The notes under the pieces: model-generated
What the model saw: only the letters and a program-made list of their open reading frames with translations
What the model was told of the DNA's origin: nothing
Database searches by the model: none
IMG/VR virus record: IMGVR_UViG_3300048904_000202
Location: 4,007 to 68,006 of that record
Source: a virus
Lineage: Duplodnaviria; Heunggongvirae; Uroviricota; Caudoviricetes
Strand: one strand, 5' to 3'
Length of the DNA stretch: 64,000 nucleotides
Made by a program: the position numbers and the translations under genes
Part shown: positions 1 to 64,000 of the stretch, piece by piece
How positions within the stretch are numbered: the first letter of the stretch is position 1
How the letters are laid out: the number at the start of each line of letters is the position of its first letter

Positions 1-1
1 C

Positions 2-358
2 AAGGCGATCATCGCGAATTACAAGATCGCTCACATCGCAGGCCACGAACAGATCGATACACGCGGCTGGAAAACCGATCCGGGAATTGCGTTCCCGATG
101 GGCGACTTCAAGGCGGCGCTGCACGGTACTTCGGTGCCCGATCGCTCGGCCGGTCTGGAACGCATGGCGAGCAAGTTCCTCGTGAACATGCCCAAGCTCA
201 ATGTCCGCGCCCAGCCGAACGCCAGTGCGTCGGTGATCACCGTACTGTCCGGAGGAAGCGAGGTCGTCTTGGTCAAGGACCTCGGCGCGTGGAGCCTCGT
301 CGAATACGCCCCCGGCAAGCAAGGCTACGTCGCCGACCAGTATCTTCGGAAGGAATAA
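2..358 (+). CDS. Endolysin, N-acetylmuramoyl-L-alanine amidase plus C-terminal SH3b domain (5' truncated by window edge)
   Basis: Frame is open from base 2 and reads ...GHEQIDTRGWKTDPGIAFPM (Amidase_2-type GH...K.DPG..FP motif), then LNVRAQP...W......GYV..YL (SH3b); followed by a spanin pair. Confidence 0.8.
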   Translation, partial: KAIIANYKIAHIAGHEQIDTRGWKTDPGIAFPMGDFKAALHGTSVPDRSAGLERMASKFLVNMPKLNVRAQPNASASVITVLSGGSEVVLVKDLGAWSLVEYAPGKQGYVADQYLRKE

Positions 359-360
359 TC

Positions 361-789
361 ATGGAACCCATCGAATGGGCACTCATCGGTAAAAAGATCG
401 GTGGGTTCTTCAAGTCCAAGTGGCTGTACATCGCGTTGGCCGTCATCGCGGTAGGTGGGGGCACCTACTTGTACCTCCAGCATGACAAGAAGGAAGCGGT
501 GACCACGGCCGTCAAAGCGGCCGACACCACCGCGACCATCAAGTCTCAGGCGGCCGACATCGTCGTCACTACCCGAAACCAAGCCGTCGACCAGAAGATG
601 GATCGACTCAAAGTCCAGACCGTGAAGGATTTCACCAATGCACGAGCAACTCTCCAAGCCGCGCCCGCGTCGGATCGCGATGCTCAAGCCCCTCGTGTCA
701 TCATTGATACTATCAATGACCTTGACCGCCTGCGGGCTGGGCGCGACGACGCGGGTACAGTTTCTAACACCGAAGTTCCGGCCGGATGA
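361..789 (+). CDS. Inner-membrane spanin (Rz-like)
   Basis: N-terminal TM segment (WLYIALAVIAVGGGTYLYL) then Ala/Thr-rich helical region; directly after the endolysin and overlapped by a lipoprotein gene. Confidence 0.7.
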   Translation: MEPIEWALIGKKIGGFFKSKWLYIALAVIAVGGGTYLYLQHDKKEAVTTAVKAADTTATIKSQAADIVVTTRNQAVDQKMDRLKVQTVKDFTNARATLQAAPASDRDAQAPRVIIDTINDLDRLRAGRDDAGTVSNTEVPAG

Positions 790-1009
790 ACTGGTCTGCA
801 TGGACGCGCCGCGCGGTCAGTTGCCGCCGACCGCGTCCAATGGGGATGTCTCCTCACGGATCATCGGCAATGATGAAGCCGGCGAGGACTGCCGTCAGAA
901 GCTCGCCCGCGTCCGGATGAAGACGGAAGTCTTCGACGATGTCGTTGCCCAACTCAACGCCGGAAAAGACCCGTCCAAGCCGGCGAAGACCAAGAGGGAC
1001 AAGAAGTGA
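680..1009 (+). CDS. Outer-membrane spanin lipoprotein (Rz1-like)
   Basis: Signal peptide with lipobox LTAC, further Cys residues and Pro-rich segment; starts inside the Rz-like gene in another frame (overlapped spanin architecture). Confidence 0.7.
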   Translation: MLKPLVSSLILSMTLTACGLGATTRVQFLTPKFRPDELVCMDAPRGQLPPTASNGDVSSRIIGNDEAGEDCRQKLARVRMKTEVFDDVVAQLNAGKDPSKPAKTKRDKK

Positions 1010-1914
1010 ACGCTCCGATCGTAATCCCGTCTGCACCCAAGCCGATCGAGTTCGTCCCCCTGTCGCCGTTGATCTCGGCCGTCGTTCTGGCGGACTCGAT
1101 CACGGCCGAAGGCGTGCGGCTGACAACCCTCGAACTCGTCTATCCGCGCTTCATCCACTCGGAGTTCATGACGCACCGGGTGTTCTCGAAGAACGCGGCA
1201 TCGAGTCGCGCCATCCCGTGGAAGCGGATGAAGCAGATGCTCCGGGATAACCCGGCCGTGCCGGCGTCTTGGCGCATGAACGAAGGTGGCATGCAGGGCT
1301 TCACCGTCGCCAACGAAGCCGTCACTCAGCAGGCTGAGCAGATTTGGCTTGGGCTGATGGAGCAGGCGATTGATCACGCCGACAAGATGGACGCGCTGGG
1401 CATCCATAAGCAGACCGTCAATCGCATGGTCGAGCCGTGGGTCCATATGAAGACCGTCATGACTGGCGTCTACTTCGACAATTTCGAAGTCCTTCGCGAT
1501 CACGAAATGGCCGATCCCACGATCGAGGCGCTGGCCAAGGCGATCAAGGCGGCCCGTGCCGCATCGACGCCCAAGCAGCTTGCGGTAGGAGAGTGGCATC
1601 TGCCGTATATTTCCGATGATGATCTGGCGACGCTCGGGATCGAGAACGCCAAGCAGGTGTCGGCCGCTCGGTGCGCTCGCGTCAGCTACAACAACATGTC
1701 TGGTAAGGTCTCGACGCTGGATGAGGATCAGGCGCTGTTCAATCGCCTACTGGTCGATCAGCCGATCCACGCGAGCCCAGCCGAGCATCAGGCGACGCCG
1801 GACTGGAAGGAAGCGGGCGACTACCAGAACCGCCATCGGTGGGGAAATCTCGCCGGCTGGCAGCAGCACCGCAAGTTCCTCAAGTTCGAGAACATGGACA
1901 CTCCGATCATTTGA
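1006..1914 (+). CDS. thyX: FAD-dependent thymidylate synthase
   Basis: ThyX motif variant THRVFSKNAASSR; SAARCARVSY and HASPAEH conserved segments. Confidence 0.9.
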   Translation: MNAPIVIPSAPKPIEFVPLSPLISAVVLADSITAEGVRLTTLELVYPRFIHSEFMTHRVFSKNAASSRAIPWKRMKQMLRDNPAVPASWRMNEGGMQGFTVANEAVTQQAEQIWLGLMEQAIDHADKMDALGIHKQTVNRMVEPWVHMKTVMTGVYFDNFEVLRDHEMADPTIEALAKAIKAARAASTPKQLAVGEWHLPYISDDDLATLGIENAKQVSAARCARVSYNNMSGKVSTLDEDQALFNRLLVDQPIHASPAEHQATPDWKEAGDYQNRHRWGNLAGWQQHRKFLKFENMDTPII

Positions 1915-1932
1915 TCGGTGGTGTTAGGCTAA

Positions 1933-4142
<2,210 letters not shown>

Positions 4143-4143
<1 letters not shown>

Positions 4144-4340
4144 TGCTCGATTTCATCATCAACATCGGCTGGGCGCTTGGCGCGATAGTCGCAATCATCG
4201 CCGTATTGGTAGCCGCCTTCTGGCTCTGGGATCAGGGCATCGTGAAGGTCATCCTGTTCTTCGCTGCCTGCCTTGCAGCCGTTGGCCTCGTTCTCTGGGA
4301 AATCGCCATGTTCGGCGGTTGGGTGAGGGGTCTTTTCTGA
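4143..4340 (+). CDS. Small membrane protein
   Basis: Two hydrophobic helices; TGATG coupling to ligA. Confidence 0.6.
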
Positions 4341-4470
4341 TGTGCCCCAACCATGGAATCCTCAACGTGGATACCGGACTCTGCAACCAGACGCTCGCGT
4401 TCATGGCCGCGATCGTGACGACGATTGTCGTTTGCACGATCATCTACCTCCTCCCCGAGGAGCGCTTCTG

Positions 4471-4665
4471 ATGTACCGCGTCCACATCATGGCACGCTGG
4501 CCGCAGGTGTTCGACACTCTGGCCGGCGCCATCGGCTACATCCGCAACACTGCCGGTCTGTGGTACGCGCTTGAAGAGAAGAACGCGGACGGACCGTGGC
4601 GTTGGCTCGTGGGCGCGTGGGAATCGCGCGACCGAGGCCAAGACGGTGTCGAGGACCGTTCCTGA
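4471..4665 (+). CDS. Hypothetical protein
   Basis: Part of a TGATG-coupled chain of small ORFs. Confidence 0.5.
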   Translation: MYRVHIMARWPQVFDTLAGAIGYIRNTAGLWYALEEKNADGPWRWLVGAWESRDRGQDGVEDRS

Positions 4666-4844
4666 TGGCACGTCTGCAAGGCCGCGCCCGCGTTGATCAA
4701 CTCCGCGCCGAGGGAAAAGGTACGTGGGAGATCAGCCGCACCCTGAAACGAGAGAAGCTGGAGGATGCGATCCTCGACATCCGCGACATCGCCGACGTGA
4801 AGAGCGTCCTCGAACAAATGCTCAAAGAGATGGTGATCCACTGA
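4665..4844 (+). CDS. Hypothetical protein
   Basis: TGATG-coupled; helical composition. Confidence 0.55.
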   Translation: MARLQGRARVDQLRAEGKGTWEISRTLKREKLEDAILDIRDIADVKSVLEQMLKEMVIH

Positions 4845-5266
4845 TGACCGACGAACAGCACATGGCCGGTGCGGCGACACTGCTGGAGGTTGCAGGTACG
4901 CTGTACCGGGCCGCCAACGTCGCCGACCAGCTTGTGATCCTCCACCCGGACATCCCGTCGATCGCGCATTACGCCGCGCTTCGCCGCAAGCAGGCGGATG
5001 CCCATCTCGCCGCCGCCGAGGCGCTGGAGGACATGCCGCCGGCCGATGTCTTCTATCTGGAGGACGGCAAGCTCGGGTCGCAATACTCGATCCCGATGAT
5101 TCTGACCTGCCCGTCCTGCGGCGAGCGTCACATCGACGAGGCGGCGTTCGAGAAGGTCGCCCATCACACCCACGCATGTCAGGGCTGCGGCATGGTCTGG
5201 CGGCCGGCGAAGGTCAACACCCACGGCGTCCGGTTCCTGCCGGGCTACACGAACGAGACGAACTGA
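4844..5266 (+). CDS. Hypothetical protein with C-terminal Zn-binding motif
   Basis: CPSCGERHID...HHTHACQGCG..WRP motif; coupled to neighbours. Confidence 0.6.
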   Translation: MTDEQHMAGAATLLEVAGTLYRAANVADQLVILHPDIPSIAHYAALRRKQADAHLAAAEALEDMPPADVFYLEDGKLGSQYSIPMILTCPSCGERHIDEAAFEKVAHHTHACQGCGMVWRPAKVNTHGVRFLPGYTNETN

Positions 5267-5643
5267 TGCAGATCGAGATCATCAAGGTCCCCAAACAGAA
5301 GTCGTGGGGCATCTCTCCAAACCGCGACAAGTACGGTCACATCCATACCGGCTACGTTGGCTACATGTCGACCTGTGCGGAGGAAGTGGGAACCAACGCG
5401 ATCATCACGGGAGACTTCCACATCGACGGGATGTCGCGCGGTCGATCGGCAGCTAACTTCAACGGCCACTTTCGGGGCCACGAGGAGGCGGGGTACCAGC
5501 TTGGTATGTCGGGAACCGTTGATCTTCTTCTGTTGCTACAGGCGGATGATCACTTCCACATCGTCGACGGTTACATCCGGGGAACATGGACGTTCGCCAA
5601 GCAGGGCGAGTCGATCTTCCTCAAGCCGCATGTTGGCGCGTGA
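5266..5643 (+). CDS. Hypothetical protein
   Basis: TGATG-coupled ORF with phage-like codon usage. Confidence 0.55.
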   Translation: MQIEIIKVPKQKSWGISPNRDKYGHIHTGYVGYMSTCAEEVGTNAIITGDFHIDGMSRGRSAANFNGHFRGHEEAGYQLGMSGTVDLLLLLQADDHFHIVDGYIRGTWTFAKQGESIFLKPHVGA

Positions 5644-6041
5644 TGGGTGACCTTCCTGACGACTTCTGCCGCGACTGCGGCGTCCACCATCCGGAACTCG
5701 AAGACTGCGACGCATATGCGCTGATGCCGGTCGATCCGAGGTGGAAGCCGAAACCCAAGCCGGCGCCGCCGGTGGCAGCGTTGGTGGAACCATGGGCTGG
5801 CGAGCGCGGTGGACCGATCCCTCGCGGATACGCCGTCGTGAAGAAGCGCCGGACGGATGGTATGGTCATGATGATCTTCGGCTTCTTCCGGGATCGCGAC
5901 GCAGCCTACGCCTACTGCGCCAACGCTAACGAGTGGTACGGCGAGGGACATCCGCTGACACCGCTGGAGGTTATTGGCGACATCCTGATCGAGCCGCGTC
6001 TGTTTCCCGTCGAGTCGCTTCGTCGCGCCTCGCGGCGTTAG
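5643..6041 (+). CDS. Hypothetical protein with N-terminal CxxC
   Basis: TGATG-coupled; FCRDCGVHH. Confidence 0.5.
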   Translation: MGDLPDDFCRDCGVHHPELEDCDAYALMPVDPRWKPKPKPAPPVAALVEPWAGERGGPIPRGYAVVKKRRTDGMVMMIFGFFRDRDAAYAYCANANEWYGEGHPLTPLEVIGDILIEPRLFPVESLRRASRR

Positions 6042-6065
6042 TCTAAATCAACACGAGTACGATAA

Positions 6066-6590
6066 GTGTCACTCATCATCCCCAAGTTCTGCGAAAATTG
6101 CGGCAAGCAATATATCCTGACGCAGATCGCCGATCCTTACCGCGAGGAGGACGGCTCCCACGAGTGCCGCTTCTGTGGTCACAAGCGGTGGGACAACCCA
6201 CTGCCGGTCGTGGTCTGTGTCCAGTCGGTCGCCCACTGGTCCGGAGGGCTTGCCATCGCCCGCCGCGCGATCGAGCCCCGGATCGGAACGTGGAACCTGA
6301 TCGGCGGCCACATCAGCAACGGCGAGACGGCCGAGGAAGCAGCTATCCGAGAGTGGCGCGAGGAGACCAGCATCGAACCCGGCCGCGTCACCGGGCTCAG
6401 CAGCAGCTACGCCAACGGCAAGGGCCACATACTAATCGCCGTCCATTTCACACCGATCCCTTACGATCGCTGGCAGGAAGCGCGGCTGTGTAAGGAGAAC
6501 GACGCCTTCTCCCTGTGGTTCGGGGCGCCCTGCGATCCCGTCCTCGGATTTCCCATCCATCAAGAAATAGCCAAGCGCTGGAAGGCTTGA
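6066..6590 (+). CDS. NUDIX hydrolase with N-terminal Zn ribbon
   Basis: Nudix box GGHISNGETAEEAAIREWREET; FCENCG/CRFCG; WDNPLPVV. Confidence 0.85.
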   Translation: MSLIIPKFCENCGKQYILTQIADPYREEDGSHECRFCGHKRWDNPLPVVVCVQSVAHWSGGLAIARRAIEPRIGTWNLIGGHISNGETAEEAAIREWREETSIEPGRVTGLSSSYANGKGHILIAVHFTPIPYDRWQEARLCKENDAFSLWFGAPCDPVLGFPIHQEIAKRWKA

Positions 6591-6592
6591 AC

Positions 6593-6964
6593 ATGTACAA
6601 TGTCATCGGCGGCGTCTGGACCGACACCACCTTCACCGAGATCGTCCCCGGCACCGAGGAAGAGTACGGCCCATTCGAGAGCTACGACGAGGCCGTCAAG
6701 GTCTGGCGCGGCCGTATGGGCTGGATGGTCGATACCTGTGAACATCGGCTGTTCATTGTCCAGATCGGCATCGATTTCGCAGATGCCGAGCGCATACTCG
6801 CCCGCACAGGCGTATTTGACGAACAACCAAATTTCGGCACGCGGACGCCTGAGCCGTCCCTGCGAACGCTGGTCTATGCCTACTACAGCACCTATTTCCG
6901 GGCGGACGACAGCGAACGACTGACGGACGAATATTTCGCCGCTCTGACCCCGCTGCTCGCATGA
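6593..6964 (+). CDS. DUF4170-like protein
   Basis: VIGGVWTDTTF...EEYGPFESYDEA..VW pattern typical of this alphaproteobacterial family. Confidence 0.55.
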   Translation: MYNVIGGVWTDTTFTEIVPGTEEEYGPFESYDEAVKVWRGRMGWMVDTCEHRLFIVQIGIDFADAERILARTGVFDEQPNFGTRTPEPSLRTLVYAYYSTYFRADDSERLTDEYFAALTPLLA

Positions 6965-7155
6965 CCTACGACCCTGATCCCAACGTCATGCGGATGATGA
7001 CTTCCGAAGAAATGGCCGTTGTCGAGGCAGGCGCGCGCGCCGGCCGAGCTGGTGAGCCGATCGAGGCCAATCCGCACCCTGAGAAGAGTGACCCATGGTT
7101 CTCGTGGCGCTCGGGATGGCGTCGGCCGTCCATGTACATCGGAGACGAAGCATGA
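6961..7155 (+). CDS. Small Rmf/CrpP-fold-like protein
   Basis: AG.RAG.AG.....NP......W..W..GWR pattern. Confidence 0.4.
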   Translation: MTYDPDPNVMRMMTSEEMAVVEAGARAGRAGEPIEANPHPEKSDPWFSWRSGWRRPSMYIGDEA

Positions 7156-7604
7156 GTCGCTACGTCACCAAGAAACACGGGCTGGTTATTGGCTCGGACA
7201 ACATCTTCTTCGTGGTCGACCGCAATCACCCCGAGGGCGTCGAAGAGTTTCGCGACGGCTACAACTCGATCGTGGCCTTCTACGGCTATAGATTCGAGCG
7301 TAGTAGCACGGCGAACTGCTGGCTCCTGACCCCGGCACAACAACTGTGCTGGAGCAAGCAATCACGGCCGGAGGTACAAACTTTCGGAAGCAAGCCGTGG
7401 ACCATCGACAAGCAGTTCTGGACTTTGCGTTCGTCGATCGAGCGATGGCTTAACGAACACATCGGCGCGCGCTACGACCGATGGGACACCTATACCGAGT
7501 GCGAAAACTCCAACAGGACGCTGTTCTTCAAGCGCCGCAAGGACGCGCTCGCGTTCTGCGCCATGATCGATAGCCTGCTCGCCGGCATCAAGTTCAGCGT
7601 CTGA
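7152..7604 (+). CDS. Hypothetical protein
   Basis: ATGA overlap with upstream gene. Confidence 0.55.
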   Translation: MSRYVTKKHGLVIGSDNIFFVVDRNHPEGVEEFRDGYNSIVAFYGYRFERSSTANCWLLTPAQQLCWSKQSRPEVQTFGSKPWTIDKQFWTLRSSIERWLNEHIGARYDRWDTYTECENSNRTLFFKRRKDALAFCAMIDSLLAGIKFSV

Positions 7605-7981
7605 TGGTTCGCCACGGCGTCGCCCCGTTCCTTGAGTGCAGCACTGCCGGCGATCGTCGGTTCAGTGCTTATTGCGCCCGGATCAAGGCGCGCGGAGGCG
7701 CGTCGATCGAGGAATTGTATCAGGCCGCCAAGGTCTTCCGGAACGGAGACACCGGTCTCTCGATCGAAGAGGCGAGGGGCTTTCGACCGGTCAACTTGAA
7801 GGAGTGCCGCGAACTCTACGCGACCCTTTGGGACGAATATATCTCTGAGAACCTCCCCCTCATCCCCGTCTTGTTGGCCCAGAGCGGCTTGCAGGATCGC
7901 TTCGGCCGCAAGGGCGGGCAATGCCAAGCCACGGAGCTTTGGCGCATCCGCGCGGCGCATCTACCCAAGGACGCCTCATGA
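7604..7981 (+). CDS. NADAR-like phage protein
   Basis: ECS..GD.RFSA...SIEELYQAAKVF resembles the NADAR S.E..YQA.KF motif. Confidence 0.4.
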   Translation: MVRHGVAPFLECSTAGDRRFSAYCARIKARGGASIEELYQAAKVFRNGDTGLSIEEARGFRPVNLKECRELYATLWDEYISENLPLIPVLLAQSGLQDRFGRKGGQCQATELWRIRAAHLPKDAS

Positions 7982-8616
7982 CTCTCTATGGTAAGCTCCC
8001 CGACGATCTCGGAGAGATCGACATCTCGCCGACCGAGATGTGCTTCTGGATGTATACCCCGATCTCATTGCCGGGGCAGGCGCGCTACGTTCTGCCCGAT
8101 AATCTCAAGCAGTTCGCGCCGATCGTCTCCCACGCCAAGTGGGCTAGGGTGGGTCAGTTCGAGGACGCCTACGTCTACCTGACCGCCAAGACCTTGTGGG
8201 TCGAGGGCTCGTATATCGGTAATCGGCCGGGCTGGCACTCGGATGGCTTCGGTACCGACGACATCAATTATATCTGGTGCGACCGCGCCCCGACCGAGTT
8301 CGTCAAGACCGAGACGCCACTGTCTGACGATTGTGATCTCTCGATGCGGCAGATGGCTGCGATCGGCAAGGCCCATGAGATCGCGGGCCGCATCTTCACC
8401 TATCCGGACAAGCACCTGCTCCGGCTCGACCAGCGCGTTATCCATCGTTCTCCGGCCGCGTTCCCAGCAGGGATGAGAACCTTCGTGAAGGTGTCCTTGT
8501 CGGCCGATCGCTACGACCTGATTGGCAACTCGCGGAACCACTCACTGCCGGGTAGCGACTGGCCGCTCGTGCCGCGCCGGCTGGAACGCAACCACCCGCA
8601 GTCGAGGCTCGCATGA
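7978..8616 (+). CDS. Putative 2OG-Fe(II) oxygenase-fold protein
   Basis: RPGWHSDG (HxD), distal H (VIHRSP) and R (RTFVKVS). Confidence 0.5.
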   Translation: MTLYGKLPDDLGEIDISPTEMCFWMYTPISLPGQARYVLPDNLKQFAPIVSHAKWARVGQFEDAYVYLTAKTLWVEGSYIGNRPGWHSDGFGTDDINYIWCDRAPTEFVKTETPLSDDCDLSMRQMAAIGKAHEIAGRIFTYPDKHLLRLDQRVIHRSPAAFPAGMRTFVKVSLSADRYDLIGNSRNHSLPGSDWPLVPRRLERNHPQSRLA

Positions 8617-8795
8617 ACAAGGATCGTCTCAAGGTTTCGCTCAAGCTCGCACGCAAGATTGCGAAGGAAGACCCAGCGACCGAGCCCGTCCGCGATCTAG
8701 ATGGGCGCACCAAGTGGGTACCCGCCGTCGTGGTGCCACTCGACACGCTAAACCGCCTGATCAAGGCTGCCGCCAAGGAACTGTCACGCTCATGA
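8613..8795 (+). CDS. Hypothetical protein
   Basis: ATGA overlaps on both sides. Confidence 0.5.
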   Translation: MNKDRLKVSLKLARKIAKEDPATEPVRDLDGRTKWVPAVVVPLDTLNRLIKAAAKELSRS

Positions 8796-9310
8796 CACCC
8801 GAACTCACCGAACTCCTCAAGCAGGCTAAGGCGCACGTGGATGCCATGACGCCGGAAGAGCGCGACGAGATGTTCATCCAGCAGCGACTTAGCTGGATGC
8901 GATCGGCACGACAGTATGTCGAAGGTGATCGTGAGACGGTTGTCGTCGTGGTACCGGCCGAAACCGCGCCGCTCTACGCGCACGGTCGTCCTAACTACGA
9001 CCAGATCGCCGCTGTAGCGGGCGTGGACCGCGATACGGCCAAGAAGGTCACACTGGCCGCTGCGTACGCCGGATCGCCTCCTGCGGCTCCGGAGCCCGAT
9101 TATAAGGCGATCCTGATCGGCCTGTGTGCCCACCTCTATCTATGCGAGGGTAGGGGCGATGTTGGAGAGGACGTTTCGCGGGCGCTAAAGCTCGCAGGGA
9201 TCACGCCGCCGGATCACATCGACAACGACAGTGATCTATCTGATTGGCTCGCGATCGAGCATGACGCGGAAAGCATCTGGGTGCTGAAAGCGCCCGGCGA
9301 AGTACGGTGA
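8792..9310 (+). CDS. Hypothetical protein
   Basis: ATGA overlap; phage-like codon usage. Confidence 0.55.
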   Translation: MTPELTELLKQAKAHVDAMTPEERDEMFIQQRLSWMRSARQYVEGDRETVVVVVPAETAPLYAHGRPNYDQIAAVAGVDRDTAKKVTLAAAYAGSPPAAPEPDYKAILIGLCAHLYLCEGRGDVGEDVSRALKLAGITPPDHIDNDSDLSDWLAIEHDAESIWVLKAPGEVR

Positions 9311-9534
9311 CCACGTCGTCGCTCCCTGATCCTCAGTCGAATTATGCCTATTCAGGCGTTGAGGAGGATTGGGATGACGACGAACTTAGAAGGTCATCGG
9401 CTCAGTGGCTTTTTGACGAAGCACTGCTACCGGCGACAATCTTGTTCGCGACTTCATTACTGCTGTTCGGAACGATCTCGGCGATCTGGGCTATGTTAAG
9501 GTTGACAGCCTCGATAGTCGCTTTGATCAAGTGA
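9307..9534 (+). CDS. Small membrane protein
   Basis: GTGA overlap; acidic N-terminus and C-terminal TM helix. Confidence 0.45.
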   Translation: MTTSSLPDPQSNYAYSGVEEDWDDDELRRSSAQWLFDEALLPATILFATSLLLFGTISAIWAMLRLTASIVALIK

Positions 9535-9594
9535 CAGCATTACACAGCCCCGCGAGAAATCGTGGGGCTTCGTGATATACACACTGGGGAGGAA

Positions 9595-10329
9595 TTATTC
9601 GCCCGAGCGCATCTCGTCGCTGCGCCGGATTGTCGACACGACCCCGCCGAGAAAGTGGAGATCGCTGACCTTAGCCGTGAGCGCGCGACCATTCGGGTCC
9701 GAGAAGGAGATGGTCTTACCGCGTGGAGCCGCACCATAGTGTGGATTGACGCGGATCAATTCCATGCCGGCTTGCGTCTTGATGACATAGAGGCCGCCCT
9801 TGTCGGTGGGTGTCGTGATCGAGGTGTCCGAGATGAGCAGGTCGCCGGCTTCGATGCCGAAGGCCTTAGCTGCGTGAGGCATGACGTAGGCGACGATATT
9901 GTCGCGCGAGATGCCTAGTTCGGTCACCCGTTCCTTGGAATAGGCCATAGTGGACGACACATATTGTCCGTCCTTGCCAAAGCTGATCTCAGGGAAAGAA
10001 ATCATTTCCACGTCCTTGAGAGCGGAAATACCCTCCACGACATGCTCGCCGAACGCGATGTAGCTCGGGCTTACGCCCAACTGCTTCGCGATAAGTTCGA
10101 CGACATCAAGGGGAGGCATGATATTGTTTGCCTCATACTGGACGATCGTCGCGCGCGATTTGGAAGACCCATCGCGGTTCTTGACGCGTTCGGCAAGGTC
10201 CTTCTGGGTCATTTCCTTTCGCATCCGCGCCCATGCGATACGACCGCCAAGGGTGGACGTGTCGACGTGGTCGGCTGCCCCCTTGATGTCTACGCGGCGA
10301 GGCGGAGCGGTTTCTGTCGCTGCCTGCAC
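9595..10329 (-). CDS. XRE-family HTH transcriptional regulator, CI/LexA-like two-domain architecture
   Basis: LGGRIAWARMRKEMTQKDLAERV...TIVQYEAN...IAKQLGVSPSYIAFG HTH; beta-rich C-terminal domain (GDLLISD) resembling the S24 fold. Confidence 0.8.
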   Translation of the reverse strand: MQAATETAPPRRVDIKGAADHVDTSTLGGRIAWARMRKEMTQKDLAERVKNRDGSSKSRATIVQYEANNIMPPLDVVELIAKQLGVSPSYIAFGEHVVEGISALKDVEMISFPEISFGKDGQYVSSTMAYSKERVTELGISRDNIVAYVMPHAAKAFGIEAGDLLISDTSITTPTDKGGLYVIKTQAGMELIRVNPHYGAAPRGKTISFSDPNGRALTAKVSDLHFLGGVVSTIRRSDEMRSGE

Positions 10330-10417
10330 TGTTGCCTCCTTTCTGGTTTACCATTTCGGAAAACGAATCACTGATTCGCGAGTTGCGGTCTGGTCTAAAG
10401 CGAAATGAGTGTCAACT

Positions 10418-10454
10418 AAAAATAACGGCCGGCCCGCCTGATGGCGAGCCGGCC
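10418..10454 (-). terminator. Rho-independent terminator of the nrd operon
   Basis: 12-bp GC-rich hairpin (10427-10454) followed on the minus strand by GTTATTTTT. Confidence 0.6.
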
Positions 10455-10571
10455 TCAACATTTGTCCTCCGTTAGGGTAGCTTAACTACCCTATATGCGA
10501 TCCGAGGCAACCATAGAAAAAGGCCGCTCAAACAATCTAGTGACCGATGTCAAGAGGGTGACCAATGTGGA

Positions 10572-10844
10572 TCAATCAATAGAATCGATAACAGACCAAT
10601 CCGTCGAAACATCATCCCACCCGCCCAATCGCCGACCGGAAGGGGCAGCCAAACTGAACACTTCCTCGGTCGCGAAGAGTTGGGGCACAGAGTTAACCCC
10701 TTCGCCCACGATGGCGTAGAACGCCTTGCGATCGACATCGTCAGATGCGTCGACCTCGGTGAAGGTAGCGCCTCGCTTGCGGAGTTCCAGCTTGAGGAGC
10801 GAGCAGAAGGGACAACCTGCCTTGGAAACGAGATAGAGAGCCAT
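10572..10844 (-). CDS. Glutaredoxin (NrdH-like)
   Basis: CPFC active site, SVPQLF; directly downstream of nrdB. Confidence 0.85.
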   Translation of the reverse strand: MALYLVSKAGCPFCSLLKLELRKRGATFTEVDASDDVDRKAFYAIVGEGVNSVPQLFATEEVFSLAAPSGRRLGGWDDVSTDWSVIDSID

Positions 10845-11893
10845 TAGAGAACGGCTCCCTCTTTCGCGCCAGCGGCGGAATTACGCAACAGCAGTTTGAT
10901 GCGATCGACGAACCCGAACGGGTTTCTATCCCAACCCGTGACACCGCCCTTCGAGTATTCGGTCGAGCGACCCTCGAAGAAGTTGGTGTGGGTATGGGCC
11001 GTCGTCATCTCGTCGATCCACTCCAGCGGGTTGTCCTTCTGCCGGTAGATCGGCTTGAGGCCCAACTGGATCATGCGGCGATCGGCGATGTAGCGGATGT
11101 AGGTCTTGACCTCTTCCTTGGTGATGCCGGCGATCGTTCCCATGGCAAACATGAGGTCGATGAACTTGTCCTCCAGCTTCACCATCGTTTTCGCGATGTC
11201 GCGGATGGCGTCCTTGAGGTCGTCGTCCCAGAGGTCAGGGTTTTCGCGGATCAATGCGTGGAACAGCTTGATCATCATCTCGACGTGGTGCGACTCATCG
11301 CGCAGCGACCACTCGACGATCGTTGACATACCCTTCATCAGCCCACGGCGCTTGAACGACAGCAGGACCGCGAAGGAGGAGAACAACTGCATTCCTTCGC
11401 CGAACGCCGAGAAGACGGCGACGTTGAGCGCGAGCTTGGCCTTTTTCGACCACTTGGTGCCGTCGCTCTTCAAACCACGATCGGCGAACATGTAGGCGTG
11501 CTTGGCCTGCATCTCCTCGAACTCGGCAAAGGCGGCGTAGTCGCTCTCCGGCATACCGACCGTGTCGATAAGCTGGGAATAGGCGTCGATGTGGTTGGCC
11601 TCGGCCGTCGAGAACGACGACAGCATCATCCGAATCTCGGTCGGCTTGAACGCCGGCATGTACTCGTCGATATAGCCGTTGTTGATGTCCTCATCGCCCT
11701 TGGTGAAGAAGCGGAAAAGCTGCGTGAGCAGGTTGCGCTCCGCATCGCTCAGCTTCTCCCACCAGTCGTGCACGTCCTCTTGGAGCGGAACTTCCTCGGG
11801 CAGCCAGTGGAGTTGCTGCATCTTTTTGTAGGCATCGTAGGCCCACGGATATTCGAAGGGCTTGTACGCTTTCGACGGCTTGAGAAGGGGCAT
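10844..11893 (-). CDS. nrdB: Ribonucleotide reductase class Ia beta subunit
   Basis: KPFEYPWAY, WLPEEV, EANHIDAY, EGMQLFSSF, DESHH di-iron motifs, NFFE..STEY tail. Confidence 0.95.
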   Translation of the reverse strand: MPLLKPSKAYKPFEYPWAYDAYKKMQQLHWLPEEVPLQEDVHDWWEKLSDAERNLLTQLFRFFTKGDEDINNGYIDEYMPAFKPTEIRMMLSSFSTAEANHIDAYSQLIDTVGMPESDYAAFAEFEEMQAKHAYMFADRGLKSDGTKWSKKAKLALNVAVFSAFGEGMQLFSSFAVLLSFKRRGLMKGMSTIVEWSLRDESHHVEMMIKLFHALIRENPDLWDDDLKDAIRDIAKTMVKLEDKFIDLMFAMGTIAGITKEEVKTYIRYIADRRMIQLGLKPIYRQKDNPLEWIDEMTTAHTHTNFFEGRSTEYSKGGVTGWDRNPFGFVDRIKLLLRNSAAGAKEGAVL

Positions 11894-12135
11894 TAGCGGT
11901 AGCTCTCGGGCATGACGGTGTGGATGCTGGTGCGGTTGAAGTGGACTTCCGCGCCGGTGTGGACGCTGGTGCCGACATAGGTGTCCGGCATATCGGCGAA
12001 CTCGGTTTGAATACCGATCACCCGTGCCCATTTCGTCGTTTCGGCAACGGCCGAACCATCCGGTTCAATATGTGAAGGATGGAGAAAATAGGGGTAGCTG
12101 TAGCCGACTGTGCGGCCGGCGAGATTATCCTTCAC
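11893..12135 (-). CDS. Hypothetical protein between nrdA and nrdB
   Basis: Fills the gap with overlaps on both sides. Confidence 0.5.
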   Translation of the reverse strand: MKDNLAGRTVGYSYPYFLHPSHIEPDGSAVAETTKWARVIGIQTEFADMPDTYVGTSVHTGAEVHFNRTSIHTVMPESYR

Positions 12136-13888
12136 AGGCTAGGCATCCTTCTTCTTGAGCAGGAGCGATGAGTTCCATCTGCTCCACCTTGGTGTTCACG
12201 TTCTCGCCCTTCTGGAGGGTTTTGGTCCGCATGTAGTACATGGACTTGCTACCGCCGGCCCACGCCATGGCATGCACTTCCATGAGGTATTCCGCGTCCA
12301 CGGTAGCGGGAACAGAAATATTGAGCGAAATTCCTTGGTCGACGAACGGGGTGCGATCGTTGTTCATCTGAACAGTATCGCGCTGGTCTGTCTCAAAGGC
12401 CGTCAAGAAGACCAGCTTCTCGGCCGGCGTCAGGAAGCTCAGATGCTGGACCGAGCCGTCATTGGCGAGAATGTCCTTCCACACCGCATCGGTGTTCTTG
12501 CCCTTGGCTTCCAGCAACGCTTCAAGTGCTGGGTTCTTGATCGTGTGCGAACCACTGAGCGTCTTGTGGATGTAGATGTTCTCCGGCCACTGCTCGATTG
12601 AAGGCGAGCAACCGAGGAAGATCGACGAAGACGCGTTTGGAGCAATGGCCATCTTGTGACCGAAGCGATGACCGGTACCGGCCATGTCGGGGGCTTCACC
12701 GCGCTCAGCGCCGAGCTTGAGCGACGCCGCGTCCGTCATCTTTTGCAGATGCTCGAACATCATGATGTTGTAACCGCGCGCGAGGTCCGAACCCCACGGG
12801 ATCATCTTACGCTGGAGGAAGGAGTGCAGACCCATCGCGCCGAGACCGACCGACCGCTCGTTCTTGGCTGAGTTGATGGCACGCCACATCGTCTCGGGAT
12901 CGGCGTTTTCGATGAAGTCCGTCAGCGTGTTGTCGAGCATCCGCATCAGGTCTTCGATGAACAGTGGATCGTCCTTCCACTCCTCCCACTTGTCGAGGTT
13001 GGTGGACGACAGGCAGCACACGGCCGTGCGATCGGCCGAGGTCGGCAGCATGATCTCGGTGCAGAGATTCGAATGATTGATGATCAGACCGAGCAGGCGA
13101 AGCGGCTCCGGAAGAGCCCGGTTCGCGGTGTCGGTGAACAGGATGAATGGCTCGCCGGTCTGGTGACGCGTCTCGACAAGCTTACGGAACAGCGAGCGGG
13201 CGTTGACCTGCTTCTTGACCTTGCCAGTTTTTGGCGACACGAGATTCCACATCTCGTTACGCAACACGGCCCACATAAATGCGTCCGGGATGTTGACTGC
13301 GTGGTGGAGATTGAGCGCCTTGCGATTGGCGTCGCCGCCCGAAGGCTTACGGATGCCGAGCCACTCTTCGATCTCGGGGTGCGAGATGTCGAGATATCCG
13401 CAATAGGAACCGCGACGCGTCTTGCCCTGCGAGAAGGCGAGCATCAAACGATCGATGACGGTTACGAACGGGATGCCACCCGACGACGCTGAGCCCTTCG
13501 AGGTTTCCTCCGGCCCACGCACGGCGATGTAACCACCGACGCCGCCTCCCATGCTGGACAGCATGGAGGTCTCCTCGTAGTGGTCGAGAATGCCCTGACG
13601 ACTGTCCGGCATGTAGTTCAGATAACAGGAAATCGGAAGTCCACGCTTCGTCCCACCGTTGGACAGCAACGGGGTTGCGAACATGAACCAACCCTTGGTC
13701 ACATACTCGTAGAGACGCTGGGCATGAGCGGCATCATCAGCGAAGGCGGCGCAGGCGCGCGCGAAGGCATGTTGCGGACTGGTTTCCCCGGCGACGAGAT
13801 AGCGATCGGCGAGAGTTTCGAGGGCGTGTTGCGACAGGCGTGCATCACGCCCGAGGTCGATTACGACCTCGTTCGGGGAGACTGGCAT
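12125..13888 (-). CDS. nrdA: Ribonucleotide reductase class Ia alpha subunit (no ATP cone)
   Basis: ATPLLSNGG, ISCY, SNLCTEI, AIAPNASSS, KSMYYMR, C-terminal CLACEG. Confidence 0.95.
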   Translation of the reverse strand: MPVSPNEVVIDLGRDARLSQHALETLADRYLVAGETSPQHAFARACAAFADDAAHAQRLYEYVTKGWFMFATPLLSNGGTKRGLPISCYLNYMPDSRQGILDHYEETSMLSSMGGGVGGYIAVRGPEETSKGSASSGGIPFVTVIDRLMLAFSQGKTRRGSYCGYLDISHPEIEEWLGIRKPSGGDANRKALNLHHAVNIPDAFMWAVLRNEMWNLVSPKTGKVKKQVNARSLFRKLVETRHQTGEPFILFTDTANRALPEPLRLLGLIINHSNLCTEIMLPTSADRTAVCCLSSTNLDKWEEWKDDPLFIEDLMRMLDNTLTDFIENADPETMWRAINSAKNERSVGLGAMGLHSFLQRKMIPWGSDLARGYNIMMFEHLQKMTDAASLKLGAERGEAPDMAGTGHRFGHKMAIAPNASSSIFLGCSPSIEQWPENIYIHKTLSGSHTIKNPALEALLEAKGKNTDAVWKDILANDGSVQHLSFLTPAEKLVFLTAFETDQRDTVQMNNDRTPFVDQGISLNISVPATVDAEYLMEVHAMAWAGGSKSMYYMRTKTLQKGENVNTKVEQMELIAPAQEEGCLACEG

Positions 13889-13932
13889 ATTGATGTGGGG
13901 TCCGCTTTACGGGAGTGACAAAGGGCCGAGCA

Positions 13933-13961
13933 GTATATGCAAACTAACCTAAAAAGGCAAG
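13933..13961 (-). promoter_or_regulatory. Sigma70-type promoter of nrdA containing a GTTAGTTT motif
   Basis: Minus strand TTGCCT-N17-TATACT. Confidence 0.6.
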
Positions 13962-14027
13962 AAGTCTATTTTTGCTAACCCATCTTGACACGAATTTTCT
14001 GGGATCGGGACGGCTGTGCAATGGGTA

Positions 14028-14432
14028 TCAGAACGGCACTCCGGCCTGCCAACGACCCGATGAAGCGAAGTCCATCCGCTGGTAGTATCGAGGGGTGTGA
14101 CGGAAGCGGCTCGACGGGTAAGCTGCGCCGAAGGTGTCACCGACGATCCAGAAGATGCCGGCGTGGTCACGGATAGCACCTACCATGTGGTTGACTTGAC
14201 CGTAGACCGTGCCCTCGGCAGTGACCATAACGCGCCAACGCGAGGATCGTGCTGCGCCGTTCCGACCGAGAGCATCGAGTGTCGTGGTCGTGAGATCGTC
14301 ACAATCACCTGCCCACCGGCGGCCCGCCAACACGTCCTGATAGAAGGACTGCCAGCGGTCCACCACGTCGGCCCGGTAATCGAAGCCGCGCCGGCAGATC
14401 GCGTCGACCCGCTTGATCTCATCACTTCGCAT
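14028..14432 (-). CDS. Transglutaminase-like cysteine peptidase (BTLCP/C93-like) catalytic domain
   Basis: D.W...GDCDD nucleophile motif, NHMV, GD; Cys-His-Asp triad order. Confidence 0.6.
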   Translation of the reverse strand: MRSDEIKRVDAICRRGFDYRADVVDRWQSFYQDVLAGRRWAGDCDDLTTTTLDALGRNGAARSSRWRVMVTAEGTVYGQVNHMVGAIRDHAGIFWIVGDTFGAAYPSSRFRHTPRYYQRMDFASSGRWQAGVPF

Positions 14433-14577
14433 GGTGACACCAATCGAGCTTCGGCTGATCATGGCACTGCGCCGACACAGCTTCGTCCCAATAGTGAATT
14501 TCCTCGCCGGGCGCGACGCGGTGATGAGCGCAGCCGCCGAGCAAGATCGCCAGAAGAAGAAGCGACGCTCGGATCAT
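14422..14577 (-). CDS. Small lipoprotein, 51 aa (not in ORF track)
   Basis: MIRASLLLLAILLGGC lipobox; ATGA overlap with the upstream gene; overlaps the start of the peptidase ORF. Confidence 0.55.
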   Translation of the reverse strand: MIRASLLLLAILLGGCAHHRVAPGEEIHYWDEAVSAQCHDQPKLDWCHHAK

Positions 14578-15179
14578 AGGACCTTCGATAACGCGTTGGC
14601 GATATCGAAGCGGGGCAGGGCGAGGCCGGTACCATATGCCCAGCGGCCGAACTCATGATGCTCGCGGATTCCGTAGGAACCAATCTCGATCCCGCCAAGG
14701 TCGATATCGCTTGATCCCTCGAAGGTCTTTACCGACAGATGATTAGCCCTTGCGTGGACCATGAAAAAATCCATCGCGGAAGCGCGGATCGCTTCTTCTG
14801 TCGCCTCTGGCCGGTTGTCGAAAAGCTCTACCTTCATGAAAGCGGTGCGGGTGAAGATGTTCTGTTCATCCTCGCAGCGAAAGCACGGCGTCACCCCGAC
14901 ATAGCGGCCGGGCGCCAAATCAAGCGTTAGAAAACCCTGCTCTGCCGATCCGACCAAAGCCGACGCGTCGCCGCGTGTCTCCAACAGGTCTGTCCGGGGA
15001 CCATAGTCGCCACCGTGATGGCAGGCGGTGCCGATCTGCCAGAAATCGAAGCCTTCTGGGAGTGTCGCTCGGACGACATAGTCCGAAACCAGCCACGGAA
15101 CCTCGACATAGGTATAGCTGAATCTTTCGTAGAAGTGGATGGCCTCGCCAAGCAGCCAGTAATTGATTTTGGGTGTCAT
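14574..15179 (-). CDS. Stand-alone class II aminoacyl-tRNA synthetase-like catalytic domain
   Basis: Motif 1-like YVEVPWL, motif 2-like TPCFRCE....F..VEL, motif 3-like GTGLALPRF; only 201 aa. Confidence 0.65.
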   Translation of the reverse strand: MTPKINYWLLGEAIHFYERFSYTYVEVPWLVSDYVVRATLPEGFDFWQIGTACHHGGDYGPRTDLLETRGDASALVGSAEQGFLTLDLAPGRYVGVTPCFRCEDEQNIFTRTAFMKVELFDNRPEATEEAIRASAMDFFMVHARANHLSVKTFEGSSDIDLGGIEIGSYGIREHHEFGRWAYGTGLALPRFDIANALSKVL

Positions 15180-15514
15180 GCAGCCAATCCAATCTTGTAG
15201 CCGTACTCGCGCACGCTCTCGATCACGATCGGCACACCAGCCTCCGCGAACTTGCGACGGATTTTGCAGATACGAGTCCTCACCACATCCGTGCCGCAGT
15301 ATTCACCGCTGGGCAGGATCGCGAGCGCATCATAGGACGCCCGGCCGCGCCGCATCATCGTGTAAAGCTGACGTGATTCCGCCGGGGAAATGTTGAGCCG
15401 CTTACCCTTCCACAAGGTCTCGGGCGGGTTATAGCTGACGGCCAGATCGCCGAGCGTCAGCGTGTCTGGCGTCTCGGCGCCGCAATGCGGGCAGCAAGGA
15501 ACGGGCGGTATCAC
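15176..15514 (-). CDS. OmpR/PhoB-type winged-helix DNA-binding protein without receiver domain
   Basis: LTLGDLAV...WKGKRLNISPAE..L...VVRTRICKIRRKF...IESVREYGY; N-terminal CPHC. Confidence 0.75.
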   Translation of the reverse strand: MIPPVPCCPHCGAETPDTLTLGDLAVSYNPPETLWKGKRLNISPAESRQLYTMMRRGRASYDALAILPSGEYCGTDVVRTRICKIRRKFAEAGVPIVIESVREYGYKIGLAA

Positions 15515-15792
15515 GTCCGCGCCTCCCGGTGCCCGGACTCGAACACACGCTTGGTCACCTCGGCCATTTCGTCGAGATCGTTGATGGTGATCGATGGGTG
15601 GTGCTTGGCTAGCCAGCCCTTGATCGCACCAATCAGGTCCGATAGCTCGACAAGCGCCATGATCGCGACACCCTGCCGCAGGGCATCGTCGAACTCATCG
15701 ACCTCCTCGAAAATCTTCGAGACCTCACCGAACTCGCCGCGAGCGATGTTGGTAAGGTGGTAGCCCTGTGGTTTGTCCACCGCCTCAGTCAT
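15511..15792 (-). CDS. Conserved phage protein, MazG-like helical fold
   Basis: GYHL..I.RGEFGE.SKI.EEVDE...ELSDL.GAI. Confidence 0.5.
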   Translation of the reverse strand: MTEAVDKPQGYHLTNIARGEFGEVSKIFEEVDEFDDALRQGVAIMALVELSDLIGAIKGWLAKHHPSITINDLDEMAEVTKRVFESGHREART

Positions 15793-16177
15793 CGAGGCCG
15801 GTCGTTTCGAAAAAGTCCACGCTCTCGGAATAATATCCGTTGCTTTGACCATTGAAGCGAAGGGTCACGTCACCGCCATGAGTGCGTAGCTTGTAGAAGG
15901 TCCACGTCCCGCTTTCACTGGCGTTCGAATCTTCTTCTCTGATCTCTTCCGCAAGGAGGACCGGACCGTCGTTAACGAGATCGGAAAGCTCGCCAATTAC
16001 TTCGGCAAGGTAGACGTACTCGCAACAATCCTGCCGGTGATAGAGGACGAACGAACACCCGTCATCGGTATCGAAGAATACCGCATCCTCCAGTTGGAAC
16101 TTACCGACTTCGGCCCGCGTCAGGACGCGATCAAGCAACACGTCGAACGAACGCATTTCATTATACGAAACGTACAT
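15785..16177 (-). CDS. Conserved phage hypothetical protein
   Basis: H.QDCCE...WTFY...SNGYYSE pattern common in phage proteins. Confidence 0.65.
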   Translation of the reverse strand: MYVSYNEMRSFDVLLDRVLTRAEVGKFQLEDAVFFDTDDGCSFVLYHRQDCCEYVYLAEVIGELSDLVNDGPVLLAEEIREEDSNASESGTWTFYKLRTHGGDVTLRFNGQSNGYYSESVDFFETTGLDD

Positions 16178-16213
16178 TGATACTCTCGGCTCAGCCGACG
16201 TGGGGGCGATGCG

Positions 16214-16366
16214 CTAGAACCAGCGTCCGATCGCGGCACCAAGCGCCAGCAGGGAAATGTGATAGATGACAACCGTGATGCAGCCGGTGACGAAGCAGCC
16301 CTTCGTGAACACCCGCTCCAGAACACCAAACGGGGCGTCGAACATCTCCGCGATGTGGTTACTCAT
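16214..16366 (-). CDS. Small membrane protein
   Basis: GGAGG RBS; C-terminal TM helix. Confidence 0.5.
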   Translation of the reverse strand: MSNHIAEMFDAPFGVLERVFTKGCFVTGCITVVIYHISLLALGAAIGRWF

Positions 16367-16380
16367 AATCGCCTCCGTTG

Positions 16381-16416
16381 CCTTTGGAGTTAGCCAAACT
16401 AACTCCAAAGGTCAAG
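16381..16416 (-). promoter_or_regulatory. Promoter with 13-bp perfect inverted-repeat operator
   Basis: CCTTTGGAGTTAG-ccaaa-CTAACTCCAAAGG (16381-16411) abutting a minus-strand TTGACC -35. Confidence 0.6.
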
Positions 16417-16427
16417 CGAAATGGAGA

Positions 16428-16553
16428 TCAGGCGAAGACGAACTTCGCCATCGCCGCGATCGTCAACCCGGTGATAGCGACCCCGGCCGAAGCACAGAAA
16501 ACGAACCACACACGGAACGCGACAGGCATTTGCCTCCACATGTCAGCGAACAT
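16428..16553 (-). CDS. Small membrane protein
   Basis: Single TM helix; TGATG-coupled. Confidence 0.45.
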   Translation of the reverse strand: MFADMWRQMPVAFRVWFVFCASAGVAITGLTIAAMAKFVFA

Positions 16554-16705
16554 CAGAACACTCCGAGATATTTGAGGGCGACGGCCGCGATCAGACCGAA
16601 GAAGGCAAGCTTGACGATGACGACACAGCCGCAGCCGATTAGCTGCCCTGCCGCTTCTTCCCTCTGCTTGCGACGTAGAGCGTCGTGATATGACCAGTCT
16701 GCCAT
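16553..16705 (-). CDS. Small membrane protein
   Basis: Single TM helix; TGATG-coupled. Confidence 0.45.
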   Translation of the reverse strand: MADWSYHDALRRKQREEAAGQLIGCGCVVIVKLAFFGLIAAVALKYLGVF

Positions 16706-17343
16706 CAGTGCACCGTGGGCTTGTCGGCGCGCTGCTGGGCGGCAACATCGCTGTAGCCGTCCTTGTAGCGGACACCGAGTTTCGAGATGTTGGTGGCGAG
16801 AATTTCCGACAGCGTGATTCCGAAGAAGTCGCGGATCGTCTCCAGCACAGCTTGGAACTCTCCGAGCGCGGTGACAATCGCGGCGCGGTCCAGTTCCTTG
16901 TTGTAGATGACCCACTTCTTCACGGCGTCGAACACGTCCGCCGCCTTGCCGGGGAGGGCGAAGATCGCCTCTTCCATTTCGATTCCATTCACTGGGCCGG
17001 CGGCACATACCTCCGCGCGGGAGATGCCGAGCGGCGCTCGTAGACCTTCCGTGTAGAACTCAAGATCGCCGAGTTCTTCGACGACGTTCTCGATGTCGAG
17101 CGTGTAGTCGCGGAAGAGGTGATCCGCCAGCGGGGCGAAGAGTTCGCCGGCCTCACCGGGGATGCACGAGGCCATATGCCATGCATGCGCTTTGTCCCCG
17201 GTAAGGCTGTCGAGAATGGCGTCACCGCTCTTGGCAAGATTGGCGACGAGTTGGGGGTGGGTGATCTGCTGCCCGGACGGCAGCGGGAAGAATGCGTTGT
17301 TCAAGGAACTCCTATCAGGCCGCCTCCTCGGCTGCCGTGTCAT
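16705..17343 (-). CDS. MazG-like NTP pyrophosphohydrolase (tandem helical repeats)
   Basis: GEAGEL...VEELGDLEFY; D.VKK.V.Y.KELD; NI.KL..RY.DGYS; exact start uncertain. Confidence 0.7.
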   Translation of the reverse strand: MTRQPRRRPDRSSLNNAFFPLPSGQQITHPQLVANLAKSGDAILDSLTGDKAHAWHMASCIPGEAGELFAPLADHLFRDYTLDIENVVEELGDLEFYTEGLRAPLGISRAEVCAAGPVNGIEMEEAIFALPGKAADVFDAVKKWVIYNKELDRAAIVTALGEFQAVLETIRDFFGITLSEILATNISKLGVRYKDGYSDVAAQQRADKPTVH

Positions 17344-17596
17344 TGGCCGGCGCGTCGATCTTCTGGTCCGGGTTCACGATCGTACCGCCGGGGTTGCTGC
17401 GCATGATATCTTCTGCGTAATCCCAGACCTGCTTGAGGAACACGGGGTTCCCCATCTGGTCCTTGAGGAATACTGCGAAGAAGTGAGCGGCTGTGACGTG
17501 ACCATCGTCGAGCTTGGTCCCTTCAATGACAACGTCGCAGGAGACGGTGCCGTCGTCGAGGTTGATGTCTTCGATGGTGATTACTGCCTTAGCCAT
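17315..17596 (-). CDS. Hypothetical protein
   Basis: GGAACAGGAAGG upstream; acidic ORF. Confidence 0.6.
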   Translation of the reverse strand: MAKAVITIEDINLDDGTVSCDVVIEGTKLDDGHVTAAHFFAVFLKDQMGNPVFLKQVWDYAEDIMRSNPGGTIVNPDQKIDAPANDTAAEEAA

Positions 17597-17681
17597 TAGT
17601 AGCGCCTTCCTGTTCCTGTTTGGTTCCTATTGGACCATGACCCATAACTAGGCTTGTAGGAAAGCGCTTTTTCGCGCCGGC

Positions 17682-18287
17682 CTATAGCCCTTGCAAAACG
17701 GTGAGAAAACGGAACTGGAACTCTTGAATGGCTTGCTGGGTAAAGCCCGGCAGACCCTTCCGATTGGCGATCCGACGACTCGCGGGAAGCGAGGCGATCA
17801 GACTGTCGATCAGAGCTTCACTTTCGTGTTCGCCCTCCTGCGGAGTGATCCAGTCCGCTTCGATGCCAAGCGTGACACCTCCTTCGTCCTCGATCCCGCT
17901 TCCTTCATTGGGAAACCGAACATCAGTGATGACGACCTTGTTACCGGTCTCCATCAGGTCCTGTGTCCGACGCATCGTCGCGCCATGCCACAAGTCCTCT
18001 CCGATGAGCTTCCGCCCCCATTCGGTGCCGAGCGTCTGCATCGCATAGCGAGGCGTCTTCCCGGCCAGATACTCGGTGGGTACCTCTTTCAGGTCACCCT
18101 CGATCATCCGTTCGATCGTCTCCTTGTCCACCCCCTGATAGGCGAGAACAGTGGCGATCATTTCCTTCAAGGCGCCCGCGAACTTGACGTTCACAAACCC
18201 TTGATTCAGCAGCGTTTCAGCCGCCGTATCCTTGCCCGATCCCTTGCGACCGATGAGGCCGATCAGGTGGGGCAATGTCGATGTCAT
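17682..18287 (-). CDS. Deoxynucleoside monophosphate kinase
   Basis: GRKGSGKDT P-loop, KFAGALK, TPRYAMQTLGTEWGR, ITDVRFPNE. Confidence 0.9.
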   Translation of the reverse strand: MTSTLPHLIGLIGRKGSGKDTAAETLLNQGFVNVKFAGALKEMIATVLAYQGVDKETIERMIEGDLKEVPTEYLAGKTPRYAMQTLGTEWGRKLIGEDLWHGATMRRTQDLMETGNKVVITDVRFPNEGSGIEDEGGVTLGIEADWITPQEGEHESEALIDSLIASLPASRRIANRKGLPGFTQQAIQEFQFRFLTVLQGL

Positions 18288-18481
18288 GGTTGTAATCTCC
18301 GCGTTAGTTTCGATCCAGTGCAAGCGATGAACCGGTAGAAAAAAGGGGTTGAACCGATGGAACCCGTCGTTAACACGTTACCGAAACGAACAGGGCCGGC
18401 AGGCCGCAAACGGCTGAAAAGCGGGGCTTGTTTCGGAAACGTTACGTTAACACGTTGGCCGAAATGTCCATTGTGGGTATA

Positions 18482-19816
18482 TCAGTCAGCGACGATAACT
18501 AGACGTTCCGCAGCACGGGTGATTGCCGTGTAAAGCCACTGATCGGCGGCCTCTTTGAACACGTATGATTCGTCGTGGACGATCACCTCATCCCACTGCG
18601 AACCTTGCGATTTGTGGCAGGTGATGGCCCAGCCGAAGTCGATGTGATTGTCCGTTACCTTCGACTTGAAGGCGGCAGATTTCGACGCCGACGAGAAGTT
18701 CGGTTCGCGCGTGACGTGCTGTTCGAACAAGCCTTGGAAGGCGTACATCTCATGCAGGACGCCTTCGTCGTTGTGGACGCGTGCGAGGAACCGAGCCATG
18801 CCGTCCTCGGCGTCGCCGTGATCCATCGCCGAGAACACCTGCGTGCCATTGACCAGCGTGGGGTGCTGCTTCGAGTTCTTGCACATGATCAGCGGCTCGC
18901 CCTCCATCGGGAGGGTCGACTCAAAGCCACCGGCCTTCCGAAGACGGCTCGTGGTTTTCCAGCGGTGCTTGTTCGTGCCGACGATGATCTGGGCGTCGCG
19001 CTCCAGATCGAGCGTGTAGATGTCCTTCTTGCGCGGGACGATCAGCACACCGTCGCCGTAATCGCCAAAGTCGGCACGTCCGCCCTTGCGAACGATCGTC
19101 GCGATGCGGATGATCGGGTTCTCAGCAGCCTGACGATGCACCTCGGTGAGGAACACGTCGGCCGATCCATCGAAGAAGCCCGGATCATCACCGACCGGCG
19201 GAAGCTGTCCGGGATCACCCATCACCATGATGGGAATCTCGAAATACTCCATGTCTTCGGCGATCTTCTTGCCGACCATCGAGCCTTCGTCGCAGATGAT
19301 GAGACGGATGTTCTCCTGCGTCAGGCGGGAGTCGGCGTTCATCTGGAAGCGCAGATCGTTAGTGTCGTACGCGCGATCGAGGTCCTTGGTGAGGATAGCG
19401 ATCTGGGTGTCGAGCGTCTTGAGATCGGCGCGCAGGTCACCGGACGGCGGCGGGATGATCCCGGCCTTCATCTCGACGTACTGCTTCTTGTGATCCTCAA
19501 GCTCGCGCTCGATGATCTCGGCACGCTGCGGCTTGGGCAGGTAGATGAGCGAGTGGATCGTCGTCGGGTAGACGTTGATCCCTTGGGCGCGTAGCTTTTC
19601 GCCCATGATCTTCGCGGCCTTCCCGGTCGGCGCACAGAAGGCAACCTCGGAAGGTGAGAGTCCGGTGGACTCCATGATATCGGGCAGGATGGTGGACTTA
19701 CCGGTGCCGGCGAACCCCGCGAGACGAAACACCGGCTGATGTGCGGTGTCGTTGCGGAACCAGTTCGCGACTTTCTTGACGGCGGCCCCCTGCTGCGGTG
19801 ACAGGGTGAATCCCAT
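18482..19816 (-). CDS. RecD/Dda-like SF1B helicase
   Basis: GFAGTGKS, DEGSM, GDPGQLPPV, LTEVHRQ, AITCHKSQGSQW, LYTAITRA. Confidence 0.9.
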   Translation of the reverse strand: MGFTLSPQQGAAVKKVANWFRNDTAHQPVFRLAGFAGTGKSTILPDIMESTGLSPSEVAFCAPTGKAAKIMGEKLRAQGINVYPTTIHSLIYLPKPQRAEIIERELEDHKKQYVEMKAGIIPPPSGDLRADLKTLDTQIAILTKDLDRAYDTNDLRFQMNADSRLTQENIRLIICDEGSMVGKKIAEDMEYFEIPIMVMGDPGQLPPVGDDPGFFDGSADVFLTEVHRQAAENPIIRIATIVRKGGRADFGDYGDGVLIVPRKKDIYTLDLERDAQIIVGTNKHRWKTTSRLRKAGGFESTLPMEGEPLIMCKNSKQHPTLVNGTQVFSAMDHGDAEDGMARFLARVHNDEGVLHEMYAFQGLFEQHVTREPNFSSASKSAAFKSKVTDNHIDFGWAITCHKSQGSQWDEVIVHDESYVFKEAADQWLYTAITRAAERLVIVAD

Positions 19817-19822
19817 GATCCC

Positions 19823-20128
19823 TCAGGCGAGCTTGATGTTGATCTTCGCCGGCTCACCTCTGACCTTCTGGATCAGCACCCATGCGAGGCACATCGGAAG
19901 GTAGCAGCAGGCGGCGAGGAAGATGACGACCCACGAGATCACGAGCGTGATCGGCCAGCGGGCCACGAGATAGCTTACGCGGACGCCCTGAGTGATCGCC
20001 GCGAAAAGCCGCGCCGCCGCTTGCTGCACGGCCTCGGGGTCCTTCTTCCAATACTGGTACACGACGATTGCGGTCGTGAAGACGAGGAGGATGAGAGGTC
20101 CGGCAACAAGCGGCGGAACGGTCTTCAT
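19823..20128 (-). CDS. Membrane protein
   Basis: Two hydrophobic segments. Confidence 0.55.
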   Translation of the reverse strand: MKTVPPLVAGPLILLVFTTAIVVYQYWKKDPEAVQQAAARLFAAITQGVRVSYLVARWPITLVISWVVIFLAACCYLPMCLAWVLIQKVRGEPAKINIKLA

Positions 20129-20131
20129 GAC

Positions 20132-20431
20132 TTACGCCTTCTTGGGCGAAGTCGGCTCGGGCGCGTGGAAGCCCGGCGAACGGACCTCGAACAGTGCAAG
20201 CCCGGCGGAGAGGAAATCGCGAAATTCCTGTTCGCCCATCACCAGCGCGCCGCGCCCGTTGACGCTGACGGTCCAAGTGATCTGCGGCACCTTTTCGCCG
20301 TGCATCACATTGACGAGGACGTTGCTCTTCTCACAGAAGGCGCCGTTGATCTTGACGCCGGGACTCTGCTCGAAGTCACCGGTAATCTGAGCGTCGGGAA
20401 GACGCTTGAGGAAGTCGAATGGGCTGGACAC
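20132..20431 (-). CDS. Hypothetical protein
   Basis: Co-oriented ORF with GGAG upstream. Confidence 0.55.
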   Translation of the reverse strand: MSSPFDFLKRLPDAQITGDFEQSPGVKINGAFCEKSNVLVNVMHGEKVPQITWTVSVNGRGALVMGEQEFRDFLSAGLALFEVRSPGFHAPEPTSPKKA

Positions 20432-20504
20432 AGAGGTCTCCTGAGCCCGCCGGGCGCGAGGCCCGGCGGGTGCTGATTGTCAGCAGTGGGGAAGTGCTTC
20501 GAGG

Positions 20505-21674
20505 TTAGTCGAAGCGACGCAGGCGAGCGTTGCTCGGGGCGCCACGACCGGAACGCGGCGCCGGAGCCTCGTCTTCCTCGGCCGGCTCTTCGCGACGACC
20601 GCGACGGGGCGCGGGCGCCTCATCCTCTTCGGCCGGTTCTTCGCGGCGGCTGCGACGCGGCGCCGGAGCGACATCCTCGTCCTGAGCGTCTTCGTCGGCC
20701 GGAGCGGCGTCACGAGCGCGGCGAGCTTCCGAGCGACCACGCGGAGCCGGAGCGGCATCCTCGTCTTCGTCGGGCTCTTCACGCCGCGTTCCGCGACGCG
20801 GTGCCGGGGCCTCGTCCTCGTCGGCCGGCTCTTCACGACGGCTGCGGCGCGGGGCCGGAGCCTCGTCTTCCTCGGCCGGCTCTTCGCGACGACCGCGACG
20901 GGGCGCGGGCGCCTCATCCTCTTCGGCCGGTTCTTCGCGGCGGCTGCGACGCGGCGCCGGGGCCTCGTCTTCGTCGCGATCACGACGCGAGGCAGCCTTC
21001 GGCTTTTCCTCGGGCTCGTAGTCGCTCTCGTCGTCGCCATGGTCGCCGGCCATCATGGCCTCGGCCTCGGCCGCGCTGACCCAGCCGACGATCTTCATCA
21101 CGAGGCTGTACTTGCGCCCGTGCTTCTTGACCTTCGGCATGTAGCTCTCGACCGTCAGTTCGACGATCGGGAGTTCGTCCGGATGCTGCATGAAGAGACG
21201 GCCATACTGGCCGGCGAGCTTCTTGAGCGAACGGACCTGACCACCGGTCGAAGTCTTGAACAGCAGCTTGGTACCGACCGCTTCGTCCTTGGTGTCCTCG
21301 CCGTAGCTGTACAGGACAGCCGAAACCGAGGCGGCTTCGCGCCAGCCGTCGTCGTCGTCGTTGAACGGGCCGTGGTCCGTCAGTTCGTGTTCGAGCGGCG
21401 GTTTGCCATCGACCACGTTGACCAGCACTTCCTCGACGACCTGACTGTCGTCCCAGCAAATCCAGCCGAGGGCCATGGATTGCATGTCGACGATGATCAG
21501 CGACTTCTCCGGCAGATCGTCATCGTCCGAACCGAACGTGATGTCGCCCTTGTTGCCGTTGAACTTGAGATAGGCCCCATCGGCAACGCCGCGAGCCGCT
21601 TCGGCCCACGGGTTTGCGCCGCCATAAGCCGCGAGGGCGTTGCCGCCCCCGTTAGTGGTAACGAGAGAACCCAT
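20505..21674 (-). CDS. Putative ssDNA-binding/annealing protein with repetitive charged tail
   Basis: Globular N-terminal half (YLKFNG.KG...G) and low-complexity tail; lies near the Cas4-like nuclease and Pol A as in many phage replication modules. Confidence 0.5.
   Translation of the reverse strand: MGSLVTTNGGGNALAAYGGANPWAEAARGVADGAYLKFNGNKGDITFGSDDDDLPEKSLIIVDMQSMALGWICWDDSQVVEEVLVNVVDGKPPLEHELTDHGPFNDDDDGWREAASVSAVLYSYGEDTKDEAVGTKLLFKTSTGGQVRSLKKLAGQYGRLFMQHPDELPIVELTVESYMPKVKKHGRKYSLVMKIVGWVSAAEAEAMMAGDHGDDESDYEPEEKPKAASRRDRDEDEAPAPRRSRREEPAEEDEAPAPRRGRREEPAEEDEAPAPRRSRREEPADEDEAPAPRRGTRREEPDEDEDAAPAPRGRSEARRARDAAPADEDAQDEDVAPAPRRSRREEPAEEDEAPAPRRGRREEPAEEDEAPAPRSGRGAPSNARLRRFD
20545..20990 (-). 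repeat. Imperfect in-frame tandem repeat, about 51-nt unit (EEPAEEDEAPAPRRxRR), about 7-8 copies
   Basis: Units visible in both DNA and protein. Confidence 0.9.
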
Positions 21675-21742
21675 ATCATCTCCAATGGGTGGTTAGGGGA
21701 ATGACCGGTTGTGGACCCTTCACCGGTGGGAAGGTGGACCGC

Positions 21743-22054
21743 TTAGTTGGCGGCGGTCATGGCCGGGGTGTTGCCCGGCAGCGCGGCCTTGAGGGCCGCG
21801 ATGATGGCGGCGGACGCCACCTTGTCCTCGATCTTGGACTTGATGGTTTCCACCTCGTCCTCGACCATCGCTGCGATGCGAGCGATTTCCGCCTTGGCGT
21901 GGCTCTCGGCGATCTCGATGTCCTCATGCATCGCGGCGACATCGAGGTGATGTTTGGCGAGGAATGCGTCGAGCCGGGCGTCGAGCTTCTTGAAGAACGC
22001 GACGATCGCGTTCGCGTCCCGCGCGATGACGCGCAGGAAGGCACTGGTCAGCAT
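21743..22054 (-). CDS. Hypothetical helical protein
   Basis: Ala-rich coiled-coil-like ORF downstream of the promoter at 22150. Confidence 0.6.
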   Translation of the reverse strand: MLTSAFLRVIARDANAIVAFFKKLDARLDAFLAKHHLDVAAMHEDIEIAESHAKAEIARIAAMVEDEVETIKSKIEDKVASAAIIAALKAALPGNTPAMTAAN

Positions 22055-22149
22055 GTCGGGTTGCTTTCCGTTATGGGTGAATGGAGGCGGTTGTCCATGA
22101 GCGGCTCTCCACGCTCGGCCTATTCTCGCTAGACCCAATGCCCATGAAT

Positions 22150-22169
22150 GTCAAGTGAAACTAACACTC
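22150..22169 (-). promoter_or_regulatory. Conserved phage promoter element GAGTGTTAGTTTCACTTGAC
   Basis: Identical 20-mer at four sites; ends in a TTGAC -35 box. Confidence 0.7.
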
Positions 22170-22181
22170 GTGGTCATTGTT

Positions 22182-22546
22182 CTAGCGGTTGTAGAGGGTC
22201 GGGTCGGTCGAATAGTCGGGCGCACGTCCTTCATCCGCAGCACCATCGGAGTCCATGGGTTGTCCGCTGGCCGCCGGCTTTTTCTGGAGTCGAAGGGCGA
22301 GGATGAATCCTTGCTCGAACAAGTCACAGCCGTGCTTGAATGCGGTGGCATCCTTTTCGCTATCTTCTGCGCGTCGGTGTAAAGCGGAACGATCAAGGAG
22401 ATCGGAGGCCGCCCGGCCGCTGCTTCCTGCATCTTGTCGAGGATGGCCGCAGTGCAAACCAACGGCTGATCTTTCACGGGATCACGTGGTGGTAGAGCGA
22501 CGGTAGGGGAAGCAGCAAAGGCCGCTGCGAGCAACGCGATCATCAT
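22182..22546 (-). pseudogene. Secreted protein gene with an apparent single-base frameshift near 22361
   Basis: Signal peptide MIALLAAAFAASP...YTDAQK continues plausibly in another frame as SEKDATAFKHGCDLFEQGFILALRLQKK...; may be a sequencing indel. Confidence 0.4.
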
Positions 22547-22551
22547 GTCGA

Positions 22552-23607
22552 TCAGTCCTTGAGCTTGACGGTCAGGCGCTCGTAGCCGTTGCCTTCTTTC
22601 TGATAGTCCTCGATCGACTTGCCGGCCTCGGCGAGGTCGGCCGCGAGCAATGTCTGGTCGAGGGATTTCTTGCCGCCGATCCACGCAAGCGAGATCGAGA
22701 AGCGGTCGTCCGAGGCACCACGGCTGTCCGCCTTGCGGAGCAGTTCCTTGATTTCGACCTCGACGGCCTTCTTGTCTTCGTCCGCGTCCTTGGCGACTGC
22801 GGCGAGTTCCTTCTGCCGCGCGGCGAGGACCGCGAGACGTTCCAGCGTCTCGTCGTTGACCTTCTGCTTTTTCGTCGGCATCGCCTCCTCGGACGCGATG
22901 GCGCATTCGGTCTGGAACTCGCAGAAGTCGCAAGCGCCGCTCAGCTTGCCCTCGGCCATCAGGTCCTTGGGATTCTCGGTGCGGAACACCTGCTTCGAGC
23001 GATCGATCGCGACCTGATAAATTTTCGGGTTGCGCTTGATCACGAAGATGCGGATGTCGGTGAGCCACGACGCGTTCATGTAGATGATGATCGCGTACTC
23101 GGGCCGATACTCGGTCAACTCGTGGAGAAGACCCATCTGCACCTGCGTCTGTCCGGCGTGGACCGGCTTCGCTTCCTTGATGTTGGCGCGCGGGTCGAAC
23201 GACTTGAACTCGACCACGAAGCAATCGGACTCGATATCTTCGACCCCAAGCTGGGCGAGTGCATCACGCGGCGCGTCGATCACCAGACCGTCCGGCGTGG
23301 CGGACAGGCGGCCCTTCTTCAAGGTCTCTTGCTCATCACCCGCAAACAGGAACTCGCATCCCTTGGGAAGGATCGACTTGACGGCGGGGACCGCGAAATG
23401 ATTTTCGATGATATCGCCGCGCGTCGCCGCACCCCAATCGGGGTTGTGGCCATCGTCGGGCTCGTACTGGTATTTCTTGAAGTACGCCTTGCGGATGCAA
23501 TCGAAGGCCTCGGACGCACCGACCGACGCATTGCGATCGTACTTCCAAGACTTCTCGTTCGACTCCTTGAAGCCGGCGAACATGTTGGCGAAATCAAAGG
23601 CTGCCAT
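22552..23607 (-). CDS. PD-(D/E)XK Cas4-like exonuclease
   Basis: DC.RK.Y, SATPDG, VVEFKS, Q.Q.QM, C-terminal C..C.F...C. Confidence 0.8.
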   Translation of the reverse strand: MAAFDFANMFAGFKESNEKSWKYDRNASVGASEAFDCIRKAYFKKYQYEPDDGHNPDWGAATRGDIIENHFAVPAVKSILPKGCEFLFAGDEQETLKKGRLSATPDGLVIDAPRDALAQLGVEDIESDCFVVEFKSFDPRANIKEAKPVHAGQTQVQMGLLHELTEYRPEYAIIIYMNASWLTDIRIFVIKRNPKIYQVAIDRSKQVFRTENPKDLMAEGKLSGACDFCEFQTECAIASEEAMPTKKQKVNDETLERLAVLAARQKELAAVAKDADEDKKAVEVEIKELLRKADSRGASDDRFSISLAWIGGKKSLDQTLLAADLAEAGKSIEDYQKEGNGYERLTVKLKD

Positions 23608-23616
23608 GTGGTGAAC

Positions 23617-23850
23617 TCAGTAGGGGTCCACGCTCGCGGACTGGCGGCGACGCGCCTCGTCGACCGGCGTGCGGACCTTGGTGGAAATGGGATGTGAGCA
23701 GGTTGGACAGTCGACCGTGATGAAGTCGCCGTCGCGCTGGTCACCGGCGATCTTGCCGTCTGCGCCGGTGAACTCGAACCTACAGGTGCACCGCGTGCAA
23801 TCTGCCGTGTACTTGATCTCGGCGGGGACGATTCCCGGCTTGATGGCCAT
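23617..23850 (-). CDS. Small Zn-ribbon protein
   Basis: CTRC...CPTC. Confidence 0.6.
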   Translation of the reverse strand: MAIKPGIVPAEIKYTADCTRCTCRFEFTGADGKIAGDQRDGDFITVDCPTCSHPISTKVRTPVDEARRRQSASVDPY

Positions 23851-24113
23851 CACGCCTCGTCCTCGTCCACGAAGGGTTCGGGCTTGTAGGGAGCGCCCTC
23901 CCAGATCACGTCCGCGATCTTGGTGGGGAGGGAGCCGAAGTCGTTGAGCCAATTGAGGTTGACCCACCGGTCTTCCAACGACATGTCGCCGCCAAACTCC
24001 ATGGCGAGGCGCATCCCCTCCATGAGGTCTATCTGATGACCCTCGGTGCGGAGAGTGCCGTCCACGTAGATGCCGATCCAGTCGTCACCCTTAGCGACTA
24101 CGAGATGGGTCAC
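23850..24113 (-). CDS. Hypothetical protein
   Basis: Coupled overlaps. Confidence 0.55.
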   Translation of the reverse strand: MTHLVVAKGDDWIGIYVDGTLRTEGHQIDLMEGMRLAMEFGGDMSLEDRWVNLNWLNDFGSLPTKIADVIWEGAPYKPEPFVDEDEA

Positions 24114-24661
24114 TGGACCATCCGGGTTTTCAGCCCGACCTTCTCACTGGTCTTGTTGAACTTTCGGGTGGCCGCGTCGTCAGCATCGATCCCGGCGAGT
24201 GCCGCGATGATTGAGATGTTCGTCAGCGTCTCTTCGAGATGGATTTCCAAGTCACCCACGGTCGCCCGCGAGCCCGGCATCCCAAGTTCTTCACGCTCCA
24301 GCTTTTTGACGACGTTGCAGGCCTTACCGGCCGAAATGGCCAGAGAGATAAGCGTGGAGCGGAGGTAGTCGTGCCGTTCTTCGGCCGAGACAGACGGGTA
24401 GATGTGCGAATGAATCGATGGCAGTACGATGTTGAATCGCAAGGCCACGAGATCGATACAGATCACACCGTCGCCGATCTCATCGAGCAGCGCTTCGAAG
24501 CGCAAATCGCAGGGATTCCACGACCAGTCATCGGCCGCGTCGATTAATTCGGAGACCTCGCCGGCAAGCTCGTTGCTGGCATAGGTGTGGGTAGTCTTAC
24601 CGGCCGCCCACTCGACCTGACGCACGAGGTTCGCTTCGCGTAGCGTGTTGTACGTGGCCAT
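24110..24661 (-). CDS. MazG-like nucleotide pyrophosphohydrolase
   Basis: NELAGEVSEL...DEIGDGVI; second repeat CNVVKKLERE; KFNKTSEK. Confidence 0.7.
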   Translation of the reverse strand: MATYNTLREANLVRQVEWAAGKTTHTYASNELAGEVSELIDAADDWSWNPCDLRFEALLDEIGDGVICIDLVALRFNIVLPSIHSHIYPSVSAEERHDYLRSTLISLAISAGKACNVVKKLEREELGMPGSRATVGDLEIHLEETLTNISIIAALAGIDADDAATRKFNKTSEKVGLKTRMVQ

Positions 24662-25041
24662 CAGAGCGACGCCGCGCCGAAGCCGATGATCCCGGCCTGA
24701 GCCACGATCTTGAACAGCTTGTCCTTGAACTGCTGGTCGGCCGGAAGCTGGTCGAACGGCACGATACACGGGTGCGTCTTGGCTTCCGCGTCCTTGATCT
24801 CGCCATAGACCCAGCCGTCGTTGACCTTCTCGGCCATCCACGAGTCATGGGTCGCCGAGTCCGAGGCCTCGGGATTGTTGTTGACGAAGTGGACGCCTTT
24901 GATGGCGCTTTCCTGCTGCCAGAGTGGCGATTCCGCCCACGGCTTCTGGCTGTTGTCGCCGGTAAAGATGCAGAACTTGCGGTTCGCCTCGTGGCAGCAG
25001 ATCGCGATCAGCGTCGCGGCGGTGTCGCTAAGCTGTGTCAT
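24661..25041 (-). CDS. RyR-domain protein
   Basis: CHEAN...HDSWMAEK...GWVYG..KD...KTHPC.VPF..LP. Confidence 0.8.
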   Translation of the reverse strand: MTQLSDTAATLIAICCHEANRKFCIFTGDNSQKPWAESPLWQQESAIKGVHFVNNNPEASDSATHDSWMAEKVNDGWVYGEIKDAEAKTHPCIVPFDQLPADQQFKDKLFKIVAQAGIIGFGAASL

Positions 25042-25337
25042 CAGTTGAGCGCCTGACGCAGGGCGGCGCGGAGCGCTGACACGCTGATCATCGCGGTGTA
25101 GTCGGGATTGACCTGCGAGTGTTCGAGCGCTGCGGCGTAGGAGCAGATCACGAACGTCCCGTCCGCAAAGACGACCTGATGCTGGCCCTTGCTGTCGCTC
25201 GGATCACCCAGACCGTCCTCGCCTGTCGTGGCAAGGAACTCGGCCATGAGAGCGCTACGGGGCACGGTCATTTCGACCGTCTGGACATAGCTGTCCGTGG
25301 CGTCGTCGCGGACGCACGAAATCGTCTTGATGTTCAC
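25041..25337 (-). CDS. Hypothetical protein
   Basis: Co-oriented, coupled. Confidence 0.5.
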   Translation of the reverse strand: MNIKTISCVRDDATDSYVQTVEMTVPRSALMAEFLATTGEDGLGDPSDSKGQHQVVFADGTFVICSYAAALEHSQVNPDYTAMISVSALRAALRQALN

Positions 25338-25345
25338 GAGTTACC

Positions 25346-25549
25346 TCAGATTCTGTTGGCGTTTGCGATGGCGAGGCCGAGTTCGTGTGTGGCCTCGTCG
25401 ATGTTCATGAATGGTCCGGTGCAGTCACCACGCAGCGGTTCGCGGAAGTACCACTCGCCGCGCTGGTGTCCGTTGAACTGGTCCGGGATGCGGAAGGGCA
25501 CGCCCCACGGCCACTGCATGTCCGTCTTGATATGCAGGATGTTGCCCAT
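25346..25549 (-). CDS. Hypothetical protein
   Basis: Co-oriented, coupled. Confidence 0.5.
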   Translation of the reverse strand: MGNILHIKTDMQWPWGVPFRIPDQFNGHQRGEWYFREPLRGDCTGPFMNIDEATHELGLAIANANRI

Positions 25550-25830
25550 CAGCCGACCAGTGCCGTGACGATCTTTTCGAGCCGGCAGACCGCGATCTTG
25601 ATGGATCGGCGATATGTCAGGAGACGTGCGACGTACTCTTCCGGGTCTTCGCCCGGCTCTGCTAGCCGTTCGAAAACTTCCTTGCGGAGACGACGCACTT
25701 CGAACTCAGCCGCGACCGGTGTCAGGTGAATCGAGCGCGCGATCGGCTCGCCCCACGTCGTGTTGTTTCCCGCGCCCGAGGGATGGGGCAGAGACACGAC
25801 GACATAGGCGCGGTTCGGGATCGCGCTCAT
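25549..25830 (-). CDS. Hypothetical protein
   Basis: ATGA overlap with the exonuclease gene. Confidence 0.5.
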   Translation of the reverse strand: MSAIPNRAYVVVSLPHPSGAGNNTTWGEPIARSIHLTPVAAEFEVRRLRKEVFERLAEPGEDPEEYVARLLTYRRSIKIAVCRLEKIVTALVG

Positions 25831-26624
25831 ACCAGCACCTTCGACGCAATGATCTGCTCGGCCAGCGCGTTCTCGAAGGTCGTGCCGGACACGTTCAGTT
25901 CGGTATCGGCGCGGGTGATCATCTCAACGAGCGCGGCGCGCTTGTCGGCGGCCGTGGGGATGTCGAGCCAATTGACGACGTTCGGATCGAGGCCGCCCTT
26001 GATCAACTGTTCGTCGAGGTAACCAAGACCGCCTAGTTTATGGAACACGCGGCGCGTGGCGAGGATGTCGACGATGGCCGAGTGGGCGCCGTCCAGCCCT
26101 TCGTTGAAGAAGAACTGCATCGCCTCGATCAGCTTGGGCCACTTGAAGCCTGAGCCCTTGCCGTCTCCCTTGGGCAGCCGACACACCGGCGTCGCCGCGA
26201 GCATGGTGCAAATTGTCGGGCGACCGCATAGTACCGTTTTTGGCGACACGTCCGGCCGCAGCCGGTTGTATTCCATGCCGATGATCTTGGTGTCGAAGGC
26301 GACGTTGTGGCAGACGATGAAGTCGGCGTTCTCGGCCGCGACCACGAACAGTTCCACCGCGTCGGCGATCGGGATGCCGGACTCGCGGCACATCTCTTCC
26401 GTGATGCCAGTCAGTTCGCTGGCGATCTTGCCGATACCGGTCCCGGAGTCCTGCTGGATCGGCCAGTTGTCCGGCTCGATCAGCGTGTCCACGACCATCG
26501 CATCGTGGCCATTCACCTCAAGGATGAAACCAAGCTGCGTGATGTGAGGCTGTTCGGGATGGTTGTACGGCTTAGATGCCTTGGGCAGGCCGGTCGTTTC
26601 CGTGTCGAAGTAAAGGACGTTCAC
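25827..26624 (-). CDS. DEDDh 3'-5' exonuclease (DnaQ/epsilon-like)
   Basis: FDTETTG, HNVAFD, WPKL.E, AHSAIVD. Confidence 0.9.
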   Translation of the reverse strand: MNVLYFDTETTGLPKASKPYNHPEQPHITQLGFILEVNGHDAMVVDTLIEPDNWPIQQDSGTGIGKIASELTGITEEMCRESGIPIADAVELFVVAAENADFIVCHNVAFDTKIIGMEYNRLRPDVSPKTVLCGRPTICTMLAATPVCRLPKGDGKGSGFKWPKLIEAMQFFFNEGLDGAHSAIVDILATRRVFHKLGGLGYLDEQLIKGGLDPNVVNWLDIPTAADKRAALVEMITRADTELNVSGTTFENALAEQIIASKVLV

Positions 26625-26953
26625 TCGGCACCGTCCATCTGGGCACGCAGCACCATCGGCGTGAGGGTGCGGCTGGCGGCGCTGCGGCTCTGTTCCAGCA
26701 CATGTTCATCGAGTGCGGCATCGGAGGCGGCGAGACGCAACGCCTCGTGGGTCGCGTTCCGGATCGTCCGATAGGCGATCATGATCACGATCAGCAGCAC
26801 GAAGGGCGCGACCGCGACGACGGGATTGATCTTCGTGTATCCGAAGAAGTTGCTGGCGGTCATCGCAGCCGAGGCGAGCGTGAGAACGACCGCTTCTGTG
26901 ACGGTCACAGAACCGGGGTTCTCCGCATACGGGAGATCATCGAAATTGATCAT
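26621..26953 (-). CDS. Membrane protein
   Basis: Two TM segments; downstream of the promoter at 27003. Confidence 0.5.
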   Translation of the reverse strand: MINFDDLPYAENPGSVTVTEAVVLTLASAAMTASNFFGYTKINPVVAVAPFVLLIVIMIAYRTIRNATHEALRLAASDAALDEHVLEQSRSAASRTLTPMVLRAQMDGAE

Positions 26954-27002
26954 GTCGGGGAACTTTCGTTGTGCAGTTTCGATAGACACAGGATGGTTAA
27001 AT

Positions 27003-27022
27003 GTCAAGTGAAACTAACACTC
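27003..27022 (-). promoter_or_regulatory. Conserved phage promoter element (TTGACA-N17-TATCGA)
   Basis: Identical 20-mer GAGTGTTAGTTTCACTTGAC. Confidence 0.7.
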
Positions 27023-27397
27023 GTCGTTACGGTCAGTGAGCGCAGGACCGAACTCGATGGGTCCGCGCGAGATCGTTGCTTCGCGGTAACCGTCGATTTT
27101 TGCTTGCCAGTGCAAGTCCCGCTTTTCGCTGAGGACGGCCCGCAAGGCGTTGAACCCATCGAAGCCCTCTGCGGCGAGATCATCGGCGCCGATAACGAGA
27201 CCGGCATCGTAATCGGCCGCAAACTGGCCGCCGTACGAGCGCTGCCAGTATTCACGCATAGAGACCGAGGCGTTGCCGGCCGCGCCGGGATTTCCGACGT
27301 TGTACGGACCTCCGCTGGTCGAGCCACCGAAGTGGGTGCCGACCGTGTAGGGTTTACCGACGCCGGGGCGCCGCTTGTCGCTGAGACGATAGGTCAT
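27014..27397 (-). CDS. Hypothetical protein
   Basis: Gly-rich N-terminus; co-oriented. Confidence 0.45.
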   Translation of the reverse strand: MTYRLSDKRRPGVGKPYTVGTHFGGSTSGGPYNVGNPGAAGNASVSMREYWQRSYGGQFAADYDAGLVIGADDLAAEGFDGFNALRAVLSEKRDLHWQAKIDGYREATISRGPIEFGPALTDRNDEC

Positions 27398-27497
27398 ATC
27401 AGGTCCTTGACTCGGTCGCCGTTGAAGCGGAGCGACCACCACGCCATGACGCCGGCCGCCAAAGCGACCACGCCGACAATTGCTGCGAGGTCCCAGA

Positions 27498-27686
27498 TCA
27501 CAGGCGGCTCACGGCCATGAGGGCGACGCCGATCAGCGCCAGCACGAACGAGACGCGCTTGTTCTCCGTCATGTCGTGGATCATGATCTTGTAGATACCG
27601 CTGAGGCTGGCCAGCGCGAGCAGTGTCAGAAAGCCGCCGAGGAAGAGAACGATTCCGGGGCAATAGGCTTCGAGTCCGGTATTCAT
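27498..27686 (-). CDS. Small membrane protein
   Basis: Two TM helices. Confidence 0.5.
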   Translation of the reverse strand: MNTGLEAYCPGIVLFLGGFLTLLALASLSGIYKIMIHDMTENKRVSFVLALIGVALMAVSRL

Positions 27687-27925
27687 GCGATGTCCTTCGG
27701 GAGTTGGAGGCAGCCAGTGCAGGTCACGTGGCTGCGACGGTAATCGGACCAGATGCCGACATTCGGTATGCCACAGGCCACCATGCCGGCTTCGTCTCGG
27801 GCTGGCTCTTCGTGACGCCAGTGGATCGTGTTATCGTCCACGTCGATTCCTTGGAGTGATGATGGAGATAACGAGGGCGGCCACGAGGCCGCCCACGATG
27901 AGGGCTGGGAGATAATCGTCGGGGA

Positions 27926-30136
27926 TCAATGCGTTTGAGCCCAGTTGTAGCCCCAATCAGCAGATGCCTCGACGGGGAGCAGAAAGTTTAGGTACTTGCC
28001 GCACTCGATCGCTGCCCGCGTACAGATTTCCATGATCTCCTCGTGGAGACCTTCACGGCACGCGATCTGAATCTCGTCGTGCACCCAAGCGCAGAAGACG
28101 AAATCGCCATCCCAGCCATAGGTCAGGCCCGCGTCGGCGAGCATGTCTTCGACGAAGATCAACCACCAGTTAGCGATCGTCGCACCCATGCCCTGCAAGT
28201 CGGTGTTCAGCGCCGCGTGCTTCGAGCGGACGAACAGTTTGCGCCCGTCGAGCCCGGTCAGGTACTTGCGGTTCGCCTGACGCTGAATCTCGCGAATGAC
28301 CTTCGAGAGCGCCGGCAGGTTGCGGAGGAAGCGGGCCTTGAGTTCCTTACCGATCTTCGCCTGAATGTGCGGCGGCGATAGCGGGCTCACGATCTTGCCG
28401 ATCTTCTCGTCGCCCGCCCCGTAGAGGAAGGCGTAGATGAAGGTTTTGGCCGTATCGCGAGTCTCAAGCTCGGCGAGGCGCTGGTTTTCCGAGTGGATAT
28501 CGCCTTCGAGAAGCACGCGGCCGTAAGCGCCGCCGTCGTACTTCGCCATTTCGTGAGCGAGGCAGCGAAGCTCGATGCCGGCCAAGTCGGAGCCGACAAG
28601 GACCCAACCCTCCGGCACACCGAAGAGCGAGCGGCACTCGTAGCCCCAACCACCCTTGAGCCCGAGGATGACGACCATGACGGTCGTGTCTTCCCCATTG
28701 TCGTCGGTGTGGCTCAGTTCCTGCCACGGAATCTTCTCACCGCGCTTACCAACCACGAGGACGGGACCGCCCTTCCACATGGCGTTGGCGCCGACGATGC
28801 CCTGCTTACCGGTCCAGCGCTGGAGGTCCTTGACCTTCGCCTTCTTCTTACGAACGGCCGGGACCTGCGCGAGGTTCGGAAAGGCATGGGTCGCGCGCGT
28901 GGTGACCGCGCCGCAAGGATTGACGTAGGCATGAATGAACGAGTTTTCGTCCACCAGCTTGAGCCATGCTTGTTTACCGTCCGCAAGCTGGCCCATCAGC
29001 TTGTTGACCGCCATCAGGTCCGCGAGTGGTTCAGCGACCGGGAATCGCTCGACGATACGACGCAGGATCACGTCGTTCGCTTTGACGTTCCCCTTCTCCG
29101 TATAGTCTTCGTCCTCCGGCTCCCATCCCATCTCTTGGAGACGGTCCGTGATCTGCGGACGCGAACGCGGATTGAACTCCTGCCACTGGATCGGGGTGTA
29201 CCAAGCACCCTCTTCCCATTGCGGCTTGAGCGCGTCCTTGTACTTCGGCGAAGCATTCTTGCGGCGCTCGGGCTGACCGTACCAGCGTCGTTCCATGTCG
29301 GGGTCCATCCCGAACTCGGGATATTCGCCACCGGTGACACAGCGGCCGACCGGCTGCGTGTCCATGCGCTTCTTCGGAATGTATCGACCGGGGAACTCGA
29401 CATCGAGCCGCTCTTCGAGACCGGTCTTGGCCTCGGTAAGATCGTCGGCCAGAACCTGACCACGCTCGCGGTCGAACATGAAGCCGTTGTCTTGCTGACG
29501 GGCCATCAGGTCCGCGAGCCGGTGCTGGACGTAGACGGCTTGTGGCGCGCCCTCACGCTGGTCGATCATCCGGACCAGCAGCGAGGTCACCTCAACGTCG
29601 TTGACGCAGTATTCCTCAAGCTCCTCGGTCCACGTCCCCCAGACCCAGAGACGCATCTCGATCGAGTCCTTCGCGTAGCCACGCGCCAGACCGATCTCTT
29701 CCTTGATCTTCTTGTAGTCGCCCTTGTACATGCCGAGGCGCTGGCCCCAGCTATCGAGCGTGTGCTTGCCGATGTTGATGCCATCGAGCTTACCGGCCTC
29801 ATGGAGGCGGAAGTCCTTATCCTTCTGATCCGGGAAGAGCAGGCGGGCGAGGACGAGGGTGTCGCGGATGCGGGCCTTCGGCGTCCAGTCGAACAACAGT
29901 TCGAGCATGGGAATATCGTAGGCCACGATGTTGTGGCCCCAGATTTCCTCGGCGTCGTCCAGCAGCGCGAACAGCTTGGGGATCGTGTTCTCGCGCTTGT
30001 TGCGCCGGAACACCCACCGCTGACCGGTATCGTAATCGCGGACGCAGACGCAGTGACAGACCGTGACCTGATGAAGCAGGCCATCGGTCTCGGCGTCGAA
30101 CACCAAGCGGTGATATTTTGGGGGACGGAGCTTCAA
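27926..30136 (-). CDS. polA: DNA polymerase, family A (T7-like) with 3'-5' exonuclease
   Basis: FDAETDG, GHNIVAYD, DLAGIELR (motif A), RDTAKTFIYAFLYGAG (motif B, Tyr at the E. coli 762 position), VHDEIQ (motif C). Confidence 0.95.
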   Translation of the reverse strand: MKLRPPKYHRLVFDAETDGLLHQVTVCHCVCVRDYDTGQRWVFRRNKRENTIPKLFALLDDAEEIWGHNIVAYDIPMLELLFDWTPKARIRDTLVLARLLFPDQKDKDFRLHEAGKLDGINIGKHTLDSWGQRLGMYKGDYKKIKEEIGLARGYAKDSIEMRLWVWGTWTEELEEYCVNDVEVTSLLVRMIDQREGAPQAVYVQHRLADLMARQQDNGFMFDRERGQVLADDLTEAKTGLEERLDVEFPGRYIPKKRMDTQPVGRCVTGGEYPEFGMDPDMERRWYGQPERRKNASPKYKDALKPQWEEGAWYTPIQWQEFNPRSRPQITDRLQEMGWEPEDEDYTEKGNVKANDVILRRIVERFPVAEPLADLMAVNKLMGQLADGKQAWLKLVDENSFIHAYVNPCGAVTTRATHAFPNLAQVPAVRKKKAKVKDLQRWTGKQGIVGANAMWKGGPVLVVGKRGEKIPWQELSHTDDNGEDTTVMVVILGLKGGWGYECRSLFGVPEGWVLVGSDLAGIELRCLAHEMAKYDGGAYGRVLLEGDIHSENQRLAELETRDTAKTFIYAFLYGAGDEKIGKIVSPLSPPHIQAKIGKELKARFLRNLPALSKVIREIQRQANRKYLTGLDGRKLFVRSKHAALNTDLQGMGATIANWWLIFVEDMLADAGLTYGWDGDFVFCAWVHDEIQIACREGLHEEIMEICTRAAIECGKYLNFLLPVEASADWGYNWAQTH

Positions 30137-30163
30137 GGGAGCCTCAACTAGAGGAAGGATCGT

Positions 30164-30206
30164 GTTAAGGGAAACTAACCCTATAAGTCAAGTGAAACTA
30201 ACACTC
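30164..30206 (-). promoter_or_regulatory. polA promoter with tandem GTTAG-N6-TTRAC motifs
   Basis: 20-mer at 30187-30206 plus a second copy at 30164-30179 (23-bp period). Confidence 0.7.
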
Positions 30207-30312
30207 GCGATGTCCGGATAATGTCCGGCAATGGCCATGCGAAGCGGCAGAAATGGCGGATTTCGGTGGTTACACGCTCACGGCGATGTCCGGCTAATGT
30301 CCGGCAACGGCC
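30207..30312. repeat. 30-bp direct repeat x2, each containing ATGTCCGG twice
   Basis: GCGATGTCCGGATAATGTCCGGCAATGGCC (30207-30236) vs GCGATGTCCGGCTAATGTCCGGCAACGGCC (30283-30312). Confidence 0.8.
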
Positions 30313-30596
30313 GTATCGCGCCAATCGAACCCATTCGCCTTGCGGTAGATTGGTTCGCAGTGACAGGGTTCGGGGACGCAGTGGCAAAGCAGATCGCAGC
30401 CTGCGAGCGCCGACACGTCGAGATCGGGGAGGACATGTTTCTCGAACTTGGCGATCACCATCGCCCGACTGCCATGGACACCGCCGCGATAGGGGTTGCC
30501 GTATGGCGACGACCGTCCGCAATACACCGCACCCCGAGGGATCGGGATGCGGTGCTGGTGCTTGATGTTGTAGATGCCCGGCCGCTTAGTCGTCAT
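30294..30596 (-). CDS. DUF4326-like protein
   Basis: VYCGRSSPYGNPY...L.G.DL.CHC.PEPCH. Confidence 0.75.
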   Translation of the reverse strand: MTTKRPGIYNIKHQHRIPIPRGAVYCGRSSPYGNPYRGGVHGSRAMVIAKFEKHVLPDLDVSALAGCDLLCHCVPEPCHCEPIYRKANGFDWRDTAVAGH

Positions 30597-30816
30597 GAGC
30601 GCTTGCGCCACACTCACCACAGACCACGATCGATTCGCATGTGCAGACTGACGTAAACACGGGCTCGCCCGTCTCCTCGGCGATCTCAACCTCGTCCCAG
30701 CACTGGCAAGGATATTGGTAGTCCACCATGCGTCCGCGACACGACCCCCGCCAACAGGTCTCGCCTGCGTACATCCCGTACTCTTTGGGATAGTCGTAGC
30801 TAGTCACGGGAGGCAT
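30586..30816 (-). CDS. Small Cys-rich protein
   Basis: Several CxC/CxxC pairs. Confidence 0.5.
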   Translation of the reverse strand: MPPVTSYDYPKEYGMYAGETCWRGSCRGRMVDYQYPCQCWDEVEIAEETGEPVFTSVCTCESIVVCGECGASAHDD

Positions 30817-31100
30817 CGTGGACTGCCGCCACAGACATTGGTGAAGTGTCCGAACTCGAAGTCCTCGGGCTCGCCATACCACTCGGAGTCCTGACCACAT
30901 GACCGGCACTCGAACATAAGCGTTCCGTCCTTCGCCCACAGCCCGTCCGGAAGTGGGACTTCGGTCACGACGTAGGTGTCGCCGCCGAGGACGATGGTCT
31001 CGACCTCGCCCGGCTCGATGCGACCTTCCCGCAGCGCCACGATGAAGGGATCATTGTCGTCCTTGATCGCGAGGCCGTAATACCAGTTGATCGGGATCAT
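30804..31100 (-). CDS. Hypothetical protein with CxxC
   Basis: FECRSCG...CGGSPRCLP. Confidence 0.55.
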   Translation of the reverse strand: MIPINWYYGLAIKDDNDPFIVALREGRIEPGEVETIVLGGDTYVVTEVPLPDGLWAKDGTLMFECRSCGQDSEWYGEPEDFEFGHFTNVCGGSPRCLP

Positions 31101-31246
31101 ACGAACGCGTCCGGATCGTCGGGCGTGTTGTCGTCGAGCCAGTCCATCACGCGCTCGAACCCAAGCATCGCGACGAAGATGGCAGCAGCGACGTTGAGTG
31201 GCGCCATGACGGCAACCGCAATCGTGAGATTAGAAGCTGAATTCAT
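31097..31246 (-). CDS. Small membrane protein
   Basis: Single TM helix; ATGA overlap. Confidence 0.45.
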   Translation of the reverse strand: MNSASNLTIAVAVMAPLNVAAAIFVAMLGFERVMDWLDDNTPDDPDAFV

Positions 31247-31712
31247 GCTGCTCCCCGGCAGCGGCACGGATGCCGTCGCGGATGAAGTGATTGAAGCCAT
31301 AGTCGTGACAAACGACTCGACCATCGAGCATCCCGAAGTTGCCGAAATGAACGTCGTCGAAGAAAGCAGGAAGAGGACCTGCCTTGGTGTCGATCAGGGC
31401 CGCGTGGAACTCTTCCTCGCTCCGAAATGGCAGGGTCTTCTTCTGAATGAGAGCGATACCGAGACTGTCTATTTCGATACAAGGAGCGAACCACTTGGCG
31501 AGGGGTGTCAATTCGACTTCCTGCCACACTCGCATCTCGGCTACGTTGCAGAACTCCTTGCCGTAGTACTCGACCTTGACGACGCAGGTTTCATCCTGCG
31601 TCAGTGCGTAGACCCGGCGGTAGGCGCCACTACCAATCTGCTTGTCCACGAAGAGTTCGAGGACACAGTTCTTGGCAGTGACTCCTTCGTCGTAAATTCG
31701 ATCGGAAGACAT
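31230..31712 (-). CDS. Minimal protein-kinase-like domain
   Basis: IGSGAYRRVY Gly-loop, VVK, DVHFGNFG catalytic loop, DYG. Confidence 0.7.
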   Translation of the reverse strand: MSSDRIYDEGVTAKNCVLELFVDKQIGSGAYRRVYALTQDETCVVKVEYYGKEFCNVAEMRVWQEVELTPLAKWFAPCIEIDSLGIALIQKKTLPFRSEEEFHAALIDTKAGPLPAFFDDVHFGNFGMLDGRVVCHDYGFNHFIRDGIRAAAGEQHEFSF

Positions 31713-33343
31713 CAGGCGTACCAGCGACCACGGTTCATCGTTATGATGGTCCGCTTGCCATTCTGGTACGTGATGATGTGGCTATGCGCCCACGACGACA
31801 GGCCCTTGTTGTAGCCCATGTCGAGCTTGCCCGAGACGCCCGCCACATAGGCCCCGTCCCGGATCGCCGGGCTGTGGGTGTGACCGGTATTCGACTTCTG
31901 GCCGGCGCGGGCAAAGGTCAGCGGCGAGCCCTTGGTACCATTGGCACCGAGGTGGCCGTGCATCCCGCACTCGATCGAGCCGCAAATGACGAAGCCTTGA
32001 TCCTCGGAGATGAACACCGTGTCGTCGGGGATGCCCTTGTCGCGAAGGACCTTCTCCAGCACCGGCGGGCTGCTGTTGCCGGAAGCAAGCTGGCGATAGA
32101 CCCACGATTGGCTTTCGAGGAAGAAGATCGCGTTCGCCGGATCGGTGCGGTAATCACCCTCCTTGAGCCAGCGGAGCAGAGCTTGATCGTGATTGGATTC
32201 CACCACGATGTCCTGCGTGTCGTCGCGGTGGACGGCGCGAAGAAATGACGCCGAGCCAGCGACCTCGTCTTCGACGCGATCGTAGCCCTTGTTGTGCATC
32301 ATGAAGCGGAAGTACGGGTCCTTGATGCTGTGGTGGTTGCGGCGCTGCTGGTCGAACAGGTCGTGGTAGAATGCGAAGTTCGGCCGCAGGAAGTCGCATA
32401 GAGGCGTGTAATTCGGGTCCACGACGCGCGTCTTCGTCAGCGTATCGTAACCCCACGTCGTGTCCGCCACCACCGGGTCCAACTTGTCTTCATGGATGTC
32501 GCCGTAGGTGATAGCTTCGACATGGACACCTTCATCGACGCCGTCGCGCGTGACGTGGCAGTCCAAGTCGTAGAAGGACCCGTCGTCGAGTGATGTCGCC
32601 AACAGATGCCGGCAGAAGGTCGAACCGTCCGGGGCAAGTTCGACCAGCACCGCGCCGATGACGTGGTGGAACATGCCCTTGATGCCGGCCTTTTTGCGGA
32701 TATAGTTCGGCAACGTGACGCAGCCCGTCGTCATGATCTGCTTGGCGCGGTCGCCCTTCATCGTCGGGACCGATTCCAACTGCACCTTCGGGTGTGGGAA
32801 CACGCCCCACCGCTTACCGGTGTAGGTCGAGAATCCAGACAGCGGAGTGACTGCCGTGGGGAGGGTGTTCATCTCGCCGCAAAACTCGACTTCGTCGCCG
32901 ATGCGAATGCGATCGTGGATGATGTACTCGTCGATCAGCGGGTGGAAACCGACCTTGGGCGAGCGCGTGTCATGATCCTCGAACAGCGTCTTGCTGTACG
33001 TGAATCCGCCGATCATGATCTCGCAGTTCTCCAGCCACTCGGCGTAGACCTTGAGACAGGTGAGGAAATCTTCATGGACCTTCGAGGAGTCCTGCGCGGC
33101 CGTGAAGATGAAGTAGCGCGGCAGGCCGTCGATCGGCTCGAACACCTGCGGGCGCGGCGGCCGGTTCGCGGTGAAGACGAACGTCTCCTGTTCCGCGTCC
33201 TGATCGAGCTTCTTGAGCAGGCGTTCGGCGTCGCGCTTGAGGCGCATACGGATCGTGGACTCCGCGATGCCAAGTTCACGGGCAGCAGGACGAATCCCGC
33301 CGTGTTCGGCCACGGTCGACTGGAGTTGCAGAATGGAGAGCAT
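31712..33343 (-). CDS. HTH plus calcineurin-like metallophosphoesterase (T5 A1-like nuclease candidate)
   Basis: N-terminal HTH (GIRPAARELGIAESTIR); GDIH, HD, SNHD, HGH, GHTH metal motifs. Confidence 0.65.
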   Translation of the reverse strand: MLSILQLQSTVAEHGGIRPAARELGIAESTIRMRLKRDAERLLKKLDQDAEQETFVFTANRPPRPQVFEPIDGLPRYFIFTAAQDSSKVHEDFLTCLKVYAEWLENCEIMIGGFTYSKTLFEDHDTRSPKVGFHPLIDEYIIHDRIRIGDEVEFCGEMNTLPTAVTPLSGFSTYTGKRWGVFPHPKVQLESVPTMKGDRAKQIMTTGCVTLPNYIRKKAGIKGMFHHVIGAVLVELAPDGSTFCRHLLATSLDDGSFYDLDCHVTRDGVDEGVHVEAITYGDIHEDKLDPVVADTTWGYDTLTKTRVVDPNYTPLCDFLRPNFAFYHDLFDQQRRNHHSIKDPYFRFMMHNKGYDRVEDEVAGSASFLRAVHRDDTQDIVVESNHDQALLRWLKEGDYRTDPANAIFFLESQSWVYRQLASGNSSPPVLEKVLRDKGIPDDTVFISEDQGFVICGSIECGMHGHLGANGTKGSPLTFARAGQKSNTGHTHSPAIRDGAYVAGVSGKLDMGYNKGLSSWAHSHIITYQNGKRTIITMNRGRWYA

Positions 33344-33349
33344 GAAACC

Positions 33350-34177
33350 TCAGTGCTTGGTGGTGGCGGGGCTGGGCGCGAAGTCGGGGTGCGAGTAGGC
33401 GATGCCGCCAGAGCCGGCCTTGTGGCGCCAATCCCAGATGAACCACGCGTAGTTGTGGCGTGGAGAACCGGTGGACCCGGCGATCCAACGCGGGCGCTTC
33501 GTCACCACGATCTTCTTGTGAAACGGAGGTAGACCGAACAGGTCCATACGGTTCTTACCGCAGTCGAACTCGTTGCGGAGAAACATCGCGACCTGTCCGC
33601 GTACCGGTTGCATGAGCTTGATCGCGTGACGGGCGAACTTCTCGGCCAGTCCGTCCGCGTATGGCGGGTTGGTGATGATCGAGCGGACGTTCGGATTGGG
33701 AAGACCGGCCTGCATGAGGAAGTCCATCCCCGGCGTGCCGTAGCCTTGATCGTGGAGGTCGCTGCTCCACGTCTCGAAGCCGTAGTCCATCAGGCGGAGC
33801 GAGATGTCTCCCTTACCGCAGGCCGGCTCCCAGATCAGGTTGGGTGCGCCATGCGGCGCAAAATGCTCCAGCAAGCAGTCCACGTTCTCGGGTGGAGTCG
33901 GATAGAAGTCCGCCTCGATCCGTTCGTAGCCGCTGTCGCCTAGCATGGCGGCGTCACGGTTCGCGGCGACCTTGCGACGAAGAATGTCACGCTCAAGCTC
34001 GGTGAGCGGGAACGACTGTCCGTTAGGAATCTCGACACCAGCGTCGGCGAAGAGTTGCTGATCCGGCGTCAAGTCGTCGACATTGAGGCCCATGGCGGGC
34101 AGCGGCGATCGGTTCTCGTAGGCATACGAGCCGGGTTCGACCTCCTTCCACGGAAGGTCGGAAAGCAAATCGTTCAT
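33350..34177 (-). CDS. DNA adenine methyltransferase (NPPY type)
   Basis: DFYPTP, WEPACGKG (motif I), ITNPPY (motif IV). Confidence 0.8.
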   Translation of the reverse strand: MNDLLSDLPWKEVEPGSYAYENRSPLPAMGLNVDDLTPDQQLFADAGVEIPNGQSFPLTELERDILRRKVAANRDAAMLGDSGYERIEADFYPTPPENVDCLLEHFAPHGAPNLIWEPACGKGDISLRLMDYGFETWSSDLHDQGYGTPGMDFLMQAGLPNPNVRSIITNPPYADGLAEKFARHAIKLMQPVRGQVAMFLRNEFDCGKNRMDLFGLPPFHKKIVVTKRPRWIAGSTGSPRHNYAWFIWDWRHKAGSGGIAYSHPDFAPSPATTKH

Positions 34178-34178
34178 G

Positions 34179-34703
34179 TCAGTCCTGACGGGGAATTACG
34201 ACCATCTCGACGCCGGCTTCCGCGAAGATCGCGGCAGTCTTGGCGAGAGAAGAGGCCCAGCGGTCGGCGGCCTCGACTGGCACCGCTCGCGTCACCACGC
34301 GTTTGATGCCGGCCTGCACGACGAACACGGCGCAGCGGTCGCAAGGAGGGAAGGTGTTGTAGAGTGTGAAGCCATCCACAGGCCCGTGGGCATTGAGGAT
34401 GGCGTTCATCTCAGCGTGGACGACGCGGCTGTACTTGGTCTCCCGGTCCTCATAGAGTTCCGGCGCGTCAGACAACCCGCGAGGGAAGCCGTTGTAGCCG
34501 ACCGAGGCAACGGTGTTCGTTGGTCGGACGATGACCGAGCCCACCTTCGTGGACGGGTCCTTCGACGCGGTGGCGACGTACTCGGCCATGCCGAGGTAGA
34601 AGCAGTCCCACTTCGCGCGTCGCTGAGCGTCCGCGAAAATCCGCTGTCGACCGGGGGAGAGATCGTCCAGCCGGTCGACTACCTCATCAGCGATCGTGCC
34701 CAT
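34179..34703 (-). CDS. dCMP deaminase
   Basis: SKDPSTKVG, GYNGFP, HAEMNA, PCDRC. Confidence 0.9.
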   Translation of the reverse strand: MGTIADEVVDRLDDLSPGRQRIFADAQRRAKWDCFYLGMAEYVATASKDPSTKVGSVIVRPTNTVASVGYNGFPRGLSDAPELYEDRETKYSRVVHAEMNAILNAHGPVDGFTLYNTFPPCDRCAVFVVQAGIKRVVTRAVPVEAADRWASSLAKTAAIFAEAGVEMVVIPRQD

Positions 34704-35413
34704 CAGGCAGCCGCTCGAAGAACGTCACTGGCCGTGATCTCCTCCCACTTCGCAAGGAAGCGGGTCATGGCCGTCTTGCGATCCCAGACGTGGAAGTCGG
34801 GAACCACGTCGTCGATCGTGAAGCCGGGATGATCGTCTTCGTTGATGTAGGGGACGACCGGTGGACCGGCCATCTTGTCGCGCTCCAAGAAGATCATCCA
34901 GTTGTCGACGATCTTGGTGAGCTTGGTGATCTCCGGCGTGACGATGACGCCGAACTCGGCCACCAATCGATCCATCAACGCGGCTTCGTAGATGTAATAG
35001 TCGCCGTTACCGAGCGCTCCCTTGATGGGACGCGGGAAGTCCTTGAGATAGGCTTCCGACCAGTCATGGGCGAACGCGTAACCGATCGGCGACGGGTGGT
35101 TGTCCCAGTCAACCTCGGGCATGATCACCCGACGCTTGGCGTACGCGATGTCGGCTGTATGCACGAGATGCTGGGCGACCGAATAATCGAGCGGGAAGCC
35201 GTCCTCATCGACGAGGATACCGCCCCAGCGACGCTCACCGGCCAGCACCATGCCGATGAACTCCATGTCGAAGTCGTTGCCGGGGTGGTTTGCTTCGAGC
35301 GGCCAGAAGTAGCGGCCGTGGGTGATCTGGCAGGCGTTGCTCAGATCGGAGACAAGCGCGATCGAGCGGTTGCGGGCGACGGCTGTCGCCCACTGTGCGG
35401 GAGTTCGGAGCAT
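34703..35413 (-). CDS. HD-domain 5'-deoxynucleotidase (YfbR-like)
   Basis: YSVAQH...HD.SEAYL.D.P.PIK. Confidence 0.7.
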   Translation of the reverse strand: MLRTPAQWATAVARNRSIALVSDLSNACQITHGRYFWPLEANHPGNDFDMEFIGMVLAGERRWGGILVDEDGFPLDYSVAQHLVHTADIAYAKRRVIMPEVDWDNHPSPIGYAFAHDWSEAYLKDFPRPIKGALGNGDYYIYEAALMDRLVAEFGVIVTPEITKLTKIVDNWMIFLERDKMAGPPVVPYINEDDHPGFTIDDVVPDFHVWDRKTAMTRFLAKWEEITASDVLRAAA

Positions 35414-35440
35414 TTAGGATGTCCTTTCGGGAGGTCAGGC

Positions 35441-35482
35441 GTTAGCCAAACTAACTCTCAAAGTCAAGTGAAACTAACACTC
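35441..35482 (-). promoter_or_regulatory. Promoter with tandem GTTAG motifs
   Basis: 20-mer at 35463-35482 and palindrome GTTAGCCAAACTAAC at 35441-35455. Confidence 0.7.
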
Positions 35483-35771
35483 ACGCAGCCGCGAGCGTCC
35501 AGTCGATCTCGTCGTCATACGCCTTGGCGATGTACCAGAAGACGCAGAGCGTCCACGCGGCGTTCGAGAGCAACATCGAGCCGGCGCCGGCCACCGACCA
35601 CATGTCGAGGCGTTGCCAGAAATAGACCATCTCGACCGCGTTCGTCGTCATGAAGACGAAGGTCGGAATCAGGCTCACGCCCTTCACCGCCTTGTCCTTG
35701 ACGATCTGGTGGACGTGTAGCCAGCAGACGATCGAGCAGGCGAAGAAGCAGACCGAGAGAAGGGGGCTCAT
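35481..35771 (-). CDS. PQ-loop/SemiSWEET-like 3-TM membrane protein
   Basis: Three TM helices with QIVKDKAVKGVS loop; GGAGG-like RBS absent but AGGAACCTCC precedes ATG. Confidence 0.45.
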   Translation of the reverse strand: MSPLLSVCFFACSIVCWLHVHQIVKDKAVKGVSLIPTFVFMTTNAVEMVYFWQRLDMWSVAGAGSMLLSNAAWTLCVFWYIAKAYDDEIDWTLAAA

Positions 35772-35779
35772 GGAGGTTC

Positions 35780-36073
35780 CTATGACTGGCAACTGCCGGT
35801 GTGGCCGACGCCGCGATAGCAATAGTATGTGTGGCACTTGCCGCAGGCAGCGCAGCTTTGCAGCATTCCGACGCCGTGCGGACAGGTCCACGGAGGCAGT
35901 ACGACCCGCTGTTGGCGAGCATCACAATCGGGGCGCTTGCAGCGCTCTACGATAAGTTCGGCGCCGCTGATTGACGGGTCAGCGACCCTCGTTTCGACCT
36001 GCCATTTGTGATCGCCCAACCGGCATAACCAACGACCGATCACAGCGGTGAACTCTCGCCGCACCGCTCGCAA
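35780..36073 (-). CDS. Small C..G.H.W protein (DUF1660-like)
   Basis: LCRLGDHKW...C...C; start uncertain. Confidence 0.45.
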   Translation of the reverse strand: MRAVRREFTAVIGRWLCRLGDHKWQVETRVADPSISGAELIVERCKRPDCDARQQRVVLPPWTCPHGVGMLQSCAACGKCHTYYCYRGVGHTGSCQS

Positions 36074-36180
36074 TAGAAGCAGTCGTGAAATTGTCCGTCC
36101 TCAAGGGAATAATAGCGCATCCGTTCCGTGGACCAGCGGTGGAAACCGAGTCGGCAGAAGAGGAGTTCGAAAATGAACAT
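36040..36180 (-). CDS. Small C..G.H.W protein (DUF1660-like)
   Basis: FCRLGFHRW...CERCG. Confidence 0.55.
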   Translation of the reverse strand: MFIFELLFCRLGFHRWSTERMRYYSLEDGQFHDCFYCERCGESSPL

Positions 36181-36428
36181 CACGCGTCTTCCAAAACAGC
36201 AGCGATGACCATGTCGAGCCCGTCTTGACCCGCCGCTCGCCAAGAGGAAAAGCTGACAGGCACGATCTCGCCGGTATCACGGTTGAGCAAAGTGACATTG
36301 GTATAGTCGTCGCCGTGAAAGGCGCCGAAGCTATAGAACGTAATCAAGTAGTGCTCGTTCGCGTCCATCTCCCTACGCGCTTCGGCGAACATAGCGCCGT
36401 CCACCTTGATGCGATATTCGACATCCAT
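36180..36428 (-). CDS. Hypothetical protein
   Basis: TGATG-coupled. Confidence 0.5.
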   Translation of the reverse strand: MDVEYRIKVDGAMFAEARREMDANEHYLITFYSFGAFHGDDYTNVTLLNRDTGEIVPVSFSSWRAAGQDGLDMVIAAVLEDA

Positions 36429-36565
36429 CACGCGTCCTCCGGCATTTCGATCTCGCAGCGACCGCACGCGAGATAGAGACGGATGTTGCCCGTCCGGACG
36501 TTGTACGCCTTGCGCCAGAACGGCGATCGACGATGCCAGCCTAGCCAGCAGAGCAGCTTGCCCAT
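36428..36565 (-). CDS. Small C..G.H protein (DUF1660-like)
   Basis: LCWLGWHR...CGRC. Confidence 0.5.
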   Translation of the reverse strand: MGKLLCWLGWHRRSPFWRKAYNVRTGNIRLYLACGRCEIEMPEDA

Positions 36566-36741
36566 CAGTTGATCCTCGACGCAGCAGCTTCGACATCGAG
36601 CATGGCGTCGGTCAGGCCGCGCTTTGTCAGCATGACGGACGGACGCTCGATCGGGCCGAGCAACTGGATTGCTGCCTTGAGGAAGCCTACGCCTTTCTCG
36701 ACCTCGGCGCGGGCGAGCGCCATGCGGGTTGCGTCGTCCAT
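36565..36741 (-). CDS. Hypothetical protein
   Basis: TGATG-coupled. Confidence 0.5.
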   Translation of the reverse strand: MDDATRMALARAEVEKGVGFLKAAIQLLGPIERPSVMLTKRGLTDAMLDVEAAASRIN

Positions 36742-36989
36742 CACGCGCCGTCCGCCACTTGAAACGGCGGAACAATGACGTGCCCCAACGCGGTCACGTA
36801 GCGCCACGTCTCCCGACCCAGCTTGACTTCGTACCATGTGAAAATGAGGTTGTAAGGCGAGGCAGCAGCATGAAGCTCCGGGAACGCGTCGAGCGAAGGA
36901 CAATAACAATTCCCCGGACCCTCAGCGAGCCACTTGGCTCCGTCGATCTCGTCCCACAGGTCAATGAGTTGTCTCTTGGTGATGTCCAT
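36741..36989 (-). CDS. Hypothetical protein
   Basis: GGGAGA RBS; coupled. Confidence 0.5.
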   Translation of the reverse strand: MDITKRQLIDLWDEIDGAKWLAEGPGNCYCPSLDAFPELHAAASPYNLIFTWYEVKLGRETWRYVTALGHVIVPPFQVADGA

Positions 36990-37119
36990 CACGCGTTCTC
37001 CCGCGTCGTGCCGCACCGGTGACGACATTCCTGCTTGACGTGCCACTTACGGGTGCGGAGGTTGAAGGAGATCGACGGGACAAAGCGATGCTGACCGAGC
37101 CAGCAGAGGATGCGATGCA

Positions 37120-37743
37120 TCACGCGTGCCGATCGTCGTCGGGGTACGGGCCGCTGATCCGCACCGAGAGGATCGCCATGTCATCGCCCAAGCCGACCGA
37201 CGACAGCGCGCAAGGCGTATCGTTGCTCGTGATGTACGTGATGTGGGCGATGGCGACGCGGCCGGTGTAGCCGCCGCCGAACGGATCGAACTCGCGCAGC
37301 AGCATCCGGTCACCGACCTTATAGCTGCGGTCCTTCTTGTTCCGCATGTCGTGGAGCTTCTTGCCCGCGACCATTGGCTCGAAGAACTGCGGCCACGACT
37401 TGACCTCGTAGTCGTAGGGCGGGAGGCCGGTCGGGATCGTGTTCGGCACCGGGTCGGCCAGCGTATGGGCGGCCGGCGGGATCAGCGGCGCGTACAGATC
37501 GTCGGCCGTGGTGGCGTTGCGGATCACCTGATCTCGGTCCATCCAGCCATGTTGGAACTGCTCGCGCTCCGGGGTGCCCGGAAGATACCGATCGTCGCGA
37601 ACGTCGATGTGCTGTCCTGCATCGCGAGCCCGCTGACCTGCGATGTTGGCTTCGCTCCGGCACTTCCATTGGATGGGAGGGAGTCCGTCAATGACCTTGC
37701 GACGGTACTCGGGCGATGCCGCTGCTAACTCGAAGTTTTCCAT
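37120..37743 (-). CDS. DUF3850 (ASCH/PUA-like) domain protein
   Basis: VKSWPQFF..M..GKK....R..DR.YKVGD..LLREFD...YTGR. Confidence 0.75.
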   Translation of the reverse strand: MENFELAAASPEYRRKVIDGLPPIQWKCRSEANIAGQRARDAGQHIDVRDDRYLPGTPEREQFQHGWMDRDQVIRNATTADDLYAPLIPPAAHTLADPVPNTIPTGLPPYDYEVKSWPQFFEPMVAGKKLHDMRNKKDRSYKVGDRMLLREFDPFGGGYTGRVAIAHITYITSNDTPCALSSVGLGDDMAILSVRISGPYPDDDRHA

Positions 37744-37988
37744 TACGATGCCTTCTTGGCTGATGTTTGGAGGGTGCGGACGAAGTGCTGGACGACCGAG
37801 CCCCGGACCACGTCGACCTGAAAGTCTTCGTCCTTGGCCGCATCGATCTCGGCGACCTGCCGGCGCATGTGGTCTGCGTGGGCGCGGACCTGCGAGATCA
37901 TGTCGTCCACGGTGCAGACGCCATGGTCCATGAACCCGTGGTGGGCCTTGCTGCCGGGTAACCGGATGCGCGTCATTGTGTCTGCCAT
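37743..37988 (-). CDS. Hypothetical protein
   Basis: Coupled. Confidence 0.5.
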   Translation of the reverse strand: MADTMTRIRLPGSKAHHGFMDHGVCTVDDMISQVRAHADHMRRQVAEIDAAKDEDFQVDVVRGSVVQHFVRTLQTSAKKAS

Positions 37989-38260
37989 CAGGAAACCTTG
38001 CGATTGACGGCACCGTGTTCGGCCATGCAGCGGAAGCCGATCGTCGTAATCTTCCGCATGATGTCGAGCGCGCCCATCTCCGGTGCGGACTCGGTGGACC
38101 AAGCGGCGCGCGCCTTGGCGGCATATTCCTCGATCAGGAGAATGCGTTCGCCGATCGACAGCACACCATCTCCGTTCGGGCCGCTCTCCGGCCACACGAA
38201 ATCCTGATAGGCGAGTTCAGAGTCGATCGCGGCGATTACTTCTTCCTTGGTAGCGGTCAT
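37988..38260 (-). CDS. Hypothetical protein
   Basis: Coupled. Confidence 0.55.
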   Translation of the reverse strand: MTATKEEVIAAIDSELAYQDFVWPESGPNGDGVLSIGERILLIEEYAAKARAAWSTESAPEMGALDIMRKITTIGFRCMAEHGAVNRKVS

Positions 38261-38263
38261 GAG

Positions 38264-40084
38264 TTAGGCTGCTTTCTTGTAGCTGGAGGGATCGGTCCCA
38301 TCGACGGCGCGCTCAATGATCTCGATACGCGTGATGAGGGTTTGTACCGTGTTCGCGTCCATCGTCCCGTCCACGACGAGGTACTGAATGAGGACGTTGT
38401 GTTCGAGACCGTAGCGGTGGGCGCGGTCCTCGCACTGTTCCATGTCACCGGGCACCGACCACATCTCCACGAACACGACCACGGTCGCTTCCGTCAGTGT
38501 GTGACCGACGCCGGCCGCCTTGAGGTTGCCGATGATGACTCGGCATTCGGGGTCAGGCGCGATGTGGTTGTCGTTGTCGCCTTGGAACCGAAGCTTCTCG
38601 GCCTCGACCTTCTTGGCCGTCATGCCGCCCACGATCTTGGCCGCAGTGGGGAAGGCTTCGTACAGGCCAGCCACCACGTCCTTGTGGATGGCGAAGATGA
38701 TCACCTTCTCGCCGGCCTCCACGAGGCGCTTGATATGCTCGATCGCCATCGGCAGCTTCGAGAGCGCCAGATCATGTCGAGCCTCAGAGTAAGCCGCGAA
38801 CCCCGGCTCGATTTCACCCGGAGCCAGATCGCCGATGTCAGCGTTCTTGAAACCCTGCGGCAGAATCTTGGTCATGCAGTCCAGCACGAAGCCGGGGTCG
38901 AGGTCCTTGTGGGCGACCTTGGGCTTGTACTCGACGTTGTCGTTGGCGGCGGCCAGCATCGCGAGCGCTGAGGTGAACTTGTCGCGCTCGGTCTTGATGA
39001 GCTTCTTCAAGCCCTCGGCTGGGAAGACCACCACCTGACGGGTCTTCTCGGGCAGGTCTTTCAGGACGTTCGACTTCAAGCGGCGGATCATGAAGGTCTT
39101 CCGCAGCTTTTCGTTCAGTTCGTCTTCGTTCGAACCACCATCGGCGACAAACCCGAAGTCGCCCTGATAGCCAGCACAATAGCGGGTACCGAAGTCGATC
39201 CAGTTCTTGCCGAGACCACGCGGATCGAAGTCGCGGATCATCGGCCACATGTCTGCCGGCCGCTTCATCATCGGCGTCCCGGTGAGCATCACGCGGTACT
39301 CGGCGCGAAGACACGGAACCTTGAGTATCGTGGTCCGGCCATTCTTGTCCGGTCGGCTCTTGATAGCGAACTTCTTCCGCTTCGTTTCGCTGTTCCATTC
39401 GCCATAGTCGCCGAAGATCGCTTGAGTGCGCTTCGACTTCCCGTTCGACAGGTATTGGGCCTCGTCGCAGATCAGGATGTCCCAATGGTCACGCCACAAG
39501 GTGTCCCGATTGCGGGCGAGAATGTCGTAGTTGACGATGACGAAATCGGTCTCCGGGATTTCTCCCCCGAATGCGACACCGATGGTCAGGCCCTTGTCCA
39601 AGAGCCACTTCGTCATCTCCTTGAGCCAGTTGAGCTTCAAGGTCGCCGGACACACGATCAGACCTGACCGCAGTCCGAGGTTGTTGATCACGCCGATCGC
39701 TTGGATCGTCTTGCCGAGACCCGGCGAGTCGGCGATCAGCGTGTCGTACCGTTCGCAGGCGTAGAGGATGCCCGCCTTCTGGTAAGGGAGGTAGTCGAGG
39801 ACCTCTCCCTTATGGTTCTTGATGTAGGGGACAGGGATGTCCGCCTCGGCGTGCATCGCATAGGATGCCGCCAGTTCCGCCTCATGCTGGTCGACGATCC
39901 CCTTGAGCCGCGAGTAGGCTTCGCCCACACACGAGTCCAAGAAGATGGCGGCCTTACGCCAGTCTCGGGTGTACCATTTGCGCATGCCCAGCGCGTCGAA
40001 GATGAAGCCCGCTTCCTTGAGGGCGTCCTTCTCCGACAATCGGCATGTCGCTACCCAACAATCGTCGATCAGCGTGATTTGCAC
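38264..40084 (-). CDS. SNF2-family (SF2) helicase/translocase
   Basis: DSPGLGKT, DEAQ, LTGTP, IRRLK, G.G.TL, QCEDRAHRYG. Confidence 0.9.
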   Translation of the reverse strand: MQITLIDDCWVATCRLSEKDALKEAGFIFDALGMRKWYTRDWRKAAIFLDSCVGEAYSRLKGIVDQHEAELAASYAMHAEADIPVPYIKNHKGEVLDYLPYQKAGILYACERYDTLIADSPGLGKTIQAIGVINNLGLRSGLIVCPATLKLNWLKEMTKWLLDKGLTIGVAFGGEIPETDFVIVNYDILARNRDTLWRDHWDILICDEAQYLSNGKSKRTQAIFGDYGEWNSETKRKKFAIKSRPDKNGRTTILKVPCLRAEYRVMLTGTPMMKRPADMWPMIRDFDPRGLGKNWIDFGTRYCAGYQGDFGFVADGGSNEDELNEKLRKTFMIRRLKSNVLKDLPEKTRQVVVFPAEGLKKLIKTERDKFTSALAMLAAANDNVEYKPKVAHKDLDPGFVLDCMTKILPQGFKNADIGDLAPGEIEPGFAAYSEARHDLALSKLPMAIEHIKRLVEAGEKVIIFAIHKDVVAGLYEAFPTAAKIVGGMTAKKVEAEKLRFQGDNDNHIAPDPECRVIIGNLKAAGVGHTLTEATVVVFVEMWSVPGDMEQCEDRAHRYGLEHNVLIQYLVVDGTMDANTVQTLITRIEIIERAVDGTDPSSYKKAA

Positions 40085-40090
40085 GAAGGC

Positions 40091-40723
40091 TTAGCCGAGA
40101 TTCACCCGGAACAGCACGTCCTTGGCGTCGGCATCGATGACGACGGTCTCGAACGCCTCTTCGACCATCTGACTGAGGACTCCCTTGACGCCGATGGTCG
40201 CGATCTCGTCGCGTGTGGCGAAGCGCTCGCAAATCGCCGCGCCCGTCAGCGTGGGCAGGATATCGTCCAGCGTCGCCGGCTCGCCGAAGGGCGACTGACC
40301 GTCTTCCAACTTGGTCTGCACCTGCCTGATGGCGCTCTGGGTGATGCGAACGTCGATCGCCTCGCCGAGACCGTCCATTGTGCGGGCACGATTGAGCAGG
40401 TACCTCGGGTTGAAAACCGCGTCGTGCATGTCGGTGTCGTTGAGCAGGTCGGCGTCGGCGAGCGCCTTGAGGATCACGAGCAAGAGGGTGGTCTTGCCGG
40501 CGCCCTGACGGCCGTTGACGCTGATCGTGAACGCGGCGGGAGCGGCGACGGCTTCGTCCTTCTGCCGATTGATCTCGGCGGCGCACGCCTTGGTCTGGTC
40601 GCAGTCGTTCGTCGCGGTCGGGAGGGGCAGGGGGCCGCAAACCGCCTCGAACTCGCTGATCAGGTTGTCGGCTTCGCGCGGAGTGAGGCCGAGGACGTTG
40701 GTGAGGATTTCCTTGGGGGACAT
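40091..40723 (-). CDS. Hypothetical protein with P-loop-like motif
   Basis: GRQGAGKTT. Confidence 0.55.
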   Translation of the reverse strand: MSPKEILTNVLGLTPREADNLISEFEAVCGPLPLPTATNDCDQTKACAAEINRQKDEAVAAPAAFTISVNGRQGAGKTTLLLVILKALADADLLNDTDMHDAVFNPRYLLNRARTMDGLGEAIDVRITQSAIRQVQTKLEDGQSPFGEPATLDDILPTLTGAAICERFATRDEIATIGVKGVLSQMVEEAFETVVIDADAKDVLFRVNLG

Positions 40724-40840
40724 GTGTTAGTCTCGCTTTACACTGGTGGACGTAGCTCCGCCGTGTCGATCTTTTTGAACGGCGGTGTGGATCGGAGCGG
40801 GGAAGTCAAAGAAGATTGACAATCCCGGCGGCGATTGGGT

Positions 40841-41011
40841 TCAGGACAGGTTAGTTTGACCGTCCTGTTTGAGGTCGATCATGGTCCGCTCGATGGAGCC
40901 GGACCATGTGGTGCCTAGCATCTGGATCATCCCGGCGGCGCGGAGCGCGTCGATCATCACGTCGAGCGCTTCGGCGTCGCGAAGGCTATCCGCGTCGGTG
41001 ATGATGATCAT
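40841..41011 (-). CDS. Hypothetical protein
   Basis: ATGA overlap. Confidence 0.45.
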   Translation of the reverse strand: MIIITDADSLRDAEALDVMIDALRAAGMIQMLGTTWSGSIERTMIDLKQDGQTNLS

Positions 41012-41937
41012 CGGCGTTCCCACCGAAGCAGGCGCTTGCGCCGCCTGTGTTCCGCGACAGCGCCGTTGGCGATGTCGAGGCGTTCTTCCGGCGACAGGTC
41101 ATAGACCTCGTCCGGCGCGTCCACGGTAACCTCGGAGCCGTAGAAGCGGCTGGGCCGTTCGGTGACGGTCGTGGGAACAGCGCCCGTTGGAGAGGTGACG
41201 GCGATCTTGTTGGTGATCTCTGAGGGCTTCCCCGCGTCGCTCATCTCACCATCAAGCTTAGCGTAACCTTCCCAAGGGAACTGTGGGTCCTTGAAGCCGG
41301 CGAGGCTCGCGATTTCGTCGTGCGTGGCGGGACGCACGAGTTCGGGGGCGAAGCGCTCCTTCACGCCGGTGGGGTAGTCGCTGTAGGTAAAGGCCCAGAT
41401 ACCTCCGTCGACATCGACGTAGCTGACCTTCCCAAGCCGTTCGATGAACTGGTCGGTTCGGTCAATGAAAACGATGTCTCCCGTGGCGAATGCCGGGGCG
41501 CCGGCCATGCTCGGCGCTGGACTCAAGCCTTCTTTCACCGCCCACGCGAGGTTCGCGATGAACTGCAACTCGCGCGTCGAGAAGCCGCCAACCGAGTCAG
41601 CATCTTCCTTGTCGCGGCCGGTCATCATGTGCCGGATCACGTCGTCCATCATCTTCTGGGCGCTGGGCAGCATCCTCGGGTTGCCGAAGATGTAGGCGTA
41701 GGCGGCCGTCTTGCTCGGGTTCTTCATCTTGCGGCCATACAGCCACGCGATGAAGCTCAAGGCGCGCGACTGCATCACGCCCTTGGCGTGAAGGACGGCG
41801 AGAACGGCGGCTGCTTGAGCGTCGCTCAGTTCCTTGAGGTCTTCGGCGAGGAAGCAGAGGTCCATGATGTCGTGGCTCTCGACGATGAGAGCGTCGCCGA
41901 CGTGCGGCACCACTGGAGGTAGACTCGATTGACGCAT
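41008..41937 (-). CDS. Hypothetical protein
   Basis: AAGGAG RBS; first gene after the divergent promoter region. Confidence 0.65.
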   Translation of the reverse strand: MRQSSLPPVVPHVGDALIVESHDIMDLCFLAEDLKELSDAQAAAVLAVLHAKGVMQSRALSFIAWLYGRKMKNPSKTAAYAYIFGNPRMLPSAQKMMDDVIRHMMTGRDKEDADSVGGFSTRELQFIANLAWAVKEGLSPAPSMAGAPAFATGDIVFIDRTDQFIERLGKVSYVDVDGGIWAFTYSDYPTGVKERFAPELVRPATHDEIASLAGFKDPQFPWEGYAKLDGEMSDAGKPSEITNKIAVTSPTGAVPTTVTERPSRFYGSEVTVDAPDEVYDLSPEERLDIANGAVAEHRRRKRLLRWERR

Positions 41938-42011
41938 TCCATGCTCCTTGAGAGTTAGTCTCCCTAACCATTTCTCTTGCAAAGTCAAGTGAAACCAGCT
42001 ATAGGAAAGGC

Positions 42012-42260
42012 ATGCAGGAAGCCAAAGTAACGCGGGGCCGGACCAGTCCGTTGCCTGACCCCGAGGAATGGGCCGTCCAGATCAAGGGTGATTGGGACGA
42101 AGCTGACTGCCTTTGTCAGGGAAAAGTGCCAGCCGACAAGCAAGTCGTTTACGAACGACGCATCCTCCGAGAGCGCGACGAGAAATGGGTGTGGAAGCCC
42201 TTCATGCGCCTTCACATCGACTGCCCGATCCACGGCCCCAATCGCAACCCGGAGGACTAA
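42012..42260 (+). CDS. Hypothetical protein
   Basis: AGGAAAGG RBS; CLC...CPIHG. Confidence 0.55.
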   Translation: MQEAKVTRGRTSPLPDPEEWAVQIKGDWDEADCLCQGKVPADKQVVYERRILRERDEKWVWKPFMRLHIDCPIHGPNRNPED

Positions 42261-42262
42261 CC

Positions 42263-42454
42263 ATGCCGCGTGGGCTCAGCCCGAATAATTGCAACGATAT
42301 TGAGCGCACCGGCGTCATCCCTCCCGAGTGCCTGTTCCTCAACGATACCCTGCATTTCTGTCCGTCGTGGCAGGGTGCGCTTATTGACGATACGGACCCC
42401 GAGTTCGATCGTTGCCGCTGTGAAGGAGTACCACGTGCAGCCGACCCGCGCTGA
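42263..42454 (+). CDS. Small Cys-rich protein
   Basis: GGAGG RBS; HFCPSW.G..ID....EF..C.C. Confidence 0.55.
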   Translation: MPRGLSPNNCNDIERTGVIPPECLFLNDTLHFCPSWQGALIDDTDPEFDRCRCEGVPRAADPR

Positions 42455-42809
42455 TATCGCCACGCAGGTTGCCAGCGACCGCCGACCATCAGGTCCGGAC
42501 GGTGCCGCCAATTGCGATCGTACCGCTTTCATCTTCGAGGTGTTCGAGTGCGATGCTCTGGACCTCGATGCCCACTACGATTTCCTCAACATCACGACCT
42601 GCAAAGACCTCGATCAGGTCGAGGCGTGTAAGCACATCGCTCTCCTCAAGATGCAGTACACCAAGGAGTTGGCGGATTATGGGCTGATCCAACCGATCGA
42701 CGCGGACGTGACGCTGAATTTCCTGACGCTCACCGTACAGCGCATCAACTGGCATCTCCAGCATCTCGGTATGGGTCGCCGCACACCTCCGTTTCCCGGC
42801 CTGAATTAA
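42435..42809 (+). CDS. Hypothetical protein
   Basis: AAGGAG RBS before GTG. Confidence 0.55.
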   Translation: MQPTRADIATQVASDRRPSGPDGAANCDRTAFIFEVFECDALDLDAHYDFLNITTCKDLDQVEACKHIALLKMQYTKELADYGLIQPIDADVTLNFLTLTVQRINWHLQHLGMGRRTPPFPGLN

Positions 42810-42902
42810 CCAAACCCAACAATTTGTCCTCATGTGTTGACTCGTGGACGGTGACTCGATACTTCGAGCCACCGAAAGCGAATCACACAGGAGGCACAAC
42901 CC

Positions 42903-43520
42903 ATGGCGACAAAGCGCGCCAAGATTCTCGACGAGGGGCAGTTCAACAAGCTGCTCCTGTACATCGACCAGAACTCGAACATGCCAGAGCGTGATCGACT
43001 GATCGTCATGCTCTCCTTCAAGGCTGGTCTGCGCGTCGCGGAGATCGCGAAGATCGACTTCACCGCGATGACCGATCCGGAAGGCCGGATCGCCAAGACG
43101 ATCCATGTCTACTCGAACGTCGCGAAGAAGAATCGCGAGCGCGAGGTGCCCATGCACCCGATGGTGAAGAATGCCTTCGCCGCGTTCCGGAAGAAATATC
43201 CGGATGCGCCCTGCGTCGCCATCTCGTCGCAGCCTTTCCAGCACGGCCGCTCCATCTGGGACTCGCCGGCTCCGCTCATCCGCATGAGCGTCAACGCCCT
43301 CACACTATATTATCGCCGGCTGCTCATCGCGGCCGGGTTCGACGGCTGCTCGACGCACTCGGGCAGGCGGACGTTTGCGACTGACGTGTCCCGCATCCTG
43401 TCGCGGCACCACCAGTCGATCAAGGACCTCCAGAGACTGATGGGCCATGCCCGTCTGGACACAACGGAACGGTATCTGGAACCTTCCAATGACACATTCA
43501 ATCTCGTGGCCGCGATCTGA
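42903..43520 (+). CDS. Tyrosine recombinase (Xer/integrase family, catalytic domain only)
   Basis: AGLRVAEI (R), K, HSGRRTF (HxxR), LMGH, TTERY (Y); own TTGACT-N17-TACTTC promoter. Confidence 0.9.
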   Translation: MATKRAKILDEGQFNKLLLYIDQNSNMPERDRLIVMLSFKAGLRVAEIAKIDFTAMTDPEGRIAKTIHVYSNVAKKNREREVPMHPMVKNAFAAFRKKYPDAPCVAISSQPFQHGRSIWDSPAPLIRMSVNALTLYYRRLLIAAGFDGCSTHSGRRTFATDVSRILSRHHQSIKDLQRLMGHARLDTTERYLEPSNDTFNLVAAI

Positions 43521-43607
43521 TACGTGGACATGAACGTGAACTGAGACTTGACAGTGAAGCAAGACTCAAACTAGACGCAAATCATCAATAGGAAAAGGAG
43601 ACACAAT

Positions 43608-44240
43608 ATGGCTACCCCGACCACCAAAACTGCACCCAAAGCTACCACCAAGCGCGTTACCGGTAAAGCAGGCTCGACCGCGCCGAAGCGGGCGCCCAAG
43701 TCCGAGCAGCAGCAGGCCGGCGGCACGACCGCGCTGGAGAAGTCGCGCGCTCACATCACTGGGCAACCGGCGGCCGGGGGCAAGCCAGCCGGCGCAGCGC
43801 CGGAAGTAAAAGCTCCAGCGGATTCGCTGAATGCCGGTGGCGCCGCGATCGAGAACAAGGTGGCCGGCGAGGGCGCGATTGCGACCGACCAGATCATCAC
43901 CGAAGCCGATGGCACCATGCGCGGCGGCACCAAGCGGGTGAAGATCGAGGTGATGGAGGTCCTGTCGCGCGGTGGTCTCAACACGCGCCGCGAGGAGGAA
44001 TATCCCTTCACCGCTCTTCCGATGTCCGAAGTGATCGACGGTAAGCCCAAGGGTCCGTCGTTCTTCATTCCGAAGAGCGATGCTCCGGACCAGAAGGTCG
44101 CCACCGCCCGCAAGCGTTATCGCGGCAAGGACGTGCAGTTCGTGACGCGCAAGCACGAGGAAGTCGTCGAGGGCGAAGAGAAGAAGGGCAAGCAGCCCGG
44201 TCTCCGCGTCTGGAAGGTTCCGGGCGGCACTCTCCGATAA
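43608..44240 (+). CDS. Putative DNA-binding protein with Lys/Ala/Thr-rich N-terminal tail
   Basis: Basic low-complexity N-terminus; C-terminal YPF...SFF.P...A.KRY...F.TR...GLRVW pattern; AAGGAG RBS. Confidence 0.55.
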   Translation: MATPTTKTAPKATTKRVTGKAGSTAPKRAPKSEQQQAGGTTALEKSRAHITGQPAAGGKPAGAAPEVKAPADSLNAGGAAIENKVAGEGAIATDQIITEADGTMRGGTKRVKIEVMEVLSRGGLNTRREEEYPFTALPMSEVIDGKPKGPSFFIPKSDAPDQKVATARKRYRGKDVQFVTRKHEEVVEGEEKKGKQPGLRVWKVPGGTLR

Positions 44241-44261
44241 GCTTCCGGCTTCGGCTGGATC

Positions 44262-44297
44262 GGCCGTCGCCCGTTAGCGGGCGGCGGCCTTTTTATT
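44262..44297 (+). terminator. Rho-independent terminator
   Basis: GGCCGTCGCCCG-TTAG-CGGGCGGCGGCC then TTTTTATT. Confidence 0.8.
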
Positions 44298-44410
44298 GAA
44301 CTACTCCGGACGAACGGGGTTGACGGCGCAGCGAGAATAAGCCATCTCGCGGTAGAGAGTTGAGTCGGACTCACATTCTCGCTTGACTTGTCGAGTGAAA
44401 GTGTGCATAT

Positions 44411-44686
44411 GGCCACTCTCCCTGAACGGGGCCGCCGGTATATCCCCCAACAGCCGGCGGCCCTAAGGGATGCTCCATGGTTTACCGAGGGGCTGGATCA
44501 GCCCGCCAAACCTACCCGGACGCCGCCTAGCTTGGGCAGACGAAGGATAACATAGGCAGGTCCGGCAGTGATGAGAGTGAAAGCGGTCGTTCTTGATGGC
44601 CCTTCGTGAAGTGGGAGATAAGCGCCTCACGGATCGCTGGTCTTGATGGAGCGGAGTTAGTAACCCGCTGTCAGGGTAAGTGGTCC
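44411..44686 (+). ncRNA. Unidentified multi-stem structured RNA, about 275 nt
   Basis: Nested closing stems GGCCACT/AGTGGTC and CCCTGA/TCAGGG; several internal hairpins; no ORF in the track; TTGACT box at 44383. Confidence 0.5.
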
Positions 44687-44730
44687 AGTCTCGTGGTAAG
44701 CCGTGGACAAAATAATTTCACAAAGGGGGG

Positions 44731-44760
44731 TTGACTTTAGTCCATGAGTTGGACTATAAG
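44731..44760 (+). promoter_or_regulatory. Sigma70-type promoter of tRNA operon 1
   Basis: TTGACT-N18-TATAAG. Confidence 0.75.
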
Positions 44761-44810
44761 CTGCACTCCAACGCGGTTCGCCGCATTTGAAAGAGTTTCG
44801 AGTTCCAGTC

Positions 44811-44903
44811 ATGGCACGCAATATCAACAACCCAGCACCAATGATCGCCGCCGTCGCGGCGATTGTGGTTGTGCGTGTCGAAGACGGAGGAACGCAGGTC
44901 TAG
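44811..44903 (+). CDS. Leader peptide 1 (MARNINNPAPMIAAVAAIVVVRVEDGGTQV)
   Basis: 21 of the first 23 codons encode M/A/N/I/P/V, the amino acids of the downstream tRNAs; followed by a terminator. Confidence 0.75.
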   Translation: MARNINNPAPMIAAVAAIVVVRVEDGGTQV

Positions 44904-44936
44904 CCCGACCTACATTCCTGACACCACCGAATTTGA

Positions 44937-44974
44937 AGGGCCTCAGATCATCCGATCCGGGGCCTTTTTCTTTT
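44937..44974 (+). terminator. Attenuator terminator before tRNA operon 1
   Basis: Stem 44937-44949/44954-44966 plus TTTTTCTTTT, 11 nt upstream of the first tRNA. Confidence 0.8.
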
Positions 44975-44985
44975 CACGGTTTTGT

Positions 44986-45062
44986 CAGGGTGTGGCTCAG
45001 TCCGGTAGAGCGTGCCCCTCGGAAGGGTGAGGTCGCGGGTTCGAATCCCGCCGCCCTGACCA
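44986..45062 (+). tRNA. tRNA-Pro(CGG)
   Basis: Cloverleaf, anticodon CGG, encoded CCA. Confidence 0.9.
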
Positions 45063-45152
45063 AACCGTGATCCACTGAGGTGGTTCGCAAGATTTGAAGT
45101 TGACCGACTGGTCGCTTCCGACTAGCAGCACCGCCTCACTCGATGTGGTTGG

Positions 45153-45229
45153 CGGGAAGTGGCGCAGTCTGGTAGCGCACCGGTCTCGGGGTCCGGGGGT
45201 CGCAGGTTCGAATCCTGTCTTCCCGACCA
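45153..45229 (+). tRNA. tRNA-Pro (anticodon read as CGG; U-U mismatch in stem)
   Basis: Pro-type body, loop CTCGGGG, encoded CCA. Confidence 0.8.
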
Positions 45230-45232
45230 CAT

Positions 45233-45309
45233 TGCAGTGTAGCTCAGCCCGGTAGAGCGGCGGATTCATGCTCCGCGCAGCGTTGGTTCAAATCCAGCCA
45301 CTGCAACCA
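45233..45309 (+). tRNA. tRNA-Met(CAT) (Ile2 not excluded)
   Basis: Cloverleaf, anticodon CAT, encoded CCA. Confidence 0.8.
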
Positions 45310-45323
45310 GTTTCGTAGGTAAT

Positions 45324-45399
45324 GCGGGATTAGCTCAGGGGTAGAGCGTCGGTATGACATGCCGAGACAGCGGTGGTTCAAATCCATCATTCCGCACCA
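45324..45399 (+). tRNA. tRNA-Val(GAC)
   Basis: Cloverleaf, A73, encoded CCA. Confidence 0.9.
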
Positions 45400-45404
45400 C
45401 CTAC

Positions 45405-45480
45405 GCCTCGTTAGCTCAGGGGTAGAGCGTCGGTATCACACACCGAGCCAGCGGTGGTTCAAATCCATCACGAGGCACCA
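45405..45480 (+). tRNA. tRNA-Val(CAC)
   Basis: Cloverleaf, paralogous to Val(GAC), encoded CCA. Confidence 0.9.
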
Positions 45481-45829
45481 GATAGAGGCTGAAATGCCGA
45501 AACATCGGAATTAACCAGTCCGAGAAGGTTGCAGTTACGAAGAACATGCACCGGCAGGCAGGGTGGTCCCCTGACGATACCGGACTTGGTATGTAGGCTT
45601 CGTCAGCGAGCAGCGTCCGGTGCGAGAGCATCAGACCAGTGATGGTCAGGCGGCCGTGGGTCCGAGGCAGATACCCACCGAAATTTCCCGGTCCCAGCCG
45701 GCCGTCAGTCCCATGGGACGATCGCCACACAAAGGGAGGGTAAACGGTGTGACAGTACCGGCGGCGCGCAATCCCGCGATCAGCCGCTGCGGAAAGCACA
45801 CGGGCCGGAGACAAGACATACCGGGCTAC
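45481..45829 (+). ncRNA. Unidentified structured RNA, about 350 nt, inside tRNA operon 1
   Basis: Nested stems GCACCGG/CCGGTGC, CTGACGA/TCGTCAG, CGGCCG/CGGCCG, GTCCC/GGGAC, CACAC/GTGTG; no credible ORF. Confidence 0.5.
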
Positions 45830-45906
45830 GGGGATGTAGCTCAGTTGGGTAGAGCGCCTGCCTTGCAAGCAGGATGTCGCGAGTTCGAACCTCGCCTTCT
45901 CCACCA
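45830..45906 (+). tRNA. tRNA-Ala(TGC)
   Basis: G3:U70, anticodon TGC, encoded CCA. Confidence 0.95.
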
Positions 45907-45916
45907 GCCCGGTTGT

Positions 45917-45993
45917 TTGCCGTAGCCGAACAAGGTGGACGGGGCTGACTGTTAATCAGCTTATGGTAGGTTCGATGCCTACACGGCAAGCCA
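45917..45993 (+). tRNA. tRNA-Asn(GTT), atypical D arm
   Basis: GCTGA-CTGTTAA-TCAGC anticodon arm, G73, encoded CCA. Confidence 0.8.
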
Positions 45994-46008
45994 GTTTCAA
46001 AGACCCGT

Positions 46009-46086
46009 CCTCGGGTAGCTCAGTTGGTAGAGCGGTGGACCGATAATCCATGTCTTGCGGTGGTTCAAACCCACCCCTGAGGACCA
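46009..46086 (+). tRNA. tRNA-Ile(GAT)
   Basis: Cloverleaf, anticodon GAT, encoded CCA. Confidence 0.9.
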
Positions 46087-46223
46087 TCTATTACCGTCCG
46101 TTTATCTGTCCCGGTAGGGCGCGGAGATACGGCTTGGTGAAGATGTACCGTCTATAGGCTGCGGCTGCTTCGGCCCCGTCAGCTTGGCCGGTGCACTCTA
46201 AGCGCGGTAATCACCAGCCCCGG

Positions 46224-46254
46224 AGCCCGTCACCCTAGTGGTGGCGGGCTTTGT
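46224..46254 (+). terminator. Terminator of tRNA operon 1
   Basis: AGCCCGTCACC/GGTGGCGGGCT stem plus TTTG. Confidence 0.6.
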
Positions 46255-46359
46255 GATTCATGCTCAGCAACATTCCGACACATTTAAGCAAAGAATGACT
46301 TGACATATGCGAGTCTAGAGTTAGTGATACTCATCACCCATCCAAGGGAGATTCGCAAA

Positions 46360-46887
46360 ATGGTCAAGAAGGTTATTCTCGCTGCCACCGTGGCCGGCCT
46401 CGCGCTGACTGCTTCGGCCTGTAACCGGGCTCCCGCCTATGGTTACTACAACGACGGCTACTATGCCGGCGCAAACACGCAGGTCTGCACCGATCGCGCC
46501 GGCCGCCGCGTCCCCGATATCAACTGCCAGCAGGCCTATTACGGCGGCGGCTACAATCCCTACCTCTGGTATTATGTCGGCGGCGGTTACCCCGTTCCCT
46601 ATTACGGGACCGTGGTCCACGGCGGTACTTGGTCGCGTCCGTCGAACTTCCGCAGTTATGTCCGCGCACCGGCTCAAGCCAACGTGACCCGCTCGGTCGC
46701 CGTTTCGCGCGGCGGCCTCGGCTCGACCAGCCGCAGCTTCGCGCAGACCTATTCATCGCCGTCGCGCTCGTATTCGTCGAGCAGCTATTCGTCGCCGTCC
46801 CGATCCTACTCGTCGAGCAGCTATAGCTCGTCGCGTTCGTCGTTCAGCGGGGGCGGGCGCTCGTTCGGCGGGAGCGTCAGTTCGTGA
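46360..46887 (+). CDS. YgiB/DUF1190-like lipoprotein
   Basis: Lipobox TASAC, C.D..G.RV.D..C, Tyr/Gly-rich middle, SRGG.G, Ser-rich tail; adjacent to a Gsp-like ligase. Confidence 0.7.
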   Translation: MVKKVILAATVAGLALTASACNRAPAYGYYNDGYYAGANTQVCTDRAGRRVPDINCQQAYYGGGYNPYLWYYVGGGYPVPYYGTVVHGGTWSRPSNFRSYVRAPAQANVTRSVAVSRGGLGSTSRSFAQTYSSPSRSYSSSSYSSPSRSYSSSSYSSSRSSFSGGGRSFGGSVSS

Positions 46888-48035
46888 AGCGCATCCAGAC
46901 CACCCCGCGTACTGACTGGCAGGCCCGTATTCGTGATGCGGGGATGGTCTGGGCAGGCGCTGACACCGGCGGCTGGAATGAGTCCGCCTATTACTCCTTC
47001 ACCAATGAGGACATCGAGCGGATCGGCGAAGCCACCGCCGACCTCTATCGGCTGTTCATCCATTGCGGCGACGCAATGCTGGACTACCGCGACTTCTACT
47101 GGCTGCGTCAGATGGGGATGCCCGAGTGGCTGTTCCCCTATCTCAAGGCGGCGTGGGACGCGGAACCACCGGCTCTCAATTTCGGTCGCTTCGATCTCGG
47201 GTTCGACGGTCGCAATGACCCGAAGCTGTTCGAGTTCAACTGCGACACGCCCGGCAGCCTGATCGAGGCATCGTTGGCGCAAGCGATCTGGCGCGAGGAC
47301 CTGTTCCCGCGCGGTGACCAGTTCAACGGTATCAACCGGGCGCTCGTGTCGCGCTGGGCCGACCTTCGCACCTCGTTCTACGGTCGCACCTTCCACATGA
47401 CGCACGTCTTCGACGAGGACGGCGAGGACACAGCCATCACCAACTATCTGGCCGAGACCGCTCGCATGGCTGGTCTCGATCCCATGATGGTGGTGATCGA
47501 CGACATCGGTCAGGACGAGGAAGGTCGCTTCGTTGACGCCGACGACATCCTCATGGACGTGGTGTACAAGCACTACCCGTGGGAGTGGATCGTCCGTGAA
47601 GAATACGGCCGCGCCATCGTCGAGCAGTCCTCGGACCCGATGCTATGGATCGAGCCGATCTGGAAGATGCTCTGGTCGAACAAGGGAATCCTCGTCGTCG
47701 CCAAGGCGCTGGAGCCCGAGAACCCTTACCTGCTTAACGCCAGCTTCGGGGATACCGGCGCGAAGGACTTCGTGAAGAAGCCCATCTTCTCGCGACGTGG
47801 TGAGAACATCGAGATCGTAGATCAGCGCCAGACCAGCGCGCGGTCCACCGGCGGCTACGGTGCCGAGGGCTTCGTCTATCAGGAGAAGTTCGATCTCCCC
47901 GAGATGGCTCCCGGCATCTTCCCGGTGATCGACTCGTGGATCGTCGGCGGCGTCGCAGTCGGCATGGGTGTCCGCGAAGGCGGCCTCATCACAGACAGTT
48001 CGGCGGCTTTCGTCCCTCACATTATCGAGGGGTGA
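46884..48035 (+). CDS. Glutathionylspermidine synthase family ATP-grasp ligase (YgiC-like)
   Basis: W.ESAYY, GRFDLG.DG...KLFEFNCDTP, YPWEW, IEP.WK...SNKG, KKPIFSR.GENI. Confidence 0.9.
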   Translation: MKRIQTTPRTDWQARIRDAGMVWAGADTGGWNESAYYSFTNEDIERIGEATADLYRLFIHCGDAMLDYRDFYWLRQMGMPEWLFPYLKAAWDAEPPALNFGRFDLGFDGRNDPKLFEFNCDTPGSLIEASLAQAIWREDLFPRGDQFNGINRALVSRWADLRTSFYGRTFHMTHVFDEDGEDTAITNYLAETARMAGLDPMMVVIDDIGQDEEGRFVDADDILMDVVYKHYPWEWIVREEYGRAIVEQSSDPMLWIEPIWKMLWSNKGILVVAKALEPENPYLLNASFGDTGAKDFVKKPIFSRRGENIEIVDQRQTSARSTGGYGAEGFVYQEKFDLPEMAPGIFPVIDSWIVGGVAVGMGVREGGLITDSSAAFVPHIIEG

Positions 48036-48036
48036 G

Positions 48037-48318
48037 ATGAGCTACGACGGCAGTGTGAAGTGGCAGCATGTCGAGGCTGCTCTGGCCCGTGATGGCTTCG
48101 CGCTGACGTTCGCCTGCACCTACGGCGAGTCTCTCCCCGCCGACCTTGAGTACACCGGCCGGGAAACCGGCTGGGAACTTCGCCGGAAGCTGAAATCCTA
48201 CTGTGCCTCACATGGGATCACCAACTTCCAGATCATTCGCAACACGAGCTACCACCGCGATCTGCACGGCAACGCCGTCTACGAGTTGTGGACTCGCCCT
48301 AACCAGATTGAGGGCTGA
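48037..48318 (+). CDS. Hypothetical protein
   Basis: Co-oriented. Confidence 0.55.
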   Translation: MSYDGSVKWQHVEAALARDGFALTFACTYGESLPADLEYTGRETGWELRRKLKSYCASHGITNFQIIRNTSYHRDLHGNAVYELWTRPNQIEG

Positions 48319-48319
48319 C

Positions 48320-48541
48320 ATGGACGCGACACAATTCTGCTACTGGCTACAGGGCCTTTTCGAACTCGGCGAGCCGACGACGCTCGACGAAGTTCAGGTC
48401 GATCTCATCAAGCGACATCTCGCGATGGCTTTCGAGCATGACATCGACCGTCGCCCGCCAGTCGAAGAGCAGAAGGTCCTCAACAACATCCATGCTGGAA
48501 CAACGCCCGCGTTTCAGCGGCCAAAAGGGATGAGGTGCTGA
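48320..48541 (+). CDS. Conserved phage hypothetical protein
   Basis: QFCYWLQG.FEL...IK.HL...F pattern. Confidence 0.65.
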   Translation: MDATQFCYWLQGLFELGEPTTLDEVQVDLIKRHLAMAFEHDIDRRPPVEEQKVLNNIHAGTTPAFQRPKGMRC

Positions 48542-48542
48542 C

Positions 48543-48773
48543 ATGGATACCGATCCCGCCACAATCGCGTCGAAGCTCAACCGTGGACAGAAGTCCACCA
48601 TCCGCTGCCTCGACGATACCCCGTCCGTTCTCGGCTGCGCCGAACCAACGGCTTTACGGCTTTCGCGCGCCACAACTCGCCGGCCGGCGCTGACCTATTA
48701 CACGCAAGGCGCTTCGTGGAAGATGTTCGCCCTCACGCCGATCGGACTCGAAGTTCAGGAGCATTGTTCGTGA
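48543..48773 (+). CDS. Hypothetical protein
   Basis: Co-oriented. Confidence 0.5.
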   Translation: MDTDPATIASKLNRGQKSTIRCLDDTPSVLGCAEPTALRLSRATTRRPALTYYTQGASWKMFALTPIGLEVQEHCS

Positions 48774-49294
48774 CCAGTCCCGCCATGCACTACGCCATCA
48801 CGGCCCACGCCATCACGGCCCACGCCATCACGGCCCACGCCGGCCAAACCTATGGCGACAATGCGGTTCCCTACACGGAACATCTCTTCGCGGTCCGACA
48901 GGTGCTGCGGGACTTCGGGTATTTCGGCGACTATGAAGATGCCGGCGTCCTCCATGACGTGATCGAGGACACCGCCGAGAGCCGCCGCACCGTGGCCGTC
49001 AAGTTCGGAGATCGGGTCGCCACCATGGCGTGGGTCTGCACCGGCGTTGGCCCGAACCGCGTCGTTCGCAACTGGTCCATCTACGCCAAGATGAGCATGT
49101 TTCCCGAGGCCGCGCCGGTGAAGGTCGCCGATCGGATCGCGAATGTCGAGCAGGCCACACCCGGATCGAAACACGCCAAGATGTATCTCGCCGAAGCGGG
49201 TGAGTTCCACGAACACGTCGCGCGGCTCGTGCCTCCACTGATGCAGGCCCGTCTCCTGCGGGCCTACGACGCCGCAGCACAGGTGCCGGCATGA
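48770..49294 (+). CDS. HD-domain (p)ppGpp hydrolase-like protein (SpoT-HD/Mesh1 type)
   Basis: AH.GQ.Y....PY..HL..V, AGVLHDVIEDT, VKVADRIAN. Confidence 0.8.
   Translation: MTSPAMHYAITAHAITAHAITAHAGQTYGDNAVPYTEHLFAVRQVLRDFGYFGDYEDAGVLHDVIEDTAESRRTVAVKFGDRVATMAWVCTGVGPNRVVRNWSIYAKMSMFPEAAPVKVADRIANVEQATPGSKHAKMYLAEAGEFHEHVARLVPPLMQARLLRAYDAAAQVPA
48792..48841 (+). repeat. 15-nt perfect tandem repeat x3.3 (AITAH)
   Basis: ACGCCATCACGGCCC x3 plus ACGCC. Confidence 0.95.
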
Positions 49295-49410
49295 CCCTCG
49301 GTGGCTTCCTCCTCATGCTGGTGATCGTGTTCGTCATCGTCCTGTTCGTCGCGATCGTATGCGGCGTGGACCTGTCGGACATCTTCTTCTTCCTGCCGGA
49401 CGGTAACTGA
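49291..49410 (+). CDS. Small membrane protein (not in ORF track)
   Basis: MTLGGFLLMLVIVFVIVLFVAIVCG...; coupled on both sides. Confidence 0.5.
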   Translation: MTLGGFLLMLVIVFVIVLFVAIVCGVDLSDIFFFLPDGN

Positions 49411-49610
49411 TGACCGCGCGCCAGTTCGTCTTCCTACTCCAGTGGGGTTGGTTGATGTTGCTCGCTGGTCTCTTCTCGCTTCTCTGCATGCCGATGTTCG
49501 CCATGCACGCGTGGATGGAGCGCAAGCCTCATCCGTGGCGCTGGGCGTGGGGTGTGGTGTCGAGCGGCGGCTTTCGGGATTTCGCGAAGGATTGGAGAAA
49601 GTACGGATGA
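49410..49610 (+). CDS. Small membrane protein
   Basis: TM helix; coupled. Confidence 0.5.
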   Translation: MTARQFVFLLQWGWLMLLAGLFSLLCMPMFAMHAWMERKPHPWRWAWGVVSSGGFRDFAKDWRKYG

Positions 49611-50119
49611 ACAAGCTCCAAGCCGCGACCGACACCGTCAAGGAACTGCTCTGCTGGTACGTCATCCTGCTGTTCGCAGCAGCCGGCGTCTACATGTTCG
49701 CGGAACACACATCACTCGACGACGCGCTCTATTGGGCAGCGACCACCGCGACCTCGACCGGGTATGGTGACCTGTCGCCGAAGACGATCGCCGGCCGGAT
49801 TGATGCCGTGCTGCTCATGCACATCTCGATCTTCGTCATCGCGCCCATGATGATCGTCCGCCTCATCGACAGGATGCGCGTCGATCCGAACGTCTTCACG
49901 GACGAGGAGCAGAAGGAGGTGCTGGAACACCTGCGAGCGATCCGGGACAAGGTCGGTGAGCCGGATTACGGCAAGTCGCCCCGTCTAGCTCAGACGCTCA
50001 GGCAGCTTCGCAACACCTATTACCACATGCTGCGAGCGCCTGATTTCTGCACGAAGGCTGCTGCGGCCTCCATCAAGATGGCGATCGACCAGCTTGAGAA
50101 AGTGGCGAAGGAACAGTGA
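49607..50119 (+). CDS. Two-TM potassium channel (KcsA-like pore)
   Basis: TM1-pore helix (DALYWAATT)-TSTGYGDLSP filter-TM2. Confidence 0.85.
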   Translation: MNKLQAATDTVKELLCWYVILLFAAAGVYMFAEHTSLDDALYWAATTATSTGYGDLSPKTIAGRIDAVLLMHISIFVIAPMMIVRLIDRMRVDPNVFTDEEQKEVLEHLRAIRDKVGEPDYGKSPRLAQTLRQLRNTYYHMLRAPDFCTKAAAASIKMAIDQLEKVAKEQ

Positions 50120-50283
50120 TGGACGACATCGACGTGGATCAGTTCGTGGCCGAAGAGATCGAGAGCCTCCGCCGCTTCGCTGCGATGTGGAAATCCGAAT
50201 CGGCGAACGACCCGGAAATCTGGCCGGCGAACATGCGGCGCGGCGAATGGGATGAGCAGTTCCGCTCGTACGAGGGCGCGTGA
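50119..50283 (+). CDS. Hypothetical protein (not in ORF track)
   Basis: MDDIDVDQFVAEE...WDEQF; coupled. Confidence 0.5.
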   Translation: MDDIDVDQFVAEEIESLRRFAAMWKSESANDPEIWPANMRRGEWDEQFRSYEGA

Positions 50284-50591
50284 TGACGGACCCTATCGGC
50301 AACTGCGAATGCGGCGCACCGCTGGCTGAGACCGGTCCGCCGATCTGGGAAACCTACTGCACGGACGAGAAGTGCAAGGTCGCTTGGAACAAACTGGTCA
50401 AGGCTATCCGCGAGGCGCCGTTGCCGCCGCTTACCGGACGATATGCCGCCGAGATCAAGCAGATCGCTGCCGAGCTTCGCCATACCTACGACCATCTGGT
50501 GAATGGCACCACCAGTGATCCCGCCGAATTGGCGAGAGGCCTGCTCGGCCCACAGATCGTGCGGCTTGAGAAGCTGACAGGAGGGAAGTGA
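50280..50591 (+). CDS. Hypothetical protein
   Basis: Coupled; CECG...C....C. Confidence 0.5.
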   Translation: MMTDPIGNCECGAPLAETGPPIWETYCTDEKCKVAWNKLVKAIREAPLPPLTGRYAAEIKQIAAELRHTYDHLVNGTTSDPAELARGLLGPQIVRLEKLTGGK

Positions 50592-51223
50592 TGAAGAACA
50601 ACGTCTATTACGAAGCCGTCGCAGGTGAGGTTCTCGCCTTCTGCTTCGACTACCGCGAGCGCCTGATCGCAAAGCGCGACGTGTTTCAGGAGTACGCCAA
50701 GTCCAAGGGCGCGAAGGGCTGGGTTGGTTCATGGGGTGATTTCTTCGGCCTGCTCTATGAGCGCGATGCCGATCGCCCTAAAGGCCTTGTTGCCGCCAAG
50801 CGCAAGACCAACGACGGCTACACTGTCTGGCGTCCCCATGGGAAGTCGCCCGAGGGTAAGGAACTTCGCCGCGAGTTCGACGACCTTGGTCGAGAGCCAC
50901 GTGGTCACGAGTTCTGCAAGCGGTTCAACATCCCGGAGTCCTTGAGCTACCGGAAGTCCGAGGAGTGCTACGGCACCATGGCGCTCAACGCCATCTTCCC
51001 CGACTCGGCCTTCATCGGCTGGACCGGAGAAGGTGACGATCTTCGCTTCTGGGTCGTGCTACCGGACGTGGATGGTGCCATCGCCGACAAGACTGCCGAG
51101 GGTTACACCTGCGATCCTGCTTCGTGGACTCTGCCGGCCGGGCTAATTCTCTCCAGCCGAGCCCGCTACGATCTCGCCGTGGCGCAGGCCAAGGTGCGGG
51201 AAGAGGAGCTTGAGGCGGCGTGA
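50588..51223 (+). CDS. Hypothetical protein
   Basis: GGAGGG RBS; 211 aa. Confidence 0.65.
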   Translation: MMKNNVYYEAVAGEVLAFCFDYRERLIAKRDVFQEYAKSKGAKGWVGSWGDFFGLLYERDADRPKGLVAAKRKTNDGYTVWRPHGKSPEGKELRREFDDLGREPRGHEFCKRFNIPESLSYRKSEECYGTMALNAIFPDSAFIGWTGEGDDLRFWVVLPDVDGAIADKTAEGYTCDPASWTLPAGLILSSRARYDLAVAQAKVREEELEAA

Positions 51224-51438
51224 TCACCGACGATCAACTGGTGGCGCTGCTCATCGACGCCCACACCACCCGGCACGATCCCGAGTTCGGATCGAGCTAT
51301 CACCAGACCGACCGCTTCGATGTCGAGATCGAGAACGGGATCATCAAGGTCGGCACCGGCGGAGGTGACTTCTACGCGGTGACGCTCGATCTCGAACAGT
51401 TCCGTGCCGGCGTCGAAGCCCTGATCCGGAGCGATTGA
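51220..51438 (+). CDS. Hypothetical protein
   Basis: GTGA overlap. Confidence 0.5.
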   Translation: MITDDQLVALLIDAHTTRHDPEFGSSYHQTDRFDVEIENGIIKVGTGGGDFYAVTLDLEQFRAGVEALIRSD

Positions 51439-51632
51439 TGCTCACCTACCTAGACCGGGCTTTCTGCACCGCCAAGTGTCTCACCCTCGATTGTCCACGC
51501 AACGTGACGCCAGAGGTCGAAGCGGCTGCGGAGAAATGGTGGGGAGGCCCGGATTTCCCGATGAGGCTCATGCCGCTCAATGAGCAGTGTGATGGCTACC
51601 AGCCAGCGCCGGAGGGCATCTGCAATGCCTAA
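51435..51632 (+). CDS. Small Cys-rich protein
   Basis: D..FC....C....C.R pattern. Confidence 0.55.
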   Translation: MMLTYLDRAFCTAKCLTLDCPRNVTPEVEAAAEKWWGGPDFPMRLMPLNEQCDGYQPAPEGICNA

Positions 51633-51996
51633 GGCCGGACGATTGCAGTGCAAGGACATCCCGGATCAGCCGATCCTCCAGTTCCTACACGACCAGCCGG
51701 TAGTTGGCACCAGCGTCAGCAAGGACGGGTTACCGTTCAGGCGTTGGACCAACTGGTTCTGGGACCCGAAAGGATCATATGAGCCAAATCCTGAATACGA
51801 ATACTTGCCTGACAACTCCGTTGCTCGTGCAATGCCGGAAGGCGTCTGTGACAAGCTGCGGATCGCCAAGATGGCGATGATGATCCGGCGCGGCATTGTG
51901 GATGGATGTCCGTGCGGGTGCCGAGGCGACTTTGTGATCACCAAGAAGGGCGAGGACCTGCTTGCCAAAATGAAAGAGGCCGAATGCCAGACGTAA
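51625..51996 (+). CDS. Hypothetical protein
   Basis: QCKDIPD.PIL.FL...L..GC.CGCRGDF.IT.KG. Confidence 0.6.
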   Translation: MPKAGRLQCKDIPDQPILQFLHDQPVVGTSVSKDGLPFRRWTNWFWDPKGSYEPNPEYEYLPDNSVARAMPEGVCDKLRIAKMAMMIRRGIVDGCPCGCRGDFVITKKGEDLLAKMKEAECQT

Positions 51997-52520
51997 CGTT
52001 CACAGATGACGTGCAGGTGGTGGGCCTCCCGTTCAAACCCGGTGATTGGGCCGTCGATCCGTGCGGCGAACGTGTAGCGAAGGTCGTTCGCGTCTACCGG
52101 TGCGGCGAAGATGTGCTGCTCGATCTCTCGATCTACAGCCATAAGGGCGAACGCCTCGGCCGGACCTCTCCGGCGATGGGTGGTCCAACGAAGACCGAGC
52201 CCGCGTGTGATGCAAAGAATTGGGAGAGGATCGCCGAGCCTGACTTTCCGATCACCATAAAGTGGGTGCCCAGCAGCGACGGTAAGGTGTCGGCGCGATA
52301 TTGGGCAGGGGATCGTCTGCCGCCAGCCAACTACGTCCCTCGGCCGAAGAAACCGAAGGCGAAGCCGGCGACGCGTCGCTCCGATTTCCCAGCGACGCTG
52401 GACAAGGAAGAGTACCAGCATCTGGTGGAGCTTTTCGCCGGTGCCAACGATCCGATCGCCATCTCGATCGTGACCAAGGCGCAGGGGATGCTCGACTGGT
52501 ACACGAAGATCGGACTCTAG
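51984..52520 (+). CDS. Hypothetical protein
   Basis: Co-oriented; GAGG RBS. Confidence 0.55.
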   Translation: MPDVTFTDDVQVVGLPFKPGDWAVDPCGERVAKVVRVYRCGEDVLLDLSIYSHKGERLGRTSPAMGGPTKTEPACDAKNWERIAEPDFPITIKWVPSSDGKVSARYWAGDRLPPANYVPRPKKPKAKPATRRSDFPATLDKEEYQHLVELFAGANDPIAISIVTKAQGMLDWYTKIGL

Positions 52521-52557
52521 CCAGACAAACTTTTTTCGTCCTTATGTCGATTTTGGG

Positions 52558-52586
52558 TTGACCTAGACCATCCGCCTGTGTATAAG
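52558..52586 (+). promoter_or_regulatory. Sigma70-type promoter of tRNA operon 2
   Basis: TTGACC-N17-TATAAG. Confidence 0.8.
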
Positions 52587-52633
52587 CCCACCTCTCGACG
52601 CACTTCCGCGTCAACAGGATTATTGAGACCACC

Positions 52634-52690
52634 ATGTTCTTCGGGACCAAACGAGATCGCCGAGAAGGCGAACGAGGTTTTAGCCTCTAA
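52634..52690 (+). CDS. Leader peptide 2 (MFFGTKRDRREGERGFSL)
   Basis: 14 of 18 residues are F/G/K/R/D/E, the amino acids of the downstream tRNAs. Confidence 0.75.
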   Translation: MFFGTKRDRREGERGFSL

Positions 52691-52726
52691 CCCGGTGGTG
52701 TGTCCTGCTGCCGGTGTCGTTTTGAC

Positions 52727-52803
52727 GGATCGGTAGCTCAATAGCGTAGAGCGGTGGGTTCTTACCCCGCAGGTTGTGGGTTCGACCCCCACCCGATCCT
52801 CCA
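52727..52803 (+). tRNA. tRNA-Lys(CTT)
   Basis: Cloverleaf, encoded CCA. Confidence 0.9.
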
Positions 52804-52825
52804 AAACGACATCGGTAAAATTGAC

Positions 52826-52854
52826 ACCCCATCGGCGACCCCGGTGGGGTTTTT
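52826..52854 (+). terminator. Attenuator terminator after the first tRNA of operon 2
   Basis: ACCCCATCGG/CCGGTGGGGT stem plus T-run. Confidence 0.7.
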
Positions 52855-52876
52855 CGCGTCCGCATTCTCGGCTCAT

Positions 52877-52951
52877 GGATCGGTAACTCAATGGGCAGAG
52901 TGGCGGACTTTTAATCCGAGGGTGTGGGTTCGAGGCCCACCCGATCTACCA
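52877..52951 (+). tRNA. tRNA-Lys(TTT)
   Basis: Cloverleaf, encoded CCA. Confidence 0.9.
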
Positions 52952-52967
52952 AATTTCACGGGCCTGA

Positions 52968-53040
52968 GCGGTTGTAGTCTCAGCGGTAGAGCGTCGGCTT
53001 GCCAAGTCGAAGGTCGCGGGTTCGATCCCCGCCTGCCGCT
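52968..53040 (+). tRNA. tRNA-Gly(GCC), CCA not encoded
   Basis: Anticodon GCC, U73. Confidence 0.85.
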
Positions 53041-53156
53041 CAAGCCCGTGATCACAAGTTTCCAGCGGGGTCCGCGCCAGTCCAAGACCTTCATGGGAAA
53101 GCCGATCGACCATAGGACCAGCGCAGTTGGTCGATCGTGAAATGAGATGTGTTGAT

Positions 53157-53231
53157 GCGGCCGTAGCCAAGCGGTCAAGGCAGGAGGCTTCCACCCTCCC
53201 AGCGCGGGTTCGATCCCCGCCGGCCGCTCCA
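53157..53231 (+). tRNA. tRNA-Gly(TCC)
   Basis: Cloverleaf, U73, encoded CCA. Confidence 0.9.
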
Positions 53232-53242
53232 TCACCTCTCAC

Positions 53243-53317
53243 GGACACGTAGCTCAGTGGTAGAGTCTCGCACTGTCGATGCGAGTGTCGCGGGTTCGAT
53301 CCCCGTCGTGTCCGCCA
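53243..53317 (+). tRNA. tRNA-Asp(GTC)
   Basis: Cloverleaf, G73, encoded CCA. Confidence 0.9.
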
Positions 53318-53323
53318 CTTCAC

Positions 53324-53399
53324 GGCCCGTTCGTCTAGCTGGACAGGACGACCGCCTCTCACGCGGTAAGCAGGGGTTCGATCCCCCTACGGGCTACCA
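53324..53399 (+). tRNA. tRNA-Glu(CTC)
   Basis: Cloverleaf, encoded CCA. Confidence 0.9.
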
Positions 53400-53420
53400 G
53401 TACCCACATGCTTTCAGCAT

Positions 53421-53494
53421 GGCCCCATAGACTAAGGGTAGGTCGCCAGTTTTTCACGCTGGAAGTCGGAGTTCAATTCTCCGTGGGGCTACCA
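53421..53494 (+). tRNA. tRNA-Glu(TTC)
   Basis: Cloverleaf, encoded CCA. Confidence 0.9.
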
Positions 53495-53536
53495 ATTTGA
53501 CGGACACCGCGCTGGTCGCGATCCGTCCACGAGTAC

Positions 53537-53612
53537 GCCGCTATAGCTCAACAGGATAGAGCGCGGGATTACGAATCCCAAGGTCGAGGTTCGAGTCCTC
53601 GTAGCGGCTCCA
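53537..53612 (+). tRNA. tRNA-Arg(ACG)
   Basis: Cloverleaf, encoded CCA. Confidence 0.9.
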
Positions 53613-53620
53613 GCCTCTTC

Positions 53621-53695
53621 GCCGAGGTAGCTCAGTGGTAGAGCGCCGGCTTGAAATCCCGGAAGTCGCAGGTTCAACTCCTGCTCTCGGCACCA
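53621..53695 (+). tRNA. tRNA-Phe(GAA)
   Basis: Cloverleaf, encoded CCA. Confidence 0.9.
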
Positions 53696-53735
53696 TCTCC
53701 AAATAGGGAAAATAACACTGCGTCAAAAATAGTTG

Positions 53736-53764
53736 TTGACACTACCACTCGACCTGTGTATAAG
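53736..53764 (+). promoter_or_regulatory. Sigma70-type promoter of tRNA operon 3
   Basis: TTGACA-N17-TATAAG. Confidence 0.8.
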
Positions 53765-53771
53765 CCGCTCC

Positions 53772-53852
53772 ATGTTCACACAGACCCTCTTGAGCCTAAC
53801 CGGCACGACGCTTTGGCATTATTGCCAACAGCATCTGAGTTCATCCCTCTAA
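53772..53852 (+). CDS. Leader peptide 3 (MFTQTLLSLTGTTLWHYCQQHLSSSL), probably leaderless mRNA
   Basis: 23 of 26 residues are S/Y/L/T/H/Q/C/W, the amino acids of the downstream tRNAs; ATG lies 7 nt after the -10 box. Confidence 0.78.
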   Translation: MFTQTLLSLTGTTLWHYCQQHLSSSL

Positions 53853-53887
53853 GGGGAGTGGTCTGACGCCCGCTCCCCTCTCCATAC

Positions 53888-53975
53888 GGAGGGTTGGCAG
53901 AGTGGGTTATTGCGGCGGTCTCGAAAACCGCTGAACCGAAAGGTTCCGTGGGTTCAAATCCCACACCCTCCTCCA
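53888..53975 (+). tRNA. tRNA-Ser(CGA)
   Basis: Long variable arm, encoded CCA. Confidence 0.9.
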
Positions 53976-53984
53976 GATTTTCAG

Positions 53985-54024
53985 AGCGTCAGCAGCCTAC
54001 GGGCCGCTGGCGCTTTTTCGTTTT
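53985..54024 (+). terminator. Attenuator terminator after the first tRNA of operon 3
   Basis: AGCGTCAGC/GCTGGCGCT stem plus TTTTTCGTTTT. Confidence 0.75.
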
Positions 54025-54114
54025 GGGTCGTCTTCCCCTCGCCGGACTGTAACCCCGGTGCCATCGAACCGAGGGGCTGTGTGGCGGGAGGTTCGAGTCC
54101 TCGACGACCCACCA
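54025..54114 (+). tRNA. Non-canonical tRNA-Tyr(GTA) lacking a D arm
   Basis: Perfect 7-bp acceptor, A73, CCA, T arm and GTA anticodon arm; only 10 nt where the D arm should be. Confidence 0.7.
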
Positions 54115-54157
54115 TTCTATTCCAGCAGGAGTACGATCAAGAGTTCACGAGTTGCAC

Positions 54158-54245
54158 GCACTGGTGGCGGAACTGGATATACGCAGCAAGCTCAGACCTT
54201 GCCGCCCTTTGAGGATTGTGGGTTCGAGTCCCACCCGGTGTACCA
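54158..54245 (+). tRNA. tRNA-Leu(CAG)
   Basis: Long V arm, A73, encoded CCA. Confidence 0.9.
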
Positions 54246-54256
54246 GCAACTCGAAC

Positions 54257-54341
54257 GCGGATGTGGTGAAATAGGTAAACGCAGCGGGTCGAGAGCCCGC
54301 CGGCTTCGGCCTTGTGGGTTCAAGTCCCACCTTCCGCACCA
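54257..54341 (+). tRNA. tRNA-Leu(GAG)
   Basis: Long V arm, A73, encoded CCA. Confidence 0.9.
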
Positions 54342-54355
54342 GTTACCTCGTGATT

Positions 54356-54429
54356 GCCGGCGTAGCTCAATGGTAGAGCTACGGCGTCGTAACCCGTAGA
54401 CCTGAGTTCGATTCTCAGCGCCGGCTCCA
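54356..54429 (+). tRNA. tRNA-Thr(CGT)
   Basis: Cloverleaf, encoded CCA. Confidence 0.85.
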
Positions 54430-54457
54430 CGAGTTGATCAGTGTCCATGGGCGTGGT

Positions 54458-54533
54458 GTGGCCTAACGCAATACAGTGCGCGGCCGGATTGTGACTCCGG
54501 TGCTAGAGGGTGCAGGTCCCTCAGGTCACCCCA
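54458..54533 (+). tRNA. tRNA-His(GTG), divergent D/T loops, C73
   Basis: GTGGCCT/AGGTCAC acceptor, CCGGA-TTGTGAC-TCCGG arm, encoded CCA. Confidence 0.75.
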
Positions 54534-54547
54534 CGCCCATGGATAGT

Positions 54548-54621
54548 TGCCCCTTCGGCTAATGGTAAGCCTTCTGACTCTGAATCAGACAATCGAGGTT
54601 CGATTCCTCGCGGGGCATCCA
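54548..54621 (+). tRNA. tRNA-Gln(CTG)
   Basis: Cloverleaf, U1-A72, encoded CCA. Confidence 0.9.
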
Positions 54622-54676
54622 GATTAGGGAGACGACGATATGGACGATACTCTCGATCGACAACCGAACGGCTTAA

Positions 54677-54750
54677 TGCCCGTTCGGCTAATGGTAAGTC
54701 GCTGCACTTTGAATGCGGAGACCTTGGTTCGATCCCAAGACGGGCATCCA
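54677..54750 (+). tRNA. tRNA-Gln(TTG)
   Basis: Cloverleaf, encoded CCA. Confidence 0.9.
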
Positions 54751-54752
54751 GA

Positions 54753-55079
54753 TCAGAGCGTCGTGTATCCGTTATCGATGCACATGCTCATGATGCCGTA
54801 ACGCAGTGTGGTGTTGTCCGCCGGGCTGGTGACATAGGCCTGATCGGCCCGAACGATGTGGCCAGCGGCGTTGCGGTAAATCGCTACCTTGAAGGTGCGG
54901 CCGTTCGCCCGTCCGCACACGACAACGGCGTCGGACTTGACCGGATCGGTTGCGATCTGCGGACGGTTGGGCAGGAAGCTGGCGATGGCGTTAGAGATCA
55001 CAACCTTCTCGGTAGGCAGCAAGGGGCGCGCCTCGGCCGAGGGTGTAGCGACAAGAGCCGCGATGAGGATTAAGGACAT
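54753..55079 (-). CDS. Secreted hypothetical protein, antisense within tRNA operon 3
   Basis: Signal peptide MSLILIAALVATPSAEA; VVCG..NG and terminal C; AGGAGAA RBS. Confidence 0.6.
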   Translation of the reverse strand: MSLILIAALVATPSAEARPLLPTEKVVISNAIASFLPNRPQIATDPVKSDAVVVCGRANGRTFKVAIYRNAAGHIVRADQAYVTSPADNTTLRYGIMSMCIDNGYTTL

Positions 55080-55158
55080 GGGGGTTCTCCTATCTGGTGG
55101 AATTTCTGCCGGACCATAGGATGGACCGATAAAGGAGACAACAAGATTCAGGGTTAAC

Positions 55159-55245
55159 GGAAGGTTGGCCGAGCGGTAAGGCACCCGCTTGCTAGGCGGG
55201 CGAGACCTCAGGGTTGCGTGGGTTCGATCCCCACACCTTCCTCCA
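55159..55245 (+). tRNA. tRNA-Ser(GCT)
   Basis: Long V arm, encoded CCA. Confidence 0.9.
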
Positions 55246-55252
55246 CCCTGTT

Positions 55253-55301
55253 TGCGTCATATATGGCGCACTAACCGGCTTTATGCGTCATATATGGCGC
55301 A
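55253..55301. repeat. Duplicated 18-bp quasi-palindrome TGCGTCATATATGGCGCA
   Basis: Exact copies at 55253-55270 and 55284-55301. Confidence 0.85.
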
Positions 55302-55304
55302 AAC

Positions 55305-55378
55305 GGCGCGATGGCCGAGTGGTAAGGCTCCGGATTGCAACCCCGGCATCGCCGGTTCAATTCCGGCTCGCGTCTCCA
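55305..55378 (+). tRNA. tRNA-Cys(GCA)
   Basis: U73, encoded CCA. Confidence 0.9.
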
Positions 55379-55385
55379 GTTTCAT

Positions 55386-55460
55386 ATCGGTGTAGCTCAG
55401 TGGTAGAGCGGCGGCTTCCAATCCCGCGCGTCCGAGGTTCGATTCCTTGCACCGGTGCCA
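55386..55460 (+). tRNA. tRNA-Trp(CCA)
   Basis: G73, encoded CCA. Confidence 0.9.
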
Positions 55461-55967
55461 TTACGCTCCCAGCGGCTTGCGGAGGATGCCCCATTGGGAA
55501 ATCCCCGCCTTGCGCAGCAGGGAGACGGGCTCGAAAGCAGTGATGCTGTTGAAATACACGAGATGGTCATGGGGACTGGTTCGACGCTGATTTAGTCCGA
55601 GCGTTTCCAGTATCCGCATCACCCAATCCATATGAGGAACCGGCGAGGTCAGTAGCAACACGCCGCCGGGTTTTAGCAGGGCCTTCGCCTCCTCCGTGAA
55701 ATCAACATGCTCGATCACCTCGAAGGCCACGATCGCGTCAAACGACGCAGGCTCCAAACCGAGCTTTCGCCAATCGCGGATATCTCCGACGACATCGGCT
55801 GGCTCGACGATGTCATTCCCCACATAGTTGATCCATCCGTGGCTGCGAAGATACTCACCCACCCACCGCGACCCACACCCGATCTCTAGGATGCGGGCGT
55901 CTTTTGGCAGCGGGTTCAAAAAATACTCGATCTTCTTGCGCTGTGCATATTCACTCAGGGCCGGCAT
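55461..55967 (-). CDS. Class I SAM-dependent methyltransferase
   Basis: ILEIGCGS, SFDAIVAFEVIEH, LLKPGG.L.L.SP. Confidence 0.85.
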   Translation of the reverse strand: MPALSEYAQRKKIEYFLNPLPKDARILEIGCGSRWVGEYLRSHGWINYVGNDIVEPADVVGDIRDWRKLGLEPASFDAIVAFEVIEHVDFTEEAKALLKPGGVLLLTSPVPHMDWVMRILETLGLNQRRTSPHDHLVYFNSITAFEPVSLLRKAGISQWGILRKPLGA

Positions 55968-56216
55968 GACACCCCTCCTCGTCGCTCTAGATCGACCCTA
56001 AAGGCCTGATGGTTAACACTTTCCTACCGGAAAGAAACCAACTTATCAAACCACTTAAAGAGCGAAACGATCAGTCGGGGTCCGTACGGTCCACGATGCG
56101 AAAAAAGATGGGCCACGTATGGTCCATCTTTATGCACGCTTCATGTTGATTTGGTATCCTCTTGGGTCCGCGTCCCTCTCTGGATGCGTCATCCCCATCA
56201 TCCACGAGGAAGTACC

Positions 56217-56645
56217 ATGTCGAAGAGCAATACCTTCGAGAACGATCTGCTCAAGCTCATTTTTCAGGGGATCGCCATTCCGGGCATCGCTGACAACACT
56301 GCGACAGCGCCGTTGGGCAATCTGTACGTCGCGCTCCACACTGCCGATCCGGGCGAGGGTGGTGACCAGACCACCAACGAAGTGAACTACACCGGTTATG
56401 CCCGTGTCGCTGTCACCCGTTCGGGCGCTGGCTGGACCGTTGCTGGCTCAGTCGTGAGCCCGACGATTAATATCGACTTCCCCACAGGCACCGGAGGCGC
56501 CTCTACCGCAGCTTTCTTCTCGGTTGGTACCGCGCTGAACGGCGCCGGCAAGATTCTGTACTCGGGCACGATCACTCCGAGCATCGCCTGCGGCAACGGC
56601 GTCACCCCGCGTATCTCGACCGCCTCCACCATCACCGAGGATTAA
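56217..56645 (+). CDS. Putative virion structural (fibre/appendage) protein
   Basis: EN.LL...LYVALHTADPGE.G....E..Y.GYARVAV pattern of phage fibre-associated proteins. Confidence 0.65.
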   Translation: MSKSNTFENDLLKLIFQGIAIPGIADNTATAPLGNLYVALHTADPGEGGDQTTNEVNYTGYARVAVTRSGAGWTVAGSVVSPTINIDFPTGTGGASTAAFFSVGTALNGAGKILYSGTITPSIACGNGVTPRISTASTITED

Positions 56646-56666
56646 TCCTCGGCCCGAGGGGGCTTC

Positions 56667-58277
56667 ATGTCGAACGTCTTCACCGACTCCTTCTCCGGTA
56701 GCGCCACGGTCGTCGATCTTTCGACGCACACAGGCGAGACCGGACATGGATGGCTAGTTCATCCGGGTTTTTCCGGTGGAGCGATGCGAGTCTCTCCGCC
56801 GGGCGAAGTCACGTGTCCGGCGTTCTCCGACACTGCCTACATCATCAATCAGGACTTGCCGGCCGGCGACCTCGATTTCAAGGTCAGCATTCTTTACAAC
56901 CCTTCGGGCGCGTTCAGGGACGGCGGTATTATCTTTCGCGCGTCGACCACCGCCAAGACCTGTTACCTGATTCACTCAAGCCTCAACACCACCTACCTCA
57001 GTCGTTACCTAAACGGTACGGAAACGGTATTGGCGGCCGGGGATTTCGCCCGCACCAGTAACACCTACTACACGATGAGTGTGCGGGTGCGCGGAACCCG
57101 GATCACCATTCTCATGAATGGTACGCAGGTCGTTGATTTCGACGACACCAGCACTGCTGGTGCCAACTTGCCGTCGCCGGGCCGGTTCGGTCTGTATGGT
57201 CCGGCCGGTAACAAGTTCGACGATCTCCAGATCGATACCGCCGCTGCTGCCGCTACCTCGGCAGATGGTCTGGTGGCAGGAACTTCATCGGCAGTAGCGA
57301 CCGGCGTCACCATCAAGAACGCGTCAATGCTGTCCACGAACGGCGCGAGCGCGGCAGGGACCGGGACTGCTGTCATCACTGCTAACGGTGCCGCCGGTAG
57401 TAGCAGCACGGTCGGCGCAGTCGGCATCACGATCATCGAATCGATGTTCGCCATCCTCGGACAGGCGACTGGCGATGCGTTGACGCAAGTGGGCTACACC
57501 GGTTTTGGCAACGCGGCGGGTTCGGCGACCGCAGTAGCTGAAAGTGTTCTCTTCGAGACCGTTGTAGCGGTCGGTTCTGCATCTGGGACCACCGATACAC
57601 GAGTCACCACGAAGAGTTTTTCGCTCGGTTCCATGAGCAGCCGGGGAGCGTCGGACGCCTTCGCAATCAGTCGTGACGTACTGCCGGGCGAGACGTTTGG
57701 GCGTTCCCTCAACAACGCCGCAACGGTGTCCGGTGTCGGATCATCGGTGGTAACATCGATTGGCTTTTCGCGAGGCCTCGCTGAGGTTACCAGCATCCAT
57801 GCCCAAGGGTTCTTGACCGGTGTCGGTCTTGCTCAGGGCTTCTCGTTTGCCACCACCGACCCTCCCGAGCCAGTTGTCCATGCTGCGGTGGGAGCGTCGG
57901 TAAGTAAAGCAACGCTGCATATCGTCGCTTTGACCAACTTGATGGCCGCGCTCGGTCGTGCGTCTGGGAACTCGTTTGCCGGCGCGCCGCGCCGCGTCAT
58001 CATCGCAGGGGCCGCCTTGTCTGGTGGCGGTTCTTCGAGCGAGATCATCACGGCCAAGATCGCGCAAGCCGACGCGGCGTCGATCTCGATCTCCACGCTT
58101 ACCGCGATCTCGGGATCGTTCATCCACAAGCCGCCTCCGGTTACCCAGACCATGGTGCTGGCGGCGGTACCTCGCTCGCTTTCACTGCCGGCCGCCGGTC
58201 CTCGGATCATCACGCTCGCGGCACGAGCTTCCCGCACCATCACTCTCGCATCCCAAGCACGGACCATCACGCTATGA
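56667..58277 (+). CDS. Putative virion appendage protein: beta-sandwich (ConA-like) N-domain plus Ala/Ser/Gly/Thr-rich repeats
   Basis: Beta-rich N-terminus ending G.FGL...FDD; long small-residue stalk. Confidence 0.5.
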   Translation: MSNVFTDSFSGSATVVDLSTHTGETGHGWLVHPGFSGGAMRVSPPGEVTCPAFSDTAYIINQDLPAGDLDFKVSILYNPSGAFRDGGIIFRASTTAKTCYLIHSSLNTTYLSRYLNGTETVLAAGDFARTSNTYYTMSVRVRGTRITILMNGTQVVDFDDTSTAGANLPSPGRFGLYGPAGNKFDDLQIDTAAAAATSADGLVAGTSSAVATGVTIKNASMLSTNGASAAGTGTAVITANGAAGSSSTVGAVGITIIESMFAILGQATGDALTQVGYTGFGNAAGSATAVAESVLFETVVAVGSASGTTDTRVTTKSFSLGSMSSRGASDAFAISRDVLPGETFGRSLNNAATVSGVGSSVVTSIGFSRGLAEVTSIHAQGFLTGVGLAQGFSFATTDPPEPVVHAAVGASVSKATLHIVALTNLMAALGRASGNSFAGAPRRVIIAGAALSGGGSSSEIITAKIAQADAASISISTLTAISGSFIHKPPPVTQTMVLAAVPRSLSLPAAGPRIITLAARASRTITLASQARTITL

Positions 58278-58558
58278 GCTTCCCCAAGTTCCCGCATCCA
58301 AAAGACCCCGACGACGTGGCGGACTATGCCATCGATTGGACAGCACGACTCGACGCCGGTGATTCCCTTGCGGACTCTCTCTTCGAGGTGGTGTCGGGTA
58401 CCATTTTGCTGGGCGCTCAATCGATCGACGGCAACAAGGCCACCGTCTGGGTCAACGGTGGCGAAGACGGTGAAACGGCCACCATCCTCAACCGCGTGAC
58501 GACCACCGGTGGGCGGCAATACGACCAGACGTTCGCGCTAAAAATTAAGACGCAGTGA
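58274..58558 (+). CDS. Fibre/tail adaptor-like protein
   Basis: KDPDD..DY.IDW..RL..GD.L...VW.NGG..G....I.NRVTT.GGR..DQT. Confidence 0.65.
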   Translation: MSFPKFPHPKDPDDVADYAIDWTARLDAGDSLADSLFEVVSGTILLGAQSIDGNKATVWVNGGEDGETATILNRVTTTGGRQYDQTFALKIKTQ

Positions 58559-58567
58559 TATTCTTAG

Positions 58568-58596
58568 TTGACAGTGATGCGAATCACGTCTAGTAA
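58568..58596 (+). promoter_or_regulatory. Promoter of the ncRNA/tmRNA operon
   Basis: TTGACA-N17-TAGTAA. Confidence 0.7.
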
Positions 58597-58705
58597 GACT
58601 CAACACCGAGGGCAATGCTTCCGCTGCGTTCTTGGTTAGCGCCGTTCAGGTGGGTCACTGGACCCTTAAAGGCATGACCATCCATCACATCTGTGATGGT
58701 CCGCC

Positions 58706-58860
58706 GCCTGAGTGGAGCGACAAGTGATTACCGATCACTGGCGATCGGGATAGATGGTAACGGGCGCCCGCTTTCTCCCCTTGGGCCGGCGCACGGTGTT
58801 TCTAGGGCTTCGAGCCGTCTATCTCGGTCGCCAGTGATGTTCACTTGCGATGCGGCAGGC
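58706..58860 (+). ncRNA. Unidentified rod-like RNA with a 24-bp G-U-containing stem
   Basis: ATCACTGGCGATCGGGATAGATGG pairs with CCGTCTATCTCGGTCGCCAGTGAT; outer stems CAAGTGA/TCACTTG and GCCTG/CAGGC. Confidence 0.6.
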
Positions 58861-58939
58861 CTTGCCGACCGTGGAGGTCGGTTGGTCAACACTAGGCCGG
58901 CGAGGCAGGGAGTAGTGTCCCGGCAACGAGCTTTGGTCT

Positions 58940-59336
58940 GCCCCATCGCCAGTGATGGCGAGATGATCGTAATTCGGACGATCGAAGTTTTGGCTCGGAC
59001 GCGGGGGCGGTTCCCGCCGGTTCCACCACGAGCCCCGATATTACTGCCACTAGGGGCGACCTACCGCTCCGAAGAGGCGCGGAGTTATCGGCCGCGCTCT
59101 GTGTTCGGGGTTGATGATGGGGCCGAAGTAGGATTCGACGGGCAAGGCGGAGGTTAGGACGCGATCTAGCATGACCGACTACGCTTCGGCGAGACAGGTC
59201 ACCGTTTGTAAATGCGAACGACAACACTCCGGTGGTTGTCGCCCGCGACGAGGTTCGCCTCGCCGCGTAAGCGATAACTCTCAGCCTCCGGACTGAGAAA
59301 AGGGGCTCGGGGCCAGCCTTGCAACAGAATGGCCCC
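58940..59336 (+). ncRNA. ssrA: Circularly permuted two-piece tmRNA (alphaproteobacterial type); 5' boundary approximate
   Basis: Acceptor piece ends GCGGG-GGCGGTT-CCCGC-CGGTTCC-ACCA at 59028; coding piece starts GGGGCCGAAGTAGGATTCGACGGG at 59119 (G3:U70); tag ANDNTPVVVARDEVRLAA* at 59214-59270; terminal GGGGCC..CAACAGAA..GGCCCC hairpin. Confidence 0.9.
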
Positions 59337-59345
59337 ACGAGATTT

Positions 59346-59494
59346 GAGGTAGCTGGAGGTCGCCGGTTCGAGTCCGGTCATCCCCTGATCCGGGATGTAG
59401 CTCAGATGGTAGAGCGCCAGCGTAGGGGAGACACCGGTTCGACTCCGGTCCGGCTGTTGATCAGCAGCCGTTAGCTTAGAGGTAAAGCGCCTCG
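59346..59494 (+). ncRNA. Two tandem circularly permuted tRNA-like modules (T arm, loop-closed acceptor stem, D arm)
   Basis: T loops TTCGAGT and TTCGACT, canonical D arms, acceptor-like stems closed by TGATC-containing loops. Confidence 0.75.
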
Positions 59495-59790
59495 ATTTTG
59501 GGACGTGGTGAAACGATACATCCACATCTCCTTGAGCCGGCGAAAGCCTGACTGCCGGGAAAGTACGGTGAAGAGCAGTGCGGATGGAGGGCACTTGATC
59601 TTCGGATCAAGTCCGGGCAACAGAAACCCTCCACTGGTTTCGGGCTTTCAGCCCAGACGAGATGGGGTGGCAAGACAGCGCCGGGTGCGTCCGGCGTGGC
59701 ACGCACGCTAAGGCTGATGCTGATGTGTCTTGGGACCATCCCACCTATTTGCCGGGAGCAGGTTTGTGTCTCCCAATACAAAGTGATCCC
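59495..59790 (+). ncRNA. Unidentified structured RNA, about 290 nt
   Basis: cUUCGg hairpin 59593-59612 inside TGGAGGG/CCCTCCA; GGGCT/AGCCC and CGCCGG/CCGGCG hairpins; T-loop-like GGTGAAA, GGTGAAG and GCAACAG motifs. Confidence 0.5.
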
Positions 59791-59798
59791 GGCGGGTT

Positions 59799-59838
59799 AG
59801 GCCCGGTCGTTTTTCGGAACGACCGGGCCTTTCCTTTT
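59799..59838 (+). terminator. Terminator of the ncRNA operon
   Basis: 14-bp stem with TTCG loop, then TTCCTTTT. Confidence 0.8.
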
Positions 59839-59844
59839 GCGAAA

Positions 59845-59885
59845 GTGTTACTTTCGCTTGACATCTGGTGTTAGTTTAGCTTAAC
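59845..59885 (+). promoter_or_regulatory. Promoter with tandem GTGTTA-N7-TTRAC motifs
   Basis: GTGTTACTTTCGCTTGAC (59845-59862) and GTGTTAGTTTAGCTTAAC (59868-59885), 23-bp period. Confidence 0.7.
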
Positions 59886-59914
59886 AGTCTGAGACAACAG
59901 ACACAGGGCCGTTC

Positions 59915-60355
59915 ATGACCACGATCGCGTACCGTAGTGGCACCCTCGCTGCTGACTCTCAGATCGCTTACAGTAACTACCTGAACGGGCAACGCCCCAA
60001 GATCACCCAGTGCGGTCGCTTCCACGTTGCTCTCGCCGGAAAGGCTTGGCTGCGCCGACCGCTTGAAGAATGGTTAGCCGCTGGCGCCGACGAAGCCAAT
60101 GTTCCCGTCGAATTGATGGAGAACCAAGCTGAGTTCTCCTGTCTCATCGTCGATGACGACGGCGTTATGCTGACTTTCGATCGCGGGTATCTCCTACCTG
60201 TCGACGCTCCTTACGCCGCGATCGGCAGCGGCATGTTCTTCGCGATGGGCGCCATGGCTCATGGCGCCTCGGCTGAGGAAGCCGTCGCTGCGGCCATGGC
60301 CCATGACAAGAACACCGGCGGCCCGATCACCGTCGTCCGTTTTCCTCTTCACTGA
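59915..60355 (+). CDS. HslV/proteasome-beta-like Ntn hydrolase (Thr protease)
   Basis: N-terminal MTTIAY...AADSQ, K, AIGSG...AMGAM, D..TGG. Confidence 0.75.
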   Translation: MTTIAYRSGTLAADSQIAYSNYLNGQRPKITQCGRFHVALAGKAWLRRPLEEWLAAGADEANVPVELMENQAEFSCLIVDDDGVMLTFDRGYLLPVDAPYAAIGSGMFFAMGAMAHGASAEEAVAAAMAHDKNTGGPITVVRFPLH

Positions 60356-60362
60356 GTTCCCG

Positions 60363-63300
60363 ATGCCCGCTTACACGCAACTCATAAACGACCTGTTCGC
60401 TCAGACGAATGGCGCGGTCACCGTTACCGACGCAAACGGCGAATCATTCACTTCGCATGACCTCATCAAGGTCGGCGCGTGGGCCTCGAAAGCGGAAGAC
60501 CCATGGATCGATCTCGCCACCGACGAAGGAGAGGCGATTGGTCTGTTCGTCGCGGGCAATCCGCAGGTCGTGAGTCCGCAGCCGTCGTTCGATGTCGATG
60601 GTGGTATGGTCTATATGCTCAAAGGCGCTCCAGTTGGTGGACAGAAGCAGGGCTTCCATATGTGCCCGCTCGATGTGTTTCTACACAAGGGCGAAGTGGA
60701 CCTCGCCGGCCTCAATACCTTCGAACCGGAAGACCTCGACATCTGCACGCCGGGTTCGGATCGCGCGATCACCCTGATGACCGGACGGCGCCGCGACGAA
60801 GGGCAGGGACGTTGGAAGCCGGTGTCTTCCACGTTCGGGCAGTTCACCGACGTGCTGCGCGCCCACAAGGAAGGCGAGAAGGACGGCTCCTGCTATCTTC
60901 AAGGTGAGTCGGCCGATGGCGCTCGCAAGTCGGCGGCGCAGATCGCCAACTACATCCTCGGCGTCGACCTCGACTCAGGTGCTCCCCTTCACGACGTGAT
61001 CGCGACGATTTCCAAACATGGTCTGGAGGCGGTGATCTACACCACCCACAGTCACTTGAAGGACACGTCGGTCATCAAGCGCGACCACTTCATGAAGGAA
61101 ATGGGCACCTCCGAGGCCGACGAGGACCTGATCCGCCAATACCTGATCGAGTGGAAGGGCGTGCTGCCCCACATCCTCGAAGAGGTCGAAATCCTCGACG
61201 ACGCCAAGCACACCAGCGAGGGCATCGTCATCCTTGTCCGCCACCGGCCGATGCCGAAGTTCCGTGCGGTGTTCCCGCTCAGCGAAGGCTTCGTGTTCGC
61301 CAAGCGCGGCGGCAGCCAGAAGGACGCGATCCTTGAATGGAAAGAGCGCTACGCCGGGTTCTGCACCGACATGGGCTTCTTCTACGACGAGAAGTGCGTT
61401 GATCCGGCGCGCCTCTTCTACATGCCTCGCCACCCCGCCGGTGATACCAAGTTCGGCTCGTGGCTGATCGTTGGCGAACCGCTCGATCTCGACAAGTTCA
61501 ACCGCGTCAAGATCAATCGCAAGCGCCGTGGGAAGCCGAGCGGGCCTGCCAACGCGTTCACTGACGCGGCGGGCGGCGCTGCTGTCGATGACGATGATGA
61601 TGAAGCCGATCGCTATGTGACCGAGGACGGTTACAATCTGCGCGGCTGGGCGTCCAAACACGCCAAGCGGTTCGAGGTCCAGCGGATGCTCGAAGACGTG
61701 ATCGGCGACGACATCATCCGTGAGGATCGCGGCTCGAAACCGGGCGTACATGTCGAGTGTCCGTTCGAGGCTGAGCATTCGAGCTTCGGTGGCGCCGGTT
61801 GCTTTGTGGTCAATGCCAGCGACAATGCCGACGAGGGTTATGACGGTGGCTACACCTTCAACTGCACTCACAACGCGTGCGCCGGCCGCGATCGGCTCGA
61901 TTTCCTCGTGGAGCTTTGCAATCAGGGACAGATCACCAAGGCCGATCTGACCAACAAGGAATATCTCTATGAGATCGAAGGCGACGAAGACGACGCTCGC
62001 GATGAGCCAGAGCCCGTTGGCGTTCGCAAGCGCGACGCCGCCGTTTCAAATGAGCGTGCCGGAAAACCCTCCTCGGGCGTTTCCCAAGCTGACGAACGAC
62101 GCGGAAATACTGCGCGCGATCGTGAAGGCGTTCAGGCGGACATCGACGAAGACCTAGCGTCTGACGAAGAGGATGTCGTTCTCAAGGCGTTCAACCGCCG
62201 CTACGCTGTAATTCGCACGTCCGGCGGGGTCCGTATCCTCGTGGAGCCTCGCACGGCTGACGACGATGTGGCGTTCGAATCACAGAACGACGTGAGTCTG
62301 TACGAAAAGAACCGCGTGATCTGGACTGGCGGTAGCCGCAAAGGCGAGAGCGCCAAGAAACTCGAAGCCTTCAAGGTCTGGCTGGAGTGGGAACACCGCC
62401 GCACTTACAGCCGCGTCGTATTCGCGCCGGGGCAGTCGGTGCCACGTGACACCTACAACCTATTCCGGGGCTGGCCGTTCGAGCCGGTGGCGACGACGTG
62501 GACCGAGACATTGGAGAACTCCGACGCTCCGGTCCCCGGTGATTGGTCGATGCTACGTGGTCACATCTTCGCCAACATCTGTGAGTCCGACGACGAACTG
62601 TTCAATTGGTTCATGACGTGGTTGGCAATGCTGTTCCAGAAGCCCAACGCCAAGCCGGGCTCGACCGTGGTAATCACCGGCGAGAAGGGCACCGGCAAGT
62701 CGACCGTGTTCGACTATGTGAATCAGCTTCTCGGCCGCTGTGGCATCACCGTCTCTCAGCGTAAGCAGATCGTCGGTCAGTTCAATGGACACTTGGCGAC
62801 CACGTTGCTCATGGTCTGCGAAGAAGCCTTCTGGGCCGCCGATCCTCAGGCCGAAGGCGTCCTCAAGGACATGATCACCAACAAATCGGTGCTGATCGAA
62901 AAGAAAGGCTACGATCCGATCCAGTCGCAGAACTACACGCGACTCGCGCTGATCTCGAACAATGAGTGGGTGGTGCCGGCGTCGCTCAAGGACGAACGTC
63001 GCTTCTTCGTCCTGCGGTGTAACTCAGCCCGGCGCGGTGATCTCCGCTTCTTCGAGGACATGCGGGAGCAAATGGAGAAGCTTGGCGGGCTCGAAGCCTT
63101 CCTGTACGATCTTCTCCACTGGGAGCCCATCAATGGGACCTTCTCCTCGTTGTTCAATCCCCCAGTGACCTCGCATCTCCAGCAGCAGCAGATCGAGTCG
63201 CTCACCGGCGTCCAGAAGTTCATGCTCGAACTGGTCAAGGCCGGAATGTACGAGACGAACGACGACAACATCACGCCGATCGAACTGAACGAGGACAAAG

Positions 63301-63584
63301 AGACTCGCATTTACGCGGTCGACATGCGGGCCGCCGTGCAGGACTATGTGAAATTCCGCTTCTCGTCCGACAAGGCGAAAACGTCCTTCGACGACATCGC
63401 CGTGGTCGTTACCGACTGGTTTGGGGCGCGAGAAGTTAGCATGGCTGTCGAAGGCTCAACGAATCGTAAACGAACCTTCGTGTTTCCTCCGCTCGATGAC
63501 GTGCGCGCTAAGCTCAAGGAATCCAAGGGGCTCGATATCGAGGCGATGACCTTGGAGACGGTCAAGGCCATGAAAACGCGGTAA
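60363..63584 (+). CDS. Primase-polymerase/helicase (N-terminal primase-like domain, C-terminal SF3/D5-like ATPase)
   Basis: GVDLDSG, YTTHSH, FRAVFPL, DPARLFYMP; C-terminal GEKGTGKS, CEEA, LISN, ERRFFV. Confidence 0.8.
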   Translation: MPAYTQLINDLFAQTNGAVTVTDANGESFTSHDLIKVGAWASKAEDPWIDLATDEGEAIGLFVAGNPQVVSPQPSFDVDGGMVYMLKGAPVGGQKQGFHMCPLDVFLHKGEVDLAGLNTFEPEDLDICTPGSDRAITLMTGRRRDEGQGRWKPVSSTFGQFTDVLRAHKEGEKDGSCYLQGESADGARKSAAQIANYILGVDLDSGAPLHDVIATISKHGLEAVIYTTHSHLKDTSVIKRDHFMKEMGTSEADEDLIRQYLIEWKGVLPHILEEVEILDDAKHTSEGIVILVRHRPMPKFRAVFPLSEGFVFAKRGGSQKDAILEWKERYAGFCTDMGFFYDEKCVDPARLFYMPRHPAGDTKFGSWLIVGEPLDLDKFNRVKINRKRRGKPSGPANAFTDAAGGAAVDDDDDEADRYVTEDGYNLRGWASKHAKRFEVQRMLEDVIGDDIIREDRGSKPGVHVECPFEAEHSSFGGAGCFVVNASDNADEGYDGGYTFNCTHNACAGRDRLDFLVELCNQGQITKADLTNKEYLYEIEGDEDDARDEPEPVGVRKRDAAVSNERAGKPSSGVSQADERRGNTARDREGVQADIDEDLASDEEDVVLKAFNRRYAVIRTSGGVRILVEPRTADDDVAFESQNDVSLYEKNRVIWTGGSRKGESAKKLEAFKVWLEWEHRRTYSRVVFAPGQSVPRDTYNLFRGWPFEPVATTWTETLENSDAPVPGDWSMLRGHIFANICESDDELFNWFMTWLAMLFQKPNAKPGSTVVITGEKGTGKSTVFDYVNQLLGRCGITVSQRKQIVGQFNGHLATTLLMVCEEAFWAADPQAEGVLKDMITNKSVLIEKKGYDPIQSQNYTRLALISNNEWVVPASLKDERRFFVLRCNSARRGDLRFFEDMREQMEKLGGLEAFLYDLLHWEPINGTFSSLFNPPVTSHLQQQQIESLTGVQKFMLELVKAGMYETNDDNITPIELNEDKETRIYAVDMRAAVQDYVKFRFSSDKAKTSFDDIAVVVTDWFGAREVSMAVEGSTNRKRTFVFPPLDDVRAKLKESKGLDIEAMTLETVKAMKTR

Positions 63585-63630
63585 ACCTCAGGATAAATAT
63601 TTAGTCCAACAATACTGACACGATCTCCGC

Positions 63631-63660
63631 TTGACGTTGATCCACGCTAACACTTATACA
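63631..63660 (+). promoter_or_regulatory. Sigma70-type promoter
   Basis: TTGACG-N18-TATACA. Confidence 0.55.
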
Positions 63661-63940
63661 CCTCCCTGTAGCCGCGAATCACGTTTCGTTTGTGCAACAG
63701 GGAGGTTTTTTATGCGCTGAACCATAGGGTTGGCTCCCGATGAAAGCCCGAGTGACCATCATCCCATGGGGCTGCTCGCGAAAAATTTAGGGGACTCGTT
63801 GGTGTTGGAAGCAACGAGTCCCCGTTCATGAAAGTTTAAGCGAAGATTTACACTTACCGACCCAGTGCTACGGATGATTCACATTCAGCCCACGTCAAGC
63901 CTCGGTCAGCTAAGTTACAGTAACCCAGAAGGAATTTGAA

Positions 63941-64000
63941 ATGCGAGTGGAACAGATCGACCGGATCGACGGTCGCAAGGGTCTGATCAAGCTGTGGGAG
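63941..64000 (+). CDS. Start of a gene truncated by the window end (MRVEQIDRIDGRKGLIKLWE...)
   Basis: AGAAGGA RBS upstream of ATG. Confidence 0.5.
   Translation, partial: MRVEQIDRIDGRKGLIKLWE

Follow-up and report, generated by a model that had tools for sequence, protein, structure and literature searches.

The three tRNA operons found in the window, the stretch of 64,000 nucleotides of phage DNA analysed here, are probably controlled by ribosome-mediated transcription attenuators that sense decoding capacity. The phage is an uncultured relative of Sphingobium phage Lacusarx with a 164-kb genome (164,476 nt), and each of its three units would consist of a promoter, a short translated frame, an RNA switch, an intrinsic terminator and tRNA genes devoid of promoters. 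ARAGORN called 26 tRNAs in 3 blocks of the window, in agreement with Rfam. Two more genes, a His(gtg)-like one at 54458-54533, called at a relaxed threshold, and a Tyr(gta)-like one at 54025-54114, read by eye and with clear homologues in the relatives, bring the total to 28 and the coverage to all 20 amino acids. As the first-pass annotation had described, these are split 6+6+8 among operons 1, 2 and 3, with no amino acid shared between operons. The features are as follows.

44731-44760, plus strand: promoter P1, TTGACT-N18-TATAAG (motif search of window and genome)
44811-44903, plus strand: leader ORF 1, 30 codons, MARNINNPAPMIAAVAAIVVVRVEDGGTQV (ORF reading, composition test, comparison with relatives)
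44887-44920, plus strand: hairpin across the leader 1 stop codon (folding, comparison)
44938-44978, plus strand: intrinsic terminator T1, with arms at 44938-44949 and 44954-44964 and a U-run behind them; tRNA-Pro starts about 10 nt further on
44986-46086, plus strand: tRNA operon 1, Pro(cgg) x2, Met, Val(gac), Val(cac), Ala(tgc), Asn, Ile (ARAGORN, Rfam)
52558-52586, plus strand: promoter P2, TTGACC-N17-TATAAG (motif search of window and genome)
52634-52690, plus strand: leader ORF 2, 18 codons, MFFGTKRDRREGERGFSL (ORF reading, composition test, comparison with relatives)
52691-52703, plus strand: segment a, immediately 3' of the leader 2 stop, candidate antiterminator strand complementary to the T2 5' arm (dG -19.3, p 0.002)
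52711-52723, plus strand: strand c, 5' flank of tRNA-Lys(ctt), pairing with strand d at 52804-52815 (64/72 cells paired, 5 compensatory pairs)
52727-52803, plus strand: tRNA-Lys(ctt), first tRNA of operon 2, between antiterminator strand and terminator (ARAGORN)
52823-52855, plus strand: terminator T2, with 5' arm e at 52823-52835, 3' arm f at 52841-52850 and a U-run behind them; the gap to tRNA-Lys(ttt) is about 22 nt
52877-53695, plus strand: rest of operon 2, Lys(ttt), Gly(gcc), Gly(tcc), Asp, Glu(ctc), Glu(ttc), Arg(acg), Phe (ARAGORN, Rfam)
53736-53764, plus strand: promoter P3, TTGACA-N17-TATAAG (motif search of window and genome)
53772-53852, plus strand: leader ORF 3, 26 codons, MFTQTLLSLTGTTLWHYCQQHLSSSL (ORF reading, composition test, comparison with relatives)
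53853-53878, plus strand: hairpin immediately 3' of the leader 3 stop, without a U-run; 53860-53869 (5' arm end and loop) is complementary to the T3 5' arm
53888-53975, plus strand: tRNA-Ser(cga), first tRNA of operon 3, upstream of T3 (ARAGORN)
53983-54024, plus strand: intrinsic terminator T3, after Ser-CGA, with the Tyr-like tRNA adjoining on its 3' side
54025-55460, plus strand: rest of operon 3, Tyr-like, Leu(cag), Leu(gag), Thr(cgt), His-like, Gln x2, Ser(gct), Cys, Trp (ARAGORN, relaxed-threshold and by-eye reads)

The window has three matches to the motif TTGAC-N17/18-TATAAG where 0 are expected, and these are also the only ones in the whole genome, each upstream of a leader ORF, which bears out the earlier claim of three separately promoted operons. 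The gaps from terminator to next tRNA (about 1-25 nt) are too short for any promoter, and the tRNA genes have none of their own. The ATG of leader 3 lies only 7 nt downstream of the P3 -10 hexamer, a spacing found in 5/6 phages, and its mRNA is therefore probably leaderless. The Shine-Dalgarno-like motifs of leaders 1 and 2 are unusually distant from the ATG (14-17 nt), which counts against attenuation.

The leader ORFs have the sequences quoted in the first-pass annotation, at the positions listed above, and, nested in-frame internal ATG starts aside, they are the sole ATG ORFs of at least 10 codons between promoter and first tRNA. With Met1 excluded from the counts, residues of the own operon make up 21/29 of leader 1, 14/17 of leader 2 and 23/25 of leader 3, or 58/71 in sum, and each leader contains every amino acid of its own operon (20/20 overall), as had been proposed. 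A permutation test suggested at the same time, with random 6/6/8 splits of the amino acids as the null, showed that 0/1,000,000 partitions reach 58/71 residues and 0/1,000,000 reach 20/20 coverage (p below 1e-6). Codons read by own-operon anticodons were not enriched in the leaders, with 243/319 found and 250 expected from phage codon usage. The match between leader and operon is at the amino-acid level, not the anticodon level, and because own anticodons are not enriched, a sensor would respond to each amino acid as such or to typical phage codons, and not to individual phage tRNA species.

We infer that the leaders are translated, in which direction the switch is thrown and what it senses. 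Each leader would offer the ribosome a small codon sample limited to the 6 to 8 amino acids that the downstream tRNAs serve. During fast decoding, a ribosome at the end of the frame would cover or unwind the strand that could otherwise pair with the terminator 5' arm, the terminator would form and transcription would end upstream of most of the tRNA genes. Slow decoding of any one of these amino acids, be it that demand, starvation or tRNA damage has depleted the charged tRNA, would make the ribosome lag, leaving the antiterminator strand to pair with the terminator 5' arm, so that RNA polymerase would continue into the tRNA block. The supply of tRNAs would in this way be subject to three negative-feedback loops, each acting independently of the others.

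An intrinsic terminator had been reported after each leader. This holds for leader 1, which the strong terminator T1 follows directly, so that the whole of operon 1 lies downstream of it, but T2 and T3 come after the first tRNA of their operons (Lys-CUU and Ser-CGA) and upstream of all the others. Both belong to the switch itself, flanked by the candidate antiterminator strand on one side and the terminator on the other, so they would be made whatever its state. The distance from stop codon to terminator in operons 2 and 3 is 130-170 nt, which makes the timing less obvious than in trp.

Within the window the pairings were clearest in operon 2, where in silico the segment after the stop codon is complementary to, and pairs with, the 5' arm of T2 in 6/6 phages (dG -13 to -19, p <=0.05), with 60/72 cells of the a:e pairing paired and 2 compensatory pairs. 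Segment a can also fold back locally on 52708-52714, and the c:d pairing across tRNA-Lys(ctt) extends its acceptor stem. What comes next after the leader 2 frame is a weak hairpin with a U-run. Complementarity to T3 in operon 3 is modest, with p below 0.02 in 3/6 phages, and equilibrium folding never opened T3; for operon 1 of the window no antiterminator beat shuffled controls. A hairpin across the stop codon, as in leader 1 of the window, is kept by all five leaders 1 of the Lacusarx group and by three leaders of phiCbK type, although its sequence differs among them.

The phiCbK-like phages (phiCbK, CcrColossus and CcrSC) have units that resemble those of the window in having a promoter, a composition-matched short ORF, a terminator and a tRNA block. 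They differ in that the terminator is upstream of all tRNAs and the antiterminator is within the ORF, whereas in operons 2 and 3 of the window the candidate antiterminator strand is downstream of the stop codon, and the switch encloses the first tRNA. The frame of phiCbK-type leader C carries a copy of the terminator 3' arm whose pairing, at -27 to -33 kcal/mol, has the strength of the terminator itself. None of 300 shuffles was as good (0/300), and this in-frame antiterminator varies jointly with the terminator arms across the three phages.

These pairings bear on the idea that translated, decoding-sensing leaders act on tRNA precursor processing or stability, or on Rho access, and not on termination. 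The a:e and c:d helices around the first tRNA could, for example, be substrates of RNase III or RNase P/E; the c:d helix at tRNA-Lys, with its 5 compensatory pairs, resembles a processing stem, the first tRNA is inside the switch and leader 1 has shown no antiterminator. We nevertheless regard this as unlikely, because every unit has a canonical, strong U-run terminator directly upstream of promoterless tRNA genes and because the precise mimicry of the terminator 3' arm within phiCbK-type leader C is a signature of antitermination.

The direction of the switch was modelled by masking a ribosome footprint in silico. In 5/6 operon-2 leaders, a ribosome on early codons gave a low terminator probability and one on late codons or the stop a high probability, and the same pattern was seen for CcrSC leader C and phiCbK leader B. 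The reverse logic would have efficient leader translation cause read-through, for instance when melting of the post-stop hairpin by a ribosome at the stop releases a terminator-blocking strand, making tRNA synthesis a feed-forward response to translation capacity. In operon 3 a ribosome at the stop would indeed disrupt the hairpin behind it, leaving the T3-complementary strand exposed, and in G001 the modelled terminator probability is slightly lower at the last codons. For operon 2 and likewise for phiCbK-type leader C, however, a late ribosome covers exactly the antiterminator strand, and feed-forward gives no reason for a leader to hold all the amino acids of its operon; we consider this logic quite improbable.

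Comparison with five relatives (Lacusarx, two IMG/VR contigs and Erythrobacter phages L02 and XM05) showed that all leaders are kept with the sole exception of leader 1 in Lacusarx, whose absence counts against attenuation. All leaders of the relatives start with ATG and their lengths vary by whole codons, from 28 to 31 for leader 1, 18 to 20 for leader 2 and 22 to 27 for leader 3, with the stop codons of leaders 2 and 3 lying 33-38 nt upstream of the first tRNA. The order of residues is scrambled among relatives while the composition stays the same, and W, H, Y and C are each present throughout; these are the conserved, composition-matched short ORFs that the first-pass annotation had proposed to look for. 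If the RNA structures alone were conserved and the open frames were by-products, strong nucleotide conservation (about 44 nt of leader 2 are identical between the window and Lacusarx) and in-frame hairpins, such as the 8-bp GC hairpin of leader 1, would be accounted for. It is very unlikely, though, since sequence and order diverge widely and yet ATG, frame, whole-codon indels, stop position and composition are kept, and since in a second phage lineage, too, composition follows what the operons contain.

In that lineage the operons of phiCbK, CcrColossus and CcrSC hold amino-acid sets other than those of the window, and 2/3 of the phiCbK leaders follow their own operon sets (62/75 residues; 0/300,000 random partitions as good), so that the predicted co-variation of leader composition with array content is seen independently, under a different partition. 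The third phiCbK frame (MTHLLTRYEREATGLDTTTA, upstream of Glu and Asp) shows no match to the tRNAs behind it, which counts against the rule. Leader 1 of the window has a core of N, I, P, A, M and V and a tail, xDGGTxx, which recurs as xDGG(T/S) in leader C of all three phages. From the common tail and the stop-spanning hairpin, phiCbK-type leader C is a homologue of window leader 1, and in leader C Y/F/Q/R replace P/M/A just as in the operons (Fisher p 0.006, one pair). That the frames encode small functional peptides (hydrophobic, charged, polar) unrelated to the tRNAs is hardly credible even though leader 1 resembles a small membrane segment and phiCbK gp083 is annotated as a protein, given the permutation result, the unconserved residue order, the lack of any Pfam or PHROG match and the fact that phiCbK obeys the same rule under its own partition.

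The computational tests laid out in the first-pass annotation thus all came out in favour of attenuation, which is supported by the permutation, the five relatives, the co-variation in phiCbK-like phages and the pairings in operon 2 and phiCbK-type leader C. Amino-acid operon attenuators (trpL, hisL, leuL, pheL and, as multivalent cases, the ilvGMEDA leader for Ile/Val/Leu and the thr leader for Thr/Ile) share with the window units a promoter, a cognate-rich short leader and promoterless genes and, as proposed for the window, translation of the leader, competing antiterminator and terminator hairpins and a decision made by ribosome position. In the window, tRNA genes and not biosynthetic enzymes would be controlled, each leader covers 6-8 amino acids, often once each, instead of runs of one to three, and in two units the candidate antiterminator strand is separated from the terminator by an entire tRNA. 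The pheST attenuator (pheM leader) and T-box riboswitches, through which the supply of charged tRNA controls translation-apparatus genes, resemble the proposed units in feeding decoding or charging status back on such genes, but they control aminoacyl-tRNA synthetases for one amino acid, and the T-box binds uncharged tRNA directly and uses no ribosome. In Rfam searches only tRNA and tmRNA families reached thresholds, with no leader or T-box family up to E = 1 (44000-46400) or at the gathering threshold (44000-60000). Mycobacteria have leaderless, cysteine-rich short ORF attenuators, whose regulatory short ORF is on a leaderless transcript, as that of leader 3 probably is, but which concern one amino acid, other targets and another phylum.

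Why phages carry tRNA genes has been under debate for decades, and next to nothing is known of how these genes are regulated; no published description of leader-peptide attenuation for tRNA genes was found. On balance, and with somewhat more reserve than for attenuation itself, we favour the idea that large phages carry an autonomous, modular translation homeostat, in which multivalent leaders gate sub-operons and the phage tops up the tRNA subset whose decoding is limiting, as after host tRNA cleavage or under codon-usage mismatch. Such leaders would be selected on composition only, which would explain their scrambled sequence, and the in-switch tRNA of the Lacusarx group could make the decision depend on how that tRNA folds or is processed. 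A link to anticodon nucleases is speculation. If true, attenuation would provide a feedback loop by which decoding speed directly sets the supply of tRNA, a reason for splitting tRNA arrays into sub-operons, a clear case of peptide-coding sequence under selection for composition and not order, and natural 6- to 8-input sensors for synthetic biology. The hypothesis is open to test in the culturable pairs phiCbK/Caulobacter, Lacusarx/Sphingobium and L02 or XM05/Erythrobacter.

As a separate observation on the arrays of the window, an ORF on the minus strand (54753-55079) breaks up the tRNA block of operon 3.

Four lines of evidence support the interpretation, put forward in the first-pass annotation, that three phage tRNA operons are controlled by attenuation at short leader frames: a permutation of leader composition, conservation in relatives, co-variation in phiCbK and competing RNA pairings. 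We consider it likely that this is ribosome-mediated attenuation sensing decoding capacity. Leader-peptide attenuation is a textbook mechanism, and the nearest known systems are the multivalent leader attenuators ilv and thr and the synthetase operon pheST. Full-text literature searches found no description of leader-peptide control for tRNA genes, phage tRNA genes included, and genome papers on the relatives (PMC5648845, PMC9127768) mention neither leaders nor attenuation; as far as can be told, such control of phage tRNA operons is unpublished. Two features appear to be local to the window's system, a tRNA lying inside the putative switch and a probably leaderless leader.

The virus record containing the window is 164,476 nt long and judged complete. 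Among cultured phages, the closest to it are Sphingobium phage Lacusarx and the Erythrobacter phages XM05 and vB_EliS-L02 (L02), CbK-like siphoviruses of alphaproteobacteria (PMC5648845, PMC9127768), with which it shares gene order and 63-69% identity in a primase-like protein of 1107 aa. DNA-pattern scans and BLAST yielded five relatives, these three and two IMG/VR contigs. An IMG/VR search with a neighbouring 536-aa protein returned no relatives, a metagenome scan with a 17-mer of the leader 3 end gave only more copies of one relative and chance matches, and the more distant Citromicrobium phage RXM has no tRNA array at the syntenic position.

As first proposed, 28 tRNAs lie in three blocks that partition all 20 amino acids (6+6+8), none being common to two blocks. 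ARAGORN and Rfam account for 26 of them, on the + strand; the Tyr-like and His-like genes were both missed by Rfam and default ARAGORN. The promoter pattern TTGAC-N17/18-TATAAG has three copies in the window, where 0 are expected, and no others in the whole genome; one copy precedes each block. The ATG frames behind these promoters agree with those originally quoted.

44811-44903, leader 1, before operon 1 (Pro, Met, Val, Ala, Asn, Ile)
52634-52690, leader 2, before operon 2 (Lys, Gly, Asp, Glu, Arg, Phe)
53772-53852, leader 3, before operon 3 (Ser, Tyr, Leu, Thr, His, Gln, Cys, Trp)
54025-54114, + strand, Tyr(gta)-like gene, read by eye, with clear homologues in relatives
54458-54533, + strand, divergent His(gtg)-like gene, found by ARAGORN at a relaxed threshold, with clear homologues in relatives

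The Tyr-like gene lacks an ordinary D arm, and its variable region measures ~28 nt; in the His-like gene the acceptor helix is extended to 12 bp, the D loop is large and the T loop odd. Unusual T loops, such as GGCAGGA or GCGCACA instead of the usual TTCGAAT type, also mark Met, Val and Arg(acg) tRNAs of the relatives that ARAGORN and the other programs missed. Their anticodons, read by eye, are Val(cac), Val(gac), Met(cat) and Arg(acg); they lie at 8489-8561 and 8755-8827 in XM05 (L044) and 8638-8709 in L02 (L043), with Met and Arg(acg) candidates on the reverse strand of another relative's sequence (L020). Since these overlooked tRNAs exist, the partition is identical in 6/6 phages.

If ATGs nested within the frames themselves are not counted, the leaders are the sole ATG ORFs of at least 10 codons between promoter and first tRNA. 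Without Met1, own-operon residues make up 21/29 of leader 1, 14/17 of leader 2 and 23/25 of leader 3, and each of the 20 amino acids is represented in its own leader. This score of 58/71 with full coverage was reached by 0/1,000,000 random 6/6/8 partitions, the best of which scored 55. Leaders 1 and 3 had no hits in PHROGs, and Rfam detected no leader family and no T-box. The ATG of leader 3 lies 7 nt 3' of the -10 hexamer in 5/6 phages, so its mRNA is probably leaderless. Leaders 1 and 2 carry, in nearly all phages, the motif AGGAUUU followed by GAG 14-17 nt 5' of the ATG (window 44790-44810 and 52616-52633, with homologous sites in relatives), preceded by a small 5' hairpin of variable sequence; it could serve as an atypical site for ribosome binding or as the target of a protein.

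The short ORFs are conserved, leaders 2 and 3 in all five relatives and leader 1 in four; Lacusarx carries a different RNA stretch 5' of tRNA-Pro. All 17 frames start with ATG, and their lengths (28-31, 18-20 and 22-27 for leaders 1, 2 and 3) vary in whole-codon steps only. In leaders 2 and 3 the stop codon precedes the first tRNA by 33-38 nt, and in leader 1 by 64-83 nt. The sequences themselves are strongly diverged, as in leader 1 (MARNINNPAPMIAAV... vs MRNIPAINMIAAPANMV...), and the rare residues of leader 3 follow the orders WHYCH, CHYW, HWHYCH, HHWYC, HCWCY and HYCWYC across the phages. Composition is constant despite divergence, with 55-62 own residues of 71-74 per phage and full coverage in every phage. 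Scrambled order with constant composition is the trace that selection on the composition of a translated frame would leave behind, and neither RNA structure nor a folded peptide accounts for it easily.

Phage phiCbK (JX100813, L047), an independent test case in which the amino acids are partitioned among operons differently, supports the proposal that leader composition co-varies with operon content. Two of its units each consist of a promoter, a short frame, a terminator and then tRNAs.

First unit, 45-codon frame annotated gp083: Pro, Pro, two unannotated Thr (by eye), Lys, Lys, Leu x3, His, Ala, Ser x3
Second unit, frame MSKTYRQFVRQIQVVRNIRAGRSRMADEGFRD: Tyr-like, Phe, Val, Ile, Ile, Val, Gln, Gln, Asn, Arg, Gly

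After Met1, 41/44 residues of the gp083 frame are A, L, S, H, T, K or P, and the two frames jointly hold 62/75 own residues, a score reached by 0/300,000 random partitions. Another phiCbK frame, 5' of Glu and Asp, does not match in composition. The second leader, here leader C, is kept with its operon in CcrColossus and CcrSC. It has in common with window leader 1 the tail x-D-G-G-T/S-x-x-stop and a stop-spanning hairpin, which makes homology of the two leaders probable. Residues P, M and A abound in the window type, as Y, F, Q and R do in the CbK type, in parallel with the differences between their operons, and V, I and N, common to both operons, are retained in both (Fisher p 0.006, for one pair). 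The Lacusarx paper describes phiCbK-like phages as having no tRNA-Thr or tRNA-Tyr genes (PMC5648845); unannotated tRNA-like genes at ~6194-6378 and 7780-7865 of phiCbK have anticodon loops GGU, CGU (Thr) and GUA (Tyr).

Leader C also offers the clearest candidate switch. Its codons 15-24 are a near copy of the terminator 3' arm and pair with the 5' arm at -27 to -33 kcal/mol, equal to the terminator itself (0/300 shuffles as good), and this in-frame strand co-varies with the terminator among phiCbK, CcrColossus and CcrSC. A ribosome delayed in the composition-matched first 13 codons would leave the strand free, and one further along would cover it; in CcrSC the modelled terminator probability is ~0 with the ribosome delayed early and 0.98 once it has moved on.

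The first-pass annotation had each leader followed by an intrinsic terminator, which stands for leader 1 but not for leaders 2 and 3, whose strong terminators (T2, T3) come after the first tRNA. The 13 nt that immediately follow the leader 2 stop codon (52691-52703) can base-pair with the T2 5' arm (52823-52835), 3' of tRNA-Lys(ctt) in operon 2. This pairing occurs in 6/6 phages at -13 to -19 kcal/mol (p 0.05 or less; 60/72 cells paired, 2 compensatory pairs), and the flanks of tRNA-Lys(ctt) pair mutually (64/72 cells, 5 compensatory pairs). In the read-through form, both pairings and the acceptor stem would make a single long helix. With the ribosome footprint masked, terminator probability is low at early codons and 0.88-0.99 at late codons or the stop (5/6 phages). 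Pairing of the post-stop segment with the ribosome-binding region of leader 2 was not consistently better than shuffles (p 0.05-0.66).

Operon 3 repeats this layout, with a post-stop hairpin, tRNA-Ser(cga) and T3. Complementarity to the T3 5' arm lies at the end of the hairpin's own 5' arm and in the hairpin's conserved loop (-12 to -17 kcal/mol; p <0.02 in 3/6 phages), and equilibrium folding with ribosome masks never opens T3; the direction of this putative switch is less certain. The layout of operon 1 is the classical one, comprising a strong terminator (T1) and a stop-spanning hairpin, and the same folding never opens T1. Truncated-transcript folding and duplex searches found no leader 1 antiterminator better than shuffles in the window or in two relatives' sequences (G001, G002); in L02 and XM05 an in-frame strand pairs weakly (p 0.03-0.07).

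Leader codons are cognate to own-operon anticodons in 243/319 cases, vs 250 expected from phage codon usage, and the leaders resemble a sampling of the phage's usual codons for the operon's amino acids. This lack of enrichment argues for sensing per amino acid, through the combined host and phage tRNA pool, and not per phage tRNA species. A link to anticodon nucleases is speculation. In tRNA-Phe (53621-53695), a C:C mismatch at pair 31:39 closes the anticodon stem, and mismatches of this type might bear on escape from such nucleases.

Several features within and around the blocks deserve mention. In operon 1, the 349-nt spacer at 45481-45829, between Val(cac) and Ala(tgc), has no ORF and no Rfam match and folds only marginally better than shuffles (z -1.73); the relatives' spacers measure 113-273 nt. 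A minus-strand ORF of 108 codons with a signal-peptide-like start (54753-55079) interrupts operon 3, with Gln(ttg) and Ser(gct) on either side; it is absent from relatives, and PHROGs yielded no match for it. Between tRNA-Ser(gct) and tRNA-Cys, a 23-nt unit containing the palindrome TGCGTCATATATGGCGCA occurs twice, 31 nt apart (55248-55304), and the pair looks like an operator. Operons 1 and 2 are set apart by ~6 kb of genes (46300-52520), vs only one small ORF in Lacusarx; Pfam, run on neighbouring genes only, identified some of the products there as glutathionylspermidine synthase-like, HD-domain and ion-channel-like proteins. Further along lies a permuted alpha-type tmRNA (58936-59361, tag ANDNTPVVVARDEVRLAA), with a partial tRNA-like match 3' of it (59397-59450, 29.7 bits). 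Genes for tRNA repair and editing occur near the relatives' arrays: Lacusarx has rtcB and tadA, whereas L02 and XM05 have an RNA ligase.

Follow-up and report, generated by a model that had tools for sequence, protein, structure and literature searches.

The first tRNA operon of a large phage of sphingomonad-type bacteria is preceded by a real and conserved unit that is very probably a translation-sensing attenuator of that operon. We put at roughly 0.6 the probability that this unit (unit 1) is a ribosome-mediated, leader-peptide transcription attenuator gating tRNA operon 1. The window, i.e., the whole stretch of 64,000 nucleotides that was analyzed, comes from an IMG/VR virus record of 164 kb, is phage-like, has a G+C content of ~60%, and carries 26 tRNA genes (ARAGORN) and one tmRNA gene. 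From upstream to downstream, unit 1 consists of a promoter-like site, a small hairpin in the 5' untranslated region (5' UTR), a leader open reading frame (ORF), a hairpin at the stop codon, a 20-nt spacer, and a terminator, followed by tRNA-Pro (44986) (Table 1). An earlier note on this DNA had proposed a leader-peptide regulatory unit at this place, and the proposal holds: 11 diverged homologs have retained the ORF with its set-specific composition, along with the hairpin at the stop codon and the terminator. It is further borne out by two sister units, before operons 2 and 3, which follow the same logic and have clear antiterminators.

Table 1. Features of the three leader units and of tRNA operon 1 (window coordinates)
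Feature	Position	Strand	Basis or remark
Operon 1 promoter-like site, TTGACT-18 nt-TATAAG	44731-44760	+	regex match
Small 5'-UTR hairpin, CGCG-GUUC-GCCG type	44773-44784	+	folding, -6.1 kcal/mol
Leader ORF 1, 30 codons, MARNINNPAPMIAAVAAIVVVRVEDGGTQV	44811-44903	+	ATG 44811, TAG 44901-44903
ORF-internal hairpin A, core (Ile-Ala-Ala-Val-Ala-Ala-Ile codons)	44843-44864	+	folding
Hairpin B, stop codon TAG (44901-44903) in loop	44888-44919	+	folding
Candidate antiterminator strand (AGGUCUAGCCCG), complementary to terminator left arm	44896-44907	+	pairing energy
Intrinsic terminator 1, stem 44935-44949/44954-44968, U tract to ~44975	44935-44975	+	folding, covariation
tRNA operon 1: tRNA-Pro(CGG) x2, Met(CAT), Val(GAC), Val(CAC), Ala(TGC), Asn(GTT), Ile(GAT)	44986-46086	+	
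Sister unit 2 (promoter, leader, post-stop strand, tRNA-Lys, terminator)	52558-52857	+	
Leader ORF 2, MFFGTKRDRREGERGFSL	52634-52690	+	before Lys/Gly/Asp/Glu/Arg/Phe tRNA cluster
Unit 2 post-stop strand	52692-52704	+	pairs with left arm of unit 2 terminator
tRNA-Lys(CTT)	52727-52803	+	within flank helix
Unit 2 terminator	52823-52857	+	past first tRNA
Sister unit 3 (promoter, ORF, post-stop hairpin, tRNA-Ser(CGA), terminator)	53736-54025	+	
Leader ORF 3, MFTQTLLSLTGTTLWHYCQQHLSSSL	53772-53852	+	before Ser/Tyr/Leu/Thr/His/Gln/Cys/Trp tRNA cluster
Unit 3 terminator	53984-54025	+	past tRNA-Ser(CGA)

Transcription of operon 1 would start at ~44767. The promoters of the three units were recognized by regular-expression matching and conservation: a TTGACA-type -35 box with 17- to 18-nt spacing is present in all unit 1 homologs, and the same promoter type precedes leaders 2 (52558) and 3 (53736). 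None of the three was called by a consensus promoter scan, which missed the operon 1 site because its -10 box ends in G. Where the window has its small 5'-UTR hairpin, the relatives have a hairpin of another sequence. The ~440 nt upstream of the leader 1 promoter (44290 to 44730) hold no convincing ORF and have promoter-like sites of their own at 44311 and 44386. Part of this region is similar to positions 11100 to 11376 of Sphingobium phage Lacusarx, and its counterpart in the relatives is followed by an orphan tRNA-like gene called as Lys, Glu, or Arg; the region may be a conserved structured RNA.

Leader ORF 1 lies 50 nt from the -10 box and 82 nt from tRNA-Pro. Past the start Met, 21 of its 29 residues are Asn, Ile, Pro, Ala, Met, or Val, compared with a background of 0.32 in the phage's own proteins (P = 1.1e-5), and these are the amino acids of all eight operon 1 tRNAs. 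The match that the earlier note had seen between Val codons and encoded tRNAs applies to all six Val codons of the leader (GTC, GTG, GTT, GTG, GTC, and GTC), each readable by Val(GAC) or Val(CAC); the corresponding matches of ATC and ATT to Ile(GAT) and of AAT and AAC to Asn(GTT) were also confirmed. So was the caveat that it attached to Pro, as both Pro codons are CCA, which goes unread by the two phage tRNA-Pro species (both CGG). In sum, the tRNAs of the leader's own operon read 17 of the 29 codons and those of the other operons read 8, leaving 4 (CCA twice and GCC twice) for which the phage encodes no reader. The Shine-Dalgarno sequence is weak (GAG at -11 to -9, with AGGA 15 to 17 nt upstream). 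Among the homologs, the leader ATG is conserved, in-frame stops are absent, and insertions and deletions stay in frame; judged from such indirect features, leader ORF 1 may be translated.

Two structures lie at and beyond the leader stop. Pairing of AGGUC with GACCU across the stop codon, which had been spotted by eye, amounts to -12 to -13 kcal/mol, with a P value of 0.02 when the flanks are shuffled for comparison, and the stop codon is enclosed by a stem of differing sequence in all 11 homologs, with individual P values of 0.01 to 0.6. The terminator had been called strong, and it is: the stem from 44935 to 44968 has a folding energy of -19.3 kcal/mol, is followed by UUUUUCUUUU, and ends 17 nt before tRNA-Pro. 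Its U tract reads 5U-C-4U after a GC stem. An intrinsic terminator is found 25 to 32 nt past the leader 1 stop in 11 of 11 homologs, among which there are 10 distinct covarying stems with several pair types at every level.

We propose that polymerase would start at the 44731 to 44760 promoter and that a ribosome would translate the 30-codon leader behind it and so test the Asn, Ile, Pro, Ala, Met, and Val codons that correspond to the downstream tRNAs. With fast decoding, the ribosome would reach the UAG, melting the stop-codon hairpin and covering the stop-adjacent strand; the terminator at 44935 to 44975 would then form, and transcription would end before tRNA-Pro. With a charged cognate tRNA in short supply, decoding would be slow and the ribosome would lag, and the stop-adjacent strand could pair with the left arm of the terminator, giving read-through into the tRNA genes. 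The net effect would be negative feedback on tRNA supply, and with its two sister units the phage would cover 20 amino acids in three separately sensed blocks.

An antiterminator in unit 1 of this phage is plausible from modeled pairings and folds. The proposed pairing of AGGTCT or GCCC with the left-arm sequence GGGCCT can form, and the strand at 44896 to 44907 pairs with the left arm at -11.9 kcal/mol, the best of 29 windows; the energy is within the shuffle range, being no better than with shuffled left arms (fraction, 0.40) and giving a P value of 0.09 against the shuffled window, and the pairing is confined to narrow ribosome positions. The trpL and hisL controls likewise fail this simple duplex-versus-shuffle test. 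In the clade of the window, an AGGYC-type motif lies at most 6 nt from the stop in 5 of 5 homologs, and the stop-adjacent window ranks first of ~28 in 3 of the 5. The same stop-adjacent partner was seen in homologs L020, L021, L023, L013, and L014, and the combined P value over the homologs, which are not independent, is ~0.06.

Truncated transcripts were folded with the RNA cut before the right arm of the terminator and a ribosome placed along the leader. Nine left-arm bases paired with 44897 to 44906 only with the A site on Val23, Glu24, or Asp25, and this capture was absent from the window both without a ribosome and with the ribosome at the stop. For early stalls on Asn, Ile, Pro, or Ala codons, opening of the unit 1 terminator is not predicted and hairpin B remains intact. 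The thrL and trpL controls show the left arm captured only with the ribosome on the control codons, and unit 1 resembles them over a narrower range. At equilibrium, the unit 1 terminator kept P > 0.82 at every ribosome position, and the Escherichia coli thrL, ilvL, trpL, and hisL controls kept P values of at least 0.93; the equilibrium probability is therefore nondiagnostic, because genuine E. coli attenuators also keep the terminator. Another suggested helix, between the Val codon block (~44864 to 44879) and GACACCAC (44920 to 44927), does form (-11.3 kcal/mol), but it could not by itself prevent termination, because it involves no terminator bases. A pairing between the 5' UTR and the left arm that appeared in unconstrained truncated folds was neither significant nor conserved and was discarded. 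Since the unit 1 antiterminator is weak and forms only with the ribosome on Val23 to Asp25, we infer the polarity and mechanism of this unit.

The sister units have stronger pairings. In units 2 and 3, the terminator lies ~130 nt past the leader stop, and a post-stop strand is complementary to its left arm with energies of -14 to -21 kcal/mol; the compensatory double changes seen in these units are A-U to G-C and C-G to U-A. The unit 2 pairing shows two such changes between lineages and is lost only with the ribosome at the last codons or the stop (6 of 6 homologs). The post-stop hairpin of unit 3 has no U tract, and its loop, CUGACGC (53863 to 53869), exactly complements the left arm of the terminator (GCGUCAG). 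The leader 3 ATG follows the -10 box by 7 to 9 nt in 9 of 9 homologs, which suggests that the unit 3 mRNA is leaderless. Given the antiterminators of units 2 and 3, the general attenuator reading is much stronger than it would be from unit 1 alone. Unit 1 of the L02 clade likewise has a clear candidate antiterminator, in the form of a left-arm complement within the ORF. The flanks of tRNA-Lys(CTT) (52709 to 52723 and 52803 to 52817) form a helix of 12 to 15 bp that is conserved in relatives and stacks on the unit 2 antiterminator; in the modeled fold, it looks like a site for a double-strand RNase.

The folds also bear on polarity. Ribosome passage might instead remodel the RNA toward read-through while stalling leads to termination, in which case the operon would be on only if the codons were translatable (a feed-forward licence). 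Such an arrangement finds some support in the L02 clade, where the Ile-Met-Val-Pro-Val codons of the ORF contain a left-arm complement of 12 to 13 nt (-17 to -19 kcal/mol) that pairs with the left arm by default, releasing it only with the ribosome on codons 13 to 23, although polarity in that clade would again be classical if a local 1:2-type hairpin were trapped kinetically, as in trp. An early-stalled ribosome in the window leaves hairpin B and the terminator intact, and the ~130-nt distance in units 2 and 3 means that a masking ribosome must persist at the stop for seconds, both of which fit a reversed polarity. However, positive feedback on shortage would not be homeostatic, as short supply would yield less tRNA, and the unit 2 folds switch cleanly in the classical sense, with the terminator forming when a ribosome occupies the stop. 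We therefore consider the reversed polarity unlikely and prefer attenuation with read-through on slow decoding.

The same structures could act after transcription, with leader translation controlling the processing or stability of the tRNA precursor (through access for RNase P, E, or III) or the loading of Rho and with the hairpin and U tract serving mainly as a processing or insulating element. Processing is universal for tRNA precursors, the first tRNA of unit 2 tips a 12- to 16-bp flank helix that is stacked on the long-range pairing and has the look of an RNase III-type substrate, and a post-stop hairpin without a U tract, as in unit 3, would suit this role. In contrast, the unit 1 terminator is a textbook intrinsic terminator that covaries in 11 homologs, and the complementarities target the left arms of the terminators specifically. 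Post-transcriptional control is thus quite improbable as the main function, and transcription attenuation remains our preferred reading.

Primase relatives of the phage include Erythrobacter phages XM05 and vB_EliS-L02, Sphingobium phage Lacusarx, and Citromicrobium phage RXM, and a recombinase profile search added a dozen IMG/VR contigs that share the tRNA order. The three leaders occur at matching positions in ~10 diverged relatives, including L02, XM05, and IMG/VR contigs. RXM has the same synteny and no tRNAs, and Lacusarx has leaders 2 and 3 and no leader 1, indicating that unit 1 is dispensable. Some relatives have a Val-rich leader, though ARAGORN finds no operon 1 tRNA-Val in them. Queries with the upstream 210-amino-acid protein and with the single recombinase sequence found no relatives, and relatives of the glutathionylspermidine synthase, considered as a source of homologous loci, proved not to be syntenic. 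A DNA pattern for the window-type leader matched only the L011 contig again, and blastn of the leader against phage records gave matches only to tRNA parts. The sequencing runs listed as containing the sequence were of the DNA type from root metagenomes, with no RNA run among them.

Across these phages, the match between leaders and operons is specific. All 20 amino acids are divided among the three units, every own-set amino acid is present in 28 of 28 leaders (~10 phages), and for the window's three leaders a 3-by-3 table of leaders by operon amino acids deviates strongly from independence (chi-square = 77.5, P = 6e-16). The own-set fraction is 0.74/0.80/0.88 in frame, compared with 0.15 to 0.42 in other frames. 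Scrambling of residue order between lineages has left the composition intact, as in the leader 1 examples MFNVIAMNNPAPAIMVPVAMAC.., MRNIPAINMIAAPANMVPAVIA.., and MFAAIVNIAIMPAVNPAAMA.., and leader replacements within a set outnumber those that cross sets by 307 to 163, compared with a random single-base expectation of 0.43:1. Scrambled order, kept composition, in-set replacements, and in-frame indels together indicate selection on the codons read rather than on the peptide sequence or the RNA alone.

This pattern also weighs on the idea that nothing is sensed, i.e., that the ORF is a conserved micropeptide or a by-product of RNA structure and the terminator a constitutive, leaky damper that keeps tRNA levels low. 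Being hydrophobic, peptide 1 could be a micropeptide that resides in the membrane, and much of ORF 1 doubles as a stable hairpin, as hairpin A extends to 44812 to 44881 with -32.5 kcal/mol. Similarly, two conserved hairpins overlap with the leader 2 core (KRDRREGERGF), and Lacusarx manages without leader 1. Against this idea stand three chemically different peptides, each matching its own operon set and complete in 28 of 28 cases, with composition kept under scrambled order and enrichment that is frame specific. Nor are the sets physicochemical classes, as Asn goes with hydrophobic residues, Phe and Gly with charged ones, and Leu with polar ones. We accordingly give little credence to a nonsensing role and retain the attenuator reading.

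The phage units have parallels among enterobacterial attenuators. As in ilvL (ilvXGMEDA), thrL, trpL, hisL, leuL, and pheL, a short ORF lies between promoter and genes, its codons report on aminoacyl-tRNAs, and an intrinsic terminator follows. The stop codon in or beside a hairpin loop recalls trpL, sensing of more than one amino acid recalls ilvL and thrL, and the switch pattern of unit 1 in truncated folds recalls thrL and trpL. The label "ilv-leader-like" given in the earlier note describes an analogy and not homology: the leader matches no Rfam leader family and reports six amino acids rather than Ile, Val, and Leu; a cmscan of 43500 to 60000 against Rfam at the gathering score returned tRNAs and the tmRNA only, with no leader family and no T-box. 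Unlike the enterobacterial attenuators, the phage units are phage encoded and would regulate tRNA genes rather than biosynthetic enzymes. Leader 1 reports six amino acids without long single-codon runs, the three units partition 20 amino acids, the unit 1 antiterminator is weak, and the terminators of units 2 and 3 lie past the first tRNA, which the antiterminator encloses.

Leader-peptide attenuation of a translation-apparatus gene that handles the sensed amino acid is known from the E. coli pheM leader of the pheST (phenylalanyl-tRNA synthetase) operon. In contrast to the phage units, pheM responds to one amino acid only and acts on a host operon for synthetase proteins. A leader ORF was also looked for at pheU and pheV, the tRNA-Phe genes of E. 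coli, and neither has one. T-boxes resemble the phage units in placing translation-supply genes under terminator/antiterminator control by the charging of a specific tRNA, but they bind uncharged tRNA directly with neither ribosome nor ORF, whereas the sensor in the phage would be a translated ORF. The same design is seen in Caulobacter phage CcrBL9, of an unrelated lineage, where gp149 (11768 to 11887; 39 amino acids, annotated as hypothetical) draws 33 of its 38 residues from P, T, K, L, H, A, S, and W. These are the amino acids of the 12 tRNAs behind gp149, and all eight are present. What gp149 shares with the window's leaders is that a short ORF is made up largely of the amino acids that the following tRNAs carry; its lineage, peptide sequence, and operon partition differ.

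The usual view of phage tRNA genes is that they are constitutive and help with codon usage or that they provide spares when host nucleases attack tRNAs. To our knowledge, ribosome-driven feedback on tRNA gene transcription is not known for cellular tRNA operons. The full-text literature that we searched yielded no description of leader-peptide control of tRNA genes, and neither leaders nor attenuation comes up in the papers on phages Lacusarx and L02. We regard as an evenly balanced proposition that the tRNA supply of large phages is governed by a circuit that senses demand, in which operons partition the 20 amino acids and each is gated by a leader peptide of its own set and transcribed only on slow decoding (for example, upon loss or cleavage of host tRNAs); such a circuit would be the first case of tRNA genes controlled by leader-peptide attenuation and would recur in unrelated phage lineages. 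If so, the phage would gauge decoding speed class by class and answer with the matching tRNAs, and the fixed order and partition of its tRNA arrays would be explained. Reporter fusions and cultured relatives would then give an experimental handle on when phage tRNAs are needed, and the leaders might serve as compact multi-amino-acid translation sensors.

Several further features of the tRNA arrays were observed. In operon 1, a 90-nt spacer (45063 to 45152) separates the two tRNA-Pro(CGG) genes, which adjoin in the relatives; it contains TTGACC-17-TAGCAG, which might act as a weak promoter inside the operon and allow the attenuator to be bypassed. A 349-nt insert (45481 to 45829) lies between tRNA-Val(CAC) and tRNA-Ala(TGC). 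In Lacusarx (11037 to 11460), no terminator precedes the first tRNA cluster; the putative structured RNA upstream adjoins tRNA-Pro directly, and an unannotated tRNA-Met(CAT) follows at ~11462 to 11540. Downstream of leader 3, two tRNA-like genes whose anticodon loops carry GTA (Tyr) and GTG (His) occupy 54028 to 54115 and 54445 to 54545 of the window, the positions of tRNA-Tyr and tRNA-His in the relatives. Neither was called by ARAGORN or Rfam, and in both the D-arm region seems to have been replaced by an extended helix or insertion. Inside tRNA operon 3, a gene on the opposite strand (54753 to 55082, minus) has a good ribosome site (AGGAGA) and a signal-peptide-like start (MSLILIAALVATPSAEA..).

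Follow-up and report, generated by a model that had tools for sequence, protein, structure and literature searches.

The leader-peptide attenuators of enterobacteria include the trp, his, leu and pheA leaders as well as the multivalent leaders of ilvGMEDA (Ile/Val/Leu) and thr (Thr/Ile). In E. coli, the pheST attenuator with its pheM leader controls an aminoacyl-tRNA synthetase operon. T-box riboswitches (RF00230) contain no ORF; they bind a tRNA in trans via a specifier loop and a T-box bulge. Processing stalks of the rRNA type are leader–trailer helices that are cut by RNase III. Control of tRNA genes is usually placed at the promoter (growth rate and ppGpp) and in processing.

Here we describe the leader of a phage tRNA operon (operon 2) within a 64,000-nucleotide stretch of DNA, referred to as the window; positions are counted from its first letter, and the features of operon 2 lie on its plus strand. 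We read this leader as a transcription attenuator of the ribosome-mediated, leader-peptide kind, with eight phage tRNA genes under its control, and put the probability of this reading at roughly 55%. A strand directly 3′ of the stop codon of a short leader ORF (r2) can pair with a distal strand (r3) as an antiterminator, or r3 can pair with the strand that follows it (r4) as an intrinsic terminator; between r2 and r3 lies a complete tRNA-Lys(CUU) gene that is clasped by a helix of its own flanks (P1). The parts are present and conserved, the helices covary, the two alternative folds are mutually exclusive and nearly isoenergetic, and the codons of the leader match the tRNAs of the operon. A preliminary description of the locus, made from the sequence alone, had already proposed an attenuator with a tRNA inside the antiterminator loop. 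Its positions were all correct when read directly from the sequence, and the terminator, the competing r2:r3 pairing and the tRNA clasp hold up, being conserved with compensatory changes; all described features recur in 9–10 sequences except a pairing of r2 with the leader start, which turned out to be phage-specific, and a hairpin that holds r2 (H3) had been overlooked.

The leader shares with the ilvGMEDA, thr and trp-type attenuators a promoter, a short ORF with product-linked codons, a stop codon beside the switch, mutually exclusive 2:3 and 3:4 pairings and a U tract; as in ilvGMEDA and thr, one leader would sense several amino acids. Unlike in the enterobacterial systems, the regulated genes would be phage tRNA genes and the sensed product the decoder itself. 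The six amino acids are represented by 1–4 codons each, with no tandem runs, and sensitivity may be low because of these small numbers. There is no conserved 1:2 pairing either, the phage leader having instead the downstream holding hairpin H3, and its 2:3 loop encloses a whole tRNA gene plus a clasp helix; the nested tRNA is a special feature of the operon 2 leader. As in pheST, leader-peptide attenuation would act on a component of the translation apparatus rather than on amino acid biosynthesis, but pheST responds to a single amino acid (Phe), yields an enzyme and has no nested tRNA. The likeness to T-boxes is that the status of a tRNA would bear on the outcome and that a choice between terminator and antiterminator lies in the leader; the difference is that the phage tRNA is present in cis, as part of the transcript. 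An Rfam scan of 52540–52880 (E up to 10) detected no T-box, only the tRNA and a sub-threshold tRNA-like match, and the leader matches no known RNA family in Rfam. Finally, P1 and r2:r3 together form a long interrupted helix from the sequences flanking a stable RNA gene, as in rRNA stalks, and the modelled stalk geometry (P1 of 13–15 bp, an internal loop, r2:r3 of 12 bp) would be compatible with RNase III cleavage. In contrast to rRNA stalks, the distal half of the phage stalk borders directly on a stop codon and is in competition with an intrinsic terminator.

The window comes from a phage record of 164 kb in IMG/VR, and its closest named relatives are Sphingobium phage Lacusarx and the Erythrobacter phages XM05 and vB_EliS-L02; the datasets containing this stretch are DNA metagenomes from roots, rhizosphere, soil and sludge. 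The window encodes 26 tRNAs and an alpha-type tmRNA in two pieces, which is permuted (58936–59361 and 59397–59450, tag ANDNTPVVVARDEVRLAA) and followed by a borderline tRNA-like match (29.7 bits). DNA pattern scans and BLAST identified ten distinct homologous leaders, namely those of the window, Lacusarx, XM05, vB_EliS-L02, L006, L010, L011, L012, L133 and L134; the last is truncated, which leaves nine full-length homologs. The order of parts is common to 9–10 distinct sequences: promoter, ATG, 18–20 codons, stop, r2, P1–tRNA-Lys(CUU)–P1, r3, r4 and T tract. A metagenome-wide scan with a degenerate pattern at the peptide level returned 120 loci with a single true homolog, L098 (identical to L006), and the remaining loci were rejected as chance coding matches; a candidate from a second pattern scan (L135) was a false positive. 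Upstream of the tRNA groups of the tRNA-rich but more distant phage DSS3_MAL1 there are neither matched leader ORFs nor promoters of this type, and the attenuator element appears to be confined to the Lacusarx/Erythrobacter-phage clade.

Operon 2 is headed by a promoter at 52558–52586, with a −35 element TTGACC (52558–52563), a 17-nt spacer and a −10 element TATAAG (52581–52586), and its transcript probably starts near 52594. Sigma-70-type promoters (TTGACA-17-TATAAG/TATAGT/TATCAT/TACACT) lie 39–49 nt 5′ of the leader ATG in 8/8 homologs examined, and operons 1 and 3 also start with a promoter of this type. The leader transcript has a 5′-terminal hairpin (52597–52612, GACGC/GCGTC) that is predicted in every fold; its stem letters differ in the relatives with pairing kept (GAGCC/GGCTC, GAGGC/GCCTC, GGGACA/TGTCCC, GCGGG/CCCGC). 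The Shine–Dalgarno-like AGGA (52617–52620, within ACAGGATT) sits at a non-canonical spacing, 13–18 nt 5′ of the ATG, and is found in eight of the nine full-length homologs and missing from Lacusarx, as judged from alignment A1 and the sequences; the sole normally spaced candidate is a weak GAG/GGA 7–9 nt 5′ of the ATG. A Shine–Dalgarno survey of the window's ORFs was uninformative, their starts being taken crudely as the first ATG.

The leader ORF (52634–52690; ATG 52634, TAA 52688–52690) begins 47 nt beyond the −10 element and encodes the 18-codon peptide MFFGTKRDRREGERGFSL. It is in frame in ten sequences, with lengths of 18–20 codons and a core of KRDRREG(D)ERGF. All indels are multiples of three, i.e. 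a GAC/GAT or CGC insertion and four or five N-terminal codons, and core codons common to all leaders differ by synonymous substitutions only (CGA/CGG, GGT/GGG, GAC/GAT). The core occurs as KRDRREGERGF, KRDRREGDERGF, KRDRRERGERGF and KRDRRRGEERGF, with the endings ...EGDERGF, ...ERGERGF and ...RRRGEERGF, and never leaves the set K, R, D, E, G and F, while the N-terminal codons are shuffled F, G, R, D and E plus Thr or Tyr. By this pattern of change the ORF behaves like a coding sequence, which suggests that it is translated. Two hairpins form inside it. H1 (52657–52671, TCGCC-GAGAA-GGCGA) has an invariant stem and is kept, even lengthened, in L133 despite a 3-nt insertion; its support is weak because there is no covariation. 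H2 (52674–52687, GAGG-TTTTAG-CCTC) covers the last codons, with its 3′ end at the stop codon, and its pairing is maintained while the last two residues vary (SL/TS/TL), with GAGGG/CCCTC in L012 and CGAGG/CCTCG in the XM05 group. These hairpins, rather than codon identity, could be the cause of the near-invariant synonymous sites in the core.

The antiterminator strand r2 (52692–52704) starts 1 nt past the stop codon, a distance of 0–1 nt in all homologs, and includes GGTGGTGTGTC at 52694–52704. Its partner r3 (52823–52835, with GACACCCCATC at 52823–52833) is the strand common to the antiterminator (with r2) and the terminator (with r4). Between 52694–52704 and 52823–52833, ten of 11 positions pair, as the preliminary description had counted, with one G–U pair and one T×C mismatch; r2:r3 pairing spans 13 positions in all (52692–52704 with 52823–52835). 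The duplex has a stability of −19.3 kcal/mol compared with −8.2 kcal/mol for shuffled r2 (0/500 shuffles as good) and is significant in seven of eight homologs. Its central mismatch is conserved, which implies that the antiterminator is kept weaker than a perfect helix. The terminator, also located earlier at 52826–52854, consists of a 10-bp stem (52826–52835/52841–52850), the loop CGACC and T5 (52850–52854). It reaches −17.9 kcal/mol in the window and −18 to −28 kcal/mol in relatives, and all nine homologs have a GC-rich stem of 10–13 bp, with covariation, that is followed by T4–5. A consensus terminator scanner failed to call it because the maximal stem takes in the first T and leaves a tail of four Ts.

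tRNA-Lys(CTT) (52727–52803, 61.9 bits, encoded CCA) lies in the antiterminator loop, 5′ of the terminator, at an identical position in all relatives. Its clasp P1 joins a 5′ arm at 52709–52723 (core 52711–52723) to a 3′ arm at 52803–52817 (core 52803–52815). The 15-bp flank helix reported at first is real, comprising 15 contiguous pairs at −24.8 kcal/mol in the window and 12–15 bp across homologs, with 6/13 core pairs changed on both sides. The holding hairpin H3 (52692–52714) pairs 52692–52700 with 52706–52714, so that its 5′ half belongs to r2 and its 3′ half shares 4 nt with the outer end of the P1 5′ arm. H3 came up in a hairpin search of the window and in the RNAalifold consensus; 98.6% of its cells are paired across homologs and one pair is changed on both sides. 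As side observations, the discriminator of tRNA-Lys(CTT) (52800–52803 region) is T in all relatives, the encoded 3′ end being TCCTCCA (TCATCCA in L011), unlike tRNA-Lys(TTT), which has A73. A conserved TTCTCGGC block, possibly a processing site, occupies 52865–52872 in the spacer between terminator and tRNA-Lys(TTT) in the relatives examined. Further downstream, a 115-nt gap between Gly(GCC) and Gly(TCC) (53041–53157) contains a 9–10 bp hairpin (GATCGACCA...TGGTCGATC) without a T tract.

Since alignment A1 (MAFFT) misplaced gaps in the terminator arm, covariation was counted on anchored segments and on a nine-sequence alignment (A2). In A2, r2:r3 is 90.7% paired with 2/12 pairs changed on both sides, r3:r4 has 96.6% of cells paired with 2/13 pairs changed on both sides, and one r3 column (213) covaries with both column 81 in r2 and column 239 in r4. 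Both global folds exceed 500/500 shuffles and every slid control across the nine sequences. When the RNA from stop codon to T tract is folded, the antiterminator fold is the more stable by 1.6–6.8 kcal/mol in seven of nine homologs, and in six of these seven the probability of the terminator is close to zero; in L133 and L003 the terminator fold wins despite a free r2. If the first 11 nt past the stop codon are masked in silico, which approximates a terminating ribosome, the probability of the terminator is at least 0.90 in 9/9 homologs, and including the naked ORF in the fold gives at least 0.72 in 7/9, L003 behaving in the opposite way once the ORF is naked. A mask that extends from the start codon to the end of the core, imitating a stalled ribosome with a queue behind it, yields the antiterminator in 8/8 homologs. 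In stepwise folding of the nascent RNA of the window, H3 forms first, P1 forms upon synthesis of the tRNA 3′ flank and weakens H3, and r2:r3 pairs once r3 emerges, ahead of r4. The pairing of r2 with ACCACC/CAGGA around the leader start (52615–52633), which the preliminary description had included as a further alternative, is present in the window (−20 kcal/mol, p ~0.05) but neither conserved nor significant in relatives. Minimum-free-energy folds of the naked leader do pair r2 with start-proximal sequence in 6/9 homologs, in differing registers. Pairing of r2 with the leader is no better than that of shuffles in 7/8 homologs, and a region 1, or anti-antiterminator, was not retained as a conserved feature of the leader.

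What the leader may report on is indicated by its codons. The eight gated tRNA genes (52877–53695) are Lys(TTT), Gly(GCC), Gly(TCC), Asp(GTC), Glu(CTC), Glu(TTC), Arg(ACG) and Phe(GAA), and the stretch from these genes to the next promoter at 53736 is free of protein-coding genes. The nine tRNAs of operon 2 serve precisely the six amino acids K, R, D, E, G and F. Under standard wobble rules, the tRNAs of operon 2 read 14 of the 17 sense codons that follow the ATG, those of operon 1 none and those of operon 3 two; among 13,625 segments of equal length from the long ORFs of the phage, only 2–3 match as well. An initial focus on arginine, based on three of the four leader Arg codons being CGA (the series CGA, CGC, CGA, CGA is confirmed) and an encoded tRNA-Arg(ACG), was right about the Arg match and too narrow in scope, since the match extends to six amino acids and is mirrored in the other two operons. 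As regards decoding of CGA, a phage TadA was sought and the candidate rejected; the sole deaminase-fold ORF of a PF14437 scan (34179–34703, minus strand) is of the dCMP/dCTP-deaminase type and scores below curated cut-offs. The sole Lys codon in every leader 2 homolog is AAA, which is read by the downstream tRNA-Lys(UUU) and not by the embedded tRNA-Lys(CUU); AAG, the common codon and the one read by the nested tRNA, makes up 86% of Lys codons in phage ORFs. Rare-codon bias of leader 2 is not significant (quantile 0.14).

The leader of operon 1 (MARNINNPAPMIAAVAAIVVVRV..., 44811–44903) precedes Pro, Met, Val, Ala, Asn and Ile tRNAs and matches its own operon in 21 of 29 residues, and that of operon 3 (MFTQTLLSLTGTTLWHYCQQHLSSSL, 53772–53852) precedes Ser, Leu, Thr, Gln, Cys and Trp tRNAs and matches in 20 of 25; none of ~13,000 control segments does as well in either case. 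The correspondence recurs in Lacusarx, L012, L010 and L011, where the composition is kept and the order of residues is shuffled (for example LWHYCQQH, QCHYWQ and QWHYCQLH), and in L012, whose operon 1 has gained a tRNA-Thr(UGU), codon 2 of the operon 1 leader is ACA. Three leaders that are matched to their own tRNA sets while their order is shuffled are hard to explain unless translation of each leader serves as a readout of the tRNAs encoded downstream of it. At ~54455–54531, missed by both ARAGORN and Rfam, there is a divergent gene resembling tRNA-His(GTG) that can be aligned with its counterparts in Lacusarx and L012; it keeps the TTGTGA anticodon loop and the flank helix CCATGGGC/GCCCATGG, and its T arm is aberrant. 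This gene would account for the two His codons of leader 3.

If these parts operate as their arrangement suggests, transcription would begin near 52594 and a ribosome would translate the 18-codon leader while the weak hairpin H3 initially sequesters r2, 3′ of the stop codon. Synthesis of tRNA-Lys(CUU) and its 3′ flank would then allow P1 to form, take the base of H3 and free r2. Should r2 be uncovered as r3 emerges, r2:r3 would stack on P1, no terminator would form and RNA polymerase would continue into the genes for Lys(UUU), two Gly, Asp, two Glu, Arg and Phe tRNAs. A ribosome that has already reached the stop codon would cover about the first 9–11 nt of r2, and a vacated leader could re-trap r2 in most homologs; with r2 covered or re-trapped, r3 would pair with r4 and the transcript would end in vivo at ~52854, delivering tRNA-Lys(CUU) only. 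Because the leader uses Lys AAA, Arg CGA/CGC, Asp, Glu GAA, Gly and Phe codons, slow decoding would raise exactly the cognate tRNAs. The phage thus probably makes the eight tRNAs of the operon only while ribosomes read these codons slowly, and leader decoding would exert negative feedback on tRNA supply. r2 and r3 are separated by ~130 nt, the tRNA gene and clasp helix inside the 2:3 loop taking up ~107 nt; given this gap, the timing would have to rely on a long-lived ribosome that is still at the stop codon seconds later, on repeated ribosomes or on the re-trapping of r2.

A ribosome-dependent switch could also follow a different logic, with leader translation acting positively or reporting general capacity such as ribosome availability, host shut-off or the stringent response. 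The structure and the juxtaposition of stop codon and r2 show only that the position of the ribosome matters, not what slows it, H1 and H2 could set ribosome speed without involving any tRNA, and an ORF with a SpoT-like HD domain is located between tRNA operons. A gauge of general capacity would nevertheless need neither three leaders with non-overlapping amino acid sets, each matched to its operon, nor a leader composition that is conserved while residue order is shuffled, and we consider it unlikely. Three ORFs (46884–48035, 48716–49294 and 49442–50119) sit between tRNA operons 1 and 2. One of the inter-operon ORFs is glutathionylspermidine-synthase-like (PF03738, E 1e-106), another is ion-channel-like, and one is a small HD_4/RelA-SpoT-hydrolase-like ORF, a weak match below NCBIfam cut-offs and a possible alarmone hydrolase.

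The other two operons are organized along related lines. In operon 3 (53736–54030), the first tRNA, Ser-CGA (53888–53975), lies between an antiterminator strand CTGACGC (~53863–69) and the left arm of a terminator whose T tract is found near 54024, and in operon 1 (44731–44985) the terminator (~44944–44975) precedes the first tRNA, with no tRNA nested. Flank helices of 7–9 bp occur at Pro (tRNA at 44986, region 44963–45075), Gly(GCC) (52968, region 52955–53053) and Leu(CAG) (54158, region 54135–54265), and that of tRNA-Ala (45830, region 45805–45930) has ~13 bp in two segments and −26 kcal/mol. These helices suggest that leader–trailer pairing is a clade-wide feature of the pre-tRNAs, perhaps a processing signal, and their presence around other tRNAs, the His-like gene included, means that P1 may serve processing too, perhaps mainly. 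Taken to its conclusion, this argument would make P1 and r2:r3 a constitutive stalk for the excision or folding of tRNA-Lys(CUU), followed by a fixed partial terminator that favours Lys(CUU) over the distal tRNAs, with the ORF untranslated or irrelevant. The helices at Ala, Pro, Gly(GCC), Leu and the His-like gene speak for a stalk of this kind, as do the non-canonical Shine–Dalgarno spacing and a core whose nucleotides hardly vary, as would befit an RNA structure. It leaves unexplained, however, why the ORF is conserved in frame with constrained codons in shuffled order, why three leaders match their tRNA sets, why r3 doubles as a terminator arm with three-way covariation and why r2 and the stop codon are neighbours in all homologs, and a dosage structure of this type is improbable as the whole account.

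It has also to be considered that the nascent tRNA-Lys(CUU) is itself the sensor, its binding or cleavage by RNase P, LysRS, EF-Tu or a phage factor altering P1, r2:r3 and termination while the ORF plays a secondary part. The tRNA occupies exactly the antiterminator loop in all relatives and a tRNA does so again in operon 3, a cut by RNase P at a distance of 3 nt from P1 would detach r2 from the growing transcript, and U73 is found in tRNA-Lys(CUU) of all relatives; yet a P1 of 13–15 bp would keep the strands together after cleavage, and operon 1 combines a matched leader with a terminator and nests no tRNA, which makes such sensing very improbable. That the ORF encodes a functional micropeptide, as the highly conserved core KRDRREG(D)ERGF might imply, or that the codon match is a coincidence is scarcely credible, given that no coding gene lies downstream, that the core changes by insertion and substitution yet stays within the six-residue set, and that an empirical chance of ~2e-4 per leader stands against a match seen in three leaders.

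Extending ribosome-mediated attenuation to all three operons, we tentatively propose, at slightly less than even odds, a demand-sensing circuit of tRNA supply in which three leaders partition 18–19 amino acids and each controls the tRNA genes that serve the codons it contains. The first tRNA, placed within the antiterminator in two of the three operons, would act there as clasp and delay line and be made from every transcript, and the delay of ~130 nt would set a threshold of translation speed on which transcription of the remaining tRNA genes depends.

Lacusarx has 24 tRNAs according to its genome paper, which also discusses phiCbK-like phages and covers the tRNA region without mention of a leader or of attenuation (PMC5648845). 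The Lacusarx genome carries a homologous leader beside the same clustered tRNA genes. A full-text literature search retrieved no paper on attenuation of tRNA operons, and no publication was found on codon-matched leaders before phage tRNA operons or on a nested tRNA.

A leader-peptide attenuator acting on tRNA genes would, if true, let the speed of decoding feed back directly on the production of tRNAs. It would account for the expression of large phage tRNA sets only as needed, for example when the host tRNA pool is poorly suited to the phage codons or is being degraded. The nested tRNA, if it functions as proposed, would illustrate a design principle in which a stable RNA gene serves as a clamp or timer inside a riboregulator.

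Follow-up and report, generated by a model that had tools for sequence, protein, structure and literature searches.

The leader of the third tRNA operon

In the present work, we examine the region in front of a phage tRNA operon by comparative sequence analysis and RNA structure prediction. The window, by which we mean the whole stretch of 64,000 nucleotides that was analysed, is part of a large phage with 27 tRNA/tmRNA genes in three blocks. The nearest records are Sphingobium phage Lacusarx and the Erythrobacter phages XM05 and vB_EliS-L02, and cultured hosts exist for two of these relatives, namely Sphingobium sp. IP1 for Lacusarx and Erythrobacter for vB_EliS-L02. A preliminary description of the locus had pointed to Caulobacter-like hosts. 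A phage of sphingomonad-type bacteria is more likely.

Three tRNA operons are found, each with its own promoter and its own short open reading frame (ORF). Operon 1 carries the tRNA set P, M, V, A, N, I, operon 2 the set K, G, D, E, R, F, and operon 3 the set S, Y, L, T, H, Q, C, W. The three amino-acid sets do not overlap and jointly comprise all 20 amino acids. The genes downstream in operon 3 are tRNAs only, with no enzymes of amino-acid biosynthesis among them.

Two members of set 3, Tyr and His, are represented in the window by non-canonical elements. The Tyr-type element (54025-54114) has the anticodon loop CTGTAAC and intact acceptor and T arms, with no normal D arm. It is missed by ARAGORN, gives only a sub-threshold tRNA-Sec match in Rfam (25.9 bits), and lies where the relatives have a Tyr gene. 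The His-type element (ca 54440-54545) contains the hairpin CCGGA-TTGTGAC-TCCGG and a long acceptor-like helix, CCATGGGCGTGG/CCACGCCCATGG; it is located at the position of the relatives' tRNA-His(GTG) and is called neither by ARAGORN nor by Rfam. Also inserted within operon 3, on the minus strand, is an ORF (54753-55080; MSLILIAALVATPSAEA...) that looks like a signal peptide and has a Shine-Dalgarno-like GGAGAA ahead of its ATG. Further downstream there is a permuted tmRNA of the two-piece, alphaproteobacterial type (58936-59491) with the tag ANDNTPVVVARDEVRLAA, and weak YrlA-like and tRNA-like matches follow the tmRNA at 59354-59491.

The operon 3 leader was compared in 12 distinct sequences, the window included, which represent about nine lineages and were drawn from pattern scans of viral and metagenome contigs plus three phage records. 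Two partial relatives, but no transcript ends, were obtained from the contigs of four sequencing runs. Pattern searches with the tRNA-Ser anticodon arm added no family members, their matches being prophage att sites and unrelated tRNA arrays, and a scan of genome contigs gave chance matches only. When sequencing runs were searched, the stretch was present only in DNA metagenomes (root samples), and RNA runs shared just tRNA-sized fractions of its words.

The layout is common to all 12 sequences. A promoter and an ATG are followed by a short ORF, a stop codon at a hairpin, the hairpin loop, a tRNA-Ser gene and a terminator (Table 1). This anatomy and its conservation are observed directly.

Table 1. 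Features of the operon 3 leader and of its counterparts in operons 1 and 2 (positions in the window).
Feature	Position	Strand	Description
Operon 1	44731-44985		Promoter TTGACT-N18-TATAAG; leader MARNINNPAPMIAAVAAIVVVRVEDGGTQV, matched to Pro/Met/Val/Ala/Asn/Ile tRNAs
Operon 2 attenuator (proposed)	52635-52860		Leader MFFGTKRDRREGERGFSL, matched to the Lys/Gly/Asp/Glu/Arg/Phe tRNAs behind it
Promoter P3	53736-53764	+	-35 box TTGACA (53736-53741), 17-nt spacer, -10 box TATAAG (53759-53764); A/T-rich stretch upstream
Leader ORF	53772-53852	+	26 codons and TAA (53850-53852); encodes MFTQTLLSLTGTTLWHYCQQHLSSSL
Hairpin P1, inside the ORF	53813-53828	+	TTGGCA/TGCCAA, loop TTAT; Trp, His, Tyr, Cys and Gln codons
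Hairpin H	53852-53879	+	10-bp stem from the last base of the stop codon; arms AGGGGAGTGG (53852-53861) and CCGCTCCCCT (53870-53879), one U.G; 8-nt loop TCTGACGC
Loop motif L	53863-53869	+	CTGACGC; proposed 5' antiterminator strand, complementary to 53986-53992
tRNA-Ser(CGA)	53888-53975	+	ARAGORN; Rfam tRNA 58.1 bits; between leader and terminator
Intrinsic terminator T (predicted)	53985-54024	+	Outer stem AGCGTCAGC/GCTGGCGCT with conserved U.G wobble (pairing 53985-53993 with 54006-54014), short inner stem (53995-53997/54002-54004), tail TTTTTCGTTTT (54014-54024)
Segment T5	53986-53992	+	GCGTCAG; segment of the terminator 5' arm complementary to L

The promoter layout TTGAC-N17-TAnnnT is found in 12 of 12 sequences, and similar layouts are present upstream of operons 1 and 2. 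In the window, 7 nt (CCGCTCC) separate the -10 box from the ATG (53772-53774), exactly as had been read in the preliminary description. The same spacing occurs in 11 of the 12 sequences, L240 having 9 nt instead, and all 12 ORFs start with ATG. There is no space for a Shine-Dalgarno site, and the earlier suggestion of a leaderless start is thereby supported. The transcription start is unmapped; the leader mRNA is probably leaderless, and the P3 RNA most likely begins at the leader AUG or 1-2 nt from it. It is also noted that the first 15 nt of the ORF are invariant, synonymous sites included, which indicates a constraint on the RNA or on initiation.

Reading frame and codon content of the leader ORF

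The ORF has 22-27 codons in the 12 sequences, the lengths differing by multiples of three nucleotides. Its frame is open in all 12, and the other two frames contain stop codons in most of them. The stop codon adjoins hairpin H in every sequence, and the distance from its first base to the loop motif is 12-13 nt throughout, despite the varying length of the ORF. The open frame and the constant distance indicate that the frame is read and that the position of a ribosome at the stop codon matters to H. Without ribosome or RNA data, translation of the ORF as a sensor is supported by the sequence comparison only.

The amino-acid content of the ORF matches the tRNA genes behind it. After Met1, 23 of the 25 residues belong to the operon 3 set (binomial P = 1.6e-10). 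Six-frame translation of the window gives 72,853 stop-free stretches of 25 residues, and only 1 of these reaches the same count. The sister leaders behave alike. The residues after Met1 in sets 1, 2 and 3 number 21, 6 and 2 in the operon 1 leader (own-set binomial P 1.2e-5) and 0, 14 and 3 in the operon 2 leader (2.0e-4), compared with 0, 2 and 23 in the operon 3 leader, and for the resulting 3x3 table of leaders and tRNA sets the chi-square P is 6e-16. The leaders of operons 1 and 2 are also conserved in relatives, where they are matched to their own tRNA sets; for operon 1, similar leaders occur in four relatives. All eight set-3 amino acids are present in each of the nine relatives tallied for operon 3, and, by inspection, in three later peptides as well.

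The rare residues were said to cluster as W-H-Y-C-Q-Q-H, and they do so in codons 15-21 (53814-53834). These same codons make hairpin P1, which is predicted in every relative, with its arms swapped (TGGCA..TGCCA versus TGCCA..TGGCA) or lengthened to 11 bp elsewhere. The conservation of P1 implies that the cluster is doubly constrained, by codon content and by structure. The middle of the peptide, in contrast, is not conserved in sequence; what is kept is its composition and the RNA structure, as predicted for a codon sensor and not for a functional peptide.

Leu is encoded by CTC (twice), TTG, CTA, CTT and CTG, and Ser by AGC, AGT, TCA and TCC. This had been recorded as resembling a sampling of many isoacceptors. 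The combined diversity of the Leu, Ser and Thr codons is above the expectation from genome usage (P = 0.009), which fits the suggestion. The operon 3 tRNAs of the window, on the other hand, read just 16 of the 23 set-3 leader codons, no better than genome codon usage, and an enrichment of the leader for codons read by the phage's own tRNAs was rejected for this reason. The pooled tRNA repertoire of the family reads 22 of the 23. TCG, the commonest Ser codon in the genome (39%), is read by the tRNA-Ser(CGA) ahead of the terminator and was seen by inspection in only two of the 12 leaders, those of Lacusarx and L063.

Hairpin H, terminator T and their complementarity

The hairpin reported behind the stop codon is present in the window, with a predicted ΔG of −19.4 kcal/mol. 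In five of its ten pairs both partners differ between members of the set of 12, with 90.8% of the cells paired, and the observed covariation score is matched by none of 500 shuffles. The pair 53859:53872, for example, is T.G in the window and T-A and C-G in the contigs of two metagenome relatives. Hairpin H is real.

The tRNA-Ser gene stands at the same position in all 12 sequences, its anticodon being CGA except for TGA in one. Behind it, terminator T is conserved in 12 of 12, with a GC-rich stem and a predicted ΔG of −21.0 kcal/mol. The outer stem (AGCGTCAG/CTGGCGCT) is near-invariant, including its U.G wobble, and the inner stem varies and covaries. The next tRNA-like gene starts at 54025 and has no promoter of its own, and no promoter-like sites were found downstream of T before 58568. 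This means that the later tRNAs of operon 3 depend on read-through of T.

Two further features of this region were noted. The sequence TTTTCG in the tail of T (54014-54024) is complementary to CGAAAA (53920-53926), that is, to the tRNA-Ser anticodon CGA and the A's that follow it. Every relative shows this complementarity, which may be due to chance. The Ser codon TCG is likewise part of the tail. Farther downstream, between tRNA-Ser(GCT) and tRNA-Cys, two small hairpins TGCGTCA-TATA-TGGCGCA occur at 55253-55301. Their arms and their U.G wobble are those of the outer stem of T, and they are absent from Lacusarx and XM05, where the two tRNA genes adjoin.

The loop of H consists of one variable nucleotide followed by CTGACGC, and the 7-mer is invariant in 12 of 12 sequences. 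As pointed out previously, it is perfectly complementary in the window to GCGTCAG in the left arm of the terminator, whereas the outer stem of T itself holds a U.G wobble. The number of Watson-Crick pairs between L and T5 is seven in 10 of the 12 sequences, six in L315 and five in Lacusarx. Since the 7-mer has about 10 occurrences per strand in 64 kb, the probability of a chance match within a 30-nt terminator arm is ca 0.004. The L:T5 duplex has a ΔG of −12.0 kcal/mol in the window, compared with −5.2 ± 2.3 for shuffled loops, and over the set the duplex energies of loop and terminator arm are −12 to −14 kcal/mol, with shuffled loops at about −5. The pairing is better than that of shuffled loops in 11 of 12 sequences (P ≤ 0.013), with z-scores of −3 to −5 in 10 of them. 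With the ORF and with the body of the tRNA, by contrast, the loop pairs less well than the shuffles do; judging from these comparisons, the loop looks as if it were kept free for one partner. The specific complementarity of loop and terminator is thus an observed property of the family.

The geometry of the loop is one nucleotide, seven pairing nucleotides and no further nucleotide in 11 of the 12 sequences (2 + 7 + 0 in L063). Such an arrangement, with one unpaired base, seven paired bases and a direct connection to the 3' arm, is that expected of an H-type pseudoknot whose stems are stacked. The loop-T5 contact fits such a pseudoknot, which is inferred from the complementarity only.

It is important to point out that the L:T5 helix does not covary. 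Five of its pairs are the same throughout, and the other two deviate solely through unpaired cells. Lacusarx has U-A in place of one A-U pair of the terminator while its loop is unchanged, which leaves 5 bp (P = 0.10), and in L315 one pair is lost. The loop-mediated antiterminator of the preliminary description is therefore only partly borne out, with the invariant loop and the specific complementarity in 11 of 12 sequences in its favour, but with no covariation and a weakening in two lineages.

A number of other pairings were considered. When the antiterminator is extended by pairing of the 5' arm of H with the inner terminator arm, the extension is significant in Lacusarx alone (P = 0.04). 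The T arm of the tRNA can also pair with the inner terminator arm, but outside the window and the L026 group this pairing lacks significance, and it is hence not general. Two helices appear in some minimum-energy folds, one between ORF codons 4-6 and the 5' arm and loop of H (helix S) and one between the 3' arm of H and the 5' end of tRNA-Ser (helix A). Neither is above shuffles and both are absent in the L026 group, and they were rejected as general switch elements on these grounds.

For the topology proposed for operon 3, good support comes from the sister operon 2, where the sequence directly behind the leader stop codon pairs with sequence behind tRNA-Lys(CTT). The resulting duplex is in two parts, measures ca 30 nt and takes in the 5' arm of the next terminator; its ΔG is −32 to −41 kcal/mol, with P ≤ 0.013 in eight of eight sequences and clear compensatory changes. 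The claim that the elements follow the same order in the two operons is supported by this equivalent, strongly covarying pairing across the first tRNA. A promoter, an ORF that fits the tRNA set and a terminator are found in all three operons, and operons 2 and 3 both place their first tRNA between the post-stop element and the terminator, while in operon 1 the terminator lies ahead of the first tRNA. The operons differ in two other respects: operons 1 and 2 have 5' leaders of ca 45-50 nt, whereas operon 3 is probably leaderless, and the two-part covarying duplex of operon 2 has only a 7-nt loop as its counterpart in operon 3.

Possible mechanism, alternatives and known systems

We propose that the leader is a ribosome-mediated transcription attenuator that senses decoding speed and gates operon 3 of Lacusarx-like phages. 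We consider this probable, with substantial doubt remaining, as there are no expression data. In the absence of RNA data for the phage or its relatives, the transcription start, the translation of the ORF, the termination at T, and the regulation with its direction are all inferred.

In the proposed mechanism, ribosomes that slow anywhere in codons 2 to ca 23 would leave H folded while the polymerase transcribes the tRNA. With the 3' arm of the terminator still untranscribed, the loop of H would then capture the 5' arm as it emerges, yielding an H-type pseudoknot (1 nt, 7 bp, 0-nt junction) stacked on H. The base of T would be unable to close, the polymerase would read through, and the Tyr, Leu, Thr, His, Gln, Ser, Cys and Trp tRNA genes would be transcribed. 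With fast decoding, on the other hand, the ribosome would be found at the last codons or at the stop codon, where its leading edge would melt H up to the loop. No pseudoknot could form in that case, T would fold, and transcription would end past tRNA-Ser. Once the stop codon occupies the A site, the ribosome is expected to cover about 11-12 nt downstream of this codon, which takes in the complete 5' arm of H as far as the loop, and a ribosome at the stop or at any of the last three codons would accordingly exclude both H and the pseudoknot.

The 88-nt tRNA would have two functions in this scheme: it would act as a delay line and, being a compact spacer, would place the loop close to the terminator. 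The ca 135 nt from H to the end of T, which are mostly tRNA, would give a leaderless-initiated ribosome time for the 26 codons. This timing, with the ribosome at the stop codon and the polymerase ca 135 nt ahead, is an inference. In both states tRNA-Ser(CGA) would be made, and in the absence of translation read-through would be the default. Equilibrium folding with ribosome masks was also performed, and the terminator wins in nearly all simulated states. Thermodynamics alone thus show no switch, and the switch would need kinetic control, as in classical attenuators.

Another option is that the leader ORF attenuates without the loop acting as antiterminator. The CUGACGC loop and the CUGGCGC 3' arm of T could bind a protein of the phage or the host, or another RNA, or other pairings could provide the switch. 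The lack of covariation in L:T5, with uncompensated changes in Lacusarx and L315, would be understandable in that case, as would the consensus CUGRCGC that the loop and the terminator 3' arm have in common and the recurrence of the same arms in the two small hairpins at 55253-55301, and alternative folds do exist, between the 3' arm of H and the tRNA 5' end and between the 5' part of the ORF and the 5' arm of H. These folds, however, are not above shuffles in most lineages (P 0.03-0.8). The loop complementarity is specific to T5 and depleted elsewhere, the 1 + 7 + 0 geometry fits a pseudoknot, and operon 2 has an RNA-RNA pairing of the same topology that does covary. We regard this option as unlikely, though not as one that can be set aside.

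The structures could also serve processing or stability, with H and the hairpins of the ORF protecting or guiding the maturation of pre-tRNA-Ser, T being a constitutive but leaky terminator by which the ratio of tRNA-Ser(CGA) to the other tRNAs is fixed, and the ORF being untranslated or irrelevant. Precursors of tRNA and rRNA often have structured leaders and flanking helices, an excess of tRNA-Ser(CGA) is sensible for the commonest Ser codon, and there is no expression evidence to contradict it. What this scenario leaves unexplained is that three leaders carry the amino acids of their own operons, that the frame and the position of the ATG after the -10 box are kept while the ORF length changes, and that the stop codon always adjoins H at a fixed distance to the loop, and we give it little credence. 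The idea that the ORF encodes a functional micropeptide, whose location ahead of the tRNAs is incidental, can draw on the conserved N-terminus MFTQT and C-terminus SSSL/SLSPF. With a middle in which only composition and RNA structure are kept, a length of 22-27 residues and no recognisable fold, and with a 5' end invariant even at synonymous sites, which speaks for a constraint on the RNA or on initiation, we find this idea highly improbable. The decoding-speed attenuator remains the reading that we adopt below.

Compared to known systems, such an attenuator would be closest in its logic to the enterobacterial leaders of ilvGMEDA/ilvBN and thr (also trpL, hisL, pheL and leuL). Both would have a short leader ORF rich in the sensed codons, a terminator before the regulated genes, and competing pairings among which the position of the ribosome selects. 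Hairpin P1 recalls the 1:2 hairpin of trp, in which the sensing codons also lie inside a hairpin, and its double constraint is like that of segment 1 of the trp leader. The operon 3 element differs in that it controls tRNAs instead of biosynthetic enzymes, senses eight amino-acid families at once, and probably has a leaderless mRNA. Its antiterminator would be a 7-nt hairpin loop in a pseudoknot and not a full alternative stem, and its sensor and terminator are separated by an entire tRNA gene. The untranslated default is also different, with read-through predicted here and superattenuation in the enterobacterial case.

T-box riboswitches, like the element proposed here, would couple tRNA supply to terminator read-through before translation-related genes. 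They bind uncharged tRNA directly, via the specifier codon and the T-box sequence and without a ribosome, while the proposed sensor of operon 3 is a translated ORF. A T-box identity was ruled out on this basis and because an Rfam scan (E ≤ 1, 44000-60000) gave no T-box or other cis-regulatory match in 53700-54030. The class I preQ1 riboswitch is an H-type pseudoknot switch that controls a terminator, and there, as proposed here, a hairpin loop pairs with a downstream strand and decides the fate of the terminator. In the geometry common to both, loop 1 would have 1 nt, stem 2 would have 6-7 bp and the junction would be stacked. In operon 3, unlike in preQ1-type pseudoknots, the downstream strand is ca 115 nt away beyond a tRNA. 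The pseudoknot would moreover prevent termination instead of promoting it, and the trigger would be the position of a ribosome and not a ligand.

The control of tRNA operons known to us acts at the promoter, through growth rate and the stringent response, and not via leader peptides. A literature search gave no account of leader-peptide control of tRNA operons, although its coverage is incomplete and absence is not proven by it, and the genome papers of Lacusarx and vB_EliS-L02 do not mention leaders or attenuation. Relative to the ilv and thr attenuators, the new aspects would be the tRNA targets, the leaderless sensor, the loop-type antiterminator and the embedded tRNA, with the caveat that the mechanism has not been demonstrated. 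Since Lacusarx and vB_EliS-L02 have cultured hosts, the attenuator idea is directly testable.

A wider proposal, which we make only tentatively and for which the doubts somewhat outweigh the support, is that this phage family runs a demand-sensing supply of tRNAs for all 20 amino acids, in three operons that are each gated by a leader taking a census of codons. Operon 3 would be the leaderless variant, with a pseudoknot across a tRNA that acts as timer and scaffold, and would be on by default. If this is true, such a supply would counter the loss of host tRNAs in infection, for example by host shut-off or anticodon nucleases, and operon 3 would be turned off only once ribosomes decode all the test codons quickly. 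Being compact and modular, the design could also be put to use in synthetic sensing of tRNA or codon supply. If the attenuator operates as proposed, the phage would measure decoding speed directly and top up its tRNA sets on demand, and the principle of trp, his and ilv attenuation would extend to the translation apparatus itself, which bears on the question of why phages carry tRNA genes and how these are controlled.
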